Shown: positions 1 through 64,000 of the stretch, in pieces | How positions within the stretch are numbered: position 1 is the stretch's first letter | How the letters are laid out: every line of letters begins with the position of its first letter | Source of the DNA: an uncultured Chloroflexia bacterium | GTDB taxonomy: Bacteria; Chloroflexota; Limnocylindria; Limnocylindrales; CSP1-4 | DNA: 64,000 nucleotides | Assembly: GCA_963833225.1 (NCBI GenBank) | Contig: CAWHXD010000007.1 | Coordinates: 256,001 to 320,000, forward strand | Reading direction: 5' to 3' | Position numbers and translations under genes: made by a program | Notes under the pieces: model-generated | Database searches by the model: none | Told to the model about the DNA's origin: nothing | Seen by the model: only the letters and a program-made list of their open reading frames with translations

Positions 1-411
1 ACGGCGCTCGGCGATGGCCATGCCGACAGCGTTGACGAGCCCCTGGCCGAGCGGGCCCGTGGTGGCCTCGACGCCCGGGGTGAGGCCGAACTCCGGGTGG
101 CCCGGGGTGATCGATCCCCACTGGCGGAAGGCCTTGAGATCGTCGAGGCTGACCGCGTAGCCGGTCAGGTGGAGCAGCGAGTAGAGCAGCATCGACGCGT
201 GGCCGGCGGACAGCACGAATCGGTCGCGATTGGCCCATGCGGGATCGCTCGGGGCATGCCGCAGGTGCTTCGTCCACAGCGCGAACGCCATCGGCGCCAT
301 GCCCATGGGGGCACCCGGGTGCCCGGAGTTCGCCTGCTGGACGCCGTCGATGGCGAGGGTGCGGATGGTGTCGACGGCCAGCCGCTCGAGCTGGTCCTGG
401 GCAAGGGTCAT
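1..411 (-). CDS. tkt: Transketolase, N-terminal part (runs off window)
   Basis: Manual translation [37 protein letters not shown]...[17 protein letters not shown]...TPGHPE...TTGPLGQG. Confidence 0.95.
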
Positions 412-560
412 CGCTGCTTCTCCGGGTGTTCGGAACGCCTGGCGGGACTGCCTCGCGTGGGTCCGGCGCGAGCAGCGCGGCGCGTTCGGCCGCGAGGAGC
501 CATCGTACCGCGCCATGCTTCACGGCCATGGTGTCGGTGTCGCCGTCGTATGCTCGGGTC

Positions 561-1547
561 ATGCCCAGCCTCCCCAAGCCGCGACGACTCTCGACGCCGC
601 GCCGCCGGCCCGCCGCGGTGCCGGGTGCCGTGGTGGTCGTGCTCGGTGACCTCGTGGTGGACGTCGTGCTTGCCCCTGACCGGGACCTCGAGCGCGGGAC
701 GGACGTCACCGGGAAGGTCCAGCTCCGGCAGGGCGGCTCCGCGGCGTCCACCGCGCGCTGGCTGGGGCGCCTCGGAGCCCGGACATCGCTGATCTGCGCC
801 ATCGGGCGCGATGCCCCGGGCCGGGCGCTTGTCAGGGCCGTTGCCACGGACAAGGTGCAGGTCCGCGCGGTGCGCATCGCGGGTGCCCGGACCGGCCGGA
901 TCGGCGTGCTCGTGGAGCCGGGTGGCGGCCAGCGGTCATTCGTCACCGAGCGTGGCGCCGCGCTCCGGCTGCGGCCCGAAGATGTGCGGCCCCAGTGGCT
1001 CGCGGGTGCCGACGCCCTTCACCTGCCTGCCTACTCGCTCCTGGACCAGCCGCTCGGCGACGCGGGGCTGGCCGCGGCGAAGCTGGCCCACGCCGAGGGG
1101 GTCCTCGTCTCGGTTGACCTCTCCTCGTCGGGGCCGCTGCTCGCCCGCGGGCGGCAGGGCGCCCTCGCACTGATCCTCAACGCCGCCCCGGACCTGCTGT
1201 TCGCGACGCGGGACGAGACACGGGCCCTCGTCGGCGGCAAGCACGAGGAGCGGCTCCTGGACCTGGCGCCGATCGCCGTCGTCAAGCGTGGCCGGAAGGG
1301 GGCGACGGTCTTTGCCCGCGACGGCCACGCCATGCTGCGGTTCGAGGTCGCCACGACGCCGATCACGGTGGCCGATACGACGGGCGCCGGCGACGCGTTC
1401 AACGCGGGGTTCCTGGCCGGCTGGCTTGACGCCCGACGTCGCGGGTCCCCGCTTGCCGCGGCTCTCCAGCGCGGTGCCGTGCAGGGCAACCGGACGGCCC
1501 TGCGGCACCTGACCACGCCGCCCGGCGAGCTGGTGCTCGGGCGCTGA
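561..1547 (+). CDS. PfkB/ribokinase-family carbohydrate kinase (possibly pseudouridine kinase)
   Basis: GGSAA N-terminal motif and DTTGAGDAFNAGF signature; TATGCT 6 nt before ATG; psuG nearby. Confidence 0.85.
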   Translation: MPSLPKPRRLSTPRRRPAAVPGAVVVVLGDLVVDVVLAPDRDLERGTDVTGKVQLRQGGSAASTARWLGRLGARTSLICAIGRDAPGRALVRAVATDKVQVRAVRIAGARTGRIGVLVEPGGGQRSFVTERGAALRLRPEDVRPQWLAGADALHLPAYSLLDQPLGDAGLAAAKLAHAEGVLVSVDLSSSGPLLARGRQGALALILNAAPDLLFATRDETRALVGGKHEERLLDLAPIAVVKRGRKGATVFARDGHAMLRFEVATTPITVADTTGAGDAFNAGFLAGWLDARRRGSPLAAALQRGAVQGNRTALRHLTTPPGELVLGR

Positions 1548-1596
1548 GGCCGACCCGGCCGGTCCGCCGTGCCAGCGCCCGCCCCCAGGACCGGCC

Positions 1597-3669
1597 CTAC
1601 GCCCGGACGAAGCGGTCGAACCAGTCGAGCATCCGGGTCATCCGGTCGATCCGCCGGTCGATCCGGCCCGTCGCCTGGATCCCGTGGTACTCCTCCGGGT
1701 AGACCACGTATTCCACGGTTCGTTCCAGCCAGCGCAGCGCCGCGAAGAACTGCTCGTTGTCGGCCGGCGGACAGCGCTTGTCCGCCTCGGCCTGGAGCAT
1801 CAGCAGCGGCGTGTGGACATCGGCCACGTTGCGCAGCGGTGACTGCCGCCACAGCCGGTCGATGCCCTCGGGCGTGGTCGGATCGCCCATGTGCGAGGCG
1901 CGGCAGTACTCGGGACCCGTGTCACTGTGGGCCCAGGCGGAGACCTGGTTCGTGACCCCGTTCTCCGACACGGCCGCCTTGAACCGGTCCGACGTTCCGA
2001 CCAGCCAGTTGACCATGAACCCGCCGTACGAGAGGCCAAGGGCGCCGAGACGCCCGGGATCGGCGAGGCCCAACGAGACCACGTGGTCGAGCGCGGCGTG
2101 GACATCGTCGGCGTCGGGCCCGCCCCACTCGCCAAGCTGCGGCGTGATCCACTCGGCGCCATAGGACGCCGACCCGCGGATGTTGGGCAGGACCACGCGA
2201 TAGCCGCGCGCGCAGAGCAGGACCACCTCCATGCTGGGCGCCGGTGACCACGCACCGAGCGGCCCACCGTGGACATCGACCACCGTTGGCAGCGCCTCGT
2301 CGTTCGAGGCGCCGGCCGGGGAGGCGATCCACGTCTCCACCGGTCCGCCGGGTCCGGGCGCCTCCACGCACCGCATCGACGGCCAGGCAAGCCCGCCCAC
2401 CCACGCCGATCCGATCGTGGTGACCGGGCGCAGCTCGCCCGCGACGTCATCGACCACGCACAGCTCCGGTGGACGGCTCCCGATGCTGGCGGTGACGGTC
2501 GTCCGGTCCCCCCTGGCTGCCAGCGTGCGTGCCCACGAGTCGCCCTGCGCCAGGCGCACAGGGTCGCCCGCGGGTCCGCCCGTCGCGGGGTCCACCGGGA
2601 AGCGCCACGGGTGGGTGCGACCGCGATCCGTGACCAGGGTCACGACCCCACTCCCGTCGGCCGTCCAGAACGGCCCTAGGCGCTGCTCCGCCTGCCAGCC
2701 CGTGAGATCGCCGTCCGCCCAGTCGCCAACCGGCCGATCGAGGTCCGGCGCCAGGGTCACGGCCTCCGCGGAACCGTCGGCCGGCCCGACCACGACCGTC
2801 GGCGACACGTCGTCGAAATAGTCGGGGTCGTCCACCCCGACCGCGGCCAGCCAGCGGCCGTCGGGCGAGTAGGCGGGAAAGCGAACGGGACCCGCGAGCG
2901 CAAGGACCTCATTCGGCGCCGCGTACCCCTTGCCCCGCGGAGCCGTTGCCGGAACCTCGAAGATGGATCCCCGTGGATGGAGGTCGGCGTCGGCTCGCGG
3001 ATCCGTGACGAACGCGATCGCCCGTCCGTCCGGCCGCCAGGCGATGTCGGACACGCCGCCGGCCGCGTCGGTGAGGCGGCGCGGCTTCGCTCCGTCCGAC
3101 GCCTCGACGACGTGGAGCTGCGACCGCCGGTCGAGGTACCCCTCGTAGTCGTAGCGGTAGTCGAGGACCGTGATCCGGCGCGCCATCGGCTCATCGTCCT
3201 TGGGCGCCTTGCCGACGATGAAGCGCTGGGGATCGGCCTGGGCGATGAAGGCGATCCGGCGGCCGTCGGGCGACCAGGCGGGCTCCCCGCAGGACAGCTC
3301 GCCGAGCGCCGGCGCGATGGGCTCGCCCCCGGCCAGGTCCAGGATCCGGAGCGAGGTCGGCTCCTTGTCCTTGCCGGGCGTTCCACGCGTGTAGGCGACA
3401 CGCCGGCCATCTGGCGAGATGCGGGGCCACATGTCGCGAACCGTGCCCGTGGTCAGTCGCCGGGGCTCGGGCGCGGAGGCCCCGCCGGGGCGGCCCGTCG
3501 CCAGGGGCACGAGCCAGAGATGCGAGACATAGTGATCCCCGTCCACGACCCGGCGGCTGATCACGGCAAACGAGCCGTCAGGAGCAAGGTCATGCTCCTC
3601 GACGACCACCTGGCGGCGGAGGAGCTCGGGGGTGGGGACCTGGAGGGTGCGGCGTCGGTTCTGCGGCAT
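1597..3669 (-). CDS. S9 family peptidase (acylaminoacyl/prolyl oligopeptidase-like)
   Basis: SPDG beta-propeller repeats, VHGGP, GLSYGG nucleophile, D and H of triad (DKRC, EYHG). Confidence 0.92.
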   Translation of the reverse strand: MPQNRRRTLQVPTPELLRRQVVVEEHDLAPDGSFAVISRRVVDGDHYVSHLWLVPLATGRPGGASAPEPRRLTTGTVRDMWPRISPDGRRVAYTRGTPGKDKEPTSLRILDLAGGEPIAPALGELSCGEPAWSPDGRRIAFIAQADPQRFIVGKAPKDDEPMARRITVLDYRYDYEGYLDRRSQLHVVEASDGAKPRRLTDAAGGVSDIAWRPDGRAIAFVTDPRADADLHPRGSIFEVPATAPRGKGYAAPNEVLALAGPVRFPAYSPDGRWLAAVGVDDPDYFDDVSPTVVVGPADGSAEAVTLAPDLDRPVGDWADGDLTGWQAEQRLGPFWTADGSGVVTLVTDRGRTHPWRFPVDPATGGPAGDPVRLAQGDSWARTLAARGDRTTVTASIGSRPPELCVVDDVAGELRPVTTIGSAWVGGLAWPSMRCVEAPGPGGPVETWIASPAGASNDEALPTVVDVHGGPLGAWSPAPSMEVVLLCARGYRVVLPNIRGSASYGAEWITPQLGEWGGPDADDVHAALDHVVSLGLADPGRLGALGLSYGGFMVNWLVGTSDRFKAAVSENGVTNQVSAWAHSDTGPEYCRASHMGDPTTPEGIDRLWRQSPLRNVADVHTPLLMLQAEADKRCPPADNEQFFAALRWLERTVEYVVYPEEYHGIQATGRIDRRIDRMTRMLDWFDRFVRA

Positions 3670-3735
3670 GGTCGCAGCCTAGTCCGCCTGTCGTCCGGCC
3701 GCATGCGCCGTCCCGCGCAGCGTACCCTGACGGCC

Positions 3736-4668
3736 ATGATCCCGCCCGCCCGCCTGTCGATCGCGCCGGAGGTCGCCGACGCGCTCCGCGACGGCACCCC
3801 CGTCGTGGCGCTCGAATCCACGCTCATCAGCCACGGCCTGCCGTACCCGCAGAACGTCGAGGTCGCCACCGCCTCCGAGGCCGCGGTCCGGTCCTCCGGA
3901 GCCGTGCCCGCCACCGTGGCCCTCAACGCCGGACGGCTGCTGGTGGGGCTGGCGCCGGACGAGCTCGAGGCGCTCGCGACCGCGCCCACAGGCTCCGTTC
4001 GCAAGGTCTCGCGTCCAAACCTTGGCCTCGCGATCGCGTCTGGGACGTGGGGTGCGACCACCGTGGCCGCGACCATGATCGCGGCCGAGGCAGCGGGCAT
4101 CCGGGTCTTCGCCACCGGGGGCATCGGCGGCGTGCACCGCGGGGCCATCGACGGTGACGCACCGAGCCTCGACATCTCGGCCGATCTCGACGAGCTGGCC
4201 CGGACGCGGGTCGCCGTGGTGTGCGCGGGCCCCAAGGCGATCCTGGACGTCCCACGAACCCTGGAATACCTCGAGACCCGTGGTGTCCCGGTGTTCAGCC
4301 TCGGGATCGACGAGGTGCCCGGGTTCTACTCACGCCGCTCCGGGATCCCGGCGCCGGCCCACGTCCCCGACATCGCGGCCGCGGCCGCGGTCATCCGGGC
4401 CCATGAGGCGATGGGCCTCGCCTCCGGGCTGGTCATCTGCAACCCCGTGCCGGAGGCCGACGCGCTGCCGCTCGAGGTCGCCCGCGGGGCGATCGAACGC
4501 GCCATTCGCGATGCCGAGGCGGCCGGTGTCAGCGGTGCCGCGGTGACGCCCTGGCTCCTCGCCCGCGTTGCCGAGATCACCGGCGGCGCGTCCGTGAAGG
4601 CGAATATCAGCCTGATCGTGAACAACGCGCGCGTGGCCGGCGAGCTGGCGGGCGCGCTCGGGGGCTGA
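3736..4668 (+). CDS. psuG: Pseudouridine-5'-phosphate glycosidase
   Basis: VVALESTLISHGLPYPQN, TTVAATM, FATGGIGGVHRG, DISADL, KAILD, VTPWLL motifs. Confidence 0.95.
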   Translation: MIPPARLSIAPEVADALRDGTPVVALESTLISHGLPYPQNVEVATASEAAVRSSGAVPATVALNAGRLLVGLAPDELEALATAPTGSVRKVSRPNLGLAIASGTWGATTVAATMIAAEAAGIRVFATGGIGGVHRGAIDGDAPSLDISADLDELARTRVAVVCAGPKAILDVPRTLEYLETRGVPVFSLGIDEVPGFYSRRSGIPAPAHVPDIAAAAAVIRAHEAMGLASGLVICNPVPEADALPLEVARGAIERAIRDAEAAGVSGAAVTPWLLARVAEITGGASVKANISLIVNNARVAGELAGALGG

Positions 4669-4868
4669 CCCGGGAATCGGTCGCGCTTCCGTGGCCAGCG
4701 GTCACCGCTTCTGCCGCGAAGGGCGCAACGAGGATCCGGTTAGCCTTGTTCCGCACCGGGGCGGTCGTTACACTCGCGGCGACCGCGGTCATCCGGTCGA
4801 GCGTGCGTCAGGCCAGATGCCACGGCCTGCCCGATCAGAGACCGGAGCCGCAGCGAGGGAGCAGCACC

Positions 4869-5378
4869 ATGCGGATCTACGAGGGCAGCCCTCGACAGGA
4901 CTTCGAGGAGGTGTTCCGTTCGATCGGAGCCTTTCTCGACACCCGCGCGATGCGCGACATCCTGATCCTCGAGGTGCCCGACGGCTTCATCGTCCAGGGC
5001 CTCGTGGCCGCGGGTGCGTCCTCGTCGGCGTGGTCGGACACGATGGGCACGGTCAGCAAGGAGACCCTGTCGTTCCTTGACGAGGATGTCGCCAAGTTCA
5101 TGGAGGAGGCGGCCAAGCGCCGTGGCGCCGCCGAGGAGGCGGGCTCCGAGGCCGGCGTCCACGAGCGTGCCCTGCGCGTGATCGGCCACTGGATCGACGG
5201 GGAGCGGCCCAAGGACGTGTTCCTGTTCGAGCAGGAGGGGGCGTACGTCGTCCGGCTCAACATGGGCGGCCAGCAGGTGGCGCACCACAAGCTCGCGGAG
5301 TTCACGACCGAAGACGTCGACGGGCTCGTCTCGCAGGGGCCGGAATTGCGCGCCAAGCCGGCGCCGCCGGCAAGCTGA
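4869..5378 (+). CDS. Hypothetical protein with two internal repeats
   Basis: RBS GAGGGAG; repeats FEEVFRSIGAFLD..DILILEVPDGFIV and HERALRVIGHWID..DVFLFEQEGAYVV. Confidence 0.75.
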   Translation: MRIYEGSPRQDFEEVFRSIGAFLDTRAMRDILILEVPDGFIVQGLVAAGASSSAWSDTMGTVSKETLSFLDEDVAKFMEEAAKRRGAAEEAGSEAGVHERALRVIGHWIDGERPKDVFLFEQEGAYVVRLNMGGQQVAHHKLAEFTTEDVDGLVSQGPELRAKPAPPAS

Positions 5379-5485
5379 TCGATCGCGACGGGCCTGTCCA
5401 CGGTCGCCGGGTCCGTGACATCCCGGCCGATCCGGGGCACAATCGCCCCCGATAGGCATCGTGCCGTAACGAAGGAGGCCCAACC

Positions 5486-5641
5486 GTGAAGGCACTCAAG
5501 ACGGTTGCCGTCGCGCTCGGGGTCACCCTGGGCGCCCTGATCATCATCCCGCTGGTCGTGCTTGCCGGCCTGTTCGTGTGGCTCAAGCTCACCGAGGAGG
5601 ACGACGAGGAGGCGCTGGAGCTCGAGCAGGAAGGCGCCTGA
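5486..5641 (+). CDS. Small 51-aa single-pass membrane protein with acidic tail (absent from ORF track)
   Basis: AAGGAGG RBS; MKALKTVAVALGVTLGALIIIPLVVLAGLFVWLKLTEEDDEEALELEQEGA. Confidence 0.7.
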   Translation: MKALKTVAVALGVTLGALIIIPLVVLAGLFVWLKLTEEDDEEALELEQEGA

Positions 5642-5724
5642 TCGACACACCCGACCTCCGGAGTCCAGACCCGGGGAGCCCGCCCACCACAGGTTCGACG
5701 CCCGCCGGCAAGGCGGGCGTCTCC

Positions 5725-6699
5725 GTGTCCACGTCGCAGAGTGCCACGGATGCGCACGGCACCGCCCCGGAGCGTCGGGTCGCGGAGCTGCTGGTCCTCG
5801 TCACCGTGGCGATCTGGTCAGCCAACTTCGTGGTCGTCAAGGCCGCCGTCGACGCCATCGGACCCCTGACGTTCACGGCCGCCCGCTTCACCGTCGCCGC
5901 CATCACGCTGTTCCTGCTGGTCCGCTGGCGGCTGGGTGCGGTGCGCCCGCCCGCCCGGAGCGCGCTGACGCTGATCGGCCTCGGGATGCTGGGCTTCGGC
6001 GGCTACCAGGTCCTGTGGACGGTCGGGCTCACGCAGATCACGGCCGGCGACTCCGCGCTGATCATTGCCGCGTCGCCGGTCCTGACGGCGCTGCTGGCGG
6101 GAGCCGTCGGGATGGACCGCCTGACCCCACCCAAGCTGGTGGGGGCGCTGGTCGCATTCACCGGCGTGGCCGTGGTGGTGGTCGCCGGTCACGAGCTCTC
6201 GCTCGGCGCGTCGCTCGTCGGCGATGGCCTCACGCTGGGGGCGGCCGTGCTGTGGGCGATCTACACGGTCTCCGGGACCCGCATGCTGCGCAGCGTCGAC
6301 CCCATCCAGGCGACCGCGTGGGCCGTGCTCGGCGGGACACTGATCCTGCTTCCCTTCGGCGTCGCCGAGGTCGCGACATCGCCGGCGCCCTCGATCTCGC
6401 CGCCGGTCATCCTTGCGGTCCTCTACGCGGGCGCGCTCGCGGCCGGCGTCGCCAACGTGTTCGTGTTCAACGCGATCCGCCTGGTGGGCCCCACTCGTGT
6501 CACCGTCAACCAGCTGCTGGTGCCCGCCGGCGCGGTCGTGCTCGGGGCGATCTTCCTGTCCGAGCCCGTGGGCATCGCCCAGGTCCTGGGCGGCGCCGTG
6601 ATCGTGCTGGGCGTGTGGCTCACGCGGCGTCCGGCGGTGCTGCCGGAGCCCGTGCGCTCGAGGATCGCTTCGCGCGCCGGGGCTACGCCTCGAACATGA
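5725..6699 (+). CDS. DMT/EamA family transporter (start uncertain)
   Basis: About 10 TM helices, WSANF..K motif, two EamA repeats. Confidence 0.88.
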   Translation: MSTSQSATDAHGTAPERRVAELLVLVTVAIWSANFVVVKAAVDAIGPLTFTAARFTVAAITLFLLVRWRLGAVRPPARSALTLIGLGMLGFGGYQVLWTVGLTQITAGDSALIIAASPVLTALLAGAVGMDRLTPPKLVGALVAFTGVAVVVVAGHELSLGASLVGDGLTLGAAVLWAIYTVSGTRMLRSVDPIQATAWAVLGGTLILLPFGVAEVATSPAPSISPPVILAVLYAGALAAGVANVFVFNAIRLVGPTRVTVNQLLVPAGAVVLGAIFLSEPVGIAQVLGGAVIVLGVWLTRRPAVLPEPVRSRIASRAGATPRT

Positions 6700-6765
6700 G
6701 CGTGCCCATCATCGATGGCCTGACACCAGCCGACGGTCCACGTCGACCCCGGATCGCAACCCTAA

Positions 6766-8532
<1,767 letters not shown>

Positions 8533-8570
8533 CCCGACCGGGTCAACGCCGCCAGCACAAGGTGGACCCC

Positions 8571-9969
8571 ATGGACGATGTCATCGCATCGGTTACCCCA
8601 GCGCTGGAAGCGAAGATCGGTGCGTACCGGCGCGAGCACCGGCTGCCCGGGATCGTGGCCGGGATCGCGGACCGCGACGGCCTGCGGTGGTGGCACGCGA
8701 CCGGCTTCGCGGACCTCCAGACCGGGCGACGCGCCGACCAGCGGACGCTGTACCGCGTCGCGTCGATCACCAAGACCGTCACCGCGACCGCCGTGCTGCA
8801 GCTGCGCGACGAGGGGCGGGTCCGGCTGGACGACCCGGCCGTGCGGTACCTGCCCGAGCTGGAGCAGGTCGCGGATCCGCATGGGCTCATCGAGGACGTC
8901 ACCATCCGCCGCCTGCTGATGCACACCTCCGGCCTGCAGGGCGAGCTGCCGTGGCAGGACCTGGACCGCTTCTGGCTCTATCGCCCCGAGGAGATCCCGG
9001 GGGTCCTGCACCTGGGCGCCGTCCGCACGCCGCCCGAGGCCGGCCACAAGTACAGCAACTTCGCGTTCGAGCTCCTGGGCCTGCTCGTGGAGCGGGTCGC
9101 CGGTCGCGGGTTCGCGGAGCACGTCCGGGCGTCGATCCTCGATCCGCTGGGGATGACGGACACGACCTGGGACCCGGACCCGGACCAGGCCGCCCGCAAG
9201 GCCACCGGCTACGACGCCCGCGACCACGCCGACATCCCGCCGCCGGCCCGCGACATGGACTCCGGCCTGTTCCTCGCCGACGGCGGGCTGTGGAGCACGG
9301 CGGAAGACCTGGGTCGATGGCTTGGCCAGCAGCTTCGCGCGGACCCTGCGCTGGGGCGCGGTCGAGGGCGATGTCCTGGCCGGTCGCACCCTGACCGAGA
9401 TGCACCGTCCCACGTGGATCACGGATCCGGCGTGGAAGGAGGCCCAGGGCCTGTGCTGGTACGGGACTCGCACCGGCGAGACGATCGTGGTGGGGCACTC
9501 GGGCTCACTCTGGGGCTTCCAGACCAACATCTCGTTCTCGGCGTCGGGCAAGGTGGGCGCGGTCGTGATGCTCAACGGCATCGGCAGTGCGGCGAAGCTG
9601 TCGCGCCAGCTCATCGAGACGCTCCTGCCGGCCCTCAGGGAGGCCGAGGATCGCGCCGAGGTGGCGCCGTTCGCCCCGGTGCCGGCCGCGTTCGGGGAGC
9701 TGCTCGGCACCTACCGGGATCCGGAGTTCGGCGAGGATGTCCGGGTCGAGTGGCGGGACGGCAAGCTGGCGATGGTCAGCGCGGACGCCGACGAGCCACC
9801 GCGGGAGCTCCGCCCGACCGAGGACCCGCTGGTGTTCACGATCTCGGGCGGCCGTCCGGCGGAGGAGGCGATGGCCTTCTCGCGCGGCGCCGACGGGAGG
9901 ATCGACCGGGCCAACGCTGCCGGCTACCCGATGATGCGCGTGGACCTGGTTCGCGAGCCCACCTGGTAG
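8571..9969 (+). CDS. Serine hydrolase, beta-lactamase class C-like; one frameshift near 9355 (probable sequencing indel)
   Basis: SITK (SxxK), LLMHTSGL and YSN in first frame; GHSG and C-terminal domain in ORF 9322-9969. Confidence 0.85.
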
Positions 9970-10170
9970 GGAGACCGTCGGGCGGCACCGCGGACGGGAC
10001 GATCACACCCGTTGACGGCTCGCGCAGCGGTGATATCCTGCGCTCATCCCCACCGGCTGCGCGCGACGGCACCCCGATTCCGCGCGAAGCAACAGCTCGT
10101 GGCGCGACTCAACGTTCCCCGCCGGACTGTTCCGGTGCCGAACCCCACCCCGCTAGGTGTGCCCATTCCA

Positions 10171-11553
10171 ATGCCCAACGGCCCCGACCAGCGTCCCAGC
10201 CGCAACCGCCGGCCGCGTCGTCGATCCCAGACCACCAACCGCCTCCCCGTGACCGAGCAGGACGAGGTCGCCGAGCTCGAGGCCGCGCGCGAGCGCCACG
10301 ACCTGGACATCCGCGACCTGCGCGAGATGTCCGTCAAGGAGCTCCGCGACGTCGGCGCCAAGCTCGACATCGAGGATCCGTCCACCAATCGCACGGACGA
10401 CCTGGTCGACCAGATCCTCCAGGCCCAGACCGAACGGGCCGGCCTCGACTTCGCCTTCGGCATCCTCGACATCGTGGACGAGGGCTACGGCTTCATGCGC
10501 CGCCACGGCCTGCTGCCCAGCGCGGACGACGTGTACGTCAGCTCCAGCCAGGTCCGGCGCTACGGGCTCCGGATCGGGGACCGGGTCACCGGCGCGGTCC
10601 GCGCCCCCCGCGAGGGTGAGAAGTACTGGGGCCTCATCCGTGTCGACGGCGTCAACGGGGTCGACTACGAGACGGCCCGCCGCCGGCCGATCTTCAACGA
10701 CCTGACGCCGATCCACCCGATCGAGCTCATCAACCTCGAGTCGGATCCCAAGAACCTCAGCCAGCGGCTCGTCAACCTGGTCAACCCGCTGGGCAAGGGG
10801 CAGCGCGCGCTCATCGTGTCGCCGCCCAAGGCGGGCAAGACGATGCTGCTCAAGAGCATCGCGAACGGGATCACCGCCAACTACCCGGACATCCTGCTCA
10901 TGGTCGCGCTCATCGGCGAGCGGCCGGAGGAGGTGACGGACATGCGCCGGAGCGTCCACGGCGAGGTCATCAGCTCCACGTTCGACGAGCCCACCGAGAA
11001 CCACACGCACGTCGCCGAGATGGCGCTCGAGATCGCCAAGCGCCAGGTCGAGACCGGCCGGGACGTGGTGATCCTGCTGGACTCGATCACCCGCCTCGCG
11101 CGCGCGTACAACCTGGCCCTGCCGCCGAGCGGCCGGACCCTGTCGGGCGGCATCGACCCGATCGCGCTGTACCCGCCCAAGCGGTTCTTCGGCGCCGCGC
11201 GGAAGATCGAGGAGGGCGGCTCGCTCACCATCATCGGCACCTGCCTGGTGGACACGGGCTCGCGCATGGACGACGTCATCTACGAGGAGTTCAAGGGCAC
11301 CGGCAACTCGGAGCTCATCCTCGACCGGAAGCTCGCCGAGAAGCGCATCTTCCCGGCGATCGACGTCCAGCGCTCCGGAACCCGCCGCGAGGAGCTGCTC
11401 CTCGAGGAGGGCACCCTCAAGATGGTCTGGACGATGCGCCGGATGCTGTCCGCGGTCGGCACCAACGAAGGGATCGAGCTGCTGCTCAACCGGATCGCCA
11501 AGACCGAGAGCAACGCGCAGTTCCTGGGGACGCTGACCAAGACCCTGGAGTAG
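10171..11553 (+). CDS. rho: Transcription termination factor Rho
   Basis: GKGQRALIVSPPKAGKT, ERPEEVTD, LLDSITRLARAYN, EEFKGTGN. Confidence 0.99.
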   Translation: MPNGPDQRPSRNRRPRRRSQTTNRLPVTEQDEVAELEAARERHDLDIRDLREMSVKELRDVGAKLDIEDPSTNRTDDLVDQILQAQTERAGLDFAFGILDIVDEGYGFMRRHGLLPSADDVYVSSSQVRRYGLRIGDRVTGAVRAPREGEKYWGLIRVDGVNGVDYETARRRPIFNDLTPIHPIELINLESDPKNLSQRLVNLVNPLGKGQRALIVSPPKAGKTMLLKSIANGITANYPDILLMVALIGERPEEVTDMRRSVHGEVISSTFDEPTENHTHVAEMALEIAKRQVETGRDVVILLDSITRLARAYNLALPPSGRTLSGGIDPIALYPPKRFFGAARKIEEGGSLTIIGTCLVDTGSRMDDVIYEEFKGTGNSELILDRKLAEKRIFPAIDVQRSGTRREELLLEEGTLKMVWTMRRMLSAVGTNEGIELLLNRIAKTESNAQFLGTLTKTLE

Positions 11554-11857
11554 TCGCCTCCCGACGACGCGCCGGTCGCGCGGTGCCGCGGCGCGAGTGG
11601 CACGGGTGATTCGCCGAGATTCATGACATCCGGCCCTCAAGAACGGGACCCTGCCCGCCGTCGCGCGGTGCGGGCGTGACGTTTGCCCGGCTCGCAACCT
11701 TTCTGGTACGGTCTGGGCGACGGCCCTCCGGATGCGATCCGCTTGCGGATGACACGTGGACTTGGAGGTCCGTCGGAACACGCCCCGGGAGGACCCGGTC
11801 CGCGCTCCCCAGAGCGCGCCGTCCCCGAGCCTTTGGTCCTCGCGTCAGGAGACCGTA

Positions 11858-13180
11858 TTGCAGAAGCCGACGGACCGCGTCCGGCGACCCACCGACACCG
11901 CGCGTCCGCGCCGAGCCTCCGCGATCGCCCGCTTCAACCAGCGGAGCGTGCGGCTGGCCCGTAGCGCCCAGGCCTGGCTGCAGGCCCATGCCGGCGTGAG
12001 CGTCGGCTCCTTCGTTGCCGCCACCCGTTCCACGCTCCGTCCGTTCACGACTCCCGAGCGCGCCCTTCCCGTTGGCGTCGCGGCCATGGTCGCGGTCGCC
12101 TCGCTGCTCGCGGTCGTGCCCAGCACCCCGGCCGGCGCCGTCGGCGGCGTCACGGGCAGCGGCGAGAACGTCCGGCTCGTCGTCGGTGGCGGGTACGCCT
12201 CCACGTCGCAGACCGTGATCCCGCCGCATCCCGCCGCCATGGCGCTCGACGCCATCCCGAGCTTCACGCCGATCGTCCTGCCGCAGGACGTCACCAACGA
12301 TCCTCAGGCCGAGCTGGCCAGCGTGGAGGCCGGCAACTTCCGCGACGACGGCACGCTGATGACCGGGTACGCACCGGACACCGAGGTCGTTGACGGCTCG
12401 GACCTGATCAGCCGCTACAAGGTGAAGTCGGGCGACACGCTGGGCGCCATCGCGCACAAGTTCGGGGTCTCGATGATGACCCTGTGGTGGGCGAACAAGC
12501 TCGACTCCAAGGACGACCTCCACGTCGGCCAGGTCCTGCGGATCCCGCCGGTCTCCGGCCTGGTCGTGACCGTCAAGGACACCGACACGCTCGAGGCGCT
12601 CGCGACCAAGTACGACGTCAAGTCGTCGCGGATCGTGGATCTCAACGGCCTCGAGGACACCACGCTCGTCGTGGGGCAGGTCCTGGTGGTCCCGGGCGCG
12701 AAGGGTGCCCCCCTCCCCACCCCCAAGCCGACGCCAAGGCCGCAGGTCAGGCAGGCCACCGGCGGCGGCGGTTCGCGGCCCCCGGTCCAGTACACCGGCG
12801 GCAAGCTTCGCTGGCCCGTCGTGGGCGGCCACAACTACATCAGCCAGTACGCCCACGCCGGGCACATGGCGCTCGACATCGCGGCCGACTACGGCACCCC
12901 GGTGGTCGCCGCGTCGGGAGGCAGGGTCGTGTTCGCCGGCTGGAAGAACAACGGTGGCGGCTGGCAGGTCTGGATCAGCCACGGCGGCGGGATGTACACG
13001 ACGTACAACCACATGTCCGCCCTGTCGGTCGGCAACGGACAGTCAGTGGGGCGTGGCCAGCGCGTGGGACGCATCGGCGCCACCGGGTGGGCAACGGGTC
13101 CCCATCTGCACTTCGAGGTCTGGCTGGGTGGCATGCCATGGGCCGGCGGCTACCAGGTCAACCCCCTGCGCTACTTCTAG
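11858..13180 (+). CDS. LysM x2 + M23 peptidase (TTG start inferred from AGGAG RBS)
   Basis: YKVKSGDTLGAIA LysM; HMALDIA, YNHMS, TGPHLHFEV M23 motifs. Confidence 0.9.
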   Translation: MQKPTDRVRRPTDTARPRRASAIARFNQRSVRLARSAQAWLQAHAGVSVGSFVAATRSTLRPFTTPERALPVGVAAMVAVASLLAVVPSTPAGAVGGVTGSGENVRLVVGGGYASTSQTVIPPHPAAMALDAIPSFTPIVLPQDVTNDPQAELASVEAGNFRDDGTLMTGYAPDTEVVDGSDLISRYKVKSGDTLGAIAHKFGVSMMTLWWANKLDSKDDLHVGQVLRIPPVSGLVVTVKDTDTLEALATKYDVKSSRIVDLNGLEDTTLVVGQVLVVPGAKGAPLPTPKPTPRPQVRQATGGGGSRPPVQYTGGKLRWPVVGGHNYISQYAHAGHMALDIAADYGTPVVAASGGRVVFAGWKNNGGGWQVWISHGGGMYTTYNHMSALSVGNGQSVGRGQRVGRIGATGWATGPHLHFEVWLGGMPWAGGYQVNPLRYF

Positions 13181-13234
13181 CGCCACCTCACGCCCGGAAC
13201 GGTCCCTTCCCGGGCCCGTGCGACAATGCCGGCG

Positions 13235-14524
13235 ATGTTCCTTGACGATGTCCGCATCTCCGTGCGCGCTGGCGCCGGCGGCGACGGCGCGTCCACGATG
13301 CGCCACGAGGCCCACGTTCCCCGTGGCGGCCCGGATGGCGGGGATGGTGGCCGTGGTGGATCCGTGTACCTGCGGGTTGACGCCGGCCAGACCGCCCTCC
13401 ACGACTTCCGCTTCAAGCACCGCTTCTCAGCCACACCGGGGGGCCGCGGGGAGCGCCAGAAGCGGCATGGGAAGGCCGGCGTGGATCTCCACCTGGCGGT
13501 GCCGCCCGGAACGGCCGTGATCGACCTTGCGAGCGAGATGTTGGTCGCGGACCTGGTGGCGGTGGGCCAGGAGGTTATGGTGGCCAAGGGCGGCCGCGGG
13601 GGCCTTGGCAACGTCCACTTCGCCACCGCCACGCACCAGGCGCCGCGTCACGCGCAGAAGGGTGAGCCGGGTGAGGAGCGGGAGATCCGCCTCGAGCTGC
13701 GGCTGATCGCCGATGTCGGCCTGGTCGGCCTGCCAAACGCCGGCAAGTCCACCTTGCTCGCCGCGCTCACCAACGCGACGCCCAAGATCGCCTCGTACCC
13801 GTTCACCACCCTGGAGCCCAACCTGGGGGTGATGGACCTCGGGATCGACGATGGCCGGCAGCCGACGATCGCGGACGTGCCCGGCCTGATCGAGGGGGCG
13901 TCCACCGGCGCCGGGCTGGGGCACGCCTTCCTGCGCCACGTCTCGCGGACCCGGGTGCTGCTCCACATCGTGGATGGCGCCTCGCGCGACCCCCTCTGGG
14001 ATCACCAGGTCATCCGTGAGGAGCTGGGCGCCCACGACCCGGCCCTGCTCGCCAAGCCGATGCTGACCGTGTTCAACAAGATCGACCTCCCCGCGGCGCG
14101 TGATGCATGGCCGGTGTTCGAGGCCGCCATGCGGGCGGCCGGCATCCTCGTCCTCGCGATCTCCGCCGACGCAGGCGAGGGCCTCGATGTCCTGCGTGAT
14201 GCCGTGGGCGACCTGCTCCCGGACAGCGAAGGGTTCGCGGAGCCGCCGGACCCGGCCGGCGTGGTGATCCACCGCATCGAGGCGGCCGGCGACGGGTTCA
14301 CCCTGGAGCTCGACGATGCGGGCTACATCGTGAATGGCCGGCGCATCGAGCGGCTCGCCCACCAGACCAACTTTGAAAACGAGGAATCGGCGGAGCGGTT
14401 CCAGCGCGACCTGGCTCGCACCGGTGTCGAGGCGGCCCTCAAGAAGGCAGGCGTCCGGGCGGGCGACACCGTGCGGATCGGCACGGTCGAGCTGGAGTGG
14501 GAGCCGCTCGAGGAGGGCCGGTGA
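13235..14524 (+). CDS. obgE: GTPase ObgE/CgtA
   Basis: GGPDGGDGGRGG, GLPNAGKST, YPFTTLEPNLG, DVPGLIEGA, NKID, C-terminal OCT domain. Confidence 0.98.
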   Translation: MFLDDVRISVRAGAGGDGASTMRHEAHVPRGGPDGGDGGRGGSVYLRVDAGQTALHDFRFKHRFSATPGGRGERQKRHGKAGVDLHLAVPPGTAVIDLASEMLVADLVAVGQEVMVAKGGRGGLGNVHFATATHQAPRHAQKGEPGEEREIRLELRLIADVGLVGLPNAGKSTLLAALTNATPKIASYPFTTLEPNLGVMDLGIDDGRQPTIADVPGLIEGASTGAGLGHAFLRHVSRTRVLLHIVDGASRDPLWDHQVIREELGAHDPALLAKPMLTVFNKIDLPAARDAWPVFEAAMRAAGILVLAISADAGEGLDVLRDAVGDLLPDSEGFAEPPDPAGVVIHRIEAAGDGFTLELDDAGYIVNGRRIERLAHQTNFENEESAERFQRDLARTGVEAALKKAGVRAGDTVRIGTVELEWEPLEEGR

Positions 14525-15192
14525 GCGAGCCCGTGGCCGACGCGGTCATGCCGCCCGCGCCGGTGGTTCCGGGTTCCGTGGGCATCCTGGGTGGCACCTT
14601 CGACCCGGTGCACCACGGGCACCTGGTGATCGCCGAGGAGGCCCGCGAGGCGCTGGGGCTGGAGCGTGTGCTGCTGGTCCCGGCCGCGGCGCCGCCGCAC
14701 AAGCCCGGACGTCCGGTCACGGACGCGGTGCACCGGCTGGCGATGGCGGAGCTGGCGGTTGCCGGCAATCCGTCCTTCGAGGTCAGCCGCCTGGAGCTGG
14801 ACCGGGGTGGGACCTCGTTCACGGTGGACACGCTGGAGGCCCTGCGCGCGGGCGGCATCGTGGAGCCCTGGTTCATCCTCTCCGCCGAGGCGCTCGCCGA
14901 CTTTCCGTCCTGGCGCGACCCGGGGCGCATCCTGGATCTCGCGCGTCTCGCGGTGGTGCCGCGCGGCGGCTCCGACCCGCTCGGGTCCGCCTGGTTCACG
15001 GCCCGTTTCCCCGATCGCGGCGACCGGGTCAGGTTCCTGTCCGGGCCCCTATTGCCCATCTCGGGTAGCGTGGTGCGACGACGGGCGGCCGCGGGCCGCT
15101 CGGTGCGGTACCTCGTGCCGGACGCCGTCGCCGCGTACATCGCCCAGCATTCGCTCTACACGGACCCCACCTGGAGGACCCATCCCTCGTGA
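14521..15192 (+). CDS. nadD: Nicotinate-nucleotide adenylyltransferase
   Basis: GILGGTFDPVHHGH, PPHK, SFTVDTL; GTGA overlap with obgE. Confidence 0.96.
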   Translation: MSEPVADAVMPPAPVVPGSVGILGGTFDPVHHGHLVIAEEAREALGLERVLLVPAAAPPHKPGRPVTDAVHRLAMAELAVAGNPSFEVSRLELDRGGTSFTVDTLEALRAGGIVEPWFILSAEALADFPSWRDPGRILDLARLAVVPRGGSDPLGSAWFTARFPDRGDRVRFLSGPLLPISGSVVRRRAAAGRSVRYLVPDAVAAYIAQHSLYTDPTWRTHPS

Positions 15193-15611
15193 CCGAACCT
15201 GCCCCCGCCACCGGGCCGCGTCCCGACGGCCTCCCGCACCGCGACGAGGCCGCTCCGGCGACCGACCGGGCACCGCTCGACCTCGCGCGTCGCATCGTGG
15301 AGCTGGCGGAGGACAAGAAGGCCGCCGACATCGTCCTGCTCGACCTCGGCGAGCTGACCACGCTCGCCGATGCCTTCGTCATCTGCTCGGGCGGCTCCGA
15401 GCGCCAGATCAGCGCCATCGCCGACGGGATCGTCGAGGGGCTGCGCGACGAGAAGGTCAAGCCCATCGGCCGCGAGGGGACGTCGGAGTCGCACTGGGTC
15501 CTGCTTGACTACGGCAGCGTGATCGTCCATGTGTTCACGCCCCCCGAGCGCGACTACTACCAGCTGGAACGCCACTGGTCGGGCGCGAAGACGGTGCTCC
15601 GGGTCCAGTAG
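15189..15611 (+). CDS. rsfS: Ribosome silencing factor RsfS (Iojap)
   Basis: DKKAADIVLLD, WVLLDYGSVIVHVF, RDYYQLERHW; follows nadD. Confidence 0.96.
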   Translation: MTEPAPATGPRPDGLPHRDEAAPATDRAPLDLARRIVELAEDKKAADIVLLDLGELTTLADAFVICSGGSERQISAIADGIVEGLRDEKVKPIGREGTSESHWVLLDYGSVIVHVFTPPERDYYQLERHWSGAKTVLRVQ

Positions 15612-15815
15612 CCCGGGCGCCCCGGGGCCGCGACGAGCGGTGCTCCGGGGCCCTGCGGGTGGTGCTCGGCGGTCCAGGAGGCTGGTGCGCTCGGGCCACC
15701 CATCAGTCGGGTACGGGGTCCCGCGGTACGGACGGGTCATGTCGGCGCCGGGGAGCCCATCCTAGATTGGCTGCAGGTCGTCGGTCAGCGGGATCGGCGC
15801 CACCGGAGACGCCCC

Positions 15816-16070
15816 ATGTCGGGCACTCGAGACCGCTGCCCCGGTTGCAGCCATCGACTCATCATCACCCGGTTTGACACCACGTTCCGGCTGCCAGATC
15901 GGACGGAGCGGCTGTGCTTCGGCATCCCCGGTGGGCTGTGCGAGGACTGTCACCAGCTGTACATCGACCCCGAGCTGATCGACGTCCTGGAGCTCGGCGA
16001 GAGCCGGTGCGTGTTCGCGATCGAGAGCGACACCGTCCTCCAGGAGGAGGCCTGGTCCTCCGCCGACTGA
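15816..16070 (+). CDS. Small CxxC...CxxC zinc-ribbon hypothetical protein
   Basis: GGAG RBS; CPGC and CEDC pairs. Confidence 0.65.
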   Translation: MSGTRDRCPGCSHRLIITRFDTTFRLPDRTERLCFGIPGGLCEDCHQLYIDPELIDVLELGESRCVFAIESDTVLQEEAWSSAD

Positions 16071-16074
16071 CCGC

Positions 16075-17169
16075 TCAGCGGTGGCCCGCTGCGGGGCGCC
16101 CGGTGTCCTGGCCGGCCCGGCCTCCGGCCGATCGTGAGCGTGGATCCGCGACTCGCTCCTGCACCCACAGCGTGAACGCCAGCCGAACCTGGCGGTCCGT
16201 GCTCCCCCAGCCTGTCGCCCCCTTGATCATCGCGTCGAGCTCCAGCACGCCCTCGAGGGCGACGTCGAGCTCCGGCAGCGACCAGCGGCGGGCCTGTTCC
16301 ACCAGCTTCTGCGCCCGGAACGGGTGCCCGCCGATGGCCTTCACGATCTCCGGCGGGCGGCTGCCGGACGCGACATGGTCCGCGGCGATCAGCAGGTCCC
16401 GGATCCGCCGGTGGAGCTGGACGACGATCACCGGGTACGGCGTCGTGTCGAGCAGCCGGTCCAGCAGCGGGCCCGCGACGTCCGCGCGGCGATCCGCGAC
16501 GGCATCGAGCATGGCCCAGGTGCTGTCCGGGATGACCTCGGGGACGAGCGCTCGGACGTCCGCGATGGTGATCGGCGCCGCCTGCCGGTAGAGCGCCAGC
16601 TTCTCCAGCTCCGCCGCGGCCAGCGATCCCTGGCGCTGGCGATCCACGTCGCCTTCGCCCACGAACCCGCCGACGCGCCGCGCCAGCTCGTCCGCGGCGT
16701 CGCGCTCGAGCGTGATCTCGCGCTCCGTGGCCAGGTTGCGCAACCAGCCCGCGAGCTGTCCGGCCTTCGGCGCCGCAAACGCGCGCGCGGAGCCGCCGGC
16801 CTTGAGCACGGAGGCCTCGAGGGTCGCGTACATCGCGGCCCGCTTGTTCCCCGCGTCGCCCTGCTCGATGAACACCAGCGCGTTGCCCGGGGCGACCGCG
16901 CCCAGGGCGCGCCCCAGCGACTCGCGCCCGTCCTTGGAGCGGAGCAGGGGACCCGGATCCGTGACCACGGCCACGCAGCCGCCGCCGAACATCGGCGCCG
17001 TGCCGACGCGCTCGGCGATCTGGGCAACGCTGGTCTCGGCGCCGCTGACCCGCCAGCGGTCCGGCGCGGCGCCGGTCTCCTGCTCGAGGCGGTGCGCGAT
17101 CGCGATCACGGCCCGGTCGAGCGCATAGCCGTCGCCGCCACGGTAGTAGGCGATGACCGGCGCGCTCAC
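16075..17169 (-). CDS. holA: DNA polymerase III delta subunit
   Basis: TAPMFGG, ELEKLALY, HPFRAQKL, LDAMIKG; canonical position downstream of comEC. Confidence 0.9.
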   Translation of the reverse strand: MSAPVIAYYRGGDGYALDRAVIAIAHRLEQETGAAPDRWRVSGAETSVAQIAERVGTAPMFGGGCVAVVTDPGPLLRSKDGRESLGRALGAVAPGNALVFIEQGDAGNKRAAMYATLEASVLKAGGSARAFAAPKAGQLAGWLRNLATEREITLERDAADELARRVGGFVGEGDVDRQRQGSLAAAELEKLALYRQAAPITIADVRALVPEVIPDSTWAMLDAVADRRADVAGPLLDRLLDTTPYPVIVVQLHRRIRDLLIAADHVASGSRPPEIVKAIGGHPFRAQKLVEQARRWSLPELDVALEGVLELDAMIKGATGWGSTDRQVRLAFTLWVQERVADPRSRSAGGRAGQDTGRPAAGHR

Positions 17170-17804
17170 CGGGTGGCCTCGCGAAGCGCGCGTCGCGCCC
17201 AGCGCAGCCGGCGCACGCCCGCGGGCGCGACCCCGGCGAGGCCGCAGATCTCCAGCTCCAGCGCCCCGGCCCGGGCCTCCACCCGTGCGGCCGTCTCGTC
17301 GTCCCAGCCCCGACCGCGCGGTGGTCGATCACCCGCGGCCAGCACCGGCTCGCCCGGTCCCGACGGGTAGCGCCGGCGCCACGAGGCGAACCGGGCCTCC
17401 ATGGGCTCGATCCGCTGGCCAGCACGCTTGTCCGCGTAGGCGATGATCCGCGCCTCGAGCGGCGCCGCGGCCAGGCGCCGCGTGTCCGCCTCGTCTGCGT
17501 ATCGGCTCACGGGATGATCCCGCACGAGCGGCCCGAGCTTCGGGAAGCCCTGCGCCGCCAGCCACGCGGCGGACCCCTCGCCGTGGCGGGCGCCAGCCAC
17601 CCGCCCGGCCGGGATCTTGTCCACGTCGTGGAGCAGCGCCGCCGCCTCGACCGCGCGCACGTCGCACGGCGTCCCGTTGCCGGCGATCGCCCGGGCGAGC
17701 CAGCCGGCGACGTCCGCGACCGCGCACGCGTGCTGGAGCGACCAGTCGGGCGGGTCCAGGGACAACAGCAGGCGGGCGGCCTCGCGGCGTGTCGGAGTGG
17801 TCAT
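17166..17804 (-). CDS. HD-domain phosphohydrolase
   Basis: HACAVA, AALLHDVDK, HGEGSA, IIAYADKR; own TACGAT -10 7 nt before ATG. Confidence 0.85.
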   Translation of the reverse strand: MTTPTRREAARLLLSLDPPDWSLQHACAVADVAGWLARAIAGNGTPCDVRAVEAAALLHDVDKIPAGRVAGARHGEGSAAWLAAQGFPKLGPLVRDHPVSRYADEADTRRLAAAPLEARIIAYADKRAGQRIEPMEARFASWRRRYPSGPGEPVLAAGDRPPRGRGWDDETAARVEARAGALELEICGLAGVAPAGVRRLRWARRALREATR

Positions 17805-20304
17805 CACCGGCATCGTAGCCGGTGAGGGCGACGCGGGCGGGGATCTCCGGGGTCGTCGCCGCGGAGGTCCGTGGAGTCCCCGTGGTCCGGACCCGCAGCC
17901 CGTCCGGGCGCAGCCCCACCTCCACCGTCCCGTCGAGGTCCGTGCGGAGGATGCGCGCCCCGATGTCGCGCAGCCGTGCAAGGGTCGACGCGGCCGGGTG
18001 TCCGTAGTCGTTGTCCGCCCCCACCGAGACCAGCGCGAGCGTCGGCCGCAGGGCCGCGAGGAGCGGCGCACTGGTGGCGGTGGCGCTGCCATGGTGTGCA
18101 ACCTTGAGGACGTCGATGGCCGGGAGGCCGCGGGCGAGCAGCGCCGGATCCACGTCGTCCTCGGCGTCGCCCGTGAGCAGGAATCGGCGGCCGTTGGCCT
18201 CGCCGAGGAGGACGATCGAGGTGTCGTTGATCCCCCGTCCCGTGGCGGCCGGTTCCGTGGGCACGCCGGGGTCCGGCCAGAGCACCGTCAGCGAGATCTC
18301 GTCGAGGCGCAGCCGGGCACCCGTGGCCAGCGTCGCCCTCGGCGGGCCGTGCTCGAGGGCCGCATCCCAGGCCGCCCACCCTGGTCCCGGTCCGTGCATG
18401 CCGGGTTCGAACACCTGCCCAACCCGGTACCGCTCCAGCACCCGCACCAGGCCCGCGACGTGATCCTCGTGGGGATGGGTCAGCACGATGATGTCGATCC
18501 GCCGGTCCCAGGGCGGGACGCGCTGGTCCAGGGCCACCAGGAGGCGGTCCGGGTCCGGCCCGCCATCGACCAGCATGCGCGCACCGCCCCGGGTCTCGAC
18601 CAGGATCGCGTCGCCCTGTCCCACGTCGAGCATCACGAGCCGCGTGGACCGCCCGGCGACATCGGCCATCGCGAGCGTCGACAGCGCCACGACAACCGCC
18701 GCGACGCCAAGCGCCAGCCGGCTGCCGCGCGAGGCGGGGATCGGCAGGCGACCAGCCGTCGCACCGGTCCCGGCCCGGGGCGACGGTGCCTGTTGACCGG
18801 GTCGTCGCTGCCCCGGCCGCCGGCGCCGACGGGCGCGCGAAGCCCGGAGCCGCCGGATCATGCCGGGCGCCCCCAGGACCAGCACCGCGGCCATGAGCGC
18901 CGCGGCCGGCGCCGCCTCCGGCGGGATCGGCACGGCCGCGAACGGCACCCCGGCTCCCAGCCGCACGAACGCGACGATGAGGTGGAGCAGCAGCCAGGCC
19001 GGCAGGCCGAGCATCGTTGCCAGCCCGTCCGGCAGCCCGGCCATGGACAGGGCGCCGCCCCCCATCGCGACCACGCCCGCGCCCATCGCCGCCGGCACGA
19101 GCGGGACGACCGCAAGGTTGACCACCGGCGCCACCAGCGACAGGCGCCCGAACGTGACCAGCACGTCCGGCAGCGTCGCCGCCTGGGCGGCCAGCGAGAT
19201 CCCGAGCCCCTCCGCCAGCCAGCCCGGGATCCGCCCGCCACCCAACCCCGCAAACCAGCGGCCCAGCGGCGTTCCCCAGGCCAGGAGCCCGGCGGTGGCG
19301 ACCACGGACAGCCGGAATCCGGCATCGCCGATCATCGTCGGGTCGACCACCAGCATCGAGAACGCGGCGAGGGCCAGGGCCGCCGGCGCGCGTGCCGACC
19401 GCCCCGACTCCCGGGCCAGCAGGACCACCGCCGCCATCACGGCCGCCCGGACCACCGACGGCGAGGCGCCCGCGGCGAGCACATACGCGCCGATCGTGCC
19501 CCCGACCACGATCGCGACCGCGCGGCGCGACCGACCGCGCATCAGGGCGCCCACGAGACCCGCCACGATGGCGATGTTCCAGCCCGAGATGGCGACCACG
19601 TGGCTGACGCCCGCCGTCGCGAAGTCGGCAGCCAGCGCCCGATCCACGCGCTCCCGGAGGCCCACCAGGATCCCCGCGGCCAGGCCCGCCTCCGGCTCCG
19701 GGAGCGAGACCTGCAGCGCGTCACCCGCCGCGTCCCGGGCCGGCTGGAGCGACAGGCCGCTCGCCCGTTCAACGATCCCGAGCGATCGTGCGTCCAGGCT
19801 GCCCGCGGCGCCCGTGCGGCGCAGGTACTCGCCGTAGCCGTCGTCCTCGGGCGGCGGTCGCAGACGGCCGTCGACCTCCACCGTGTCACCCGCGTGGACC
19901 GCCGGGAACGATGGCAGTGTTGCCGCAACACGCACCGGCCCCGGTTCCACCTGCAGCGCGAGGCGGGCGACCTGGCTCCCGTCCCGCGGTGAGCCCACGG
20001 AGTCCACGACCGCCGTCCAGGGCCCCGGCGTGGCCGGCAGCGGCGGGACGGGGGGAGCCGGCGGACCCAGCAGCAGCCGGAGCGCGACCAGGACCGCCCC
20101 GATGCCCGCCGGCGTCAAGGGAGCGACAGCCAGCGCCCGGGGAACCGCCAGCCCGATCGACACCGCCAGCAGCCCCACGACCAGGACGCCGGCCATCGGC
20201 CCGCCCGCGTACGCGACCGCTGCCGACACGGCGGCCCCGATCGCGAGCCACGCGCTGCGCGGGAGCGCCGGGAGCGCCGGGAGCGCTGGCGCGGCCGGCT
20301 TCAC
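17329..20304 (-). CDS. comEC: ComEC/Rec2 DNA uptake channel with metallo-beta-lactamase domain; low-complexity tail overlaps HD gene
   Basis: HVVAISGWN, SPSVVRA, GFRLS, LDVGQGDA, THPHEDH, LKVAHHGS, YGHP. Confidence 0.95.
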   Translation of the reverse strand: MKPAAPALPALPALPRSAWLAIGAAVSAAVAYAGGPMAGVLVVGLLAVSIGLAVPRALAVAPLTPAGIGAVLVALRLLLGPPAPPVPPLPATPGPWTAVVDSVGSPRDGSQVARLALQVEPGPVRVAATLPSFPAVHAGDTVEVDGRLRPPPEDDGYGEYLRRTGAAGSLDARSLGIVERASGLSLQPARDAAGDALQVSLPEPEAGLAAGILVGLRERVDRALAADFATAGVSHVVAISGWNIAIVAGLVGALMRGRSRRAVAIVVGGTIGAYVLAAGASPSVVRAAVMAAVVLLARESGRSARAPAALALAAFSMLVVDPTMIGDAGFRLSVVATAGLLAWGTPLGRWFAGLGGGRIPGWLAEGLGISLAAQAATLPDVLVTFGRLSLVAPVVNLAVVPLVPAAMGAGVVAMGGGALSMAGLPDGLATMLGLPAWLLLHLIVAFVRLGAGVPFAAVPIPPEAAPAAALMAAVLVLGAPGMIRRLRASRARRRRRPGQRRPGQQAPSPRAGTGATAGRLPIPASRGSRLALGVAAVVVALSTLAMADVAGRSTRLVMLDVGQGDAILVETRGGARMLVDGGPDPDRLLVALDQRVPPWDRRIDIIVLTHPHEDHVAGLVRVLERYRVGQVFEPGMHGPGPGWAAWDAALEHGPPRATLATGARLRLDEISLTVLWPDPGVPTEPAATGRGINDTSIVLLGEANGRRFLLTGDAEDDVDPALLARGLPAIDVLKVAHHGSATATSAPLLAALRPTLALVSVGADNDYGHPAASTLARLRDIGARILRTDLDGTVEVGLRPDGLRVRTTGTPRTSAATTPEIPARVALTGYDAGDDHSDTPRGRPPAVVPGPARLVAPARVRGRGRRRLARPGDRRQRDAVRRARGRGGGAAPRRGQDPGRAGGWRPPRRGVRRVAGGAGLPEARAARAGSSREPIRRRGGHAAPGRGAARGADHRLRGQACWPADRAHGGPVRLVAPALPVGTGRAGAGRG

Positions 20305-20999
20305 GGGCCGATCGTGACGAGCGGCCGGAGCTTGTCCATCGTCGCGGCGCTCACCACCTTGCGGGCGAGCAGGTCATCGACGCTCGTGAACGGTTGCTCC
20401 TCCCGCGCCGCGATGATCTTGGCCGCCGTCACGGGCCCGATCCCGGGCAGCGTGTCCAGCGCCTCCGCTGAAGCCCGGTTGAGATCGATCGGACCCGCGC
20501 CGCCGGCCACCCCGCCGCCCTGGTCCGTGCCAGGAGCCGCTGGATCCTCTCCGCGAACGGGCACGCGGATCTTCTGGCCATCCGTGATCGACGCCGCGAG
20601 ATTGAGCTGCCGGTCCACCAGGCCCGCGTCGACCGTCGCCGCGTACCCGCCTGCCGCGTCGATCGCGTCGGCGACGCGGGCGCCCGCCGGCAGCTGGTAC
20701 ACGCCGGGGCGAGTGACCGCCCCACCGACATCCACCACGAGCATGACCGCAGGTGCCGGACTTGCCGAGCGCGTCGCGCCGAGGTCTGCCGGCATCGCGC
20801 CCAACCCATTCGCGCCGTCCACGCTGATCACCGGCTCCTCCCCGCCAGCGACCAGGACGGCCCCGACGCCGACCAGGACCGCGAGAACGGCCGCGACGAC
20901 GGCGGGCCACGGCAGGCCACCAGGCGTCGCTTGGTGATCGGGCGGGGCTTCGGGCTCAGAGGCCTCGAGGACGCGCCACGGCGCGCTGCTTGGCTCCAC
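20301..20999 (-). CDS. comEA: ComEA DNA receptor (TM + SLBB + HhH)
   Basis: VDVGGAVTRPGVYQL, LNLAA, IDLNRASAEALDTLPGIGPVTAAKII; GTG start inferred. Confidence 0.92.
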   Translation of the reverse strand: MEPSSAPWRVLEASEPEAPPDHQATPGGLPWPAVVAAVLAVLVGVGAVLVAGGEEPVISVDGANGLGAMPADLGATRSASPAPAVMLVVDVGGAVTRPGVYQLPAGARVADAIDAAGGYAATVDAGLVDRQLNLAASITDGQKIRVPVRGEDPAAPGTDQGGGVAGGAGPIDLNRASAEALDTLPGIGPVTAAKIIAAREEQPFTSVDDLLARKVVSAATMDKLRPLVTIGP

Positions 21000-21082
21000 G
21001 GGTCGGGTCGCTCCCCGGCGGGATCCGGCGGCGGGCGTGGGTGTGGATGCGGTTGCGAGCACAGGTGGAGCGCCCGTGCGGG

Positions 21083-21095
21083 AGGGGGCACGTCC
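21083..21095 (+). repeat. attL core AGGGGGCACGTCC
   Basis: Identical to 29917-29929; flanked by host arm CCCGTGCGG (21073-81) and element arm TGCGGGT (21104-10). Confidence 0.85.
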
Positions 21096-21110
21096 ACATA
21101 TAATGCGGGT

Positions 21111-22355
21111 ATGAGTACCGCCGTCGCCTACCTTCGCCGGAGCCGGGTGGACACCCGCCGCCCTGGCACCGTCTCCCACGCCGAGCAGAAGCCGCCGTCA
21201 CCGCTCTGGCCGCCCAGCATGGCGATCACGATCTAGATGTTCTCGAGGACTGGGGGCGATCGGGCCGAGACGAGAAGCTCGCCAAGCGCGACGCGTTCGC
21301 CGATCTCCGGGCCCGCGTCAAGCGTGGCGACGTGACCGCCGTCTACGCCTACGACGTGTCGCGGCTCGGGCGCTCCGTCGTGACCCTCCACCAGCTGATG
21401 ACCGAGTGCAAGGCCGCCGGCATCCCCATCCGCTGCGCGTCGGGCTACTCCCCCGACATCAGCACCGCCGAGGGGCGGCTGGTGTTCGCCAACCTCGCCG
21501 CGATGTTCCAGTACCTCGCCGAGAGCGTGCAGGAGCGGGCCGCGCGGCGCGTCGAGGAGCGGCGCGAGAAGGGGGAGCTCATGGGCCCCGCGCCCTTCGG
21601 CTACCGGCTCGTGGACGGCAAGCATGTCCCCAACCCGGCCGAGGACCTCGCCACCGTGATCGAAACGTGGCGCGCGTCCGAGAGTGTCGCGGAGGCGTGC
21701 CGGCGCCTGAAGATGCCGGGGTGCGGACCCGGTCAGGCGTCCAGTGGCTACCATCGACGCTGTACGCGATCCTCGAGCACGAGGGGCTGCGCGTCCGCAC
21801 CCTGCAACGTGGACGGCCCGTGAAACGCACCTACCGGTTCTCGCGGCTCCTGCGATGCCCGCACGACGACTCCGCGCTCGTGGGCAACGGCAAGAACGGG
21901 CTCGTGCAGTACGAGTGTCGCGCGTCGCGCCTGACCGGCGATCACCCGTACCCACGCAGCATCTCCGAGCGGCTGATCCTGCCGTGGGCGGAGACTGAAG
22001 TGGACAGGCTGCGGCTGCCGGTGGACACGGTACAGACCGCGGTGGACAACGCCGAGCGCCGGGCCATCCTCTCCGGGCGCTTGGACCGCGCCAACGAGCT
22101 CTACATCGCCGGGAGCATCCCCAAGGACCGATACGAGCGGGAGGCCGCCGCGGTGGCCGCGGAGCTCGACGGCTTGGACGCCGAGGACGAGATGATCGCG
22201 GTCCCGCCGATCGGGCCGCACGATTGGGACACTTGGGCGCCCGCGGACCTCAACCGGACACTCCGCGCCCTCTGGTCCCGCGTCGAGCTCGGGGCCGATA
22301 TGCGGCCTGTCCGTGCGGAGTGGCGCAGCCGGCCCTGTGGAGCCCGGCGTCGTGA
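21111..22355 (+). CDS. Large serine recombinase (integrase); 3-4 apparent frameshifts
   Basis: AVAYLRRS (catalytic Ser), YDVSRLGR, PFGY, recombinase domain, Zn-ribbon (LLRCPHD..YEC), coiled coil; assembled from frames of ORFs 20931, 21332 and 21406. Confidence 0.88.
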
Positions 22356-22675
22356 TCCTGCGACCGCTCGCCGTCGTGGGTTCGGCTGCCCGGTGCCCCG
22401 AGCCCACCTGTGGAGCCTGGATTGGCCGCGTCCGACGCGACCGGCGCGTCACCGAGCGTCACGGGCAGGAACCAACGCCCTATGTCGCCGAGACCTTGAT
22501 CCTCTCGACGCTCTGGCGGCCCGTCAACGGCGCTTGGCGCCTCGGCCGCCACCATGGGATGGACGAGCGGACGGTTACCTTCAGGCCGCTACCGATCGTG
22601 TGTCCCAAGTGCCACCACAAGGCCGCCGCACCGCCGCTGGTTTCGCGATTGCAGCCGAGGCCGCACACGGCGTAG
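22352..22675 (+). CDS. Small Cys-rich (CPEPTC...CPKC) protein, candidate recombination directionality factor
   Basis: GTGA overlap with inferred recombinase stop; two Cys pairs. Confidence 0.5.
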   Translation: MILRPLAVVGSAARCPEPTCGAWIGRVRRDRRVTERHGQEPTPYVAETLILSTLWRPVNGAWRLGRHHGMDERTVTFRPLPIVCPKCHHKAAAPPLVSRLQPRPHTA

Positions 22676-22772
22676 TATCTGGCTACCAACCCCAAGCGCG
22701 AGCCGACAGCGCGGCTCCACCGCTCTGCTCAACCGACAACGACGGGCAGGGTCAACGTGGAGTCGCGTTTCG

Positions 22773-22948
22773 ATGTTGTCGGAGAAGAACCCGCGCAAGG
22801 TTCGCGCCGGTCAGGCTGCGATGCGCAAGCGCTGGGGGCCGCAGCGAGTGCTGGCCTGGACCAGCTCGATCCCGTCACCCGTGAAGTGATCCTGTCCATC
22901 GTCGAGGCTCGGCGCAACGCCGCCGCTGCCGACGCCGGGCAGCAGTAA
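22773..22948 (+). CDS. Small basic protein, probably one frameshift (MLSEKNPRKVRAGQAAMRKRWGP...LDQLDPVTREVILSIVEARR)
   Basis: Two overlapping short ORFs join near 22853; TTGCAG-N18-TAGTAT promoter candidate at 22649-22678. Confidence 0.5.
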
Positions 22949-23167
22949 GGGCCGCCGTCATGCGAGCAACCGGCAGCCCTCCGTCCAAGCCTACCCCCGA
23001 CGAGTGGGAGCGGGCTAATCACGCCGCCTACATGGTCGGCGTCATCCTCCGATACCGGCACCCGGCTGGGTCGTCGCGGAGCGGTTCCGCGAACTTGAGG
23101 CCGCGGGAGAGGCCCACAACGACGCATGGTTCGGGACCGCGACGATGGTCCGCGGCTGGGACCAGAC

Positions 23168-24142
23168 GTGAGCCTCACCGAGCCCGAGTGGGTCCGGGAT
23201 GGGCCTACGATCATCCCTGAGGCCGTCACACGGCCCCGGCTGGCCGTCACCGGCTCGCACCGCCTCTCGGTCCTGCGCTGGCAGGAGCTGATGACCTCGC
23301 CGCCCGAGCCGCCGCCGGTCCTCCGGGCCGGTATCCCGGAGGTGGGCGTCACTGTCCTTGCCGGGAGCCCGAAGGTGGGTAAGACACTCTGGAGCTCCCA
23401 GACGGCGCTGGAGATCCGCAAGCCCGTCCTGCTCGTCATCGAGGAGGGCAGCATGAGCGGGATCACCTACCGGCTGGCCAGACAGGCCGCCGCCCTCGAC
23501 ATTGCCGCGCCACCCATCGCGGTTCTGCACCGTCAGCGGATCCGCCTGGACAACCGGAGCAGCGTGGACGCCCTCCGGGCCATCGTGGCGGCCGAGCGGC
23601 CCGCGCTCGTGGTCCTGGACCCGCTCAACCGGCTCCACGGGGCCGATGAGAACCGGCCCACGCAGATGACCCCGGTCATGGACGCCATGGCCGGCATCGC
23701 CTACGACTACGGGGTCGCGGTCCTGGCGATCCACCACCTGTCCAAGCCCTCCGCCGAGCGGCGCGGGGACATCTGGGACCGCTACCGCGGCGCGTCCTCG
23801 ATCCGCTCCGGCACGGACGCCAACCTCGCGCTCGACGGGTCCGGAGACCGCGTGCGGCTGAGGGGTGAATTCCGGGATGCAGAGCCGCTGTCCGAGTACC
23901 TCGAGCTCGACCGCAACACGCTGCTATTCGGGCCGGGCGACGCCCCGGAGGCGCCGACCAAGGTGGACGCCCTCGCGCTGCGCCTGTTCGTCCAGGAGCG
24001 GACGCAGGTCACGGCGGCACAGGTCATGGCCGAGTACGCCGTGTCGAAGATGACCGCCCTTCGAGCCCTTCGAGCCCTCGGCTGTGACGAGTTCCCCGGT
24101 GTCCGCGGGACCCTGACGTTCACCCTCGGAGGTGGCTCGTGA
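23168..24142 (+). CDS. AAA_25 / RepA-like SF4 helicase with possible C-terminal HTH
   Basis: Walker A GSPKVGKT, Walker B LVVLDP, IHHLSK, RGASS. Confidence 0.88.
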   Translation: MSLTEPEWVRDGPTIIPEAVTRPRLAVTGSHRLSVLRWQELMTSPPEPPPVLRAGIPEVGVTVLAGSPKVGKTLWSSQTALEIRKPVLLVIEEGSMSGITYRLARQAAALDIAAPPIAVLHRQRIRLDNRSSVDALRAIVAAERPALVVLDPLNRLHGADENRPTQMTPVMDAMAGIAYDYGVAVLAIHHLSKPSAERRGDIWDRYRGASSIRSGTDANLALDGSGDRVRLRGEFRDAEPLSEYLELDRNTLLFGPGDAPEAPTKVDALALRLFVQERTQVTAAQVMAEYAVSKMTALRALRALGCDEFPGVRGTLTFTLGGGS

Positions 24143-24146
24143 GCCT

Positions 24147-24300
24147 CCACCGTCCACCGTCTAACGACCGTATACCCACCGTCCATTGGACGCTGTCCAG
24201 GGACTGTCCCACCGTATCGTCACACGCCCCCTTTAGGGGGTGGGCTATGCGGTGGACGGTGGACGCCCGGAAGGGACAGTCCCAGAGGGACGACCGTATA
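24147..24300. repeat. Putative replication origin: iteron-like repeats around a central hairpin
   Basis: CCACCGTCC copies and inverse GGTGGACGGTGGAC; GGGACTGTCCC (24200) vs GGGACAGTCCC (24273); ACGACCGTATA x2 (24164, 24290); CCCCCTTTAGGGGG (24227-40). Confidence 0.6.
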
Positions 24301-24421
24301 GCGCGCCCGGCGAAGCCATGGGGGCTTTGGCTAACTCCGCCACCCCCGCCACCCTCCACCCGCGCCTTAGGCGACTCGCTGTGAGCCTGTCCCTTTCCCG
24401 ACCCGTTTCCCAGAGGTTGAC

Positions 24422-24730
24422 ATGACCCCACCCATCCGCCCGCCCTCGCACCTGTCCAAGCCGTCCAAGGCGCTTTACATCGATGTCATGGGCAGCTACC
24501 TGCTCGAGCCCCACCACGTGGCCCTGCTCGTCAAGGCGCTGGAGGCCCGCGACCGTGCCGACCAGGCACGCGCCGAGATTGGCCGCGGACCACTCATGGT
24601 CACCTCCCGGCTCGGCGAACAGAAGCCCCACCCGCTGCTCACCGTCGAGCGGGACGCCCGCGCCCAGTTCGGCACGCTGATGAAGCAACTCGGCCTGGAC
24701 ATCGACGGCCCGCCGTCCAACCGGAGATAG
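24422..24730 (+). CDS. Phage terminase small subunit, P27 family
   Basis: PPSHLS...EARDRADQAR...G..KPHP....ERDAR..F..L.KQLGL pattern; GAGG RBS. Confidence 0.85.
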   Translation: MTPPIRPPSHLSKPSKALYIDVMGSYLLEPHHVALLVKALEARDRADQARAEIGRGPLMVTSRLGEQKPHPLLTVERDARAQFGTLMKQLGLDIDGPPSNRR

Positions 24731-24732
24731 CC

Positions 24733-24942
24733 ATGCCCTCCCCCAAGCGCCGCCCCAAGCTGCACCGCCCGCCCCCTGCCGATCTGTCCGGCCTCGCCTA
24801 CTGGGAACTCGTGGAACTCGCCAAGCGTGGCGAGATCACCTGGTCCGACATCTCGGCCGAGACCCACCGTCAGGTCCTCGCGTCCAACGGCGGCATCGAC
24901 CCCTACGCCCACCTCCGCATCGACAGGGAGCCCCTCGCATGA
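24733..24942 (+). CDS. Hypothetical protein (69 aa)
   Basis: GGAG RBS; tight coupling with neighbours (ATGA overlap downstream). Confidence 0.6.
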   Translation: MPSPKRRPKLHRPPPADLSGLAYWELVELAKRGEITWSDISAETHRQVLASNGGIDPYAHLRIDREPLA

Positions 24943-25180
24943 ACGCCACCGCCGCCGAAATCGCCGAGGCAATCGCCAACCTGGCCGCCGCCGCCCACCA
25001 GCGGCTCGACCGCGGCGACCTGTTCGCCCTGCTGGACGATCCGGCCGCGGAGAAGCGGGTTGACGTGGACGGAGACACCTACCGGCTCACGGCCGGCGAC
25101 GTGACCCTGTGGAAGGCCCTACGGCCGCCGTCGCCGCCGCGGTCGAGATCCTGGCCGCCAAGCGCGACAAGCTGAACTAG
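24939..25180 (+). CDS. Hypothetical protein (~80 aa; probable frameshift near 25120)
   Basis: ATGA overlap; alternative frame ends AVAAAVEILAAKRDKLN*. Confidence 0.55.
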
Positions 25181-25337
25181 CCCGTTGCCGGAACGTGCGC
25201 CCTAGCGGTAACATGTTCTCGCCGCCCAGAGGGTGGCAGTCAACGGGGCAGCGCGCCCGGTGGGCCCAGAGGGCCCGTCAGGAGCAGCGCCCGCCGCCAG
25301 AGGACCGCGCCAGAGGCGAGGCCCACGAGGCAGCGGA

Positions 25338-26709
25338 ATGGCCGACCCGGCCGCCTATCTGCTGGCGATCTCGGCGCCCCTTGGAGACACCGTGACCCCG
25401 ACCAACTTCGACTACACCGCCGAGCAGCTTCGTGCGCTCGATCATGCCATCGAGGGCGCGCGTACCGTCGTCCGGCTCGATGAGATGCGAGACGACGGCA
25501 AGGAGTTGACCTTCAACCAGTCGACCGACCGCGCCGAAGCATCCGGGCGTGGAACGACGCGGCCGACATCGTGCCCAGCCTCGCCCGGTGGGAGAGCATC
25601 ACTACCGACAGCGAGGCCTTCACCCGCTCCCTGGCCACCCTCCGCATGCACCTGCAAATGGGCAAGGGCGCAGCCCTCAGGGCCGAGATGCGTGCCAACG
25701 GCGCGGCCTACCTATTCGATGGAACGCTGGACCGCCCTGGCAGCGGCAATCCCGAAGCCATCACGATGAACGACCAGATCCGCGAGCTCTTGCAGTCCGG
25801 CGAGCGGCAGCACGACTTCGAGTACCTCGAGACCGACGCCATCCGCGAAATCCGCCGTCCTTCGCCGCCGGCGAGCAGAGGGCCATTGCCAACTTCTCGG
25901 ACGCCTCATCGCTGCATGTCAACGACTTCCGGCGACAGGTGGCGATGTACGCCCGCACGGCCAGTCCGTGGCTCGGACTGGCAACCGTCGTGACCTCCGA
26001 CGCGGGCCGGCCTCTGATCGTGCCCAAGCTCACGGGTGACGGCACCGTCTACACCCCGGGTGAGGGGACTGCCGTGTCCGAGAGCTCGGCCGTGCTGGAC
26101 TCCGTCACCGTGACCCCGACCGGGTTCAAGGCGTTGACGTACATCAGCCGTGAGAGCTGGGACGATGAGGAGGTGGACCTCGGCCGCCTGCTTGCCGCCT
26201 CGCACGCGCGGGCCATCGGCCTGGCGTTCGGCTCGACCGCGACCACGGCCGTCCTGGCTGGGATCAGAACGGCGGCACCGCGTCCGGCCTCGGTGGCGAC
26301 GGTACGGCCGTCGTGCCGTTCCTGGATACGAGGACTTGATCGACCTCCAGATGGGTCGAGCAGCCCCGTACCGCGAGGGCGGTGCCTACGTGATGGCCAA
26401 CGGCGCCATCACCAAGGTCAAGAAGTTCAAGGACGGACAGGGGTCCTACCTCTGGCCGACCGGCGCCCTGCCCATCGGTGGCATGGCGTATGAGGACCCG
26501 AACCTGGCGCTCCCGCCTCGGCCACCAAGAGTGTGTGCTTCGGGGATTGGGGCGCCGCCCTGATCATCAAGGCCACGCCGATCCGGGTCGAGGTGTCGCG
26601 GGACTTCCTGTTCAACACCGACCAGGTGGCCATCAAGACCGTCCAGCGCATCGCCCTCGCGGTGCAGGACCCGGCCGCTGCCGCGTACCTCGTGAGCGCC
26701 GATACGTAG
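25338..26709 (+). CDS. HK97-fold major capsid protein; about 4 apparent frameshifts
   Basis: PLIVPKL...GEGTAVSES...ISRE..DD..VDL...A.AIG; KFKDGQGSYLW; FGDW...VEVSRDFLFNTDQVAIKTVQR. Confidence 0.82.
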
Positions 26710-26945
26710 ATCCCCCGGACCGCCAGTACCCCTCCGGCCTGTCCACCTCAATCGCCCGCACGGGTTCCGCGTCGTCGCTCCACCTCGAAGGCGCGGCGCT
26801 CTGGCAGCAGCTTCGGGTCCGGCCGGAGCGTGCGGGCTAGGCCGTCGCTGACCGGCGGCGCAACCCCCCGTGGGGAACGCAGGACCTTCGAACGAGGTAA
26901 AGTCACGTACGGTCATGACAACGATGACGAACGACCAACCCGACA

Positions 26946-27770
26946 ATGCGTGATCGGGACCGCGACAAAGTCGCGCTCCGGGGCTCCATCGTTGACTTCG
27001 GCGATCCGCCGGTTATCGAAGTGGCCCTGTCGACCGAGATCCGTCGTTTACCGCACATGAGCCTGGTCCGCATCGTGGACGCATGGCACGAGCTGTATCA
27101 GGATCGCTTCCCGGAGGTTCAGGAACAGGCTCGCTACGCGCCCCCGCCGCTAAACGCGGAGCGCGGGCAGAGGATTTGCATGATGTCCCAACTTCCCACG
27201 CCAAGGCTGTGGTTCCTCAATCAGGCTCGAACCGACCTCATTCAGCTCCAGAACGACTGGTTTGGGCGCAACTGGCGCAAGGTTGAGGGCGCCGAGGAGT
27301 ATCCACGATACGGCGTCCTCCGCGAGGCGTTCGCCCACGACCTTGGGCTACTGCGGGACTTCACCGAGCGCAATGCGCTGGGATCTCTTGTGCCCACTAC
27401 CTGTGAGATCACGTACATCAACCACATCGAACTGGCACCAGACTTGGGTGTTGAACAGGTCCTCGGCGTGCTATCGCGGGATGGTGGAGGCTTCCTCCCC
27501 AAGATGGAGGCAGGTAGCCTGTCGGCTCGCTTCGCAATTACGGACGGCGAACACGCGCGAGGTACGCTTGCCGTCAACGCCTCGACCGCCACCCGGGCTG
27601 GCGACAATGCCAGCATTCTCGCGTTGCAGGTGACGGCTCGAGGGAACGCCACCACAGGCGATGTTGCTGGCGTGCTGCGATTTTTGGATCTCGGTCACGA
27701 ATGGGTTGTGCGTGCATTTGCGGAGTTGACGACCGAGCAGATGCACCAGCGCTGGGGGAGGACGCAATGA
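26946..27770 (+). CDS. TIGR04255-like protein
   Basis: FGDPPVIEVAL, RLWFLN...LIQLQND...NWRK...YPRY, CEITYINHI, HEWVVRAFAELTT...W pattern. Confidence 0.8.
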   Translation: MRDRDRDKVALRGSIVDFGDPPVIEVALSTEIRRLPHMSLVRIVDAWHELYQDRFPEVQEQARYAPPPLNAERGQRICMMSQLPTPRLWFLNQARTDLIQLQNDWFGRNWRKVEGAEEYPRYGVLREAFAHDLGLLRDFTERNALGSLVPTTCEITYINHIELAPDLGVEQVLGVLSRDGGGFLPKMEAGSLSARFAITDGEHARGTLAVNASTATRAGDNASILALQVTARGNATTGDVAGVLRFLDLGHEWVVRAFAELTTEQMHQRWGRTQ

Positions 27771-28284
27771 CGGCTCTGCTGCCAGAGACACGGTACCTAT
27801 CGGACCACCTGGTGAATGGCCAGTTCGAGGACTTTGCCGCCACGGGGGCCGCAACGACTGGGAGTCCGGCGTCTTTCACCTATCGCCTGGGGACAGCAGA
27901 TCTTGCTCCTTACATCGCACGCCAACGAGCTGACGAGTTCGTGTCGCGCGCGATCGAGCGACTGGAGTTGATGCGCCCGAACTGGGACGGAGACAACGGG
28001 CGGGCGATCTCGCCTCGAGCCCTTGCATACGCGGCCGGGCTGGTTCCCGATCTTGCTGCCCAGGGGGTGATGATCCCAAGCCTCGTTCCGGTGTCGGATG
28101 GCGGGATCTCGATTGAGTGGCACCGCGGGGGCCGCCAAAGCTGACCCTCTACGTCCCTCCGCGGTTCCCGGACGAGGACGCCGTCGCCTACTACCTCGAC
28201 GAGCGCACTGGCAACGAGTGGGAGGAAGCGCTGCCAGCCAACGAGTCGCGCGTTGAGGCGCACTTGGCGCAGTTCCTGGAGTAG
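27767..28284 (+). CDS. Conserved hypothetical protein (NWDG...P..DGGISIEW); probable frameshift near 28138
   Basis: GGAGG RBS, ATGA coupling; second frame continues LTLYVPP...HLAQFLE*. Confidence 0.7.
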
Positions 28285-28343
28285 CCCGATTTGGAAACGT
28301 CGACGCTGACTGGCAACGCTTCCGTGAGCCAGGGGACCGAGGT

Positions 28344-28754
28344 TTGACTGAGGCGCGGGTAGAGGCTGATGCCATCCTTCTGCGCAAGATCACTCCCGAT
28401 TGGGTGGTGCCCGACAACGAAGGTGGGTTTCGTGTGTCGAGTGCGGCGTACAGAGGCAATCGGACTGCCTCGAATTTGAGGGCGTTCTCGGTGTTCGTCG
28501 AGGCCCGGCTGACAGCGTCCGGGGCTGACGCCTCCGTACTCTTGGACGCTGATCAAGGCCTCTGGAGCGTCGTGAGCATCGACATCGGGACCGTGCGCGA
28601 AGTCGACCTTGAAGCGTGGTACCGCCCCGAAGGGGTGGACCCCATCCTAATTGAAGCCCACGCAGAGGTTGAAGGATCCATCAGCACGAAGAAGGCGTCG
28701 ACACTGGCTCGCAAGTCGCGACAGGTGATTTGGCGAGGGTCGTCGTCAGCGTGA
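28344..28754 (+). CDS. Putative ADP-ribosyltransferase-fold toxin-like protein
   Basis: LLRKI.P.W...RVSSAAY...FSVF...V.I..G.VR...AHAEV.G pattern; fold assignment is inference. Confidence 0.55.
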   Translation: MTEARVEADAILLRKITPDWVVPDNEGGFRVSSAAYRGNRTASNLRAFSVFVEARLTASGADASVLLDADQGLWSVVSIDIGTVREVDLEAWYRPEGVDPILIEAHAEVEGSISTKKASTLARKSRQVIWRGSSSA

Positions 28755-28806
28755 GTGCTGGGTGCCATATCCCGCCCGCTTGCCAGTTCGCGATTGTCCT
28801 CCGGGC

Positions 28807-29055
28807 CTACGAGGGCGTTCCACCCTCGCGGATCAGCCGAAGGCACCGAGCCAGTTCCCGGATGACCCCCAGCTCGGTCGGGGCAATGGCCGTCCACTCC
28901 TGCGACCGAGCGCCCGCCTGAGCCCACTCTCGCGGATCGAAAGCGTACTGCTCCCACACATTCCGCCCCTCGTCGTAGGACGGCCGGCCCACGAACCAGC
29001 CCGGAGGCTTCGCTTCGTAGAGCTCGCTCCAGGCGGCCTCTAGGTCGGTGGGCAT
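28807..29055 (-). CDS. Hypothetical protein (82 aa), leaderless
   Basis: TACCAT 7 nt upstream of ATG; protein-like, Trp-rich composition. Confidence 0.6.
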   Translation of the reverse strand: MPTDLEAAWSELYEAKPPGWFVGRPSYDEGRNVWEQYAFDPREWAQAGARSQEWTAIAPTELGVIRELARCLRLIREGGTPS

Positions 29056-29100
29056 GGGGCCGATGGTACGGCTATGGCGGCCTTGCGGATCAGTGGTCTG

Positions 29101-29772
29101 CTACTCGCCTGTCCTTTGGGCCATCGAGACCGCGAGCGCGAGGACCGCGACGACTGCACCTGCCACCAGTATCCACAGTCCATACCCCACCGAGGCGCGG
29201 GTGCTCTCACTGCTGGCATCTATGAGGCGGTTCGACATATTGACTAGGTCGTACGCGGACAGCGCGACGAGCACCAGGGCGCCTAGCAGTGCCAGCGGAC
29301 GGCGACGGCGGAAGCCGGTCGCCAACGGAAACGCAAGAACGGCAACCAGCACCGCAAGCCAAAGAGTCAGGACGCCGTCGCCGTCCGTGCCGGCGATAGA
29401 GAAACTGCCAAGACCGCTCTGCGCGCTGGCCCACGGCAGGACACTGCCGACTGCAGCCACAACCGCAGCACCAGCAGCCACATAGCCAAGTTGCGTCGAG
29501 GCTTGGCGAGCGAGCGTGGCGGCTACCGGATCGACCGGGACGGTCCGTATGCGGCCCCAGCTCAGGATCGCGTCCCCACCCAGCCTGTCGAGGACGGCTT
29601 CGCCAATGTTGTCGAGCGGCACCCGAATTTCGTCGCCACTCTTTGTGGACCGGATGATGACCACGCCCGGCTCGAGACGCAGCACCTCGCCACGAGTGCC
29701 GGTCGCTGGTGTCGGAACCTTGTACTTGATGCGAACACGTTGACCCGTCCGTAACTCCGGAAGGCCTGTCAT
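29101..29772 (-). CDS. Membrane protein: N-terminal SH3/KOW-like beta domain + 4 TM helices
   Basis: AAGGAG RBS; LRTGQRVRI...RGEVL; four hydrophobic segments (LPW, GYGLW). Confidence 0.7.
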   Translation of the reverse strand: MTGLPELRTGQRVRIKYKVPTPATGTRGEVLRLEPGVVIIRSTKSGDEIRVPLDNIGEAVLDRLGGDAILSWGRIRTVPVDPVAATLARQASTQLGYVAAGAAVVAAVGSVLPWASAQSGLGSFSIAGTDGDGVLTLWLAVLVAVLAFPLATGFRRRRPLALLGALVLVALSAYDLVNMSNRLIDASSESTRASVGYGLWILVAGAVVAVLALAVSMAQRTGE

Positions 29773-29916
29773 CCCATGCTCCTTTGACACCTCGGTCTTC
29801 GCGACCGGCTCGACGGGTGGTTGCCTGTGAGGCCAGCCTACGCGGATCGCGGCGATGCCGAAGCGTTCGGGCGGGGTCTCCTTCCATGCGCCCGATGCGT
29901 GACCCGCAAAGTTGAC

Positions 29917-29929
29917 AGGGGGCACGTCC
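29917..29929 (+). repeat. attR core AGGGGGCACGTCC
   Basis: Identical to 21083-21095; element arm ACCCGCA (29902-08), host arm CCGCACGGG (29932-40). Confidence 0.85.
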
Positions 29930-30052
29930 TTCCGCACGGGTGTCCGGTTCAAACCCTATCCGCCGCCACTTATCTGCCACTTACGCGGAGGGTGGTACTG
30001 GGCGCTCCCGCGGGAGTCAGGCTAGGATCGGCCCCCGACACCGAGGAGCCGA

Positions 30053-30679
30053 ATGGTCGAGGATCCCTTCCCGCGCGAGCGCGTTGCCGCCACCCTGCGC
30101 CGGATGCCCGCGTACCTGAAGCTCGCCTGGCGTCTGGGCCGTGATCCGCTGCTCAGCCGCGTGCGGCGGACGGCCATCGTCGCGGCGGCCGGCTACCTCG
30201 CCTCGCCCATCGACCTCGTCCCCGGGGTCATCCCGCTCCTTGGGCAGCTCGACGACATCGCGGTCGTGCTGGCCACCCTGCGGTTCGCGCTCGCGGGGCT
30301 CGACGCGGAGCGACGCCACATGCATCTCGAGGCTGTGGGGCTTGGTGACGACAACCTGAACGAGGACCTGCGGACGGTGGCGGTGACGAGCGCCTGGCTG
30401 GTCCGCGCCGGCGCGAGGACCACGGGCCGGGCCGTGGTGCGGGGTGGGAGGCTGGCCGCGCGCGGCGCGAAGGTGGCCGGCAGGGCGTCGATCAGCCTTG
30501 CCTCGGCAACCCGGCGGGCGACGTCGAGGGCGACGCCGGTGGTGAGGGATGCGGCCGGGCGGGGAGTGGGAGCCGCGAAAGGGCTGGCGTCGCACCGCGC
30601 GAGCCGTGCCCTCGAGGACGAGCAGCTCGCCGTCGACGTGGACGATGCCCCCGGCGCGGAGGAGCCGCCGACGGCGTAG
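30053..30679 (+). CDS. YkvA/DUF1232 family protein
   Basis: YLASPIDLVPGVIPLLGQLDD; GAGGAG RBS. Confidence 0.88.
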   Translation: MVEDPFPRERVAATLRRMPAYLKLAWRLGRDPLLSRVRRTAIVAAAGYLASPIDLVPGVIPLLGQLDDIAVVLATLRFALAGLDAERRHMHLEAVGLGDDNLNEDLRTVAVTSAWLVRAGARTTGRAVVRGGRLAARGAKVAGRASISLASATRRATSRATPVVRDAAGRGVGAAKGLASHRASRALEDEQLAVDVDDAPGAEEPPTA

Positions 30680-30712
30680 GGCCGAACATCGGCTGCCTCC
30701 TCGAGGGCAACG

Positions 30713-30961
30713 CTACGCTGCCCGGCCCTCCAGGCGCGCCGCGGCTGTGCACGCGCCATCGGACAGCATGTGCGCGACGCTCGCGACCCGACGCAGCGCG
30801 CCGGCGAACGCCCGCCGCAGCGGCCCGGGGCCCGACGGACGGCCGACGGGAACCATCGGCGCTGACCCCGCATCGAAGATCCGGTTGAGCGCCGCGAGCT
30901 CGGCTTCCTGTCGGCGGTCGTGGATGATGTCCTGGGCGAGCATCGCGTAGATCTGCCACAT
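30713..30961 (-). CDS. Hypothetical protein (82 aa)
   Basis: GGAGG RBS before MWQIYAMLAQD. Confidence 0.6.
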   Translation of the reverse strand: MWQIYAMLAQDIIHDRRQEAELAALNRIFDAGSAPMVPVGRPSGPGPLRRAFAGALRRVASVAHMLSDGACTAAARLEGRAA

Positions 30962-30977
30962 GCCTGGAGCTCCTCCG

Positions 30978-31100
30978 TCAGTGTCCGAATGAGTGGTTGT
31001 GATCGGTGTGCTCGAAGCCGTCACGGCTCTCTGCCGCGCCGGCAAGCGCGGCGACGACGAGCACCGCGAACAGGGCGATGACCATGATCAGGGCGTCCAT
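30978..31100 (-). CDS. Small 40-aa membrane peptide (absent from ORF track)
   Basis: GGAGG RBS; MDALIMVIALFAVLVVAALAGAAESRDGFEHTDHNHSFGH. Confidence 0.6.
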   Translation of the reverse strand: MDALIMVIALFAVLVVAALAGAAESRDGFEHTDHNHSFGH

Positions 31101-31126
31101 CGGGGGACCTCCGTGGGGCGGGTCAG

Positions 31127-31205
31127 GTAACCGGCACAAAGGACTTCAACAGTTACGAACGATAGCGGCTTGCAAGTAACCTGTCAAGTGGTATAACGTG
31201 GTTAC
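31127..31205. promoter_or_regulatory. Divergent promoters with two GTAAC-N20-GTTAC operators
   Basis: Operators 31127-31156 and 31176-31205; minus-strand TTGACA-17-TATCGT and plus-strand TTGCAA-16-TATAAC. Confidence 0.7.
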
Positions 31206-31213
31206 CGACAGTT

Positions 31214-31831
31214 ATGCCCATCGACATTCCCACCACCCCGCACGCCCACACTGCCGACCTCGAGGCATGCCTCGATCTGATCAACACGGTCGAGCTGACC
31301 GACGGGGTTCCCGACGACCACATCCCCACCGCCGAGGACGCGATCGCCTTCCTCGCGGAGCGCGACCTGGCCCACGAGGCCGACCTGCGCCGCCAGCAGC
31401 GTCGCGAGGGCGACGCGTGGCTGGACCGGGTCCGGGAGACCCGTTCCGCCCTGCGTGAGCTGTGGGATTCGCAGGTCGAGGGTCGCGCACCCGCATCGGG
31501 CGCCCTCGTCACACTCAACGCCCTGCTGGACCGCGCGCCACGAGTCGAGCTGCGCGCCACCCTGGCCGGCGTCGAGATCACGCACGACCACCGGCCCGAC
31601 GATCCCACGGGCGAGGCGCTCGCTCGCACCGCCATGCCGCTCGTGGAGGCGATCGCGACCGGCCAGACGGACCGGTTCCGGATCTGCGCCAACGACGGCT
31701 GCCGCTGGGTGTTCGAGGATTCCTCGCGCGCGGGCCGCCGCCGATGGTGCGACATGACCACCTGCGGCAACCGCGCGAAGGTCCGGCGGTTCCGCTCGCG
31801 GCAGCGCGAGGGCTCGTCAGCGCCCGGCTGA
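31214..31831 (+). CDS. CGNR zinc-finger / ABATE domain protein
   Basis: CLDLINT; CANDGCRWVFEDSSRAGRRRWCDMTTCGNRAK. Confidence 0.93.
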   Translation: MPIDIPTTPHAHTADLEACLDLINTVELTDGVPDDHIPTAEDAIAFLAERDLAHEADLRRQQRREGDAWLDRVRETRSALRELWDSQVEGRAPASGALVTLNALLDRAPRVELRATLAGVEITHDHRPDDPTGEALARTAMPLVEAIATGQTDRFRICANDGCRWVFEDSSRAGRRRWCDMTTCGNRAKVRRFRSRQREGSSAPG

Positions 31832-31851
31832 GCGCACCGCCGGGCGGCCGG

Positions 31852-32790
31852 TCAGAGCTGCTCGAGGCGCGGCCTGACCTCCGTCGCGAACCGCGTCATC
31901 GACTCCTCGTCATAGTCCGCGGGGACACCCACGATCAGGTGCCGATACCCGAGCGCGACCTTGGGGGCGATCTTCTCGACCACATCGTCCACCGTGCCCA
32001 CCGGCTGGTCCTCCCAGTGCCGGGCGACCCGGTTGCGATCGAACGCCGCGTGGAACAGGCGCTCCGCCTCGGCGCGATCGTCGCGGATGAACACCGTCCC
32101 GACGCCGGTGGACCGCTCGATCTCGGACGGGTCGCGGCCGACGGTCTCGCAATGGCGGAGGAGGACCTCCTCCTTGCGCTGGAGCTCCTCGATGGTGCCG
32201 CCGACGTTGTTCATATCGGCGTACTTCGCGACCAGCTTGAGCGTGACCTGCTCGCCGCCACCGCCGATGCAGATCGGAAGGTGCGCCTGGACGGGTGGCG
32301 GGAGGTTCCGCGTGTCATGGCTCGTGTAGTGCGGGCCCGCCGCCGTCGGTTCGGTTCCGTCCAGCATCCCACGCATGATCGGGAGGGCCTCACCCAGCCA
32401 GCGAAGGCGCTCGGGGAAGCCCGACCCGAAGTCCAGCCCGAAGTCCTGGTGCTCCTCCTCGAACCACGCCCCACCGATGCCCAGGATCGCGCGGCCGTTG
32501 CTGATGTGGTCGAGCGTGGTCGCCATCTTGGCCGTGAGCGTCGGCGCCCGGAACGAATTCGCGCCCACCATGAGGCCGATCCGGATCCGCTTGGTCGCCT
32601 GCGCCCAGGCCGCCAGCGTCAGCCAGCCCTCGTAGTTGGGCCCGGTCGAGTCACCGACGATGGGGTACAGGTGATCCCAGGTCCACAGGGTGTCGTAGCC
32701 CAGCTCGTCGGCACGGATGCCGGCCTGGAGCAGCGCGGGCCACTTGGTGTACTGGTTCCAGCAGAGTGCGCCGATCTTGATGTCAGTCAT
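31852..32790 (-). CDS. LLM-class (F420/flavin-dependent) oxidoreductase
   Basis: WTWDH, AKMATTLDHISNGRAILGIGGAW, IGGGGE. Confidence 0.92.
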   Translation of the reverse strand: MTDIKIGALCWNQYTKWPALLQAGIRADELGYDTLWTWDHLYPIVGDSTGPNYEGWLTLAAWAQATKRIRIGLMVGANSFRAPTLTAKMATTLDHISNGRAILGIGGAWFEEEHQDFGLDFGSGFPERLRWLGEALPIMRGMLDGTEPTAAGPHYTSHDTRNLPPPVQAHLPICIGGGGEQVTLKLVAKYADMNNVGGTIEELQRKEEVLLRHCETVGRDPSEIERSTGVGTVFIRDDRAEAERLFHAAFDRNRVARHWEDQPVGTVDDVVEKIAPKVALGYRHLIVGVPADYDEESMTRFATEVRPRLEQL

Positions 32791-32832
32791 GCAGCCAGTG
32801 TAGATCGGACCGCGTTCTGAACCTGACGTCGC

Positions 32833-33171
32833 TCAGACGATATCGACCGAGATCTCCACCGCTGAAACCGTCCCCCGGTTCTCGAGCCAGTGGAGCGTCT
32901 CCCGATCCTCGGGCCAGCCAACCCCCGGCCCGTACTCCGTGGCGACCCCGTCCCGGTGGTCGGTGATCGCTCCCTGCAGGACGTACACGATGCCGGGCCT
33001 GCCCTTGTGGTCGTGGATCGGGCCGAAGACGCCTCCAGGCTCGATGGTCACGATGCGCATTCGAAGCTGGCGCCCTTCCATGCCCTCGATCTCGCGGCCA
33101 AGGTCAACCGATGCAAGCACCTTCGTCGTTACGCCCTTCGTCTCAGGCGCCACCAGTTGGTTGCTCATCAT
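32833..33171 (-). CDS. Cupin domain protein
   Basis: IEPGG...HDHKGRP..VYVLQG...HWLENRG. Confidence 0.85.
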   Translation of the reverse strand: MMSNQLVAPETKGVTTKVLASVDLGREIEGMEGRQLRMRIVTIEPGGVFGPIHDHKGRPGIVYVLQGAITDHRDGVATEYGPGVGWPEDRETLHWLENRGTVSAVEISVDIV

Positions 33172-33287
33172 GCTCTCCGTCGAAGATTGGGCGGCTCTGC
33201 AGGGGCGCCAGACGTCGTGACCGGGAGTCAACGTTCCGGGCGCGAATGACCGTGATGCCCGGGCCCGGCACCACGTCCTTGACTGAG

Positions 33288-34868
33288 GAGCATGTGAAGT
33301 AATCGCGCCGTTGGGGATTCCCAAGCGGGACCGGCGCAGTCACGCTCGACGACATGGACGACACGCTGTTCGATCTCCCGCCCATCGAACCCGCTGCCAC
33401 TGTTGACGAGGTCCGGGCGCGCCCGAGGGTCCAGCGCCCGAACCGGAACCAGGTCGAGCTGCGGCCGGTCGACCTCGAGGGCCTGCTGTCCGCGGACCAT
33501 CGGGCGCGCCTCGTGTGGGCGTTCGTCGAGGGCCTCGATCTCGAACCGCTGTACGGGCGGATCCGTGCGCTCGAGGGCGGGGCCGGGCGGCCGCCGATCG
33601 ATCCCGCGATCCTGACCGCCCTGTGGCTGTACGCCACCCTCGAGGGGGTCGGCTCGGCCCGGGCGCTCGAACGCCTGTGCGATGCGCATGACGCGTACCG
33701 CTGGATCTGCGGCGGGGTCCCGGTCAACTACCACACCCTGGCCGACTTCCGCGTCGGCGACGGCGATCTGTTCGACCGCCTGCTCACCGAGGGCGTGGCC
33801 GCGCTGATCGCCGACGGCGCGGTCAGTCTCAACCGCGTCGCCCAGGACGGGATGCGGGTCCGGGCTTCGGCAGGTGTGGGCTCGTTCCGCGGGCGGGATG
33901 CCCTCGAGGTTGCCCGCGCCGAGGCTGAGGCCCAGGTGGCGGCGCTGCGGGCCGAGCTCGAGACCGACCCCGAGGCGACCTCCCGGCGCATCGCCGCGGC
34001 GCGCGAGCGGGCGGCACGCGAGCGGGCCGAGCGCGTCCGCCGGGCCCTCGAGCGGCTGCCCGAGCTCGAGGCCCGCCGCGCGAAGCCGACCGCCAACCGC
34101 CGGCCGTCCAAGCCGCCAGAGGCCTCGACGACCGATCCCGAGGCGCGCTTCATGGCGTTCCCCGACGGCGGCGCCCGGCCTGCCTGGAACGTCCAGTTCG
34201 CCACCGACACCGCGACCCAGGTGATCGTCGGACTCGAGGCGGACGACCGGTATGACAACGAGGCCCTGGGTCCGATGGTCGACCAGATCCGCACCCGTTA
34301 CGGACGGGCGCCCACCGAGCACCTCGTCGACAAGGGGTTCCGGAACTTCACCGAGCTCGTGCGGCTGGCCGAACCTCCCTGCGGCACCACGCTGTTCATG
34401 CCCGTCCCCAAGCCCCGCGGCCGCAGCACCCGGGATCGCCACCGGCCACTCCGGACCGACCCGCAGGCGGTTGCCGAGTGGCGGGTCCGGATGGGGACCC
34501 CCAAGGCGAAAGCGATCGCGAAGGAACGCGCGTCGACCGCCGAGTGCGTCAACGCGATCGCCCGCAACCGGGGGCTGCGCGCGTTCGGGGTCCGGGGTCG
34601 CACCAAGGTCAGGGCCGTCATCGTCTGGTTCGCCCTCGCCCACAACCTGATGCGGACACTCGCCCTGCGAGCCGCAGCCCAGGCCACCTGATCCAGGGGC
34701 GACGCCCCAGGCGCCGGGTGTCAAAGGGCTGGTCCACCGACCATCGCTGGGTCGATCCTGCCCCGGAGCCACCGGGACATCCAGCCTGCCAGGCGCCCAT
34801 GCTCCTGTCTGGCTGATCGGATCCCGCTGGACCACGCGCAGGCTCGAACGGGAATGCTTCACAGGCTC
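33288..34868 (+). mobile_element. IS1182-family insertion sequence
   Basis: Imperfect terminal IRs GAGCATGTGAAGTAATC / GAATGCTTCACAGGCTC enclosing a transposase. Confidence 0.85.
33354..34691 (+). CDS. IS1182-family DDE transposase
   Basis: DHRAR.VW..VE.LDL, GRPPIDP, YRWICGG..VNYHTL.DFR, DGMRVRASA, STTDPEAR.M, LVDKGF, AHNL. Confidence 0.92.
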   Translation: MDDTLFDLPPIEPAATVDEVRARPRVQRPNRNQVELRPVDLEGLLSADHRARLVWAFVEGLDLEPLYGRIRALEGGAGRPPIDPAILTALWLYATLEGVGSARALERLCDAHDAYRWICGGVPVNYHTLADFRVGDGDLFDRLLTEGVAALIADGAVSLNRVAQDGMRVRASAGVGSFRGRDALEVARAEAEAQVAALRAELETDPEATSRRIAAARERAARERAERVRRALERLPELEARRAKPTANRRPSKPPEASTTDPEARFMAFPDGGARPAWNVQFATDTATQVIVGLEADDRYDNEALGPMVDQIRTRYGRAPTEHLVDKGFRNFTELVRLAEPPCGTTLFMPVPKPRGRSTRDRHRPLRTDPQAVAEWRVRMGTPKAKAIAKERASTAECVNAIARNRGLRAFGVRGRTKVRAVIVWFALAHNLMRTLALRAAAQAT

Positions 34869-35022
34869 CTCCGTCACGAACCGGGCCCTGAAGGTCCCCG
34901 AGATGTCCCGAAATGGGCGCCCGGCGCCGCAACCCTGACTGTCCGTCACGAATCGCGCCGTGACGGACGCCGAGATGCCCCGATGCGCCCGCTGCTGCTG
35001 GAAACCGTGACTGGGGGTCACG
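34869..35022. repeat. REP-like palindromic GTCACG/CGTGAC cluster
   Basis: GTCCGTCACG-N8-CGTGACGGAC (34941-68), CGTGAC-N5-GTCACG (35006-22), CCGTCACGAA repeated. Confidence 0.55.
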
Positions 35023-35044
35023 AACGCCAACCGTCGCCCGAGGG

Positions 35045-37624
<2,580 letters not shown>

Positions 37625-37644
37625 GGTCGGGTCCTGCCTCCGAT

Positions 37645-37679
37645 AGAAACGAAACCCCCCGCCGGTCCCGGCGAGGGGT
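37645..37679 (-). terminator. Intrinsic terminator after tRNA-Ala
   Basis: ACCCCTCGCCGG/CCGGCGGGGGGT stem followed by TTCGTTTCT on the minus strand. Confidence 0.65.
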
Positions 37680-37704
37680 CAGGTTGTCGGCGTCAGCGGG
37701 GCGT

Positions 37705-37780
37705 TGGTGGAGCTACGGGGATTCGAACCCCGGACCTTCTGAATGCCATTCAGACGCTCTCCCAGCTGAGCTATAGCCCC
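37705..37780 (-). tRNA. tRNA-Ala (GGC)
   Basis: GGGGCTATAGCTCAGCTGGGAGAGCG-TCTGA-ATGGCAT-TCAGA-AGGTCCGGGGTTCGAATCCCCGTAGCTCCACCA, 76 nt with encoded CCA. Confidence 0.98.
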
Positions 37781-38017
37781 ACGGGTTTTGTGCTCAATCG
37801 GCCCTGCTTCCTGAGCGAATGGGAGTCTAGCACGGCGGAAACGGCCGAGCCGACAGTCGGGAGCCTGGCCACAACGCTTGGACAGGCGATGACTGCGGCG
37901 AGAAGCGGAACGTGGCCTGGCTGATCAGCGCCGGCGGGACCGAGCCGACCCGCCACGCTCGAGAGCGCTGCTGGCGGGGGTCGTGCGGGCTCGCGAACGC
38001 GTGCCTGCGGGGCAGGG

Positions 38018-39193
38018 TCACGTGCTAGCCAGCCCGTGGTGCCCTGGGCCGCGGGGGATCACCGGCCAGATGTCGGTGACCACCCCGTCGCAATCGACCA
38101 CGTGGAAGGCATCGAACCAGTTGACGGTCGACGGCGCGTAACCCGGTATGACCGCCACCACATCCCCGATCCTGAGCGAGCCGTCCCGGTCGGCGAAGAT
38201 CCCGTGCTCCTCGTCGAACCTTACGGCCCCCTCGTGGTGCCCGATGATCCGGGACAACTCGCCGTCGCCGATCGACTTGCTCCCGGCATCGATGATCACC
38301 CGGCCCGGAGGACGACTGATGACTGTTGCCGCCACGGTCAGGGCGTGCTCAAACCCGTTCACCATGCGGCCGTGGAACACGTCCATCAGCACGTACGTGC
38401 CGGCCTGGATCTCGGTGATCCCGGGATGCGTCGCGGTCCATTCCCAGGTCGCCGTCCCACCCGCCGATCGGACGGGCACGGCGATCCCATCCCGCTCGAG
38501 CCGCTCCGCGACTCCGACGAACAGCGCCATCGCCTCGCGTTGGCGGGCGTGCCGCTGTTCGCGATCGTCGATCATGGAGCAGTGGCCCTCGTACCCGGTG
38601 ATCCCCACGAGCCGTAGGCCGGGCAGACCGACGACCGTTCGTGCCAGGTGGAGCGCGGCCTCGGACGTGTCGACCCCGCACCGATTCATGCCCGTATCGA
38701 CCTCGATACAGATCCCCAACTCGCTGCCGCCGTCGCGCGCGGCCGCAGCCAGATCCGCCGCATTGGCGGCATTGTCGACGGCGACGATGACATCGCGGTC
38801 GCGAGCGAGCCCGGCCAGAACTCGGATCTTCTCGGCTCCCACGACGGTGTTGACGACGAACAGGTGGTCGAGGCCAAACCGGGCGAGAACCGCCGCCTCC
38901 CAGACCGTTGCCATCGACAGCCCGATCGCTCCCGCCTCGATCTGCAGACGGGCGAGCTCCGGGCTCTTGTGGACCTTGATGTGAGGGCGCAGTGCGGCGG
39001 GCATGCCGCTCACGGCGTTCGCCATGACCTCGATGTTGCGGCGGGCGATCGGCAGGTCGAGGACCAGGGCCGGGGTGACCAGCTCCGACCGGTGGCGCCC
39101 GATTGCGGCACCGTATTCCCGGCGCACGTGCTCGTGGACGGCCCCGTAGTCGGACGCCCGTGCGAACGGGTCCCCCCGCCCTCTGCCGGTCAC
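38018..39193 (-). CDS. Fold-type III PLP enzyme, D-threonine aldolase / D-serine dehydratase (DSD1)-like
   Basis: TPAL, LRPHIKVHK, EVDTGMNRCGV, GYEGH, EIQAGTY, DEEHG. Confidence 0.88.
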   Translation of the reverse strand: MTGRGRGDPFARASDYGAVHEHVRREYGAAIGRHRSELVTPALVLDLPIARRNIEVMANAVSGMPAALRPHIKVHKSPELARLQIEAGAIGLSMATVWEAAVLARFGLDHLFVVNTVVGAEKIRVLAGLARDRDVIVAVDNAANAADLAAAARDGGSELGICIEVDTGMNRCGVDTSEAALHLARTVVGLPGLRLVGITGYEGHCSMIDDREQRHARQREAMALFVGVAERLERDGIAVPVRSAGGTATWEWTATHPGITEIQAGTYVLMDVFHGRMVNGFEHALTVAATVISRPPGRVIIDAGSKSIGDGELSRIIGHHEGAVRFDEEHGIFADRDGSLRIGDVVAVIPGYAPSTVNWFDAFHVVDCDGVVTDIWPVIPRGPGHHGLAST

Positions 39194-39948
39194 GAGGATG
39201 CGGCGTGGCTTCGGGCCGCCCCGGCCACGGCTCCGTCTCGCATGAAGGCGAAGTTGGCGGCCACGTCGCCCCCGTCGAAGACTGCGCTTCCGGTCACGAT
39301 AAGATCGGCGCCGAGCGCACCGACCTGTTCGATGTTCGCCTTCGTCACACCGCCGTCGACGCCCAGAAGGATGGGCCGCCCCGACGCCTCGATGAGGCGC
39401 CGCACGCGTGCGACCCGCTCGCCCGTCGAGGGCAGGAAGGACTGCCCGCTCCAGCCGGGGTCGATCGCCAGGACGAGCACCAGGTCGACCACCTCCAGCA
39501 GCGGCCCGACAGCCTCGATGGGGGTGCTCGGGTCCAGCCCCACGCCGCGGATGATGCCCCGCTCGGGGTCATTCGCGTTCGTCGCGGCTCCAAGCATGTG
39601 CAGGGCCCTGTGGGGGTGCGCCACACCGCCGAGATGGAGCGTGATGATGTCGGCCCCTGCCGCTACAAACGCCTCGACTCTGGAGATCGGGTCCGAGACC
39701 ATGAGATGGACGTCCTTGAGTAGCGGCGTCCGCATCGCTTTGATCAACGGCGGGCCAAACGTGAACTGCGGGCAGTAGACACCGTCCATGACATCGACGT
39801 GGACGAGCTCGGCGCCGCTCGCGGCGAGCCGCTCGAGCTCGTGGCCCAGGTCCAGCAGGTCGGCGGTGAGCATCCCCACGCTGAGGCGCGGCCCGCCGGT
39901 TCGCAGGTGGTCGAGCGACGGGCCAACACCGTTCAGGACCGTTCCCAT
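39190..39948 (-). CDS. Ribulose-phosphate 3-epimerase family protein (LsrE-like)
   Basis: HVDVMDG, DVHLMV, DPGWSGQ, VDGG. Confidence 0.88.
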   Translation of the reverse strand: MGTVLNGVGPSLDHLRTGGPRLSVGMLTADLLDLGHELERLAASGAELVHVDVMDGVYCPQFTFGPPLIKAMRTPLLKDVHLMVSDPISRVEAFVAAGADIITLHLGGVAHPHRALHMLGAATNANDPERGIIRGVGLDPSTPIEAVGPLLEVVDLVLVLAIDPGWSGQSFLPSTGERVARVRRLIEASGRPILLGVDGGVTKANIEQVGALGADLIVTGSAVFDGGDVAANFAFMRDGAVAGAARSHAASS

Positions 39949-39951
39949 TGC

Positions 39952-40851
39952 TCAGGCCGTGACCTTGGGACTGGCATACTCACGCTCTAGCGCCTGGAAC
40001 ACGTCGAACGCCTCGGCCGGCCGATACCCCTCGTGGACGACCTTGCGGACGGCCTGGATCATCGCCGCCGGCGAGGAGCTCTGGAAGATGTTGCGGCCCA
40101 TGTCGACCCCGGCGGCGCCGCTGTCGATCGCCTGCCAGGCCATGGTGAGCGCGTCCAGCTCGGGCAGCTTCTTGCCGCCGGCCATCACGATCGGCACCGG
40201 GCAGCCGGCGGTGACTTTCTCGAAGCCGTCGGCGCAGTAGTAGGTCTTCACGACCTGCGCCCCGAGCTCGGCGCATATGCGCGTGGCGAGTCCGAGGTAC
40301 CGGGCGTCGCGAACCAGCTCCTTGCCAACCGCCGTGACCCCGAGCACCGGGACCCCACGCTTGTACCCCTCGTCCACCTGGCGCGTCATGTTGATCACGG
40401 TCTCGGTCTCGAACTCACCGCCGACGAATACCTGAACCGCGATCGCCGAGGCACCCAGGCGAACGGCATCGTCCACGTCCATGGCGATCCGCTCGTTGGA
40501 CAGCTCCTTCAGGATGCTCGGTCCGCCGCTCGCCCGCAGGACGATCCCTTGCCGCACCGCAGGCGGCACCACGGTCCGGAGCATCCCGCGCGTCAGCATC
40601 AGTGCATCAGCGTGCGGCGCGAGCGGCAGGATGCTGAGGTCGACACGCTCCAGGCCGGTGGTCGGTCCCTGGAAGTAGCCATGGTCGATCGCCAGCATCA
40701 CGGTGTGGCCGCTCTCCGGCCGGAAGATGCGAGCGAGACGGTGCTGCATTCCCCAGTCGTAGGCACCGGAGCCCTTGAGGAAGAACGCCTCGTTCCTCTG
40801 CGGGACGTCCTCGTAGAACTGCTTGATGTCGCTGCTGTCCTGCTCGGGCAT
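39952..40851 (-). CDS. lsrF: 3-hydroxy-5-phosphonooxypentane-2,4-dione thiolase LsrF
   Basis: [59 protein letters not shown]. Confidence 0.93.
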
Positions 40852-40875
40852 CGCACTCGTCCCTTCTTGCCATCG

Positions 40876-42431
40876 TTATGCGCCTGCGGGCCACCACATC
40901 GGCGGAAGCAGCCCAATTCCGACAGGTCGAGGATCCGCGGGTAGAGCGTCCGCCAGCGTGCATAGCTCTCGTCATAGACGGCTCGGGCTGCTGGCTGCGG
41001 CTCGAACGTGCGCTCGAACCGCACGAGCCGGTCGGCCACCTCAGTGAGGTCGCGATACAGACCAGCGCCAACCCCCGCGCAGAACGCGGCCCCCAGCGCC
41101 GTCGATTCCTTGACCACCGGGACCCGAACTGGCAGGCCGATCACATCTGCCACGATCTGTGGCCACAGCTGGCCTTTGGCCGCGCCGCCGGTGAACACGA
41201 GCTCGTCGTAGGTTCGACCGGTGAGCTCCGAGATGATCTCGAGATGGCCCCGGACCGTATATGCCGCCTGTTCCTCGAGCGCCCGAATGGACGCCCGGCG
41301 GTTTGACGCGGCGGGACGGTTGACGTCGAAACCGAGCAACGACGGTGACGCCTGGACCCACCGCTTCGCGTCCATCACGTTGGCGAAGATCGCCGTGATG
41401 CCCTCCGCGCCGGGCGGCACGGACGCGGCGGCCTCCTCCATGACCACGTACGCATCGACACCCCGGCGGTTTGCCTCCGCGACCTCCAGCTCGCAGAAGG
41501 CGTCACGGAACCAGCGCATCGCGATGCCGCACCAGAACCCGATCCCCTCGGTCATCCACTGGTCGGGGACTGCGTGACACAGCGTCCTGACCCGCGCCTG
41601 GGGGTCGATCAGTGGCGCGTCGGTCACGACGGTGAGCTGCCAGAAGCTGCCGCCGACGAGGGTGATTCGATCCGGGCGCACCACCCCGATGCCCACCAGG
41701 CCCAGCTGCGTGTCCGCGCCACCGACCACGACCGGTGTTCCAGCGATCAGGCCCGTCTCCTGGGCCGCTAGGTCGGTAATCGGCCCGACGACCGTGCCGG
41801 GCTCGAGCACTTCGGGCACGATGTCGGTCGAGAGGCCGATCAGGCCCAGCGACGACGCCGACCAGGACCGCGCCCGTAGATCGAACAGGTCTGAACTCGA
41901 CCCGCAGGAGGGGTCGGTCACGAACCGTCCCGTCAGGCGATAAAGCACCCAGTCGCTCAGCATGCCCACGTGCGCGGCTGCGCGAAACACGTCGGGCTCG
42001 TGCGCCTTGATCCACAGAAACCGGGCCGGTGAGGTGATCGAGACCCAGTCGCCCCCCTGCTCGAAGATCTTCCGGGCGTCGCCGCTTCGGACGAGCTCGG
42101 TCGCTTCGGCCGAGGCGCGCGAATCGACGTTCGGGCAGGCCCAGATCTCCCGACCGGCCTCGTCGTAGAGGACCATTCCCTCGCGCATGCTCGTGCTGCT
42201 GACGGCAACGACGGCGGAGGCGGCAACCCCGGCTCGCGTCAGGGCCTCCCGGATGCACTCCCCGATGAGCGACCAGTTGTGGTTCGTGTTGAACACCTGC
42301 GATCCCGGTGCGCCAGGGAGCGCCGCGTGCGTCCATTCCCGCTGGCCGATTGCGACCTGGGTACCGTCCTCCGCGAACAACACGGCCCGGCAGCTGCCGG
42401 TGCCGAGATCGATCGCAAGGATGTAGCTCAT
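40876..42431 (-). CDS. lsrK: Autoinducer-2 kinase LsrK-like FGGY kinase (frameshift near 40912; end LPPMWWPAGA*)
   Basis: DLGTGSCRAV, TSMREG, WACPNVDSRA, GGADTQLG, GGSFWQ, WFRDAFC. Confidence 0.88.
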
Positions 42432-43516
42432 CGTGTCGAGCTCCCGGCGGGTAGCGCGGCCAGCGCCTCGCGATTGGCTACGTTGCGCAAGGGCTCGCCG
42501 GAAGCGAGGCGTTCGATCTCGTGGACGGCCATCTCGCCGCCGTGGTGCAGGGTGTCGACCGTTGCGCCTCCGATGTGGGTGGTCACGACGACGTTCGGCT
42601 GCCCCAGCAACGGATGCCGACCGGTCGCGGGCGAGGGGCTGATGACGTCCAGCGCGACGCCGGCCAGGCGCCCGGACTCGAGGCCGGCGAGGACGGCCGA
42701 TTCGTCGATCAACTCATGACGGGAGGTATTGACGAGGTAGGCACCGGGCTTCATGGCCGCGATCTCGCGCGCTCCGATCATGCCGCGATTGTCGGCCGTC
42801 ACGCGGGCATGGAGCGACACGGAGTCGGCGGCCTCAAGGAGTGGCAGCAGGTCGGCCGGTTCGGCGCCACCTGCGCGTACGACGTCCGGTTCGACGAACG
42901 GGTCATAGGCCAGCACCCGCATCCCGAACGCTTGGGCACGACGGGTGACCCGGTGCCCGATCTGCCCGAAGCCGATGATGCCCAGCGTGTGGCCGGCGAG
43001 GTCGTGGCCGAACCAGCGCACGCCCTCGTAGTTGTCGTGTCCGAACTCGCCACCCTCGTCGACGTGGCGCATGACCTCGTGCAATCGACGCGCCAGCATC
43101 ACAAGGAATGCCATCGTGAGCTCCGCCACGGCGTCGGCATTCTTGCCAGGAGTCGTCACGACGGGGATCCCACGCTCGGTCGCGGCTGCGACATCGACGT
43201 TGACCGGCCCGCCCCGTACACAGCACACGAGCCGGAGCCTGGGGTTGGCGTCCATGACGGCGTCGGTCACTGGCGCTCCCTGCACGACGAGCACATCGTG
43301 ATCGCGCATTGACGCGATGACCTGCCTCGGCGTGCCCAGGTACTCGCGGATCCGCAGTTCCGAGGCCGATGAGGGGGTCCAGCCGGGGTCGTCGAGCACA
43401 TCGACAAACGACACCTCGTGCGGCGGGGACATCACCGTGAAGGCGTCGCGCATGGCCGCTGACGGGCAGTACGAATCACCTACGACGTGGATTTGGAGAG
43501 ACGTCGCAGGGCCCAT
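42428..43516 (-). CDS. D-isomer-specific 2-hydroxyacid dehydrogenase (SerA-like)
   Basis: RGGPVNVD, PGKNADAVAE, GIIGFGQIG, VNTSR, HIGGAT. Confidence 0.9.
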   Translation of the reverse strand: MGPATSLQIHVVGDSYCPSAAMRDAFTVMSPPHEVSFVDVLDDPGWTPSSASELRIREYLGTPRQVIASMRDHDVLVVQGAPVTDAVMDANPRLRLVCCVRGGPVNVDVAAATERGIPVVTTPGKNADAVAELTMAFLVMLARRLHEVMRHVDEGGEFGHDNYEGVRWFGHDLAGHTLGIIGFGQIGHRVTRRAQAFGMRVLAYDPFVEPDVVRAGGAEPADLLPLLEAADSVSLHARVTADNRGMIGAREIAAMKPGAYLVNTSRHELIDESAVLAGLESGRLAGVALDVISPSPATGRHPLLGQPNVVVTTHIGGATVDTLHHGGEMAVHEIERLASGEPLRNVANREALAALPAGSSTR

Positions 43517-43684
43517 AATGATCTCGGGAACCTCGTGCTATCTCGATCGACGCAGGGACCACCTGGCCGCTGGTCGCGGTCCGGTAATCATCAGCAAGAT
43601 TGTGCATCGCAAGTCAAGGCAGTGCGTCAATCGACGTTGGGGCCACCACGCAGGGAGACATCGTGCGTCGGCATAAGGCAATCC

Positions 43685-44656
43685 GTGAGCGTGACGGTCG
43701 AGACGAGGCCCAAGGACTACCTGACCGAGATCGCGACGCGGTACTACATGCGCGCCGACTCCCAGGTGGAGATCTCCCGTGACCTGGGGCTCGATCCATC
43801 GACGGTGTCGCGATACCTGAAGCGAGCACGAGACGAAGGTGTCGTTCACGTCGAGATCCGGCCACCGAGGCACGAGGAACTGGAGCTCGGCCGGAAGATC
43901 GCCGCGCGTTACGGCCTAGGCCGAGTCGTGGTCGCGCCCGATGAAACCGGTGATGGCGCCGGCGGGGGCGCTCTAGCGTGGACGGCGGCGCGCTTCATCG
44001 AGGATCTGCTTCGGAATGGCATGCGGCTCGGCGTCTCATGGGGCCGAACCCTTGCTGCCACCATCCACGAGTTGCGCGCCGGCACGGTGTCAGGACTTCG
44101 GGTGTCCCCGCTCGCGGGTGGCGTCGCCGACCCGACGCCCGGCATCCAGGGCCACGACCTCGTGCGACGAATGGCCGAGCTCTACCCTGAGTCGACGGTC
44201 AACTACTTGCACGCCCCCGCGATCGTCGGATCCGACGAGACGGTGGCGGCGCTGCTGGGTGATCGGACGATCCAGGCGGCTCTCGATGCGGCTCGGGAGA
44301 GCGAGCTCGCGCTCGTCGGGATCGGCCAGATGGACGAGCAGTCGACGCTGTTCCGAGGTGGGCATGTGGATCCGGAAGATTGGACCGTTCTGATCGCCGA
44401 GGGCGCGACCGGCAACATCAATACGTGCTTCTTCGATCGCGAGGGACGGCCAATCGAGACGCTCAGCGCTCGGACGATCGCCACTTCCCTCGAAGAGCTC
44501 CGGAGAATCCCGACCGTCGTTGCCGTGGCGGGTGGTCGCGGCAAGGTCGCCGCCATCGAGGGTGCGATCGCAACGGGCGCGATCGACATCCTGGTGACGA
44601 ATGAAGCGACGGCGAGGTCGTTTCTTGCGAGGTCGGGTCGCCGCGGACACGGCTGA
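43685..44656 (+). CDS. SorC/DeoR sugar-binding transcriptional regulator (LsrR-like)
   Basis: YY...SQVEISRDLGLDPSTVSRYL HTH; GVSWGRT; ALVGIG; AGG..K. Confidence 0.9.
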   Translation: MSVTVETRPKDYLTEIATRYYMRADSQVEISRDLGLDPSTVSRYLKRARDEGVVHVEIRPPRHEELELGRKIAARYGLGRVVVAPDETGDGAGGGALAWTAARFIEDLLRNGMRLGVSWGRTLAATIHELRAGTVSGLRVSPLAGGVADPTPGIQGHDLVRRMAELYPESTVNYLHAPAIVGSDETVAALLGDRTIQAALDAARESELALVGIGQMDEQSTLFRGGHVDPEDWTVLIAEGATGNINTCFFDREGRPIETLSARTIATSLEELRRIPTVVAVAGGRGKVAAIEGAIATGAIDILVTNEATARSFLARSGRRGHG

Positions 44657-45317
44657 CGTGAAGGGGCTGGTCCGGTTCGGAGGGTAGGGACGAGCTCGTC
44701 GGCGTGGTCGTGGCCGCGATGGCCTCGCGTGCCCGCTACCGCACGACCGCGTGGGATGCCGCCCCGAACAGCAACCCCCGGCGAGCCCCGCAATCTCTGG
44801 TCGGGACCCCCGATGAACCAGAGATGCGCTTCGACTCCGCAGGCGGCCAGTCAGGCCCGGATCGCTGTGGCGGGCCTATTGGATCGCTCCGTGGATGCAA
44901 GCGACATCGCGACGAGGAGCGGACCCTACCCAGTTGCTTCGTACAGGCGAGCGACATCACGACTGAGCCGGATGGCCCCGCGGCCGAGCCTGCTGTCGAC
45001 GACGACCGCGCCTTCCACTGCCACCGATGCCAGCTCGATCTGGGTGGCGCTGACGCTGGCGCAGAACCGTCCAGAGAGCGCCCGGCGGGCGGTCAGGTGC
45101 TCGCCTTTGCGCTATGGTCAGGACGTGGCGTGCGAGCGCGCGGTGGTGTGCGTCGGCCCTGTGCACCCGCCGTTCGCTCATCGGCCGTCGATGCGTCGAG
45201 GGGTGGCGCTGACACGGAGGCAGGGCGACGCTTCGATTGTTCAGGAATACTGGACGACTGGCGGAGGTGGCAGCGCCGCTCCCGCGTGGCGACCGTGATC
45301 CAGTTCGGAGGGAACAC

Positions 45318-46367
45318 ATGGGCGGTCCATCGGCGGATCTGCCGGTCGGGATGGCCGGCTTGCGGTACGGCATCAGCCAGGTCTCCCTGGCGGTACGCGA
45401 CCTCGATGCCACCATGGCCCGCTACCACCGTGCCTTCGGGTGGGCGCCGTGGCAGGTCTTCGATCACGTGCTGCCGGTGCACCACAACACGATGTTGCGG
45501 GGCGAGCCCGTCCACTACGCGCTGCGTGGCGCCGAGGTGTACGTCGGATCCCTCAACTTCGAGCTGCTCCAGCCGCTCGAGGGTCCGAACCTCTGGTCCG
45601 AGTTCATGGATCGCCGCGGCGAGGGCGTGGCCTCGATCGCGACCATGTTCGTCGAGCGCGAGGACGGCGACGCGGTCAAGGTCGCCTTCAAGGAGCAGTT
45701 CGGGATCGACGTCAACATGAAGGCCGATATCGGCGACCACATCGAGTACTACTACCTCGATACGGAGTCCCAGTTCGGTTGCCTCATCGAGTCGGGCAGC
45801 GGCCATGCCATCGATTTCGTGAAGCCTGCCCGGGCCTATCCGCAGCCGGGCGCCCAGCCCGGGCCGTCGCCGGTCAGCGGGATCACGTATCCAATTACCC
45901 AGGTGTCCGTCACCGTTCGCGACCTCGACACGAAGATGCGCAACTACCACAAGGCCTTTGGCTGGGGCCCGTGGAAGGTCTACGAGTCGGACGGCAAGCG
46001 GGTCATGCATCACTCCGAGTGGCATGGAAAGCCGGCGGAGTTCAAGGTCCGCTGGGCCGAGACGATGGTCGGTGACCTCAACTTCGAGCTCATCGAGCCG
46101 CTCGGCCCGGGCAACCCGTTCCACGAGTTCCTTGAGACCAAGGGTGAGGGGATCTCGTCGATCGCGGTCATGTTCGAGACCGCCGAGGAATCCGAGCGGG
46201 TGAAGGCGCAGTTCGCCGCCGACGGCATCGGGATCACCGCGCTGAGCCATATTGGCGATCACATCGAGTGGTACTTCCTGGACACGGAGCCGGGCCTCAA
46301 GGCCATCATCGAGTCGGGCAGCGGCCACGCGCACGACTTCGAGATGCCGTACACGACATACCCCTGA
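45318..46367 (+). CDS. Tandem-duplicated VOC (methylmalonyl-CoA epimerase-like) protein
   Basis: Two near-duplicate halves QVS..VRDLD...FGW.PW...NFEL..PL...EF....GEG; GGAGG RBS. Confidence 0.85.
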   Translation: MGGPSADLPVGMAGLRYGISQVSLAVRDLDATMARYHRAFGWAPWQVFDHVLPVHHNTMLRGEPVHYALRGAEVYVGSLNFELLQPLEGPNLWSEFMDRRGEGVASIATMFVEREDGDAVKVAFKEQFGIDVNMKADIGDHIEYYYLDTESQFGCLIESGSGHAIDFVKPARAYPQPGAQPGPSPVSGITYPITQVSVTVRDLDTKMRNYHKAFGWGPWKVYESDGKRVMHHSEWHGKPAEFKVRWAETMVGDLNFELIEPLGPGNPFHEFLETKGEGISSIAVMFETAEESERVKAQFAADGIGITALSHIGDHIEWYFLDTEPGLKAIIESGSGHAHDFEMPYTTYP

Positions 46368-46782
46368 GTTCGACGCTCAGCTGCCGACCACGGCTTCGAG
46401 TCGTACCTTCTCGAACGGAGCGAGCCACGGGTTGAGGCGGGCGCGGGCCGGGTCGATCGTTTCATCGCCTGCGCGAGGCCGCTCAGGCTCGCGCCTCCTG
46501 GGCGACCGCGCGTTCCGTCAACCGGCGGATCCTGGTCCGGGCCGGCCAGCATCCGATCTCAGTATCCGATCGTCGGGCAAGGCGGTTCGCGAGCAGCCCG
46601 ACCCGCGGTCCGCCTTGCCGACGATGATCCCGGCGATCAGCGGCAGTCGGGCAGACGCAGCTGACAGACGCCAAGCGCTCGTCGCGCCTATGGCGCGCAG
46701 GAACTCCACCAGCTCGCGACCACCACCGGGGGCTCGTTCCGCCCGCACCAAGCCGGGCAGCGCCCCGTGTGGTGGGTCACCG

Positions 46783-47566
46783 TCAGACGGATGACTGCCC
46801 GCCATCCACGACGAGCGCCGTCCCAATGCAGTAGGACGCCTCGTCCGACAGGAGCCACAGGATGGCGGCGGCAATCTCGTCAGCGTGCCCGGCGCGCCCG
46901 AGCGGGATCTGGTCGCTCCAGTATCCAAGCTGGGCCGGGTCGTTCATGACGAAGTCGTTGATCGGCGTATCGATGAATCCCGGGATGACCATGTTCACCC
47001 GGATGTTGTGGCGGGCGAAGTCGATCGCCATGACCTTCATCATCGCGAAGATGCCGCCCTTGCTCGCGCTGTAGGCGGGCTCGTTCGTCGCCATGCCGAG
47101 GTACCCGCAGTTGGACCCGAGATTCACGATCGCGCCGCCACCGGCCGTCTGGAGGTGCGGCAGCGCGTACTTGCAGGTCAGGAACTGGCCGTTGAGGTTG
47201 GTGGTGATGAGCCTGTTCCATGCGTCGAGCGAGATCCGGTCCAGCCGGTCGTCCTGTTCGGGCAGCTCGACGGCGGCGTTCGCGACGACGTAGTCGAGGC
47301 CGCCCAGCGATGAGGCCGCGGCATCGATCGCCGTGCGGATCTGGTCCTCGATCGAGCAGTCAGCCGCCAGCGGCCACGCAAGTGCCCCCGTCGGCTGTGA
47401 TCGCACTGGCGGCGTCATCGAGGCCCGGTTGTCCCCTGGCGATCAGAGCGACGCTCGCGCCCTCCGCGGCGAGGCGCTGCGCGGTTGCCTGCCCAATCCC
47501 CTTGCTGGCCCCGGTCACCAGCGCTCGCTTGCCGGCAAACCGGCCGGGGATCGGCTGGATCGTCAT
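46783..47566 (-). CDS. SDR family oxidoreductase (frameshift near 47390)
   Basis: TGASKGIG in ORF 47360-47566; YSASKGG, NMVIPGFIDTP, VVDGG in ORF 46783-47418. Confidence 0.88.
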
Positions 47567-47569
47567 GCG

Positions 47570-47935
47570 TCAGGCCTCCAGACGATCATGACAGGTCGCG
47601 GAAAACGGGTGCCCTGACGCATTCCGATCACCTCCGTTGGGCAGGATCGCGCGCCAGACTCGCTGGCGAGGGAAGCCTAGTCGTGGACGAGGAACAGCGT
47701 CAAGATATTGAGAGTTGACGCACGTTGTCGCGCCGCATGTGGATGGTGGGGAGGACGAGGTCGCGAGGGCCGGCTCGATATGGACCGTGGCCTCGTAGCA
47801 CGCGACGAACGGAGGTGCGGGATGGTGGCGTGGCGTGTCGGGATCGGCGAACTGCTCGAACCTTCCGTACGCCATCAGCGCGACCGTCTCCGAGATCGAG
47901 AGCGCCTCCTCCTGGTCGTGGCCGACGAGGAGGGC
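47570..47935 (-). pseudogene. Degenerate fragment of an ABC transporter ATPase (PotA/MalK-type)
   Basis: VGHDQEEALSISETVALMAYGRFEQ..P....P..PFVA resembles the H-loop region; no Walker A or signature motif. Confidence 0.6.
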
Positions 47936-47965
47936 TGACTCGCCCCTGCCTGCAGCGTCGGCCGG

Positions 47966-49147
47966 TCAGCGCGGCCGGGTGCCGCCGACGGGATAGTCGC
48001 GTGCGTCCAGCGCCCCGTCGTACATCGCCACGATGTTCTCCGGTCGCACGTCGGGCAGGAACTGGTGGGCGGGCGAGAAGATGAAGCCGCCGCCCGGTCC
48101 ATAGGCGTCGATCAGTTCGCGGGCGCCGTCGCGTATCTGGCCGACGGTCCCGAACGGCAGCAGGTCCTGGATATCGAATCCACCGAGGAAGGTTAGAGCG
48201 TCGCCGAAGTCCCGCTTGATCCGCTCCGGACCCATCATCGCGGCTTTGGGCTGGACCGGGTTGAGAACCTCGACCCCGATCTCGATGAAGTCGGGGATCA
48301 TCGCGTGCACGTTGCCGCACGAGTGCAGGACAACGCGCGCTTCGGGCGCGAGGCGCTTCGCCTCCGCGATCCAGCGCCGTTGGTAGGGCTTGCAGAATTC
48401 TCGGTACATCTCGGGACTCATGAAGGGTGCGGCCTGGGACCCAAGGTCCTCACCCATGAGGAGCAGGTCGACGTGGTCGGCGATGGGCGGGAGGAACGTC
48501 TCGAGGTAGCGAATGTCCACCTCGAGGAGGCGCTCGCAGAGGGCGTGATAGAAGCGCGGGTTGTCGTACATGTCCATCAGCCAGGTGTCGAACCCGCGCA
48601 GGAACTCGTAGAAGTGGAAGATCTGCATCGCCGAGCCCGGAATCGCGACCACGGGATAGCCAGCTGCCTGGAGGCGGCGCGCCTCTTCCGCCCGGCCCGC
48701 TGTGATGGCAGGGTCTCGCAAGAGCCGGTCGTCGGGCCAAAACGGATAGCGGTCCACGTCGGCAATGTCGATCGCACCCCGGAGCGGCGCGTCCTCGGCG
48801 AGCACGTCGTAGAAGGCGCCGGCCTTCGTCACCGGCACGCCGTACCAGGGGTCGCGGTACTTGCCCTCGCCGATGGGCTCCGGCTTGAGGCTCATCCCCG
48901 CGCAAACCCAGCGCAGGTCGGCCCCGAACCGGTCAAGGAGGCGCTGGTCAGCGTTCTCGACCGTGTTCGAGTCAGCGAAGATCCGGGGCTCCTCGTAGCT
49001 GGTGATCCCGAGGTGCGCGCAAAGGGCGCGATAGCCGTGTGGGGGCGCGTCGAAGATGCTCGAAAACACGGGGCAGCCGAAGGTGATCGGCACGCGATCG
49101 GGTTCGCGGTGGTCCATCGCCGTCAGAACGCGCTCTCGTGGGTTCAC
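47966..49147 (-). CDS. Uroporphyrinogen decarboxylase / MtaA-CmuA methyltransferase family protein
   Basis: PRERVL.AM.HREPDRVP, LRG, EDLGSQ, HSCG, LNPVQP, GGFDIQ, GGGFI.SP.H, PENI. Confidence 0.9.
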   Translation of the reverse strand: MNPRERVLTAMDHREPDRVPITFGCPVFSSIFDAPPHGYRALCAHLGITSYEEPRIFADSNTVENADQRLLDRFGADLRWVCAGMSLKPEPIGEGKYRDPWYGVPVTKAGAFYDVLAEDAPLRGAIDIADVDRYPFWPDDRLLRDPAITAGRAEEARRLQAAGYPVVAIPGSAMQIFHFYEFLRGFDTWLMDMYDNPRFYHALCERLLEVDIRYLETFLPPIADHVDLLLMGEDLGSQAAPFMSPEMYREFCKPYQRRWIAEAKRLAPEARVVLHSCGNVHAMIPDFIEIGVEVLNPVQPKAAMMGPERIKRDFGDALTFLGGFDIQDLLPFGTVGQIRDGARELIDAYGPGGGFIFSPAHQFLPDVRPENIVAMYDGALDARDYPVGGTRPR

Positions 49148-49307
49148 GACACCTCCTCCTCCCACCACACGCCCGGCCGGCGGTCCGCGCCGCCGACCGA
49201 ACGGCCAACCGGTTGCACCAGGATGGCGAACCGGGTTGCGAGAGGTCCGCGCCGCGATAGTTGCTTCGGCGGCAGCCGTGGTCGCACGCCCGCCCGCCTG
49301 GAGACTG

Positions 49308-49586
49308 CTAGAGCGACGGCAGCGTCTCCACAGGCTCGTCCGGTGAGTCGACGATGAACGCGATCGTCTCGCCCACCGGGATCGTGGCCCCGGGCACCGC
49401 CCCCCCTCGGATCCCCTTGAGGTAGCCGGAAGCGGGTGACGGCAGCTCGGCGACCGCCTTGTCTGTCTCGACTTCGATCAGCGGCTGGCCCTCGTCCACA
49501 TGGTCGCCCTCCGCAACGAGCCATGACTGGAGGACACCTTCCTCCATGAAATCCGTCATCTTGGCTATGAAGACTTCGACTGCCAT
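49308..49586 (-). CDS. Stand-alone lipoyl domain (92 aa)
   Basis: W.VAEGD.V.EGQPLIEVETDKAVAELPSP..G; GAGGAG RBS; stop right after domain. Confidence 0.85.
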   Translation of the reverse strand: MAVEVFIAKMTDFMEEGVLQSWLVAEGDHVDEGQPLIEVETDKAVAELPSPASGYLKGIRGGAVPGATIPVGETIAFIVDSPDEPVETLPSL

Positions 49587-49618
49587 CCGGCGCTCCTCGA
49601 TACCGACTGCTGCTCGTC

Positions 49619-50695
49619 CTAGCTGGCCATCACCTGGCGGATTGCGGCGACGACATCCTCGGTGTCCGGCCATACACCCTGCTCGAGGCTGTTCGCGAAC
49701 GGCACCGGCGAGTTCCGGCCGGCAACGCGGATGATCGGTGCCCGGAGCCTGTCGTGGGCGCGCTCGATCGCCACCATCGCCCACTCGTTGGCCGGTCCGT
49801 ACTGCCGGACTGCCTCGGCGACGACCACGACCCGGCCGGTCTTGCGTGCCGAGGCGCCAATCGTCTCCTCGTCCAGCGGCGCGATCGTCCGCACGTCGAC
49901 CACCTCGACATCGATGCCCTCGGGCTCGAGGACCTGCGCCGCCAGCATCGCGTGCCAGACCATGTATCCCGACGCAACCACGGTCACGTCAGCGCCAGAC
50001 CGCTTGATGTCACACTGGCTGAGCGGGACGACGTAGTCCTCGTCGGGGACCTGGCCACGGAACGCGTACAGCAGCTTGTGCTCGAGGAACACGACGGGGT
50101 TATCGTCGCGGATCGCCGCCTTCATCAGGCCCTTCGCGTCATACGGGGTCGAGGGCATCACGACCTTGAGTCCCGGGATATGCGCGAACCACACTTCGAG
50201 GCTCTGGGAGTGCTGGGCGGCCGTGCTCTTGCCGGCGCCACCGCCCTGGGGCATCCGCAGGACCCAGGGCACGCTGCACTGGCCGCCGGTCATGAACCGG
50301 ATCTTGGCCGCCTGGGTGGCGATCTGATCCATCGCGAGGCCGCTGAAGTCAACGAACATGATCTCGGCCACCGGGCGCATCCCGACCAGCGCCGCTCCGG
50401 TCGCGGTGCCGACGATCGTGTTCTCCGAGATCGGCGTGTTGCGGACCCGCTCCGGCCCGAACTGGTCGAACAGGGTGCGGGTGACGCCAAACGCGCCCCC
50501 GTGCTTGCCGATGTCCTCACCCAGCAGGAACACGCGCTCGTCGCGGATCATCTCCTCGCGGAGCGCCTCGCGGATGGCCTCCTGGTACGACATCTCGGTG
50601 GCCGGGACACCCTCGGGTACCTGGCGGATCAGAGTCGGCGACATCCTGGGGGTCGAGGACCCCAAGGACACCGCGTCGCGGGCAGCCGCCGTCAT
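49619..50695 (-). CDS. 2-oxoacid/acetoin dehydrogenase E1 beta subunit
   Basis: GEDIG..GG.FG, NTPISE, EIMFVDF, AAQHSQ, PGLKVV.P, EHKLLY. Confidence 0.93.
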   Translation of the reverse strand: MTAAARDAVSLGSSTPRMSPTLIRQVPEGVPATEMSYQEAIREALREEMIRDERVFLLGEDIGKHGGAFGVTRTLFDQFGPERVRNTPISENTIVGTATGAALVGMRPVAEIMFVDFSGLAMDQIATQAAKIRFMTGGQCSVPWVLRMPQGGGAGKSTAAQHSQSLEVWFAHIPGLKVVMPSTPYDAKGLMKAAIRDDNPVVFLEHKLLYAFRGQVPDEDYVVPLSQCDIKRSGADVTVVASGYMVWHAMLAAQVLEPEGIDVEVVDVRTIAPLDEETIGASARKTGRVVVVAEAVRQYGPANEWAMVAIERAHDRLRAPIIRVAGRNSPVPFANSLEQGVWPDTEDVVAAIRQVMAS

Positions 50696-50710
50696 CGATT
50701 GCTCCTCACG

Positions 50711-51686
50711 CTACGCGTAGATGTAGTCCATGGCGGTGGCCGGGTCGGGCTCATGGCCAGCCTTCGCGAACGCGATCGCCGCCTCGATCTCTGCCCGCAT
50801 CTCCGAGGTCGACGGCGTCGAGTTCGCTCGAGGCAAACCCGGCCTCCGACTCCAGGAGCCCGCGGAAGCGAACGATTGGATCTTTCGCCTTCCAGGTGTC
50901 GACCTCGGCACGCTCGCGGTAGACCTCCGGCTCCCCGGCGTAGTGGCCATCGAAGCGATAGCTCTCCGTGACGAGGAGGGTCGGTCCACCCCCTGCCCTT
51001 GCTCGATCGACCGCCTCACGAGCCGCTCGGTAGACGGCGAGCACGTCGAAGCCGTCCACGCGAACCCCCGGCATTCCGTATCCCGCCGCCCGTGTCGAGA
51101 GATCGGTCACGGCCGTGACGTCCTCGATGTTCGTCGACACGCCGTAATGGTTGTTCTCAAGGACAAACACCACGGGCAATCGCCAGACAGCCGCGAGGTT
51201 CATTCCCTCGTGCCAGTTGCCGGTGTTCGAGCCGGCATCGCCGGTGAACGGGACGGCAACGCGATCCTCGCCGCGCATCTTGAAGGCGAGCCCGGCCCCG
51301 ACCGCGAGGGGGATCCCCGATGCGACGACCGCCAGCGCGCCCAGGCTCCCCGTCTCGAACGCCGCGATATGCATTGACCCGCCACGTCCGCGGCAGTAGC
51401 CCGTCTCACGGCCCAGAAGCTCCGCCATCATCTTGGCCACGTCGGCGCCCTTGGCAATGTTGTGGCCGTGGCTCCGGTGCGTTCCGGCGATCAGGTCGTC
51501 GGCGCGAAGGGCCATGCAGACGCCAACACCTGACGCCTCCATGCCGATGTACGTGTGAACGGTGCCCTTGAGCTGGCCCCGCTTGAACAGGTTCGTCGCC
51601 GCCAACTCGAATTCGCGGATCCTCGTCATGCGACGGAACATCTCGAGAAGCAACCCGCGGTCTTCGTCCACAGTCCCATTCTCCAT
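50711..51686 (-). CDS. 2-oxoacid/acetoin dehydrogenase E1 alpha subunit (frameshift near 50805)
   Basis: H.YIG.EA, THRSHGH, GRGGSMH, GDAGSN..N TPP motif, YRFDGH; C-terminus ...AIAFAKAG..PDP..AMDYIYA*. Confidence 0.92.
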
Positions 51687-51800
51687 GCCTGAGCTCCGCT
51701 TCGGTCGGATGAGCTACGCGCCCGACAAACACGCGACGAGTCTGGATCGGCGTTCACGGCCCACGCGGGCCGGCTCGGCCATCGTAGCCCGCCCAGGATG

Positions 51801-51815
51801 AATTGGTATACCGGT
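51801..51815. promoter_or_regulatory. FadR/GntR-type operator AATTGGTATACCGGT
   Basis: One of four near-identical sites in the island. Confidence 0.7.
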
Positions 51816-51860
51816 CGTCCGGATGGCCGAGCGCGTCCAGGCGCGACGACCGGTTGCGAC

Positions 51861-52664
51861 CTAGACGAACGTAGCGATGGTGCGCCCGAGCTTCCCAAAC
51901 TCGGCGACGTAGGTCGAACCACGCGAGATCGGCAGGATGGGCGTGAGCGTGCCCGTCATGATGACCATGCCCGGCTCGAGGGCGCGACCCCGCCGCGACA
52001 ACATATCGGCGAGCCAGGCGACGGCCCGCGCCGGATGGCCAAGCGCATTCTCGCCACGGCCCTCGGCGATCGGCGTCCCGTCTTGCGAGAGAACGACCGG
52101 CTCGGCGAGGAGATCGACCTCCGCCAGGGGGATCCAGGCACCCGATAGCACGATCCGCGCCGAGAAGCCGTTGTCGGCGAAGAAGTCAGGGTAGGGACAC
52201 TTCCAATCCCTGATCCGCGCATCGCAGATCTCAAATGAGCCACAGACGGCGTCGGTCGCCGCCAGGACCTCGTCGACGGTGAGGCCCGGCCCTGCGAGCG
52301 GCTGACGGAGGCGGAAGCAGATCTCGGTCTCGATCTTCGGGGCGACGAGATCATCCATGGCCACGGTGACACCGCTCTCGAGCACCATCGTGTCGAGCAG
52401 GTAGCCATAGGTTGAGTCGGGGAGGCCCATCTTCTCGCGAACGGCGATGTTGGTGAAGCCGACCTTGTAGCCGGCAATTCGCTCGCCGCGAGCGACGCGC
52501 TGGCCGATGTTCGCCTCGCACACGTCGTTGGCCTGCCCGAGCATCAGGCCACCCGCGACGAGGTCCGACACAGGGCCGATGGCGGTCCGGGTCCGCTCGG
52601 CCTCGATGAGCGCCTCTCGCACGTGATTCAGCTCGTCGGCGAGAACGCGGGCGCCTTGTGTCAT
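51861..52664 (-). CDS. 2-keto-4-pentenoate hydratase (MhpD)-like FAH family protein
   Basis: GYKVGFT, PKIETEI, EICDAR, ADN, LGHP..AV.WLA, TGTL. Confidence 0.9.
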   Translation of the reverse strand: MTQGARVLADELNHVREALIEAERTRTAIGPVSDLVAGGLMLGQANDVCEANIGQRVARGERIAGYKVGFTNIAVREKMGLPDSTYGYLLDTMVLESGVTVAMDDLVAPKIETEICFRLRQPLAGPGLTVDEVLAATDAVCGSFEICDARIRDWKCPYPDFFADNGFSARIVLSGAWIPLAEVDLLAEPVVLSQDGTPIAEGRGENALGHPARAVAWLADMLSRRGRALEPGMVIMTGTLTPILPISRGSTYVAEFGKLGRTIATFV

Positions 52665-52779
52665 GTCAGTCACCGTGCCTTGCCTCCATCGCTCGTGATG
52701 TCGTCGGGTCACCCCATCCTGCCGCCCGCCCAGCAGCCCGCCGATCGGACGCCCACGGAGGTATGATATTCCATGGAGG

Positions 52780-52794
52780 ACCGGTCGACCAATT
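52780..52794. promoter_or_regulatory. FadR/GntR-type operator ACCGGTCGACCAATT between divergent genes
   Basis: Reverse complement of the 51801 site except the central 2 nt; TATGAT -10 at 52762. Confidence 0.7.
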
Positions 52795-52857
52795 GCCAGA
52801 GCATCTGAAGGTTGCCACCGTCGACCGCTCCGGGGCGGCCTCGCCCGAGGTGGACTT

Positions 52858-53709
52858 GTGAAGATTGCGCTGGTGATCGCCCCACAGGGGGCCCAGCCGT
52901 CCGCGTTCGTCGTCTTTCGCGACCGACTCGAGACGAGCATTCGCAAGGCGGCAAGGCTCGGTTACGACGGAGTCGAGCTCGCCCTGAGCGAGGCGAGCGA
53001 CATCGATGTGCCTCACGTCCGATCGTTGCTCCGCGAGAGCGGCATGGCCGTGTCGGCCGTTTCCACAGGTCGTGTCTTTGCCGAGCAGCGAGTCTGGCTG
53101 ACGAATCCCGACCCTGGGGTCCGGGCCCGTGCCGTCGAGATCATCAAGAACCTGATCGACGTGGCGGTGGAGATCGGAGCGACGCGCGTCAACATCGGCC
53201 GGGTGCGTGGCTTCGTTCCCGAAAGCGAGGCCCTCGAGACGGCCGAGGGGCGCTTCTTCGAGGCCATCGGCGAATGTGCCGGTTACGCAGCACCCCGCGA
53301 TGTCACGATCGTCATCGAGCCCGTCAACCGCTACGAGATCAACTACATCAACAGCGTCCTGCCGGATGGCATCGACGTCGTCTCCCGGATCGGCCTGCCG
53401 AACGTCAAGCTCATGCCCGACGTGTTCCACATGAATATCGAGGACGCGTCGATCGCCGGAAGCCTCGTCGCGGCCGGCCCCCTCGTCGGGTACGTCCACC
53501 TTGCCGACAGCAATCGCTGGGCGCCTGGTCAGGGTCACACGGACTTCGAAGCCATCGCTGGGGCGCTGGCAACGATCGGCTACGACGACTGGGTGGCGGT
53601 GGAGATCCTCCCGTACCCGATGGCGGACGAGGCGGCGGCGCAGGCGATCGCCTACGTCCGGCCACTCTTCCCGCGTCGGCCGCCCATGGCAACCCCAACC
53701 CGCGGCTGA
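52858..53709 (+). CDS. Sugar phosphate isomerase/epimerase (IolO / ketose 3-epimerase-like TIM barrel)
   Basis: GYDGVEL, IEPVNRYE, DVFHMNIE, HLADSNR.APGQGH.DF. Confidence 0.9.
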   Translation: MKIALVIAPQGAQPSAFVVFRDRLETSIRKAARLGYDGVELALSEASDIDVPHVRSLLRESGMAVSAVSTGRVFAEQRVWLTNPDPGVRARAVEIIKNLIDVAVEIGATRVNIGRVRGFVPESEALETAEGRFFEAIGECAGYAAPRDVTIVIEPVNRYEINYINSVLPDGIDVVSRIGLPNVKLMPDVFHMNIEDASIAGSLVAAGPLVGYVHLADSNRWAPGQGHTDFEAIAGALATIGYDDWVAVEILPYPMADEAAAQAIAYVRPLFPRRPPMATPTRG

Positions 53710-53734
53710 CGTTGCCTCGCCTGGGGCGAGGGTA

Positions 53735-53749
53735 AACTGGTATACCGGT
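53735..53749. promoter_or_regulatory. FadR/GntR-type operator AACTGGTATACCGGT
   Basis: Upstream of the aminotransferase operon; matches 51801 site at 14/15. Confidence 0.7.
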
Positions 53750-53853
53750 AGCCCGCGCGTCAACAGCAACAGACCTGGCGACGTTCAGGGGCCGACAGAT
53801 TGTGGTGGAGGCGGTACCGCGGCCGCCCCGCCCAAGGGTGATGGAGAGGCGCA

Positions 53854-55179
53854 ATGACATCCACGAGCCGTTCGATGGCAGCCTCAAGTCAGATGGCCGT
53901 TCGCGCCCTCGAGGTGATGCCCGGGCCACACAGCAACCTGCCCGGCTACGAGCTCTTCCGGCCGATCTGGATCGATCGAGGCAGTGGAGCCCACCTGTGG
54001 GACGTCGATGGGAACGAATACTTCGACTACATGTGCGGTCTCGGCGCTGGAACCATGGGCTACGGCAACAAGATCGTGCTCGACGCCGTGCATGAACAGC
54101 TCGATCGTCTCCCGTACCTCGATGCCGCTCGCCGGAACCCCGGGGAGATCGCGCTCGCCGAGAAGATCATCGAGCACATCCCGAGCGCAGAGAAGGTGCG
54201 CTACCTCCTGTCCGGCACGGAGGCTGTGCAGCTGGTGATCCGTCTCGCGCGTGCCTACACCGGGCGCAACGTGTTCATCCGCTTCGACGGCCACTATCAC
54301 GGATGGGTCGACAACGTGTTCGGCGGCGGCGTTGATCCGGAACCCGCCGGTCCGCCGCATGCCCTGTACCGGGACGACGATCTGTTTGCCTCGAAGGGTC
54401 GGGATGTTCCTTCCGCGGCGCAGTCCTACAAGCTGCCGTGGAATGACATCGATGTCCTCGAGGACACGCTCAGGAAGTACGGTGACCAGGTCGCCCTGAT
54501 CATCATGGAGCCGATCAACGCGAACGGCGGCTCCTGCTATCCGAAGCCGGGGTACCTGGAGCGCGTGCGAGAGCTGTGCGACGAGTACGGCATCGTCCTC
54601 TGCTTCGACGAGATCATCACCGGGTTCCGCGTCGGTCTGAATGGCGCCCAGGGCCTCCTTGGCGTCACCCCCGATCTCACGACGTTCGGCAAGGGCGTGG
54701 CTGGCGGGACGCCGATCTCGGTCGTGTGCGGGAAGGCAGAGATCATGAACCTGTGTGCCGACCGCACGGTCGTCGGCGCCGGGACGTTCAACGGCTATCC
54801 GTTGGGGGTTGCCGCGGCGCTCGCGACGATCTCGTACGTGGAGCGGGACGGCGGAGCCTTCTTCAGGAACATGGCCACAGTTCAGGCCCGCCTCGTCGCC
54901 GGGCAACACGAGATCGCCGAGCGGCACGGCGAGCGGATGCTGATCCAGGATTGTCCCGGCGTGATGATGTTCTACCCGGCGGATCTTGATCGGGCGTGGA
55001 ACATCAGCGAGTGGTACACGATCGCGGACCATGCCAAGGGCGAGCGCATCCGATCCCTCCTGTTCGAGCGCGGCGTCCTGACCCTGTTCCGCGGTCGCTG
55101 GTTCTTCTCCGGCTCCCACACCAACGAGGACGTGGACAGATCGCTCGAGATCCTCGACGGCGTGATGACTGACCTGTAG
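53854..55179 (+). CDS. Class III PLP aminotransferase (glutamate-1-semialdehyde aminomutase-like)
   Basis: WDVDGNEY.D, SGTEA, YHG, FDEIITGFR, TFGK, GTFNG. Confidence 0.92.
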   Translation: MTSTSRSMAASSQMAVRALEVMPGPHSNLPGYELFRPIWIDRGSGAHLWDVDGNEYFDYMCGLGAGTMGYGNKIVLDAVHEQLDRLPYLDAARRNPGEIALAEKIIEHIPSAEKVRYLLSGTEAVQLVIRLARAYTGRNVFIRFDGHYHGWVDNVFGGGVDPEPAGPPHALYRDDDLFASKGRDVPSAAQSYKLPWNDIDVLEDTLRKYGDQVALIIMEPINANGGSCYPKPGYLERVRELCDEYGIVLCFDEIITGFRVGLNGAQGLLGVTPDLTTFGKGVAGGTPISVVCGKAEIMNLCADRTVVGAGTFNGYPLGVAAALATISYVERDGGAFFRNMATVQARLVAGQHEIAERHGERMLIQDCPGVMMFYPADLDRAWNISEWYTIADHAKGERIRSLLFERGVLTLFRGRWFFSGSHTNEDVDRSLEILDGVMTDL

Positions 55180-55186
55180 TCCCGAG

Positions 55187-56272
55187 ATGGAGGTCCTTCC
55201 CCCGCGGTCGGTCCGCGAGGGCACGCCACGCGCCGCGCAGGCGCCTGATGCGGCGTCCGTGTGGCGGCGCTTCCGCCCAAACACGCGCCAACGCGTGGAC
55301 ACGCTCCCGTTCCATGCCGAGTATCCGGAGTTGCTCCACAACTCAGAAACGCTCGCCTACCTGATCCGCAGCTACACGGTCTGGGAGATGACCTGCGGCG
55401 CGCTCGGACACCCGGGAGGCAGCTTCTCCGAGGCCGAGTTGCTCGCCGTCCTGTTCAATCACGTGCTCCGGTTTGACGGTGGAGATCCCGAATGGCGCAT
55501 GCGAGATGTCTTCTACCTGTCCAAGGCCCACGCATGCCCCGCGCTCTATACGGTCCTCGCCTTGTTCGGCTACTTCCCCATCGAACGACTCAGGTACTAC
55601 GGTACCTGGGGCTCGGGCCTCGAGAGCCACCCTGACTCGACCCTCACGCCGGGGATCGAGGTCAGCGGCGGGTCGCTGGGGCAGATCCCGGGCGTGGCCG
55701 TCGGCCGGGCGCTGGGGCTCCGGTTCAATGGCCCCGACCACAACGACCGCATGGTCTACGCCCTCCTCGGCGATGGCGAGTGCCAGGAAGGGTCGGTGTG
55801 GGAGGCGTTCATGGCTGCCGGCCATTACAGGCTTGACAACCTCGTGTTCATCATCGATTACAACAAGGTTGAGGCGAAGGGCTTCATCAGCCAGGACATG
55901 GGTCTCGAGCCGCTGGCCGACAAGCTCCGCGCGTTCAACCTCGACGTCTACGAGACCCGGAATGGACATGACGTTGCCGAGCTCGTCGACCTGTTCACAG
56001 GCATTGCGACGCGGCGCCGCGGCAAGCCGATTGCCGTGATCCTCAACTCGGTGAAGGGCAAGAAGATCAGAGACGCCCAGTACAACCCGAACTGGCATAC
56101 ATCGGCCCCGAGAAACGCCGAGGCCGGTGGGGCCTGGATCGACGAGCTGTGGGAGATGGACGGCAGACGCCTGGGCGTTCCCCGCGGGTTTGCCGACGTG
56201 CTGAAGGCTGCGATTGAGGTCGTACCCCCCGTCCACGAGGCGGTCGACCCGATCACCGACCGACAGCAGTAG
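55187..56272 (+). CDS. Transketolase-like N-terminal (TPP-binding) subunit
   Basis: GHPGGSFS, SKAHA.P, GSLGQ, GDGECQEGSVWEA, KGK. Confidence 0.9.
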   Translation: MEVLPPRSVREGTPRAAQAPDAASVWRRFRPNTRQRVDTLPFHAEYPELLHNSETLAYLIRSYTVWEMTCGALGHPGGSFSEAELLAVLFNHVLRFDGGDPEWRMRDVFYLSKAHACPALYTVLALFGYFPIERLRYYGTWGSGLESHPDSTLTPGIEVSGGSLGQIPGVAVGRALGLRFNGPDHNDRMVYALLGDGECQEGSVWEAFMAAGHYRLDNLVFIIDYNKVEAKGFISQDMGLEPLADKLRAFNLDVYETRNGHDVAELVDLFTGIATRRRGKPIAVILNSVKGKKIRDAQYNPNWHTSAPRNAEAGGAWIDELWEMDGRRLGVPRGFADVLKAAIEVVPPVHEAVDPITDRQQ

Positions 56273-56285
56273 GAGTACGGCCGCC

Positions 56286-57326
56286 GTGGCTCAGTTCACC
56301 CTGCCGGACCGCACCAAAACCAAGGAGATGCGCTATCAGATGGGGTACGCGCTCGCGGATCTGGCGGAGGAGTATCCGAATATCGTCGCCCTCGACGGGG
56401 ACCTTCGAAGCTCAACAGGCATCCACATCTTCGAGCACCTGCATCCGGGAAATCTGGTCAAGTGCGGGATCGCCGAGCAGAACCTCATCGCGATGTCCGC
56501 CGGGCTTTCCCAGGAGGGCTACATCCCATTCCCCTGCACGTTCGATGCGTTCAGCCGGCGATTCCTCGACCAGCTGTACGTGACCGTCGCGTACAGCAAC
56601 CTCAATGTGAAGGTCCTCGGGGCCTACGCCGGCTTGTTCACCGGCAAGGCAGGGGCGACTCACCAGAGCGACAAGGAGCTTGGGACCCTGCTGCGTGTGC
56701 CGGGCCTCACGATCGTCGAGCCGGGCTGCAACCTCGAGATGCGCCAGGCCCTGCGCGTGGCGGTCGAGACGCCGGGACCCTTCTACCTGCGGATCGTCCG
56801 CTGCGAGGTCGAGGAGAACGAGATCTTCGACGGTTACGAGTTCAAGCTGGGCACCGGTGTCACGGTGTCGGACAGCGGGTCCGACATCGGGCTCATCTCG
56901 ACGGGCTTCATGCTCCACACCGCTCGCCTGGCGGCCGAGAAGCTCCGCGCAAACGGGATAGGCGTTCGCCACGATCACCACCCGAGCCTCAAGCCGTTCG
57001 ATCGGGAGCGGCTCTACGACTTGTCGGGGCGGGTCTCGGCGCTGATCACGCTGGAGAATCACTGCACGAGCGGGGGACTCCATTCGTTGGCTGCTGAGGC
57101 GCTCGTCGCACGCGGCATCGGCGTTCCCGTGGGCGCAATTGGCACCGACCCGGAGGATTTCATCCACACCGGTCACGTGAACGATCTGCTCTGGCGCTAC
57201 CGGATGTCATCGGACCATGTCGTCGAACTCGCGCAATCGATGCTCCGCGGCACGTACGGGGGAGTCGAGCCGGTGGTGACGTCGCCACCTGCGAACCAGT
57301 CGCGGCACCGACCAAACAGGAGGTAG
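56286..57326 (+). CDS. Transketolase-like C-terminal subunit
   Basis: GIAEQN, GATHQ, GPFYLR, ENH...GGL; AGGAG RBS. Confidence 0.9.
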   Translation: MAQFTLPDRTKTKEMRYQMGYALADLAEEYPNIVALDGDLRSSTGIHIFEHLHPGNLVKCGIAEQNLIAMSAGLSQEGYIPFPCTFDAFSRRFLDQLYVTVAYSNLNVKVLGAYAGLFTGKAGATHQSDKELGTLLRVPGLTIVEPGCNLEMRQALRVAVETPGPFYLRIVRCEVEENEIFDGYEFKLGTGVTVSDSGSDIGLISTGFMLHTARLAAEKLRANGIGVRHDHHPSLKPFDRERLYDLSGRVSALITLENHCTSGGLHSLAAEALVARGIGVPVGAIGTDPEDFIHTGHVNDLLWRYRMSSDHVVELAQSMLRGTYGGVEPVVTSPPANQSRHRPNRR

Positions 57327-57329
57327 CGC

Positions 57330-58013
57330 ATGGCTGAGCACCAGCCCGGCCCGAGCTCCGGGCCAGGCGAGCTCCGGCGGACAAGCTCCATCCGGCGCGT
57401 GGTCGCCCGGAAGATGACCGAGGCGTGGCGGACGATCCCGGCGGTCACGCTCCATCGGTCGGCCTCATTCGATGCCCTGCTCGAGATCCGAGAACGACTC
57501 GCCGAGGGTGGTCGAAAGGTCGCCATCGACACCCTCCTCAGCAAGCTCACCGCCCTGGCCCTCGCCGAGCACGACCTTCTCAATGGCTCCTGGGTCGAAG
57601 AAGAGCGTGCTGTGCTCGTCCACTTGGACCGGAACATCGCCGTGGCTGTCGACACGCCGGCCGGACTCTCAGCCGTGGTCCTGCGCGCGGCTGACCAGCG
57701 CCCCGTCCTGGAGCTCGATGCCGAACTGCGCGCCATGGTGGCCCGCGCCCGCGAGGGCAAGTCGCGGCCGGACGACGTCTTCGGCGCGACATTCACGCTG
57801 ACGAATCTCGGCGGCCTCGGCGTAGACGCGTTCAGCCCGATCATCACCCTGCCACAGAGCGCGGTCCTCGGGGTGGGGGCAATCCGCGCTCTCCCAGACG
57901 GCACGAGGTCGATCACGCTCTCGTTGACCTTCGACCACAGGGTTGCGGATGGCGCCGACGCCGCCCGCTTCCTCGGGCGTCTGGCTGAGTTGATCAGGAC
58001 ACCAGAGATCTGA
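57330..58013 (+). CDS. Stand-alone dihydrolipoamide acyltransferase (E2) catalytic domain
   Basis: RR..ARKM, AVDT..GL, TFTLTNLG, FSPII, LTFDHRVADG; no lipoyl or E3-binding domain. Confidence 0.9.
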   Translation: MAEHQPGPSSGPGELRRTSSIRRVVARKMTEAWRTIPAVTLHRSASFDALLEIRERLAEGGRKVAIDTLLSKLTALALAEHDLLNGSWVEEERAVLVHLDRNIAVAVDTPAGLSAVVLRAADQRPVLELDAELRAMVARAREGKSRPDDVFGATFTLTNLGGLGVDAFSPIITLPQSAVLGVGAIRALPDGTRSITLSLTFDHRVADGADAARFLGRLAELIRTPEI

Positions 58014-58158
58014 TGGCCCAGATTGCGGCAGACTGTCGCGGACTGGCCAGCAGACGTCCTGTTGGTCCCTCGGCGCCAGCTCATCGTTGGCGAGACGCCG
58101 CCCGCGGCTCCGACGGGCCAAGCGTGGAAGCGTGACGGATGCAGATCGGGAGCGCAGC

Positions 58159-58905
58159 ATGACCGCCACCCTACCCGGGTTCGAGCCGCTCGAACTCAGC
58201 GCCCGCGAGCCGCTCACGTCCGAGGTCACTCGCCGTTTGCTCGACCACATCCTGTCCGGGACGGTGAAGGCGGGTGAGCGCATGCCTTCCGAGCGGAAGC
58301 TTGCCGAGGCGCTCGGTGTCGGGCGCGCGATCGTCCGGCAAGCCCTCAAGTCGCTGACGTTGCTCGGGCTCCTCGAGGTCCGACAGGGCAACGGCACGTA
58401 CCTGCGTCGGACGGATTCCCCGTTCCTGCCGGTCGCGATCGAATGGGGTCTGCTGCTCGGCGCGAGAAACGCAACAGATCTCGTCGAAGCGCGCCATCAC
58501 CTGGAGGTCGTGCTTGCGGGTCTGGCCGCCGAGCGCCGGGACGAGGTGACGCTCGACGAGATGCGACGGACGGCGGCGGCGATGTCGGAGACGACCGACC
58601 CAGACGAGTTCATCGCCGCGGATCTCGCCTTCCACACGGCGATGGCCGAGGCCGCCGGCAACCAGATGCTGCTCCAGATCATGACGAGCATCCGGACACT
58701 GCTCCAGGTCTGGATCGGTCGCGTGGTCCGTAAGTCGCCGGAGCCCGGCGCGACGGCGTCCGAACACCATGCCATCCTGCTAGCGATCGAAATGCACGAC
58801 GCACCGGCGGCTCGGAAGGCGATGGAGGGCCACATGGCGCACGCGACGACACGCCTTCAGCGGACGCTGGCTGAGCGCGATGGGGCCGACGAGCGCGGAG
58901 CCTGA
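58159..58905 (+). CDS. FadR/GntR family regulator
   Basis: MPSERKLAEALGVGR..VRQAL HTH; FCD domain D.AFH...H. Confidence 0.92.
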   Translation: MTATLPGFEPLELSAREPLTSEVTRRLLDHILSGTVKAGERMPSERKLAEALGVGRAIVRQALKSLTLLGLLEVRQGNGTYLRRTDSPFLPVAIEWGLLLGARNATDLVEARHHLEVVLAGLAAERRDEVTLDEMRRTAAAMSETTDPDEFIAADLAFHTAMAEAAGNQMLLQIMTSIRTLLQVWIGRVVRKSPEPGATASEHHAILLAIEMHDAPAARKAMEGHMAHATTRLQRTLAERDGADERGA

Positions 58906-59026
58906 CTCGGGTCGCGCCGAAGCCTGTATCGCACTCGGCAGGCCACTCTCGTCAGGTGCTCCGCGATTCATGACCCATCGGCAGCCGCCCGCCCACGGCG
59001 CCCGGCGAGCCGACCCCGAACGTGGG

Positions 59027-59072
59027 TTGACACTGCGCCGCGACAGGGCTACGGTGCGAATGGTTGACCGGT
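59027..59072 (+). promoter_or_regulatory. Sigma70-type promoter TTGACA-17-TACGGT plus operator GAATGGTTGACCGGT
   Basis: -35 at 59027-32, -10 at 59050-55, operator 59058-72 upstream of the ABC operon. Confidence 0.7.
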
Positions 59073-59132
59073 AGCCCGCCGTCGGAGCGTCCTCCCGAGC
59101 CAGGTCGGCACACTCGGTCCGCAAGTTGAGGT

Positions 59133-60539
59133 GTGAGCGTGTCTCGACTCCGTGCTCGTGATGGGGAGGGGTATACCCGTATTGCCGCACTCATCGTCAT
59201 CGTGGCCATCGTCACCGCGGCCTGCGGATCGGCGGCGGCCACACCCACGCCGCAACCCACGGTGACGCCAACCGAGGCCAGCTCAGGCTCGGCCCCGGCG
59301 ACACCTGAGGCCGCACCGACGCTGGCGCCGGCGACGCTGGAGGTATGGCTCGGCGGGATCCTGACCACCGCGACACCGGGGTCCGACGCCAGAAAATGGG
59401 TCGATCAGCAGATCGACCGATTCAAGGCGGCGTTCCCCGGTTCGGATGTGAACATCAGCCTGTTGCCTTCCAACAATGATCAGCTCGCGGCACAGGTGCA
59501 GGCAGCCTACGCTGCCCACAACGTGCCCGACGTCATGATGCTCTACTCCGGCTCGTACACCCTCGCGTACCAATCCGGCCTGATGCCCCTCAACAAGTAC
59601 GTAGACGCGACCCCGGGCTTCTACGATTCGATGTCCCTCTGGGATCTGTCCTGCAAGGACTTCGACTGTCAGGGTGGCAAGGGAACGATCTATGCCGTTC
59701 CAAGCGATGCCTACTCATTCCTCCTCTACTACAATCAAAGCCTCCTGACCAAGGCCGGGATCGCGGGCCCTCCGACCACGTATGACGAGCTCTACGCGGA
59801 TTGTGAAAAGCTCAACGCGCAGGGCCTGACGCCATTCGTCTACGGCGATCAGGATGGCTACACGACAGTCAATCTCCTTGTCGACAACATCATCTCCTAT
59901 TGGGAACCAGGAGATGTCCAGAAGTTTGAGCAAGGACAGCTCAAGTTCACGGATGCCAAGTGGGTTGACGCCCTCAAGCCCATCCTCGCGATGCGCACCC
60001 ACAACTGCGTGAACAACGACGCGTCTACCCTGGAACAGCTGCACTCAGCGGACCTGTTCACGTCGCAGCAGGGGGCGATGTTTGAGGGCCAGCCACAATT
60101 CCTGCCTTACTTCAAGTCAATCTACGACCAGATCGGCGTTACGAAGTTGCCGCGGTCTGGGAACGGGCCGCTGTCGAGCGGTGTGATCGGTTCGTCGGGA
60201 GACGACTGGATGATCCCCGCAGATTCCAAGAACCCTGATCTCGCCTGGGAGCTGATCAAGATGTTCTCGGATGAGACGGCGGGATCGTCGATGATCGACC
60301 TCCTCGGATCCCCGCCGTGCAACGTCGCGGCGCAGGCGACGATCCAGGACGCGCACGTTCAGGCGGCCTTCGATCTCATCAAGACGGCAACGATGGTGGA
60401 GATGGACATCGTCATGTCCCAGGGGACGGCGCTCTTCCTCTACAAGCACCTCCAGCTCGCGTTCGCCGGTCAGGAGACTGCCGAGCAGGCAATGCAGGCC
60501 GTCCAGCAATACGTCGACCAGCAGGGCGGTAAGCCGTAG
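59133..60539 (+). CDS. Carbohydrate ABC transporter substrate-binding lipoprotein
   Basis: Lipobox VTAAC, Pro/Thr linker, PDV, G.IYAVP, LYYN..L, PTTYDEL. Confidence 0.9.
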   Translation: MSVSRLRARDGEGYTRIAALIVIVAIVTAACGSAAATPTPQPTVTPTEASSGSAPATPEAAPTLAPATLEVWLGGILTTATPGSDARKWVDQQIDRFKAAFPGSDVNISLLPSNNDQLAAQVQAAYAAHNVPDVMMLYSGSYTLAYQSGLMPLNKYVDATPGFYDSMSLWDLSCKDFDCQGGKGTIYAVPSDAYSFLLYYNQSLLTKAGIAGPPTTYDELYADCEKLNAQGLTPFVYGDQDGYTTVNLLVDNIISYWEPGDVQKFEQGQLKFTDAKWVDALKPILAMRTHNCVNNDASTLEQLHSADLFTSQQGAMFEGQPQFLPYFKSIYDQIGVTKLPRSGNGPLSSGVIGSSGDDWMIPADSKNPDLAWELIKMFSDETAGSSMIDLLGSPPCNVAAQATIQDAHVQAAFDLIKTATMVEMDIVMSQGTALFLYKHLQLAFAGQETAEQAMQAVQQYVDQQGGKP

Positions 60540-60547
60540 CTCCCGCC

Positions 60548-61447
60548 ATGGGCCCTGCGCTCGCGCCAATCCGCAAGGGCCCCCGTCGCGCCGAAGCGTG
60601 GTGGGGGCCCATCTATGCTCTTCCGGCCGTCTTCACGGTCGTCGCCTTCATCGGCGTTCCTGCCGTCAGCATGGCCTACCATGCGTTCACCCGATGGAAC
60701 GGCTATAGCGAACCGACGTGGATCGGACTGACCAACTTCGAGTATTTGCTACAGGACCCTCAGTTCTTCATCGCGCTCAGGAACAACTTCCTCTTCGCTA
60801 TCTCGGTGCCGATCCAGTTGGTCGTGCCGCTGGTTCTCGCGTTTCTCATTCATGAGCGGGTCTTTGGCTGGCGCTTCTATCGCTGGACGTACTTCGTTCC
60901 CGCCGTGTATTCGACGGTCGTCGTCGGCCTGCTCGCGAAGATCATCCTCAATGTCAACGGCCCACTCAACGAGGCCCTCGGATCCATCGGCCTACAGAGC
61001 CTTCAGTTCGACTGGCTTCTGAACACACAGACGTCGATCCCAGCCATCCTGCTCGTCGTCGTCTGGGCGAACTTCGGCTACAGCGTCGTCATGTATCTGG
61101 CGGGAATGAGCGGCATCCAGCCTGATCTCCCGGATGCTGCTCGTATCGACGGGGCCGGTCGTTGGCAGGTCCTGCGATACGTTTACGTTCCGGGACTGCG
61201 GCGTGTGATGGAGATTGTTCTCGTCACCAACACGATCACTGCCTTCGCGTACATGTTCACGTATATCTACACCATCACCAACGGCGGTCCTGGCTTCAAC
61301 ACCTACGTCACGGAGCTCCTCATCTACAACAATGCCTTCTCGTTCCAGCGTATGGGTTATGCGAGTGCGATGGGCTTCGTGCTGACCCTTCTGATCTCCG
61401 TGCTCGGCTACTTCTACATCAGGGCTTTGACAGGCGGAAGAGAGTGA
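60548..61447 (+). CDS. Carbohydrate ABC transporter permease
   Basis: IGLTNF, DAARIDGA (EAA loop), GGP, GYASA. Confidence 0.93.
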   Translation: MGPALAPIRKGPRRAEAWWGPIYALPAVFTVVAFIGVPAVSMAYHAFTRWNGYSEPTWIGLTNFEYLLQDPQFFIALRNNFLFAISVPIQLVVPLVLAFLIHERVFGWRFYRWTYFVPAVYSTVVVGLLAKIILNVNGPLNEALGSIGLQSLQFDWLLNTQTSIPAILLVVVWANFGYSVVMYLAGMSGIQPDLPDAARIDGAGRWQVLRYVYVPGLRRVMEIVLVTNTITAFAYMFTYIYTITNGGPGFNTYVTELLIYNNAFSFQRMGYASAMGFVLTLLISVLGYFYIRALTGGRE

Positions 61448-62379
61448 GCGTCAGGACGCGCGCGGCAGACGGGCCGACGCCCGACAACGGATCAACCAGG
61501 GGAGCTGACGGAACCACGGGCTCAAGGGGCGGCGGCCTGTTCGTAGCTGTCCGACGATTCCTGTCACTGCCGGGTCGCTTGTCGTTGGTGGCCGGCATGA
61601 CGCTGCTGGGGATCTCTTCGATCTTCCCTATCTACTTCATGCTGATCAATGCCTTCAAGACGCCTGAGGAGTGGGCGGCGAGCAAGCTGGCACTGCCGAC
61701 TTCGTTGGGGCTCGATCCAATCACCACGGCGTGGGAAGCGACGAACAGCGGCGGATATGTTCTCAATTCGATCATCGTGACTGTTGCCACCATCCTGCTT
61801 TCGATTGTGCTTGCGACAACGGCCGGCTACTCGTTTGCCAAGTTGCGGTGGCGCGGAAGCACCCCGACCTTCTTCTTCCTCCTTGCCTGGATGGCGATCC
61901 CACCTATGTTGCTGATGGTTCCGATCTACGTGGAGATGGTCGATCTGCGGCTGATCAACACCTACTGGTCGGTGGTGCTGCTCTACTCAGCCATCAATCT
62001 GCCGTTCAACGCCTACCTGATGACGGCCTTCTTCCGCGCCATTCCGGATGAGTTGCTCGAAGCTGCCCGCGTCGATGGTGCGAGCGTCCACACGATCTTC
62101 CTGCGCGTGATGGCACCGCTGTCGATTCCGGCGATTGTCACGATCGTGATCTTCAACGTTCTGTACGTCTGGAATGAGTTCGTGTTCGCGCTGCTGCTCC
62201 TGCAACCTGATCGGGTCAAGACCCTCACCCCAGGCCTGCTGCAACTCCAGGGTCGCTTCTTCTTCAACTTCCCGGCCCTCATGGCCGGCCTGCTGCTCGC
62301 CTCGCTGCCGATGGTCGCCGTCTACCTCATCTTCCAGCGCTATCTGGTCCGGGCGATCGCCGCGGGAGCCCTGAAGTAG
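61444..62379 (+). CDS. Carbohydrate ABC transporter permease
   Basis: NS, AGYSFAK, IPDELLEAARVDGA, WNEF, FQRY. Confidence 0.93.
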   Translation: MSVRTRAADGPTPDNGSTRGADGTTGSRGGGLFVAVRRFLSLPGRLSLVAGMTLLGISSIFPIYFMLINAFKTPEEWAASKLALPTSLGLDPITTAWEATNSGGYVLNSIIVTVATILLSIVLATTAGYSFAKLRWRGSTPTFFFLLAWMAIPPMLLMVPIYVEMVDLRLINTYWSVVLLYSAINLPFNAYLMTAFFRAIPDELLEAARVDGASVHTIFLRVMAPLSIPAIVTIVIFNVLYVWNEFVFALLLLQPDRVKTLTPGLLQLQGRFFFNFPALMAGLLLASLPMVAVYLIFQRYLVRAIAAGALK

Positions 62380-62557
62380 CCGCGGCCGTCGCTCCCGCGC
62401 CTAGTCGAGTTCAGGTCGTTGACGTTGGCGGGGCGGAATGCCCGTGGTGTCGCCTTGGGGTGAAGGCTCTCGCCTGACGCGGAACATCGTGCCGGCAGCC
62501 GTCATCGTGCCCGCCACGACAGCCTGGCCAGCCTTCCCCGCGCCCCTGCTGTCGACG

Positions 62558-63334
62558 CTACCGGCCGACCGCCTGCCGGTCGAGCTCGAGGACGATCTCG
62601 CGGGAATGCGCGAGATGCTCTTCCATTGCCAGTCGCGCCCCCGCGGGGTCACCCTTCGTGATCGCATCGGCGATGCGTCGGTGGTCAGCGGATACACGCT
62701 CGCGGGCCGTAGGCAGATAGGCGACCCGCCGCCGGACCTCCAGCATCATGCCGCCGACAGCCTCCAGGACAATCCGGAAGAGTCGGTTGTGCGCCGAGTC
62801 GGCCACGACCAGGTGGAAACCCCCGTCCGCCCGTGCGTAGTCCTCGCCGGTGGACGCCGAGTCCAGCGCGTCGAGCGCGTGACGGAGTCCGTCGCGATCG
62901 GCGTCGGTGGCGCGCTCTGCGGCGAGCGCGGCGACATGCCCCTCCAGTGCCGTGCGGACTTCATAGACCTGGGCGTAGTCGAGGTCCTTCGTGCCAAGGA
63001 CGAGCAGGCGAAGCAATTCCTTGGCCACCGACGCTTGGCCGCTTGCCACGAAGACGCCGGAACCCGGCCGCACGATGACCATGCCCCGCGACTGCAGGGA
63101 CGCCACCGCCTCGCGGATGACCGTTCGCGACACACCGAAGCGGACGGCCATCTCGCGCTCCGGAGGGAGACGGTCGCCGGTGGCGTGGCCGCCGGAGGTC
63201 AACTCCGCGAGCAGGGCGTCCGCAACGGCGTCAGACAGCCGCCGCGCGGATCCAAGAGGGTCCAGTCGAGGCGAGACGCCGTCCACGCGCAATGGCTGAG
63301 CGCTCTGGCTAGGCCGCGGGGGCATGCCAGTCAC
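62558..63334 (-). CDS. FadR/GntR family regulator
   Basis: LPPEREMAVRFGVSRTVIREA; FCD domain. Confidence 0.92.
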   Translation of the reverse strand: MTGMPPRPSQSAQPLRVDGVSPRLDPLGSARRLSDAVADALLAELTSGGHATGDRLPPEREMAVRFGVSRTVIREAVASLQSRGMVIVRPGSGVFVASGQASVAKELLRLLVLGTKDLDYAQVYEVRTALEGHVAALAAERATDADRDGLRHALDALDSASTGEDYARADGGFHLVVADSAHNRLFRIVLEAVGGMMLEVRRRVAYLPTARERVSADHRRIADAITKGDPAGARLAMEEHLAHSREIVLELDRQAVGR

Positions 63335-63497
63335 CCGAGAGATCCATCGGCGCGAGCGGCTTCACCGTTCGGACTATAGCCCAGCGGCTTGCTCGCTGGC
63401 GGGAAGGCCGCACGCGGAATTGTCGCCCGGGGCTGGCGACAGGGAGCCCGCAGCCGGTGAGCACAGCCCGATCACCCTGGCTCTCACGGACCAGGTT

Positions 63498-64000
63498 TCA
63501 GACGGCCGTCATGCCGCCGTCGACGACGAAGAACCCGCCCGATGTATACGACGCCTCGTCGGTGCACAGCCAGAGGTTCATCGGGGCGATTTCCTCGGCG
63601 TGTCCCGCTCGCCGGAGCGGAATCGTCGCGGTCAGCGCAGCGATGTCCTCCGGGAATTCCCGGATCGCCTTCTCGTTGATCGGCGTGTCGATGAATCCCG
63701 GAATGACGCAATTGACGCGGATCCCATCGCGGGCGTACTCGGCGGCCATCACCCGCGCCAGCCCGTGGCAACCCGCCTTGCTGGCGGCGTACGCGTCCTC
63801 GCCGAGGGCGAGGCCGTACTGCGCGGTGGGCGACCCTGTGACGACCAGAGAGCCCTTGCCGGTCGCGAGCATCGCCCGGACGGCGTGCTTGCAGGTGAGG
63901 AACGTTCCGGTCAGGTTCGTGTCGATAATCTCGCGCCACACGGCGAGCTCGATGCGGTCGACTCGATCGTCCCCCTCCGCGAAGCGCTCGATCCCGGCGA
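63498..64000 (-). CDS. SDR family oxidoreductase, C-terminal part (runs off window); paralog of 46783-47566
   Basis: DDRVDRI...TNL.G.FLTCK.A, YAASKAG, NCVIPGFIDTP, VVDGG. Confidence 0.9.
   Translation of the reverse strand, partial: AGIERFAEGDDRVDRIELAVWREIIDTNLTGTFLTCKHAVRAMLATGKGSLVVTGSPTAQYGLALGEDAYAASKAGCHGLARVMAAEYARDGIRVNCVIPGFIDTPINEKAIREFPEDIAALTATIPLRRAGHAEEIAPMNLWLCTDEASYTSGGFFVVDGGMTAV

Follow-up and report, generated by a model that had tools for sequence, protein, structure and literature searches.

To our knowledge, nearly all phage satellites described so far come from Proteobacteria, Firmicutes and, at candidate level, Mycobacterium, and we know of no cultured phage-host pairs of the satellite-helper kind in Chloroflexota. 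Elements of the phiRv1 type combine a serine integrase with a small terminase, a prohead protease and a capsid, and in phiRv1 itself the protease gene lies next to the capsid gene. Two papers already file phiRv1-type elements as PICI-like (PMC10085698, PMC10654092); the former reports a median PICI size of 9.5 kb and describes cfPICIs as also carrying portal, head-tail adaptor, connector, protease and terL genes. For satellites in Chloroflexota, a full-text literature search yielded only a preprint on the Dehalococcoides element IME1, and the supplements of satellite papers may add phyla. The authors of the preprint now read IME1 as a filamentous-type virus, and its gene content as given there is unrelated to that of the locus described here.

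That locus is an 8,834-bp segment, probably a mobile island that has integrated into the genome of a Limnocylindrales-like member of the Chloroflexota and belongs with the PICI-like phage satellites. It lies in a 64,000-nucleotide stretch of genome (the window, meaning the whole stretch that was analysed) from an uncultured, soil-type bacterium. The host is a member of the Chloroflexota, neither an actinobacterium nor a relative of Mycobacterium.

Results

The first-pass annotation had given the element exact ends, and the 13-bp direct repeat on which it relied, AGGGGGCACGTCC, is found as it had said, at 21083-21095 and 29917-29929, so that the element with both cores spans 21083-29929. About 30 chance pairs of 13-mers are expected in 64 kb at even base composition (our estimate); the pair alone is not rare, and it is the surrounding context that makes this repeat real. 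The outer, host-side arms are 9 bp long; the left one (21073-21081) is CCCGTGCGG, and the right one (29932-29940) is its reverse complement, CCGCACGGG. The inner, element-side arms are 7 bp long (ACCCGCA at 29902-29908, TGCGGGT at 21104-21110), and each stands exactly 8 nt off the core. From the repeat and the empty sites described below, attL (21073-21095) comprises the left attB arm, one spacer base and the core at 21083-21095, and attR (29902-29940) comprises ACCCGCA, an 8-nt spacer, the core at 29917-29929, TT and the arm at 29932-29940; TGCGGGT, read directly, is the inferred attP half whose partner lies at 29902-29908. The symmetry centre is core base 7 in the element-side site and falls between core bases 7 and 8 in the host-side site, at most half a base apart. 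The attB and the inferred attP, proposed for the locus as palindromes of serine-integrase type, are both inverted repeats centred within the same core, and neither the two core copies nor any of the four arms shows a mismatch. These sites have the pattern of large serine recombinases, namely a short identical core, imperfectly symmetric attP and attB, and no tRNA gene.

Comparison of the locus in related genomes showed the predicted attB intact in two of them (G008 and G013). Both carry the empty 34-bp site, uninterrupted and with a single core copy, in flanks that are 83% (G008) and 80% (G013) identical to the window, and in both the alignment of window positions 19000-21095 overlaps one starting at 29917 by exactly 13 bp. 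Because two relatives carry the predicted empty site, the 8,834 bp are an insertion. Its neighbours are comEA on one side and a DUF1232 gene on the other, and the G+C content is 0.73-0.79 in the flanks versus 0.62-0.72 inside the island. An assembly chimera was considered and rejected, as both junctions match the intact site in two other genomes.

The module order noted at first sight is confirmed: a serine integrase, small ORFs, an AAA_25 helicase with an iteron-like cluster behind it, the gene of a small terminase (terS), an HK97-type capsid gene and five cargo genes. The absence of TerL, portal, protease and tail genes, claimed at the same time, is borne out by Pfam and PHROGs for every island ORF, and neither collection matched a holin, head-tail connector or adaptor in any of them. 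Pfam likewise identified no relaxase and no FtsK/Tra-type conjugation or mobilisation gene in any ORF. Searches with tblastn and tblastx gave no portal or TerL fragments, and in the genome assembly, which is 86% complete, neither a portal (PF04860) nor a TerL resembling that of the related phages nor a further capsid was found.

The integrase, a large serine recombinase of ~415 aa (21111-22355, plus strand), is read in three frames (21111-c.21190, c.21188-21720 and c.21721-22329), and its 3' end is uncertain. Its N-terminus, MSTAVAYLRRS, is in a different frame from the remaining resolvase domain and matches the invariant Y, R, R and S of four homologues; the Resolvase match (PF00239, E 2e-18) begins only at profile position 20. 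Both larger pieces match phrog_95 (integrase), covering positions 361-563 of 651. The homologues are intact proteins of 429-449 aa with PF00239 and PF07508, and their alignment spans all three frames. PF07508 is precomputed in two of the four homologues, which align at 45-58% identity, and the window's own piece has no Pfam match to it. There was no sequence match to solved structures and no relative in the IMG/VR scan. The integrase family is common in the host's bacterial family, occurring in 47 of 401 genomes of the order (the count includes the unpublished G260), and a capsid was present at none of 20 sampled loci of this integrase family.

Downstream, family searches and a codon-position G+C plot covered small plus-strand ORFs at 22313-22675, 22554-22889, 22676-22948 and 22960-23220, which have no Pfam, PHROGs or NCBIfam match; they are candidate genes for a regulator or for a recombination directionality factor. 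An alpA/stl-type regulator was sought, and no HTH family (AlpA/HTH_17, Stl) was found in the ORFs or open frames of 22313-23220. There is possibly another frame break near 22880; frame errors could conceal a small regulator gene in this segment.

The AAA_25 (RepA/DnaB-like) replication helicase (23126-24142, plus strand, 338 aa) is intact, matching PF13481 at E 1.3e-21 and also primase/helicase PHROGs. Some of its 146 homologues at E<=1e-10 are fused to PrimPol (PF09250); the island protein has no primase domain. INPHARED gave only matches of 25-33%, to repA-like genes of uncultured phages, and IMG/VR gave no AAA_25 relative above 35% identity. Since IMG/VR gave no integrase relatives either, such islands appear to be absent from it, within the reach of the scans. 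AAA_25 relatives also occur without a capsid, at L025 (none within 9 kb) and L041. Directly 3' of the helicase gene is an iteron-like cluster (24143-24360), a putative origin, made up of CCACCGTCCA in both orientations, GGGACTGTCCC palindromes and two copies of ACGACCGTATA. All three exact copies of the iteron-like repeat in the 64-kb window lie inside the cluster, as do 5 of the 25 copies with at most one mismatch. An ORF of 81 aa (24139-24384) overlaps it.

The terS gene (24422-24730, plus strand) encodes a 102-aa small terminase of the P27/Terminase_4 type (PF05119, E 1.1e-6, 29.4 bits against a cut-off of 24.7; phrog_83, phrog_1496). Neither the other islands nor the related phages have a relative of it, and across 36 related loci neither it nor any accessory island protein gave a tblastn match at E<=0.01. 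Two small ORFs of 69 and 78 aa (24733-25175, plus strand) separate it from the capsid gene; they show coding-type G+C periodicity and have no family matches. The HK97-type major capsid gene (25332-26709, plus strand, ~455 aa), identified by PF05065 and alignments, contains five one-base frame changes that divide the PF05065 match among pieces, and a three-frame reading rejoins the gene. A 122-aa query piece is 69% identical to the intact capsid P0121 (450 aa), the capsid of island L023 also aligns, and tblastn of the capsid piece found no match in INPHARED phage records. An encapsulin or a gene-transfer agent was rejected, because relatives of the capsid sit within TerL-portal-protease modules.

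The cargo begins with a TIGR04255-family protein of 274 aa (26946-27770, plus strand; NCBIfam TIGR04255, E 1.5e-10, 41.4 bits against a cut-off of 30, profile positions 4-252 of 252). Next to it are two adjacent plus-strand genes (27701/27767-28144 and 28257/28344-28754; together 27701-28754) with no Pfam or PHROGs match; they have weak PADLOC matches to both components of PDC-M32, a candidate defence system (PDC-M32A at E 3.5e-6, a partial match to profile positions 258-320 of 375, and PDC-M32B at E 0.0032). The opposite strand (28807-29952) encodes a protein of 82-97 aa (28807-29100), present in multiple copies in the genus. It also encodes a membrane protein, by prediction, at 29101-c.29770, and neither protein has a family match.

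Relatives of the capsid occur in two settings, full phage head-tail modules (at least 25) and compact islands (three, plus one degenerate). TerL (phrog_9), portal and/or S78 protease genes adjoin the capsid gene at 22 of the 27 capsid loci outside the window, and genomes of the order supply three more phage-context capsids, two of which come from the same genus. Protease and glycosyltransferase genes flank the capsid gene in the phage relatives, whereas here it comes after terS and a pair of small ORFs. The compact islands (L023, L122 and L231) have an integrase, AAA_25, small ORFs, a capsid and cargo, without TerL, portal or S78 protease; L023 and L122 carry an HTH_17 regulator, and L231, which has a tape-measure-like ORF and whose capsid has a phage capsid as its sister, may be a decayed prophage. 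The degenerate island, in G059 of the same genus, has a serine integrase and a capsid.

In a first capsid tree, 11 of 16 capsids on the island side were without known context. In a careful tree, the capsid piece of the window groups first with L023 and P0121 (support 98/97) and then with L122/P0127 (93/95), with no phage-context capsid inside the group; identity within the island clade is 55-70% between islands. Only three to four comparable islands were found. Across this island and L023, L122 and L231, the integrase is serine here and tyrosine in the other three, and at least three different sites are used; this variety of integrases and sites indicates a stable design and argues against a one-off deletion product. 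The first-pass annotation had held that homologous loci always carrying terL, portal or tail genes would point to a decayed prophage. The outcome is mixed and favours a satellite, in that phage-context relatives of the capsid exist and the window's capsid groups with two compact islands.

Seven one-base frame breaks, which the first-pass annotation had missed, interrupt this copy, two in the integrase (near 21190 and 21720) and five in the capsid gene (near 25525, 25865, 26265, 26318 and 26485). All are one-base changes, with no in-frame stop and no larger indel, and similarity to intact homologues stays level across all seven. Programmed frameshifting was rejected, seven shifts at unrelated sites in two genes not being credible. 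A tblastn survey of host genes on contig C7 only (137 ORFs, 133 kb) gave 13 break sites, compared with which the seven breaks in ~2.6 kb of the island are ~27 times denser. The sign is -1 in all seven island breaks and +1 in 12 of the 13 host breaks (Fisher p ~1e-4). The assembly does contain one-base errors, because the single-copy leuS gene carries three, but ordinary assembly error is not obviously the cause of the island breaks, and their density and opposite sign suggest that the copy may be a dead relic.

Discussion

We infer that the island is mobilised, and a plausible scheme can be drawn from its genes and sites. The integrase would catalyse recombination between the host site and the symmetric element site, with exchange in the middle of the 13-bp core. 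Upon infection by a helper phage the island would be excised, possibly assisted by a candidate small factor; the helicase would fire the adjoining putative origin, and the island's small terminase would steer the helper's large terminase onto island DNA. Particles would then be formed from the island's capsid protein and the helper's portal, protease and tail, and would carry the island. The helpers are likely HK97-like tailed phages with capsids ~42-60% identical, and putative helper-type phage contigs are present in two genomes of the same genus.

A prophage origin has to be weighed, in which deletions stripped a full-length prophage of its genes for portal, terminase, protease, tail and lysis. 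It appears quite unlikely to us, as both att junctions are perfect and merely 8.8 kb apart, the neighbours of the capsid gene differ from those in phages so that several clean internal deletions would be needed, and other islands repeat the compact layout with different integrases and at different sites. Nor does the capsid fall among those of phages, but in a clade with islands, and translated searches gave no portal or TerL fragments. What speaks for such a remnant is that complete phage modules are where most other members of the capsid family occur, that key genes are frame-broken and that the comparable island L231 has a tape-measure-like ORF. One might also imagine a non-packaged integrative element, plasmid-like or mobilisable with RepA-type replication, that captured capsid and terS genes, for example as phage-assembly decoys. 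The commonness of the integrase family, mostly without a capsid, would fit this idea, as would the capsid-less AAA_25 relatives and the cargo resembling a candidate defence system; we nevertheless regard it as unlikely, given that Pfam finds no conjugation or mobilisation genes in any ORF and that terS and a capsid beside a replication origin follow the packaging logic of a satellite. In addition, capsids of the clade are still 55-70% identical from one island to another, a degree of conservation that suggests selection for a functional capsid protein.

If the island is a phage satellite, as we think probable, a further alternative concerns the state of this copy and not the kind of element. 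The seven breaks might be real deletions in a relic that no longer excises or forms capsids and is kept only for its cargo, a prospect that we place only a little short of even. The excess of breaks over the host rate and their opposite sign point in this direction, and so does their confinement to the integrase and capsid genes, with none in the AAA_25, terS and TIGR04255 genes (~2.1 kb, checked against full-length homologues or profiles); the second serine-integrase and capsid island in the genus (G059) is clearly degenerate. On the other hand, one-base errors are proven for the assembly, both in leuS and at the 13 sites in 137 host ORFs, and lower read depth over a polymorphic island could produce consensus errors of the deletion type. 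The core repeats and arms are perfect, and seven independent hits would usually bring stops, larger indels or a drop in similarity, all of which are absent. By our estimate, one to five in-frame stops would be expected after seven inactivations. The island is also a warning case of how hard errors in long-read MAGs are to separate from real decay in mobile elements.

More broadly, uncultured Limnocylindrales-type Chloroflexota may host their own minimal capsid-encoding satellite lineage (integrase, AAA_25 with origin, its own HK97 capsid clade and defence-like cargo), whose members would parasitise HK97-like tailed phages from the same genus and exchange integrases freely, using the serine type here and the tyrosine type elsewhere. 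We offer this tentatively, with slightly less than even confidence. If true, these would be the first phage satellites recognised in Chloroflexota, and their design would supply the capsid protein but neither portal nor protease. The locus offers a concrete satellite-helper pair to seek in soil viromes, a natural setting in which to ask how a satellite benefits from bringing the capsid protein alone, and a serine integrase for which the two sites are both defined.

Relationship to described elements

The presumed helpers, HK97-like tailed phages from IMG/VR and two same-genus genomes (L124-L152, L228 and L229), share with the island a high G+C content and a capsid at 42-60% identity. They have TerL, portal, S78 protease, glycosyltransferase, connector and tape measure, which the island does not, and unlike it they have no integrase and AAA_25 module beside the capsid.

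In size the island is near the PICI median (de Sousa et al. 2023, PMC10085698). As PICIs are described in that paper, both have an integrase, a replication module, terS with a capsid-related gene, and accessory genes, with cargo at the far end, and neither has tail, holin, portal or connector genes (PMC10085698). From the PICI core set of SatelliteFinder, the island has the end-located integrase and the small terminase. It differs in having a serine integrase where PICIs usually have a tyrosine one, at the primase-replicase module with its adjacent origin, an AAA_25 helicase and an iteron cluster but no primase domain, and a whole major capsid protein in the place that a capsid-morphogenesis factor takes in the PICI layout. 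The AlpA/Stl regulator of PICIs was not found in it, and the host phylum is Chloroflexota, the likeness to model PICIs being one of gene content. With cfPICIs the island shares the supply of its own HK97-type capsid protein and small terminase; the portal, adaptor, connector, protease and terL genes of cfPICIs were not found in it.

The proposal of an undescribed family holds for the host phylum and the sequence families but not for the kind of element, since the combination of integrase, replication, TerS and capsid has already been described. The parallel drawn at the outset with PICIs and phiRv1 is supported, the phiRv1 type being treated as PICI-like in published work (PMC10085698, PMC10654092). 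The island differs from phiRv1 in its phylum and in having no protease, S78 or other, by Pfam and PHROGs, the two being likened by gene content. [quoted passage not shown]

A precisely bounded island upstream of comEA

The observation of a precisely bounded island is confirmed. Two copies of a 13-bp direct repeat can be read in the window (21083-21095 and 29917-29929), and the island between them measures 8,834 bp with a single core copy included. The first-pass annotation had predicted exact ends and an intact attB in relatives, and both were found when window 19000-32000 was searched against 31 related genomes: in G008 (83% identity) and G013 (80%), exactly 13 bp are shared by one alignment that runs up to 21095 and another that begins at 29917, and a 34-bp site is present without interruption. 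Within the genus, these are the only 2 of 69 other genomes to carry the site with at most three mismatches. The predicted palindromic att sites on either side of the core are also present. The outer flanks form a 9-bp inverted pair (21073-21081/29932-29940) and the inner flanks a 7-bp inverted pair (29902-29908/21104-21110); the inner arms each lie exactly 8 nt from the core, so that the symmetry centre of the element-side site is core base 7. That of the host-side site falls between core bases 7 and 8. G+C is 0.62-0.72 in the island versus 0.73-0.79 in its flanks.

The window covers 256001-320000 of contig C7 in the host genome, G000 (3.89 Mb, 20 contigs, 86% complete). This genome belongs to a genus of 70 genomes, every one an uncultured assembly, and close homologues are found in records labelled 'Chloroflexota' and 'Candidatus Limnocylindrales', which places the host in the Chloroflexota and not among the actinobacteria. 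The island's neighbours are comEC and comEA, both on the minus strand, and a plus-strand DUF1232 gene, and the attachment site (window 20997-21095/29917-30053) lies in the divergent intergenic region upstream of the comEA-comEC DNA-uptake operon. Because the two candidate comEA start codons lie ~26-86 bp downstream of the core, insertion parts comEA-comEC from its former upstream region. Integration shifts that region 8.8 kb away, and the island could therefore act as a switch on the competence genes, a candidate role. A second comEC-comEA-DUF1232 neighbourhood, 67-81% identical, is found on a 12.8-kb contig of the same assembly (G000:C12); its probable source is another strain or species that was binned together with this genome, for which contamination is estimated at 3%.

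Gene content

The order of integrase, helicase, origin-like repeats, terS, capsid and cargo proposed in the first-pass annotation is matched by domain content. The resolvase domain of the serine integrase lies in the frame of 21104-21820, where the match begins at profile position 20; the first 25 residues, including the catalytic-serine motif, are in a different frame (from 21111), and the C-terminal half is in a third. Four intact homologues of 429-449 aa align over all three frames, with a Recombinase domain recorded in two. The AAA_25 helicase gene (23126-24142) is intact, and no primase domain was found in its product. Directly downstream is a repeat cluster, a putative origin (24143-24360), which contains all three exact window copies of CCACCGTCCA, 5 of the 25 window copies that deviate from it by no more than one mismatch, in both orientations, and two further repeat pairs. 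The small terminase gene (24422-24730) is separated by two small ORFs from the capsid gene (~25332-26709), whose Pfam match is in split pieces.

No island ORF matches a large terminase, portal, protease, connector, tail or lysis family, in agreement with the earlier claim that TerL, portal, protease and tail genes are lacking, and no regulator gene was found in the island. The rest of the genome gave no portal match, no phage-type TerL relative and no further capsid; there is no resident helper in the assembled part, although 86% completeness does not prove absence.

The cargo comprises a TIGR04255 protein (family match), two genes that weakly match the A and B components of PDC-M32, a candidate system in PADLOC, a predicted membrane protein on the opposite strand, and a minus-strand ORF of 82-97 aa (28807-29100) with no family match. 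This last ORF is multi-copy in the genus, with DNA matches in several genomes (~10 in G015, 6 in G017, 2 in G001 and a further 2 on G000:C19), and relatives with 50-58% identity adjoin serine integrases at two comparison loci (L280, L288); it appears to represent a small gene family associated with mobile elements.

Frame breaks in the integrase and capsid genes

End-to-end alignment of the capsid gene with intact relatives of 385-457 aa requires five frame changes. The assembly does contain errors: in the single-copy leuS gene (35048-37678, minus strand), three one-base insertions relative to G008 break up the reading frame. When 137 intact G008 ORFs (133 kb) were compared with contig C7, the frame changed at 13 sites, 12 of the +1 type, or roughly one coding-sequence indel error per 10 kb; in a looser first pass, 15 of 89 ORFs had shown 21 changes between them, ~4 of these doubtful. 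Such errors probably lower the completeness estimate.

Whether the island copy has truly decayed is, in our estimation, roughly evenly balanced. In favour of decay, its seven breaks, in ~2.6 kb of integrase and capsid sequence, exceed the host rate ~27-fold and are all of the -1 type, opposite in sign to the host errors (Fisher p about 1e-4), and a sister island in G059, of the same genus, is degenerate. Against decay, in-frame stop codons and larger indels are absent, similarity to homologues is level across the breaks, and the att sites are perfect. Each break fits one lost base adjoining a 2-3-base run, and none was seen in the AAA_25, terS or TIGR04255 genes.

Capsid relatives and comparable islands

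The capsid belongs to a small family, with 29 representative clusters out of 1.84 billion reaching E≤1e-10. ORFs were clustered for 28 loci, window included, with a capsid at least 44% identical to the query. At 22 loci the capsid gene is inside a conserved phage block of TerL (phrog_9, E 1e-38), portal (PF04860), S78 protease, capsid, glycosyltransferase, connector and tape measure, and a search of 401 genomes of the order added three phage-type loci, two in the same genus (G031, G014). In the high-G+C HK97-like phages L124-L152 and L228-L230, the glycosyltransferase gene is directly 3' of the major capsid gene, in some with an NAD-dependent epimerase, which hints at glycosylated virions.

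Three compact islands (L023, L122, L231) consist of a tyrosine integrase, a small ORF or HTH_17 protein, AAA_25, small ORFs, capsid and cargo; they have no phage head or tail genes, except for a 571-aa ORF of L231 matching tape-measure PHROGs. At the ymdB-rny interval, beside recX-recA, L023 is inserted in one Chloroflexota genome and L231 in another, and their capsids are only 34% identical; the interval appears to be a hotspot where islands with a tyrosine integrase insert. The degenerate island of G059 combines a serine integrase with a capsid at a different site. At its locus (L232, G059:C9:348500-368499), a 1-kb stretch at about kb 11-12 of the reversed sequence borders the island and has only 35% G+C, versus ~70% for the genome.

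A carefully run maximum-likelihood analysis of 51 capsids groups the window's capsid, represented by a 122-aa piece, with L023 and P0121 (98/97) and next with L122/P0127 (93/95); no phage-context capsid falls in this group. L231 has a capsid whose sister is that of a phage, suggesting that it arose independently. A first tree placed 16 capsids on its island side, 11 of them without known genomic context. The serine integrase family occurs in 47 of the 401 genomes (including the unpublished G260), with a capsid alongside in none of 20 sampled loci, and AAA_25 relatives occur without a capsid (L025, L041). The window's island is therefore a mosaic: its integration and replication modules are both common ones, and its capsid is of the island type.

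Comparison with known satellites

A phage satellite is the best-supported reading, and we consider it fairly probable. We infer every step after integration: the island would depend on a helper, its origin would fire, its small terminase would redirect packaging, and its capsid protein would assemble.

Full-text searches of the literature turned up no description of such a satellite from Chloroflexota. An identity as a capsid-forming PICI (cfPICI) was considered and rejected. PICIs are described as carrying an integrase, regulator, replication module, capsid-related gene and terS, but no genes for tail, holin, portal or connector (PMC10085698), a logic that the island's layout fits; and for candidate Mycobacterium PICIs, phiRv1/phiRv2 included, the defining genes are an integrase, which may be of either type, and one for a major capsid protein (PMC10654092), both of which the island has. 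It differs from these published satellites in its serine-type integrase, a helicase without a primase domain, a whole capsid protein without protease or portal, the lack of a detected regulator, and a new host phylum. The kind of element is known; the variant and the host are new.

Follow-up and report, generated by a model that had tools for sequence, protein, structure and literature searches.

The attachment site attP of a serine-integrase element appears to lie on the promoter of the integrase gene itself, so that an excised or incoming circle would rebuild the -35 hexamer of this promoter and integration would dismantle it. Judged from the arrangement of the sequence, this reading has about an even chance of being correct. 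The element occupies positions 21083-29929 (8.8 kb, of lower GC content and bounded by a repeat) of the window, as the whole 64-kb stretch of DNA analyzed is called here. In the integrated state the integrase gene has a perfect -10 hexamer directly before it and no -35, and a perfect -35 hexamer faces outward from the distal end of the element; when the ends are joined, the two hexamers stand 15 bp apart. Overall, the element is a plausible, probable further case of a known principle, the junction promoter, with its function predicted.

Integrase Gene and Attachment Sites

The integrase is encoded at the left end of the element, where its start codon lies 16 nt from the repeat. The gene, the attachment sites and the two hexamers are listed below; L001 and L002 are loci that carry related elements.

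21111..22355, + strand: large serine integrase of about 414 codons (Pfam Resolvase, phrog_95, homologue alignment)
21083..21095, + strand: attL copy of the 13-bp common core, AGGGGGCACGTCC (exact repeat; homology with the left flank of L001 stops inside it)
29917..29929, + strand: attR copy of the 13-bp common core (exact repeat; GC step on the right)
21073..21081, no strand: B arm of attB, CCCGTGCGG (dyad partner of 29932-29940)
29932..29940, no strand: B' arm of attB, CCGCACGGG (dyad partner of 21073-21081)
29902..29908, no strand: P-arm outer motif of attP, ACCCGCA (inverted match to 21104-21110)
21104..21110, no strand: P'-arm outer motif of attP, TGCGGGT (shares bases with the end of the -10 and with the discriminator)
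29912..29917, + strand: -35 hexamer TTGACA (read from the sequence; no -10 after it when integrated)
21099..21104, + strand: -10 hexamer TATAAT in leaderless geometry (unique in the window; 6-nt distance shared with L001 and L002)

Several features place the protein among the large serine integrases. Its N-terminus, AYLRRS, aligns with homologues and belongs to a resolvase-type catalytic domain with the serine motif (Pfam PF00239, Resolvase, E=5.3e-18). The phrog_95 integrase family matches both halves of the protein, and 390 homologues are found at E<=1e-3, mostly of 400-440 residues. The C-terminal recombinase, zinc-ribbon and coiled-coil region of such enzymes is present (phrog_95 positions 361-561, E=2e-10), with conserved Cys and His columns in the homologue alignment; the Pfam Recombinase profile goes undetected in the window integrase and is detected in the L001 homologue.

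The exact 13-bp direct repeat AGGGGGCACGTCC occurs at 21083-21095 and 29917-29929, and its flanks carry perfect 9-bp inverted arms. In the reconstructed attB these arms are 16 nt apart, with the centre between C and A (21089/21090), a dyad layout of the kind expected for a serine integrase. From this centre the outer motifs of attP lie at 15 nt (ACCCGCA) and 14 nt (TGCGGGT). Both attB and attP thus have the short core and the inverted half-sites of a large serine integrase. On this layout attP overlaps the integrase promoter, with the crossover point lying between the -35 and -10 positions.

Promoter Hexamers and the Rebuilt Junction

The initial annotation described a TATAAT 6 nt before the integrase ATG, the lack of a -35 in the integrated state and a perfect TTGACA running into attR, and all three observations hold. 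TATAAT (21099-21104) is followed by GCGGGT (21105-21110) and by the ATG (21111-21113). It is the single TATAAT on either strand of the 64-kb window (shuffles give a mean of 0.53 and at least one copy in 38/100), and its non-random feature is its placement, with the last T at -7 from the A of ATG. This is the textbook distance for a transcript that begins at the start codon, that is, a leaderless one. Upstream of TATAAT, at spacings of 15-19 bp, the integrated sequence contains no -35 (best match 2/6), and a standard promoter scan of both integrated ends returns 0 sites.

At the other end, TTGACA (29912-29917, +) abuts the right copy of the repeat, its final A being the first base of that copy, and no -10 lies downstream of it in the integrated state. 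A hand comparison with the P' arm finds no symmetric counterpart (4/12 bases match); the hexamer is therefore not explained by integrase recognition of a half-site alone. A second TTGACA (29784-29789, +) lies within the element, 128 nt from its right end and a short way upstream of the divergent start of a membrane-protein gene (29769, -), with no matching -10 after it.

When 29912-29929 is joined to 21096-21113 through the repeat, the junction contains two perfect hexamers with a 15-bp spacer, the value originally read. The usual spacing of promoter hexamers is 16-18 bp. Because 15 bp falls outside this range, two bases short of the ideal, the junction as read is not a consensus promoter, and the usual scan criteria would miss it. 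The claim that excision creates a consensus promoter thus holds for the hexamers and, as read, not for their spacing. Compared with a hybrid promoter in the strict sense, the element has the -10 at its recombinase-proximal end, no -35 when integrated and an outward-facing -35 at its distal end, with the boxes at 15 bp rather than 16-18 bp.

Related Elements

One search of genome contigs matched 19 stretches and led to 5 confirmed loci. Two of them (L004, L005) match over only 31-39 residues and were left out, leaving L001, L002 and L003 as the informative loci. Those of L002 and L003 end 1-1.5 kb after the integrase, and that of L001 ends before its attR; the B' arm of the window has 0 matches in the L001 locus, where GC stays low up to the locus end.

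L001 (MAG contig CAVYIV010000020.1) encodes an intact 410-residue integrase and, as in the window, the element is directly beside comEC-comEA. Its left flank resembles the flank in the window up to GGGGGCAC and then diverges, and the fall in GC coincides with the end of the flank homology. With a related element at the same site, the left boundary is confirmed. MAFFT pairs the core of the window with an upstream GGGGCACC in L001 (3478-3485, 35 nt upstream); this pairing is not preferred, and the L001 core is placed at 3512-3519 because 20/23 bases of the B arm match there by hand. Under either alignment the L001 promoter is inside the element, where TTGACA (3522-3527), a 17-bp spacer, TACGAT (3545-3550) and 6 nt precede the ATG (3557). 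This promoter is complete in cis and unsplit by integration. L001 therefore resembles the window element in its attB upstream of comEA, in the leaderless placement of its -10 and in its integrase (46% identical over the C-terminal half), but differs in having its -35 within the element (17-bp spacer), in being longer (more than 11 kb) and in carrying a Prim-Pol/DUF3987 replication module.

The two remaining elements occupy other sites. L002 has TACCAT 6 nt before the ATG, and its -35 position falls in a truncated AsnC-type host gene with a match of at most 1/6. L003 has a perfect TATAAT 33 nt before the ATG, together with a ribosome-binding site; this TATAAT is only 15 nt from the start codon of the host pheT, and the -35 position is host DNA with a match of at most 3/6. 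As to targets, the L002 integrase has a regulator gene of AsnC/Lrp type as its insertion site (L002 9152-9373), and beside it just the C-terminal domain of this regulator is left; the L003 integrase sits directly before the start codon of pheT (L003 3594-3651), in the place expected for pheS.

The leaderless placement of the -10 (TANNNT 6 nt before ATG) is found in 2/3 relatives, L001 and L002, and 3/4 elements, that of the window included, have their crossover between the -35 and -10 positions. The geometry of the -10 fits a leaderless transcript and recurs in relatives. Conservation of the split hexamers among homologues had been proposed as a check on the switch, and the integrase-side ends of L001-L003, which bear on the -10 half, show that the -10 is conserved and that the promoter of L001 is undivided. 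L001 is the only relative at the same attB, and with its promoter whole, splitting is not universal in the family. The same promoter, with TTGACA at 17 bp, shows that the integrase family does use a canonical -35.

Proposed Control of the Integrase

In the integrated state the integrase gene would keep only its perfect -10, placed for a leaderless transcript starting at the A of ATG, with host DNA at the -35 position. In an excised circle, or in a newly delivered circular copy, the right end would supply the perfect TTGACA, and transcription of the integrase would be highest when the element needs to integrate. Integration would then swap the -35 for host DNA, dismantling the promoter and leaving the -10 only. 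We infer that the junction would be more active than attL despite its 15-bp spacer; with such a spacer, the gain could be small. The attP half-sites would span from about 29902 to 21113, and because a bound integrase dimer would sit over both hexamers and the start point, integrase bound at attP could plausibly repress its own gene.

Many promoters of high-GC Gram-positive bacteria work from a -10 alone, and the perfect TATAAT might for this reason give similar expression in both states. There would then be no switch: leaderless mRNA would be made from the -10 in the circle as in the chromosome, and the TTGACA would be a chance hexamer. The short spacer is in keeping with this reading, as are L002 and L003, which show a -10 without a -35 when integrated. 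Nor is TTGACA rare: the window has 11 copies against a shuffle mean of 9.6 (a density of about 8.6e-5 for each position and strand), and the 8.8-kb element has 4. However, the chance of finding it at any of five spacings (15-19 bp) is about 4e-4, or about 1e-3 at the density of the element itself; L001 shows the family using TTGACA at 17 bp; and the TTGACA at the right end is an orphan, without a -10 of its own in the integrated state. Expression that does not respond to excision is accordingly considered possible but somewhat unlikely.

The preferred reading, in which the junction assembles the promoter, can be extended to the family, although we hold the extension to be doubtful. In this family of serine integrases of roughly 410 residues, the crossover would have moved through the integrase promoter by lineage, being upstream of the -35 in L001 and between the boxes in the window and probably in L002 and L003. 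Some attP sites would now act as sensors of the recombination state, with the integrase on only when the element is free. In the window and in L001, where the insertion would also separate comEA-comEC from the region upstream of them, excision would turn on the integrase and restore the DNA-uptake genes in one step.

Spacer Length and Assembly Errors

The 15-bp spacer depends on the count of a G-run in the core, and the assembly contains errors. The leuS gene (35048-37678, -) switches between three reading frames, at breaks near 36440, 35970 and 35900, and its pieces match consecutive parts of solved LeuRS (residues 2-359, 380-524 and then the anticodon domain). Because an essential gene shows three frame breaks, the assembly is taken to carry indel errors, roughly one per kilobase across the window; similar breaks appear to be present in the capsid gene of the element and in several host genes.

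The integrase frame is likewise broken three times as read (near 21191, 21709 and 22327), and the gene does not have the uninterrupted reading frame of a large serine recombinase. Each break looks like one missing base; that at 22327 was placed from the conserved C-terminus of the homologues, and the stop codon lies at 22353-22355. Since leuS, which is essential, shows the same kind of breakage in this window, an assembly error is more likely and the integrase gene is probably not dead. If the breaks were real, the element would be dead. A predicted protein of 225 residues, P0002, is 96% identical to part of the integrase and continues via two other frames into a small Cys-rich open reading frame. 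This pattern points to a near-identical element elsewhere, with its frame breaks at different places.

The same errors raise the question of whether the G-run is undercounted, in which case the true spacer would be 16-17 bp and the junction a near-consensus promoter. The breaks in leuS and in the integrase would allow this, and six-G runs are scarce in the window (2 of six vs. 50 of five, compared with 10 of six vs. 50 of five for C), which may be a strand-specific base-calling artefact or chance. Against an undercount, no located frame break falls in a long homopolymer, both cores of the window and the host-derived core of the independent L001 assembly read five Gs, and only a run of five Gs gives the attB dyad an even centre of 16 nt. 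An undercounted run is thus rather improbable. The short 15-bp spacer is probably real, since three copies of the core read five Gs and the symmetry of attB fits. The earlier suggestion that an additional G would align the centre of attP with the CA at the centre of attB fails, as the distances to the outer motifs would become 16 and 14, which is less symmetric.

Boundaries of the Element and Host Flanks

Taken by itself, the 13-bp repeat is weak to modest evidence for att sites, because 5/300 pairs share a 13-mer when 300-nt segments of the window are matched at random with 400-nt ones. GC content is 0.62-0.72 within the element and 0.74-0.78 outside, and just right of attR it climbs from about 0.65 to 0.74. 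Together, the repeat, the 9-bp dyad arms, the GC steps at both ends and the insertion of L001 at the same site show that the two copies are real att sites of a serine-integrase element, as originally proposed. It is highly improbable that the repeat is coincidental, that the element ends elsewhere and that the junction never forms: the frequency of shared 13-mers and the fact that no empty site was seen leave some room for this, but it is countered by the perfect dyad that the two flanks form, by the GC steps, by the element that L001 carries at this site, where the homology stops within the core, and by the integrase start only 16 nt from the repeat.

Two candidate targets were rejected. A tRNA or other RNA gene is ruled out, as none is present at either end (ARAGORN; Rfam); the only tRNA that ARAGORN finds in the window is at 37708-37780. 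The comEA coding frame is open across the site, but the GC3 phase is lost above about 20990 and a conserved block falls in one frame in the window and in another in L001. For these two reasons attB is placed in the region upstream of comEA. The flanking host genes are as follows.

20304..20999, - strand: host comEA (Pfam HHH_3 and SLBB; TIGR01259; comparison with L001)
30053..30676, + strand: host DUF1232 gene in the right flank (PF06803, E=4.8e-13)

The probable start of comEA is a GTG at 20999, with a GGAG ribosome-binding site that is conserved in L001. The element is located about 85 nt upstream of this start, and L001 (3403-3520) has its element at the same place before comEA. Between the start and the core (20999-21095) there is no TANNNT, and a candidate promoter, GTGGCA-16-TAGGGT, is found on the minus strand just right of attR (29930-30052); the insertion therefore probably cuts comEA-comEC off from its promoter. 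Prophages are known that switch competence genes by excision, and the insertion before comEA recalls these. Further to the right, 3.4 kb from the element, a transposase gene (33303-34688, +; DUF772 and DDE_Tnp_1_6) is found among host genes.

Make-up of the Island

Besides the integrase, the following genes were recognized in the element.

22313..22672, + strand: small open reading frame with two Cys pairs, zinc-ribbon-like (GC3 phase; also in P0002)
23126..24139, + strand: replication ATPase, AAA_25, DnaB/primase-helicase-like (PF13481, E=1.3e-21; PHROGs primase/helicase families)
24422..24727, + strand: small terminase subunit, P27 family (PF05119, E=1.1e-6; phrog_83; TIGR01558)
25571..26560, + strand: HK97-type major capsid gene in at least two frames (PF05065, TIGR01554)
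26946..27767, + strand: TIGR04255-family protein, cargo (E=1.5e-10)
29104..29769, - strand: membrane protein with hydrophobic segments (translation; GC3 phase)

The match of the small terminase to TIGR01558 (E=2.5e-8, 33.9 bits) is under the curated cutoff of 45.6 bits. In the capsid gene, PF05065 and TIGR01554 match consecutive parts of the profiles in two overlapping frames, and the GC3 phase switches. In the circular form, the leftward membrane-protein gene and the integrase gene point away from each other on either side of attP; neither the membrane-protein gene nor the small Cys-rich open reading frame has a family match in Pfam, PHROGs or the TIGR profiles.

Three profile searches covered 45, 29 and 31 open reading frames, and these gave no match to a large terminase, portal, tail or lysis family. 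Because many of the open reading frames have no match at all, this absence is weak evidence. The element has the hallmarks of a phage satellite (PICI or capsid-forming PICI-like): it is a small island with an integrase at its end and a replication module of its own, and it carries some packaging and head genes without a full virion or lysis set. It therefore looks like a phage satellite, and the identical cores at both ends make it look like a complete small island of this kind rather than a prophage remnant.

No close relative of the element is present in the phage and plasmid collections searched. Megablast of the element against both collections and tblastn of the C-terminal half of the integrase against phages return nothing, and tblastn with the homologue P0024 finds distant matches only (at most 34% identity, mostly in the catalytic domain; 185 phage and 471 plasmid records).

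Comparison with Known Junction Promoters

Bertani is said to have described "split-operon" control of the phage P2 integrase. Literature searches on split-operon control of prophage int, and on a serine integrase attP promoter in connection with leaderless transcription and excision, found no paper.

The initial annotation cited circles of insertion sequences as the precedent, and this holds for IS3, IS21, IS30 and IS110. In the minicircles of IS3, IS21, IS30 and IS110/IS1111, one end provides the -35 and the other the -10 of a promoter, Pjunc, which raises transposase expression only on the circle, the boxes being "at the proper distance" (excerpted text of PMC12288879). According to the same excerpt, not every IS junction forms a promoter, ISPpu9 being an example (PMC12288879). 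The window element is alike in that its -35 and -10 come from opposite ends. The insertion sequences differ in using DDE/DEDD transposases and abutted inverted repeats, whereas the window element has a serine integrase acting on attP, and their boxes are properly spaced, whereas the distance here is short by one to two bases.

In two integrative and conjugative elements, the integrase is driven from a promoter that lies at the far end and points outward, and only once the ends have been joined: Pcirc in ICEclc (excerpt of PMC5812530) and P3'end in ICEKp1, after circularisation (excerpt of PMC13023037). This arrangement is thought to favor reintegration (PMC5812530, PMC13023037, in the same excerpts). 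The window element would likewise have its integrase activated from the far end only after joining. In contrast, ICEclc and ICEKp1 move a whole promoter upstream of the integrase, whereas the window element would assemble one from two halves; they are also large conjugative elements with tyrosine integrases and tRNA-gene targets.

The principle is thus already established (Tn4451, ICEclc, ICEKp1, IS minicircles), and no new question is opened. If the junction is active, the element would be a clean case of it in which a phage-like island of a high-GC bacterium has a serine integrase gene whose promoter is assembled and dismantled by the recombination that its own product catalyses. The integrase would then be produced when the element arrives and shut off once it has integrated, no dedicated regulator being needed, and the arrangement would also offer a compact design for engineered reporters of the recombination state.

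The closest known case appears to be the TnpX system of Tn4451/Tn4453. Lyras and Rood reportedly described in 2000 that the circular form of these elements creates a promoter for the recombinase at the joint, with the -35 and the -10 said to come from opposite ends. TnpX resembles the window integrase in class, both being large serine recombinases, and in having its gene at an end of the element. Unlike the window element, a site-specific phage-like island in a high-GC host, Tn4451/Tn4453 are clostridial mobilisable transposons with a 2-bp target; the window element is further set apart by its 15-bp spacer. On these comparisons, Tn4451/TnpX, ICEclc and ICEKp1 are closer precedents for the window element than the IS circles named initially.

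Follow-up and report, generated by a model that had tools for sequence, protein, structure and literature searches.

A TIGR04255-led three-gene cassette distantly related to PDC-M32, probably a relic, in a phage-satellite-like island of an uncultured Chloroflexia bacterium

In a 64,000-nucleotide stretch of DNA from an uncultured Chloroflexia bacterium (the window), three co-oriented genes occupy the cargo end of an integrated island and raise the question of whether they form a defence or tripartite toxin-antitoxin system. The ORFs start on the plus strand at 26946 (ending at 27770), at 27767 and at 28344 (ending at 28754), and an ATGA overlap at 27767-27770 joins gene 1 to gene 2. Their third codon positions are poorer in G and C (GC3 of 0.72 for gene 1, 0.71 for the first part of gene 2 and 0.71 for gene 3) than those of the other island genes (0.89-0.95) and of host genes (0.81-0.92). 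A sequence-only reading, which proposed such a system, had described the three co-oriented genes, their ATGA coupling, their A/T-richer third positions and their cargo placement in a satellite, and all of these were recovered (GC3 being 0.71-0.72 versus about 0.9), as were the motifs it quoted, NWDG..P..DGGISIEW in the translation of gene 2 and LLRKI..SSAAY..FSV..AHAEVEG in that of gene 3. Its gene order and overlap stood, but gene 2 is not a single intact ORF, a frameshift having been overlooked. Pfam returned 0 families for genes 1-3 and likewise for 33 neighbour proteins from related loci, PHROGs gave zero matches to any of the three cassette genes, and a promoter and terminator scan of 26600-29200 returned 0 sites. 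The explanation that we favour, and consider rather likely, is a tripartite toxin-antitoxin-like module of the PDC-M32 kind, carried as cargo of a phage-satellite-like island, with the TIGR04255 protein as an accessory component and a relic copy in this genome.

The island measures 8.8 kb between two 13-bp direct repeats, an att-like left repeat (21083..21095), which is the longest string common to both junctions, and a right repeat (29917..29929) placed by junction comparison and empty sites. Four same-genus genomes show empty sites, and where the same-genus genome G407 is empty, the 13-bp string occurs just once. On the plus strand the island carries a large serine recombinase (integrase) pseudogene in at least three frames (21111..22400, end approximate; phrog_95), an AAA_25/primase-helicase-like replication protein (23126..24142; Pfam AAA_25, E 1.3e-21, and PHROG primase/helicase families), a small terminase subunit (24422..24730; Pfam Terminase_4, E 1.1e-6, and phrog_83) and an HK97-type major capsid pseudogene in three frames (25549..26709; Pfam Phage_capsid and PHROG major head protein). 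With integrase, replication, packaging and capsid genes, att repeats and no full virion set, the gene content is that expected of a phage satellite. In the integrase, phrog_95 matches fall in two frames and the N-terminal piece MSTAVAYLRRSRVD in a third, ending at 21236; in the capsid gene, Phage_capsid positions 7-113, 148-192 and 225-278 are spread over three ORFs.

Gene 3 (28344..28754, plus strand) encodes a 136-residue candidate toxin, assigned on its profile family, AlphaFold model, structural matches and likeness to PDC-M32B. The ART fold that the sequence-only reading had suspected was borne out by the AlphaFold model (pLDDT 94, pTM 0.88) and by its structural matches, with Z up to 7.9. 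A fold search of 48,161 PDB representatives placed ART-superfamily proteins, assigned from PDB entry titles, in 49 of the best 50 matches listed, the closest being the Tpt1/KptA NAD lobe and AvrPphF ORF2 (Z 7.7-7.9 among the matches listed), for example KptA 9ld3 (Z 7.8, rmsd 3.2, 93 residues aligned) and AvrPphF ORF2 1s21 (Z 7.7, rmsd 2.8, 96 residues aligned). In a second structure comparison, ranks 1-23 of the 30 listed were all of the ART superfamily (Z 7.9 to 3.1), and after rank 23 Z dropped to 2.2 with unrelated chains. Every structural Z for gene 3 stays below 8, and a Z of 7-8 is a typical top score in this search even for models with no clear relative. Foldseek found nothing at E<=0.001 for the model, either in the PDB (best match 1s21, E 0.095) or in the viral library BFVD, and a PDB sequence search with the gene 3 family profile gave no significant match. 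Support for an ART fold, resting on the predicted model, is therefore good, though not overwhelming given Z < 8.

An exhaustive profile search yielded 103 gene 3 representatives at E<=1e-3, in about 100 clusters, where a word-based homologue search had returned only 4 matches. In the resulting alignment of 92 members (fragments and the giant repetitive proteins P0006, P0010, P0020 and P0059 were left out), R14, S49 and H106 are invariant, and all are kept in the window copy; in its model R14 sits on strand 11-16, S49 on strand 46-52, and H106 opens strand 106-111. Classical ART catalytic triads are of the H-Y-E or R-S-E type, neither of which is evident in the gene 3 family, where the third invariant is a histidine. 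The Arg/Ser/His residues singled out in the earlier reading thus proved to be R14, S49 and H106, the family invariants, whereas the ExE-like E108/E110 of the window protein are not conserved. Since the third invariant is a histidine and E108/E110 vary, catalysis and NAD use by gene 3 can be called only putative. The family occurs in 23 of 401 genomes of a phylum sample and TIGR04255, the family of gene 1, in 33 of 401, in keeping with the sporadic distribution that had been ascribed to TIGR04255; neither occurs in the three genomes of the same genus that the sample includes. Searches by tblastn with gene 3 proteins against plasmids and against phages gave no match.

The first part of gene 2 (27767..28144, plus strand, frame 0) comprises a variable N-terminus and the initial 60% of the C-terminal domain of PDC-M32A, as judged from PADLOC and orthologue alignment. 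Lack of a PADLOC match had been offered as a sign of novelty, but weak matches exist for both proteins: window gene 2 matched PDC-M32A with E 2.4e-6 at positions 258-320 of 375 only, and window gene 3 matched PDC-M32B with E 1.5e-3 (17 bits, positions 3-114 of 123). A PDC-M32B match at E<=0.01 was obtained for 30 of the 92 aligned gene 3 members (best E 2.4e-6), and at locus L048 a full PDC-M32A (E 2.7e-128) is followed by a gene detected by the gene-3 profile. The gene 2-gene 3 pair is therefore distantly related to a named candidate, and a claim of complete novelty fails. Gene 2 corresponds to the C-terminal domain of PDC-M32A (about 255-372 of 375) and gene 3 resembles PDC-M32B, and in both systems the A-like gene precedes the B-like gene. 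The window gene 2 differs in having a short unrelated N-terminus in place of the 250-residue N-terminal part of PDC-M32A, and intact orthologues likewise match only PDC-M32A positions of about 260-357, the N-terminal 250 being without counterpart. The window pair is also preceded by TIGR04255, which is unrelated to the PDC-M32A N-terminus (hhalign probability 0.1). Within the parts of the source consulted, PADLOC PDC systems are predicted candidates, found embedded in BREX, DISARM and type I RM (10.1101/2024.01.29.577857). The "M" series presumably denotes multi-gene candidates, and in the literature searched PDC-M32 had a single mention, as a PADLOC label.

Antitoxin and toxin roles for genes 2 and 3, as envisaged in the sequence-only reading, are supported by conserved adjacency and by predicted binding. 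In 18 of the 21 loci examined, the gene directly upstream of the gene-3 homologue encodes the C-terminal domain of PDC-M32A (L032 and L041 gave no match and L038 lay outside the scan), ORFs at related loci being called mechanically in GC-rich genomes. For the intact gene 2-gene 3 pair of locus L029, the predicted complex reached an ipSAE of 0.85 (0.84-0.85 in three runs) versus 0.00 for the best control, a mark attained by 58 of 80 solved complexes and 2 of 110 mismatched pairs, with a partner pLDDT of 88 and at least 97% of contacts common to the runs. The predicted contacts on the toxin include the invariant R35 and S52, plus residue 20 beside the invariant R19, so that the C-terminal domain of gene 2 is predicted to cover conserved residues of gene 3. 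As in type II toxin-antitoxin systems, the two genes are adjacent and co-oriented and their products are predicted to form a complex. DarTG, ParST, MbcTA/Xre-RES, Tse2-Tsi2 and VPA0770-VPA0769, which are among the structural neighbours of gene 3 (Z 3.1-5.8), similarly combine a small ART-fold toxin with an adjacent protein antitoxin; they differ from the present pair in that no sequence similarity is seen, gene 3 conserves R, S and H, and the putative antitoxin domain of gene 2 matches no Pfam family. A PDB sequence search with the gene 2 family profile gave no significant match, and a word-based homologue search with gene 2 found only itself.

In frame 0, gene 2 of the window meets a premature stop at 28144, and the remainder (PPKLTLYVPP...AQFLE) is read in another frame, in an ORF at 28117-28284. 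The intact orthologues at L029, L030 and L031 span both pieces colinearly in a single frame, so that the window copy carries a one-base frame change. The break falls after EWHRGG, at or beside a G5 run around 28128-28136 within CGCGGGGGCCGCC (28125..28136, plus strand) located by sequence and orthologue reading frames, and the second part (28137..28284, plus strand; KLTLYVPP...AQFLE), colinear with the orthologue C-termini, supplies the rest of the domain, its GC3 being 0.875 in the frame of the ORF at 28117-28284. A profile search of the genome itself matched window gene 2 at profile positions 64-137 of 186 only, and the assembly, 86% complete, yielded no second gene-2-like gene. Programmed -1 frameshifting was considered and rejected, since each of the three closest orthologues is read in one open frame and the site differs from a canonical slippery heptamer. 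The cassette copy in the window is thus probably defective, and the frameshifts in gene 2, integrase and capsid mark it most likely as a decaying relic.

An intact candidate toxin gene adjoining a broken candidate antitoxin gene should harm the cell, which leaves three options: a harmless or silent gene 3, a gene 2 that functions despite its truncation, or a frameshift introduced during assembly. The last of these, a sequencing or assembly error at a homopolymer in a cassette that the living strain would carry in intact, active form, is doubtful but deserves weighing: the break lies at or beside the G5 run, gene 3 retains all of its invariant residues, a viable cell with an intact toxin gene alone is difficult to explain, and the assembly, which has 20 contigs and in which the flanking region is present again, in divergent form, on contig C12, may be mixed or metagenomic. 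The island integrase and capsid genes, however, each shift frame at least twice, whereas rpoB (1186 aa) and rpoC (1526 aa), together 8.1 kb, are open in the same assembly and so are long host ORFs of the window (e.g. a 1015-codon ComEC frame), so that errors would have to be confined to the island. A relic copy remains the preferred reading, and such a copy is valuable for the family it points to, not as a functioning system.

Gene 1 (26946..27770, plus strand, 274 aa) had been named a TIGR04255 protein, and this identification held: it matched NCBIfam TIGR04255 with 41.4 bits (cut-off 30; E 1.5e-10), its residues 20-271 covering positions 4-252 of 252, with the same result on the genome, and its atlas feature neighbours are TIGR04255 clusters (0.97). 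Its AlphaFold model (pLDDT 85.6) has a duplicated TBP-like/helix-grip fold, with matches to TBP, phosphagen-kinase C-domains, AdoMetDC, RepDE and the TBP-like domain of LsoA. No SecB chain was among the best 50 matches listed in either fold search, and on these listings a SecB-like chaperone identity, and with it the SecB-like role first suggested for TIGR04255, is unsupported and was set aside in favour of a duplicated TBP-like fold. CmdTAC and other TAC systems consist of three co-transcribed defence genes for an ART-type toxin, an antitoxin and an accessory protein, according to the portions of the sources consulted (PMC11618068; 10.1101/2024.02.24.581848). Compared by description only, the present cassette resembles them in combining a candidate ART-type toxin, a candidate antitoxin and an accessory gene, but the third TAC component is a SecB-like chaperone whereas here it is the duplicated TBP-like TIGR04255 protein, encoded first. 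The LsoA match (5hy3, Z 6.3, 73 residues) is modest and concerns the fold only, yet RnlA/LsoA also recall these cassettes in combining TBP-like and HEPN domains, since some TIGR04255 cassettes end in a HEPN-like gene; in RnlA the domains are fused, whereas here they are separate genes, and the candidate toxin of the window is ART-like rather than HEPN. TBP-like/HEPN fusions, and an RNase HIII TBP-like domain that binds RNA-DNA hybrids, are described in the part of the source consulted (PMC3710099).

Whether TIGR04255 belongs to the system can be judged from its neighbourhoods, and the earlier question of co-occurrence was answered by its recurrence as the lead gene of such cassettes. A tightly following co-oriented ORF was present in 25 of 28 TIGR04255 loci and a third gene too in 24 of 28; the downstream pair was a PDC-M32A C-domain gene with an ART-like gene in 6 loci, while family X followed in 7 loci, 6 of them with family Y, 2 of whose 6 members match Pfam HEPN. 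No relation was detected by hhalign between gene 2 and family X or between TIGR04255 and other first genes of 220-250 aa, and among the 8.4 million papers searched no mention of TIGR04255 was found. It is unlikely, in our view, that TIGR04255 is a mere frequent neighbour (e.g. through a shared mobile backbone) of an ordinary two-gene toxin-antitoxin system. That interpretation draws on the loci of gene-3 homologues, where TIGR04255 lies upstream in 7 of 21 and the other 14 have a different first gene or none, on the canonical two-gene PDC-M32 of L048 and, as weak evidence, on the failure to find fused TIGR04255 among longer proteins. It is opposed by the close spacing of TIGR04255 and the next gene, whose stop and start codons overlap or adjoin each other both in the window and at most of the related loci, and by recurrence of the linkage in distant families of the phylum, whose TIGR04255 proteins are 12-17% identical. 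Cassette types also cluster on the TIGR04255 tree (9 type changes versus a shuffled mean of 17.9, attained by 0 of 200 shuffles), although kinship inflates this count.

The structural matches of gene 3 invite a further alternative, in which gene 3 would be a Tpt1/KptA-like enzyme for the modification or repair of nucleic-acid ends and gene 2 would regulate it or deliver its substrate. Its top structural matches are the NAD lobes of Tpt1/KptA (Z 7.8-7.9, rmsd 2.9-3.2, 92-93 residues aligned), ADP-ribosylated-DNA complexes are among them (Z 6.4-7.9 for this group), and conservation falls on arginines and a histidine. We nevertheless regard such an enzyme as quite improbable, because gene 3 is an ART lobe only, aligned to chain residues of about 85-180, and the N-terminal RNA-binding lobe of Tpt1 is missing; with 9% identity, a sequence relation to Tpt1/KptA is undetectable. 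The genomic setting of gene 3 is that of a conflict system, and its distribution is sporadic and island-borne. Its close linkage to a protein whose predicted position covers the conserved pocket, the kinship to the defence candidate PDC-M32 and the parallel HEPN-type cassettes all suit such a system better than housekeeping repair. Delivery of gene 3 to competitors as an interbacterial polymorphic toxin, with gene 2 as its immunity protein, is highly improbable, for although a truncated Rhs core domain lies immediately before the L031 cassette and the structural neighbours include the Rhs/T6SS toxins TreX, TreTu, Tse2 and Tne2, all 92 aligned members of the gene 3 family stand alone, at about 136 aa, and none has a delivery domain, the inhibitor gene comes before the toxin gene, the Rhs piece of L031 is without its usual end and looks interrupted, and no secretion genes lie beside the window copy.

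The cassette is thus probably a three-gene variant distantly related to PDC-M32, resembling a toxin-antitoxin system and decayed in this genome. In the mechanism that we propose, gene 3 would be a small ART-fold toxin using NAD, with nucleic-acid phosphates or bases as its probable target, as for Tpt1/KptA and DarT, and gene 2 would be its cognate inhibitor, whose C-terminal domain, lying over the R/S pocket, may keep it inactive. Gene 1 would be an accessory sensor or regulator other than a SecB-type chaperone, possibly nucleic-acid-binding, that times release of the inhibitor, and an anti-phage effect may follow. TIGR04255 would then lead differing two-gene modules in which the third gene is ART-like or HEPN-like. 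More tentatively, a widespread and undescribed class of three-gene systems, of abortive-infection or toxin-antitoxin type, may have TIGR04255 as its shared sensor or adaptor. In this picture a duplicated TBP-like reader of a possible phage nucleic-acid cue would control swappable inhibitor-toxin pairs (an R-S-H ART clade or HEPN), and satellites would spread the cassettes. If so, TIGR04255 would be functionally like SecB in TAC but structurally unrelated to it.

With these results, TIGR04255 gains a fold, duplicated TBP-like, and a recurrent place as the lead gene of three-gene cassettes, and intact orthologous cassettes are now identified. The candidate PDC-M32 gains a possible mechanistic reading, based on predicted structures, in which the A protein would use its C-terminal domain to cover the conserved pocket of an ART-fold toxin. 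If confirmed, the family would extend bacterial immune and toxin-antitoxin systems by a new clade of ART toxins, a novel domain for the antitoxin and a third component of a new type.

The cassette comprises three plus-strand genes, gene 1 (26946-27770, 274 aa), gene 2 (from 27767) and gene 3 (28344-28754, 136 aa), co-oriented as the sequence-only reading had described, and the ATGA overlap joining gene 1 to gene 2 is present. The peptide motifs quoted in that reading were found in the translations, and the cassette is, as it stated, richer in A/T at third positions than its host: GC3 is 0.72 for gene 1, 0.71 for the first part of gene 2 and 0.71 for gene 3, compared with 0.81-0.92 for host genes and 0.89-0.95 for other island genes, in a genome of 71% G+C. 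What it overlooked is that gene 2 is frameshifted. The gene 2 frame terminates at 28144, immediately past ...DGGISIEWHRGG, and the remaining residues, KLTLYVPPRFPDEDAVAYYLDERTGNEWEE...AQFLE, come from a different frame, the one used by ORF 28117-28284. Since the gene 2 orthologues at three loci from related genomes (L029, L030 and L031) are single intact ORFs colinear with both window pieces, window gene 2 carries a one-base frame change.

The cassette sits inside an 8.8-kb insertion (21083-29929) adjoining comEA and bounded by a 13-bp direct repeat (21083-21095 and 29917-29929), one copy of which is found at the empty site of the same-genus genome G407; there and in three further genomes of the genus (G405, G404 and G301), the sequences flanking ~21096 and 29917 lie next to each other. 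Starting from its left end, the island encodes a large serine integrase (21111-22400), an AAA_25 primase/helicase-like protein, a small terminase and an HK97-type capsid protein (25549-26709), followed by the cassette and two minus-strand ORFs (28807-29055 and 29101-29952) towards the right border. This layout is phage-satellite-like, and the cassette, lying between the capsid gene and the right-end ORFs, indeed occupies the cargo position. A perfect TATAAT box (21099-21104) lies just inside the left repeat, upstream of the integrase start at 21111. The minus-strand ORF 29101-29952 encodes 283 aa with GC3 0.73 and a hydrophobic C-terminal half, and its SH3_Rv0428c and Rv2732c-like matches are weak, below cut-offs. 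Contig C12 of the window's assembly (~1400-7800) carries the comEC/comEA flank and the right flank a second time, at 67-81% identity and without the island, which suggests DNA of a second related strain in the assembly (contamination estimate 3%).

Pieces of the integrase gene fall in at least three reading frames, as do pieces of the capsid gene. Elsewhere in the assembly rpoB (1186 codons) and rpoC (1526 codons) are intact open frames, and the island therefore looks pseudogenised; long host ORFs within the window are also open. The gene 2 frame change is positioned at or next to a G5 run, and the break may be an assembly error at this homopolymer. Decay of the island, with the gene 2 break as one instance of it, is the simplest explanation. 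No second gene-2-like gene was found in the window genome (assembly 86% complete). The window copy of the cassette is probably defective.

A word-based search yielded 4 relatives of gene 3. When 1.84 billion representatives were searched exhaustively with a profile, 103 reached E<=1e-3, and almost all of these are 120-150 aa long. Aligning 92 of these revealed R14, S49 and H106 as invariant and L12, R30, F36, R85 and G111 as nearly invariant; E108 and E110 of window gene 3 are not conserved. The AlphaFold2 model built on this alignment (pLDDT 94, pTM 0.88) gave no Foldseek match against the PDB at E<=0.001, the top row being AvrPphF ORF2 (E 0.095). Exhaustive structural alignment against 48,161 representatives placed the ART superfamily, judged by titles, in 49 of the best 50 rows, led by KptA 9ld3 (Z 7.8, rmsd 3.2, 93 aligned) and AvrPphF ORF2 (Z 7.7, rmsd 2.8, 96 aligned), next Tpt1, Tse2, Scabin, TreX, VPA0770, diphtheria toxin and DarT, and further on pierisin, pertussis toxin S1, ParT and RES/MbcT. 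In a second structural comparison, rows 1-23 were all ART superfamily (Z 7.9 to 3.1) and the row after had Z 2.2. The ART fold proposed for gene 3 is well supported by the model and these matches, short of certainty because no Z reaches 8. The R/S/H invariants differ from the classical triad. Tpt1 handles phosphates with an Arg-His-Arg-Arg set, and the Arg- and His-rich invariants of gene 3 hint at a phosphate-directed nucleic-acid target.

The absence of a PADLOC match, which the sequence-only reading would have taken as support for novelty, was not borne out: genes 2 and 3 weakly match PDC-M32, a two-gene phage defence candidate; residues 59-121 of gene 2 match positions 258-320 of the 375 of PDC-M32A (E 2.4e-6), and gene 3 matches PDC-M32B (E 1.5e-3), to which 30 of the 92 gene 3 family members match at E<=0.01. 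The gene 3 profile was detected in 23 of the 401 genomes of a phylum sample (22 of 217 genera), with no match in the sample's three other members of the genus to which the window belongs. Taking 10 kb around the best 20 places and adding the window gave 21 loci, in 18 of which the gene directly upstream of the gene 3 homologue carries the PDC-M32A C-terminal domain (16 by PADLOC, the window, and L047, where our own profile matched at the corresponding place); no match was found in L032 or L041, and L038 lay outside the scan. One locus, L048, encodes full-length PDC-M32A (E 2.7e-128), and the other upstream proteins have variable N-terminal parts; none of them has a Pfam match. In the Atlas, the gene 2 protein of L029 lies near unnamed clusters, viral ones among them.

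Complex prediction with the intact L029 pair, using the whole toxin (alignment A8) and partner residues 80-204 (A7), gave an ipSAE of 0.85 (runs 0.84, 0.85 and 0.85; best control 0.00). Of 80 solved complexes 58 attained that score, as did 2 of 110 mismatched pairs, counts that apply roughly when own alignments are used. The partner had a pLDDT of 88, and at least 97% of contacts recurred across the runs. On the toxin side (L029 numbering), the predicted contacts involve the invariant residues R35 and S52 as well as residue 20, which adjoins invariant R19; thus the partner is predicted to cover the conserved pocket. Seven of the 30 partner contact residues (153, 155, 157, 171, 173, 180 and 182) lie past the window frame change, and a truncated gene 2 product would lack a portion of the interface. 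The adjacency and the predicted complex lend computational support to the proposed toxin-antitoxin pairing.

Gene 1 was confirmed as TIGR04255 by NCBIfam (41.4 bits, cut-off 30). TIGR04255 stands directly upstream of the gene 2-gene 3 pair in 7 of the 21 loci (window, L029, L030, L031, L033, L039 and L047); in the remainder the first gene is unrelated, of 220-250 aa, or there is none. The pair is preceded by 220-250-aa proteins without family match in L040 and L043 (53% identical to each other) and also in L044, L046 and L037; therefore the first cassette position is variable. No relation was found between TIGR04255 and the N-terminal part of PDC-M32A. The AlphaFold2 model of gene 1 (29 sequences; pLDDT 85.6, pTM 0.85) shows two repeats, each a sheet with a long helix packed against it. 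Its best Foldseek rows were TATA-binding proteins (E 5.2e-4 to 2e-3, probability 0.98-0.99, query TM only 0.24-0.30), followed by AdoMetDC, McsB/arginine kinases and RepDE; the exhaustive aligner ranked phosphagen-kinase C-domains first (Z 8.6 and 8.5; McsB 7.8), with the LsoA TBP-like domain and TBP at Z 6.3. PMC3710099 describes the fusion of TBP-like domains to the HEPN toxins of RNase LS (RnlA/LsoA) and notes RNA-DNA hybrid binding by the TBP-like domain of RNase HIII. Our inference for TIGR04255 is an accessory protein that binds a ligand or nucleic acid, and not a chaperone of the SecB kind; the SecB role once suggested for it is not supported, with no SecB chain among the structural matches listed.

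The PDC systems of PADLOC are 145 candidates, not assayed, that were predicted from genes lying inside BREX, DISARM and type I RM systems (10.1101/2024.01.29.577857). In the literature searched, 'PDC-M32' occurs in one paper (PMC12429752), where Sinorhizobium prophages bear it as a PADLOC label, and no mention of 'TIGR04255' was found. From this candidate status and the literature comparison, the cassette appears to be a distant three-gene variant of PDC-M32. It resembles DarTG, ParST and CmdTAC and would work, like them, as an ART-type toxin-antitoxin module. The PADLOC matches reduce its novelty. The cassette falls outside full-length PDC-M32A, gene 2 covering only a C-terminal stretch of that profile, and, on the structural matches listed for gene 1, probably also outside the toxin-antitoxin-chaperone (TAC) systems.

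TIGR04255 occurs in 33 of the 401 sample genomes, at 37 places, and in 0 of 14 control genomes. The gene 1 profile recognised 28 of the 30 TIGR04255 loci listed (one, L050, from the unpublished genome G038), and, with ORFs called mechanically, a co-oriented ORF begins within -110 to +60 nt after TIGR04255 in 25 of the 28 and a third gene follows in 24. A PDC-M32A C-domain gene and an ART-like gene follow in six loci (L053, L058, L059, L067, L073 and L076), and the ART-like matches in L078 and L079 are weak. A second kind of cassette (L056, L057, L063, L066, L069, L071 and L077) has TIGR04255 followed by an unnamed family of 150-260 aa (family X), six of these seven loci also having family Y, and its last protein is ~125-158 aa; smaller groups make up the rest. 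Pfam HEPN matches were obtained for two of the six family Y members (best E 1.9e-5, 25.2 bits, cut-off 22). On the TIGR04255 tree, cassette types cluster (9 changes versus a shuffled mean of 17.9; as low in 0 of 200 shuffles), and the window protein forms a divergent, well-supported clade with those of L029 and L030; because kin share labels, this demonstrates clustering, not co-evolution.

The TIGR04255 gene of L062 (genome G027, contig C134) precedes a 200-aa ORF and then an HmaC-like AAA+ ATPase/DUF499 gene (PADLOC HmaC, E 8.8e-40), and so lies beside a known defence-system component. In L031 (1-3200, genome G261), a truncated Rhs-associated core domain without its usual end stands immediately before the cassette and in frame with it, and a PIN-like gene lies ~400 nt downstream; the cassette appears to have inserted at a site rich in toxins. 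The most interesting result of this analysis is the wider pattern, in which TIGR04255 opens modular cassettes that end in ART-like or HEPN-like genes; it is testable with the intact orthologues.
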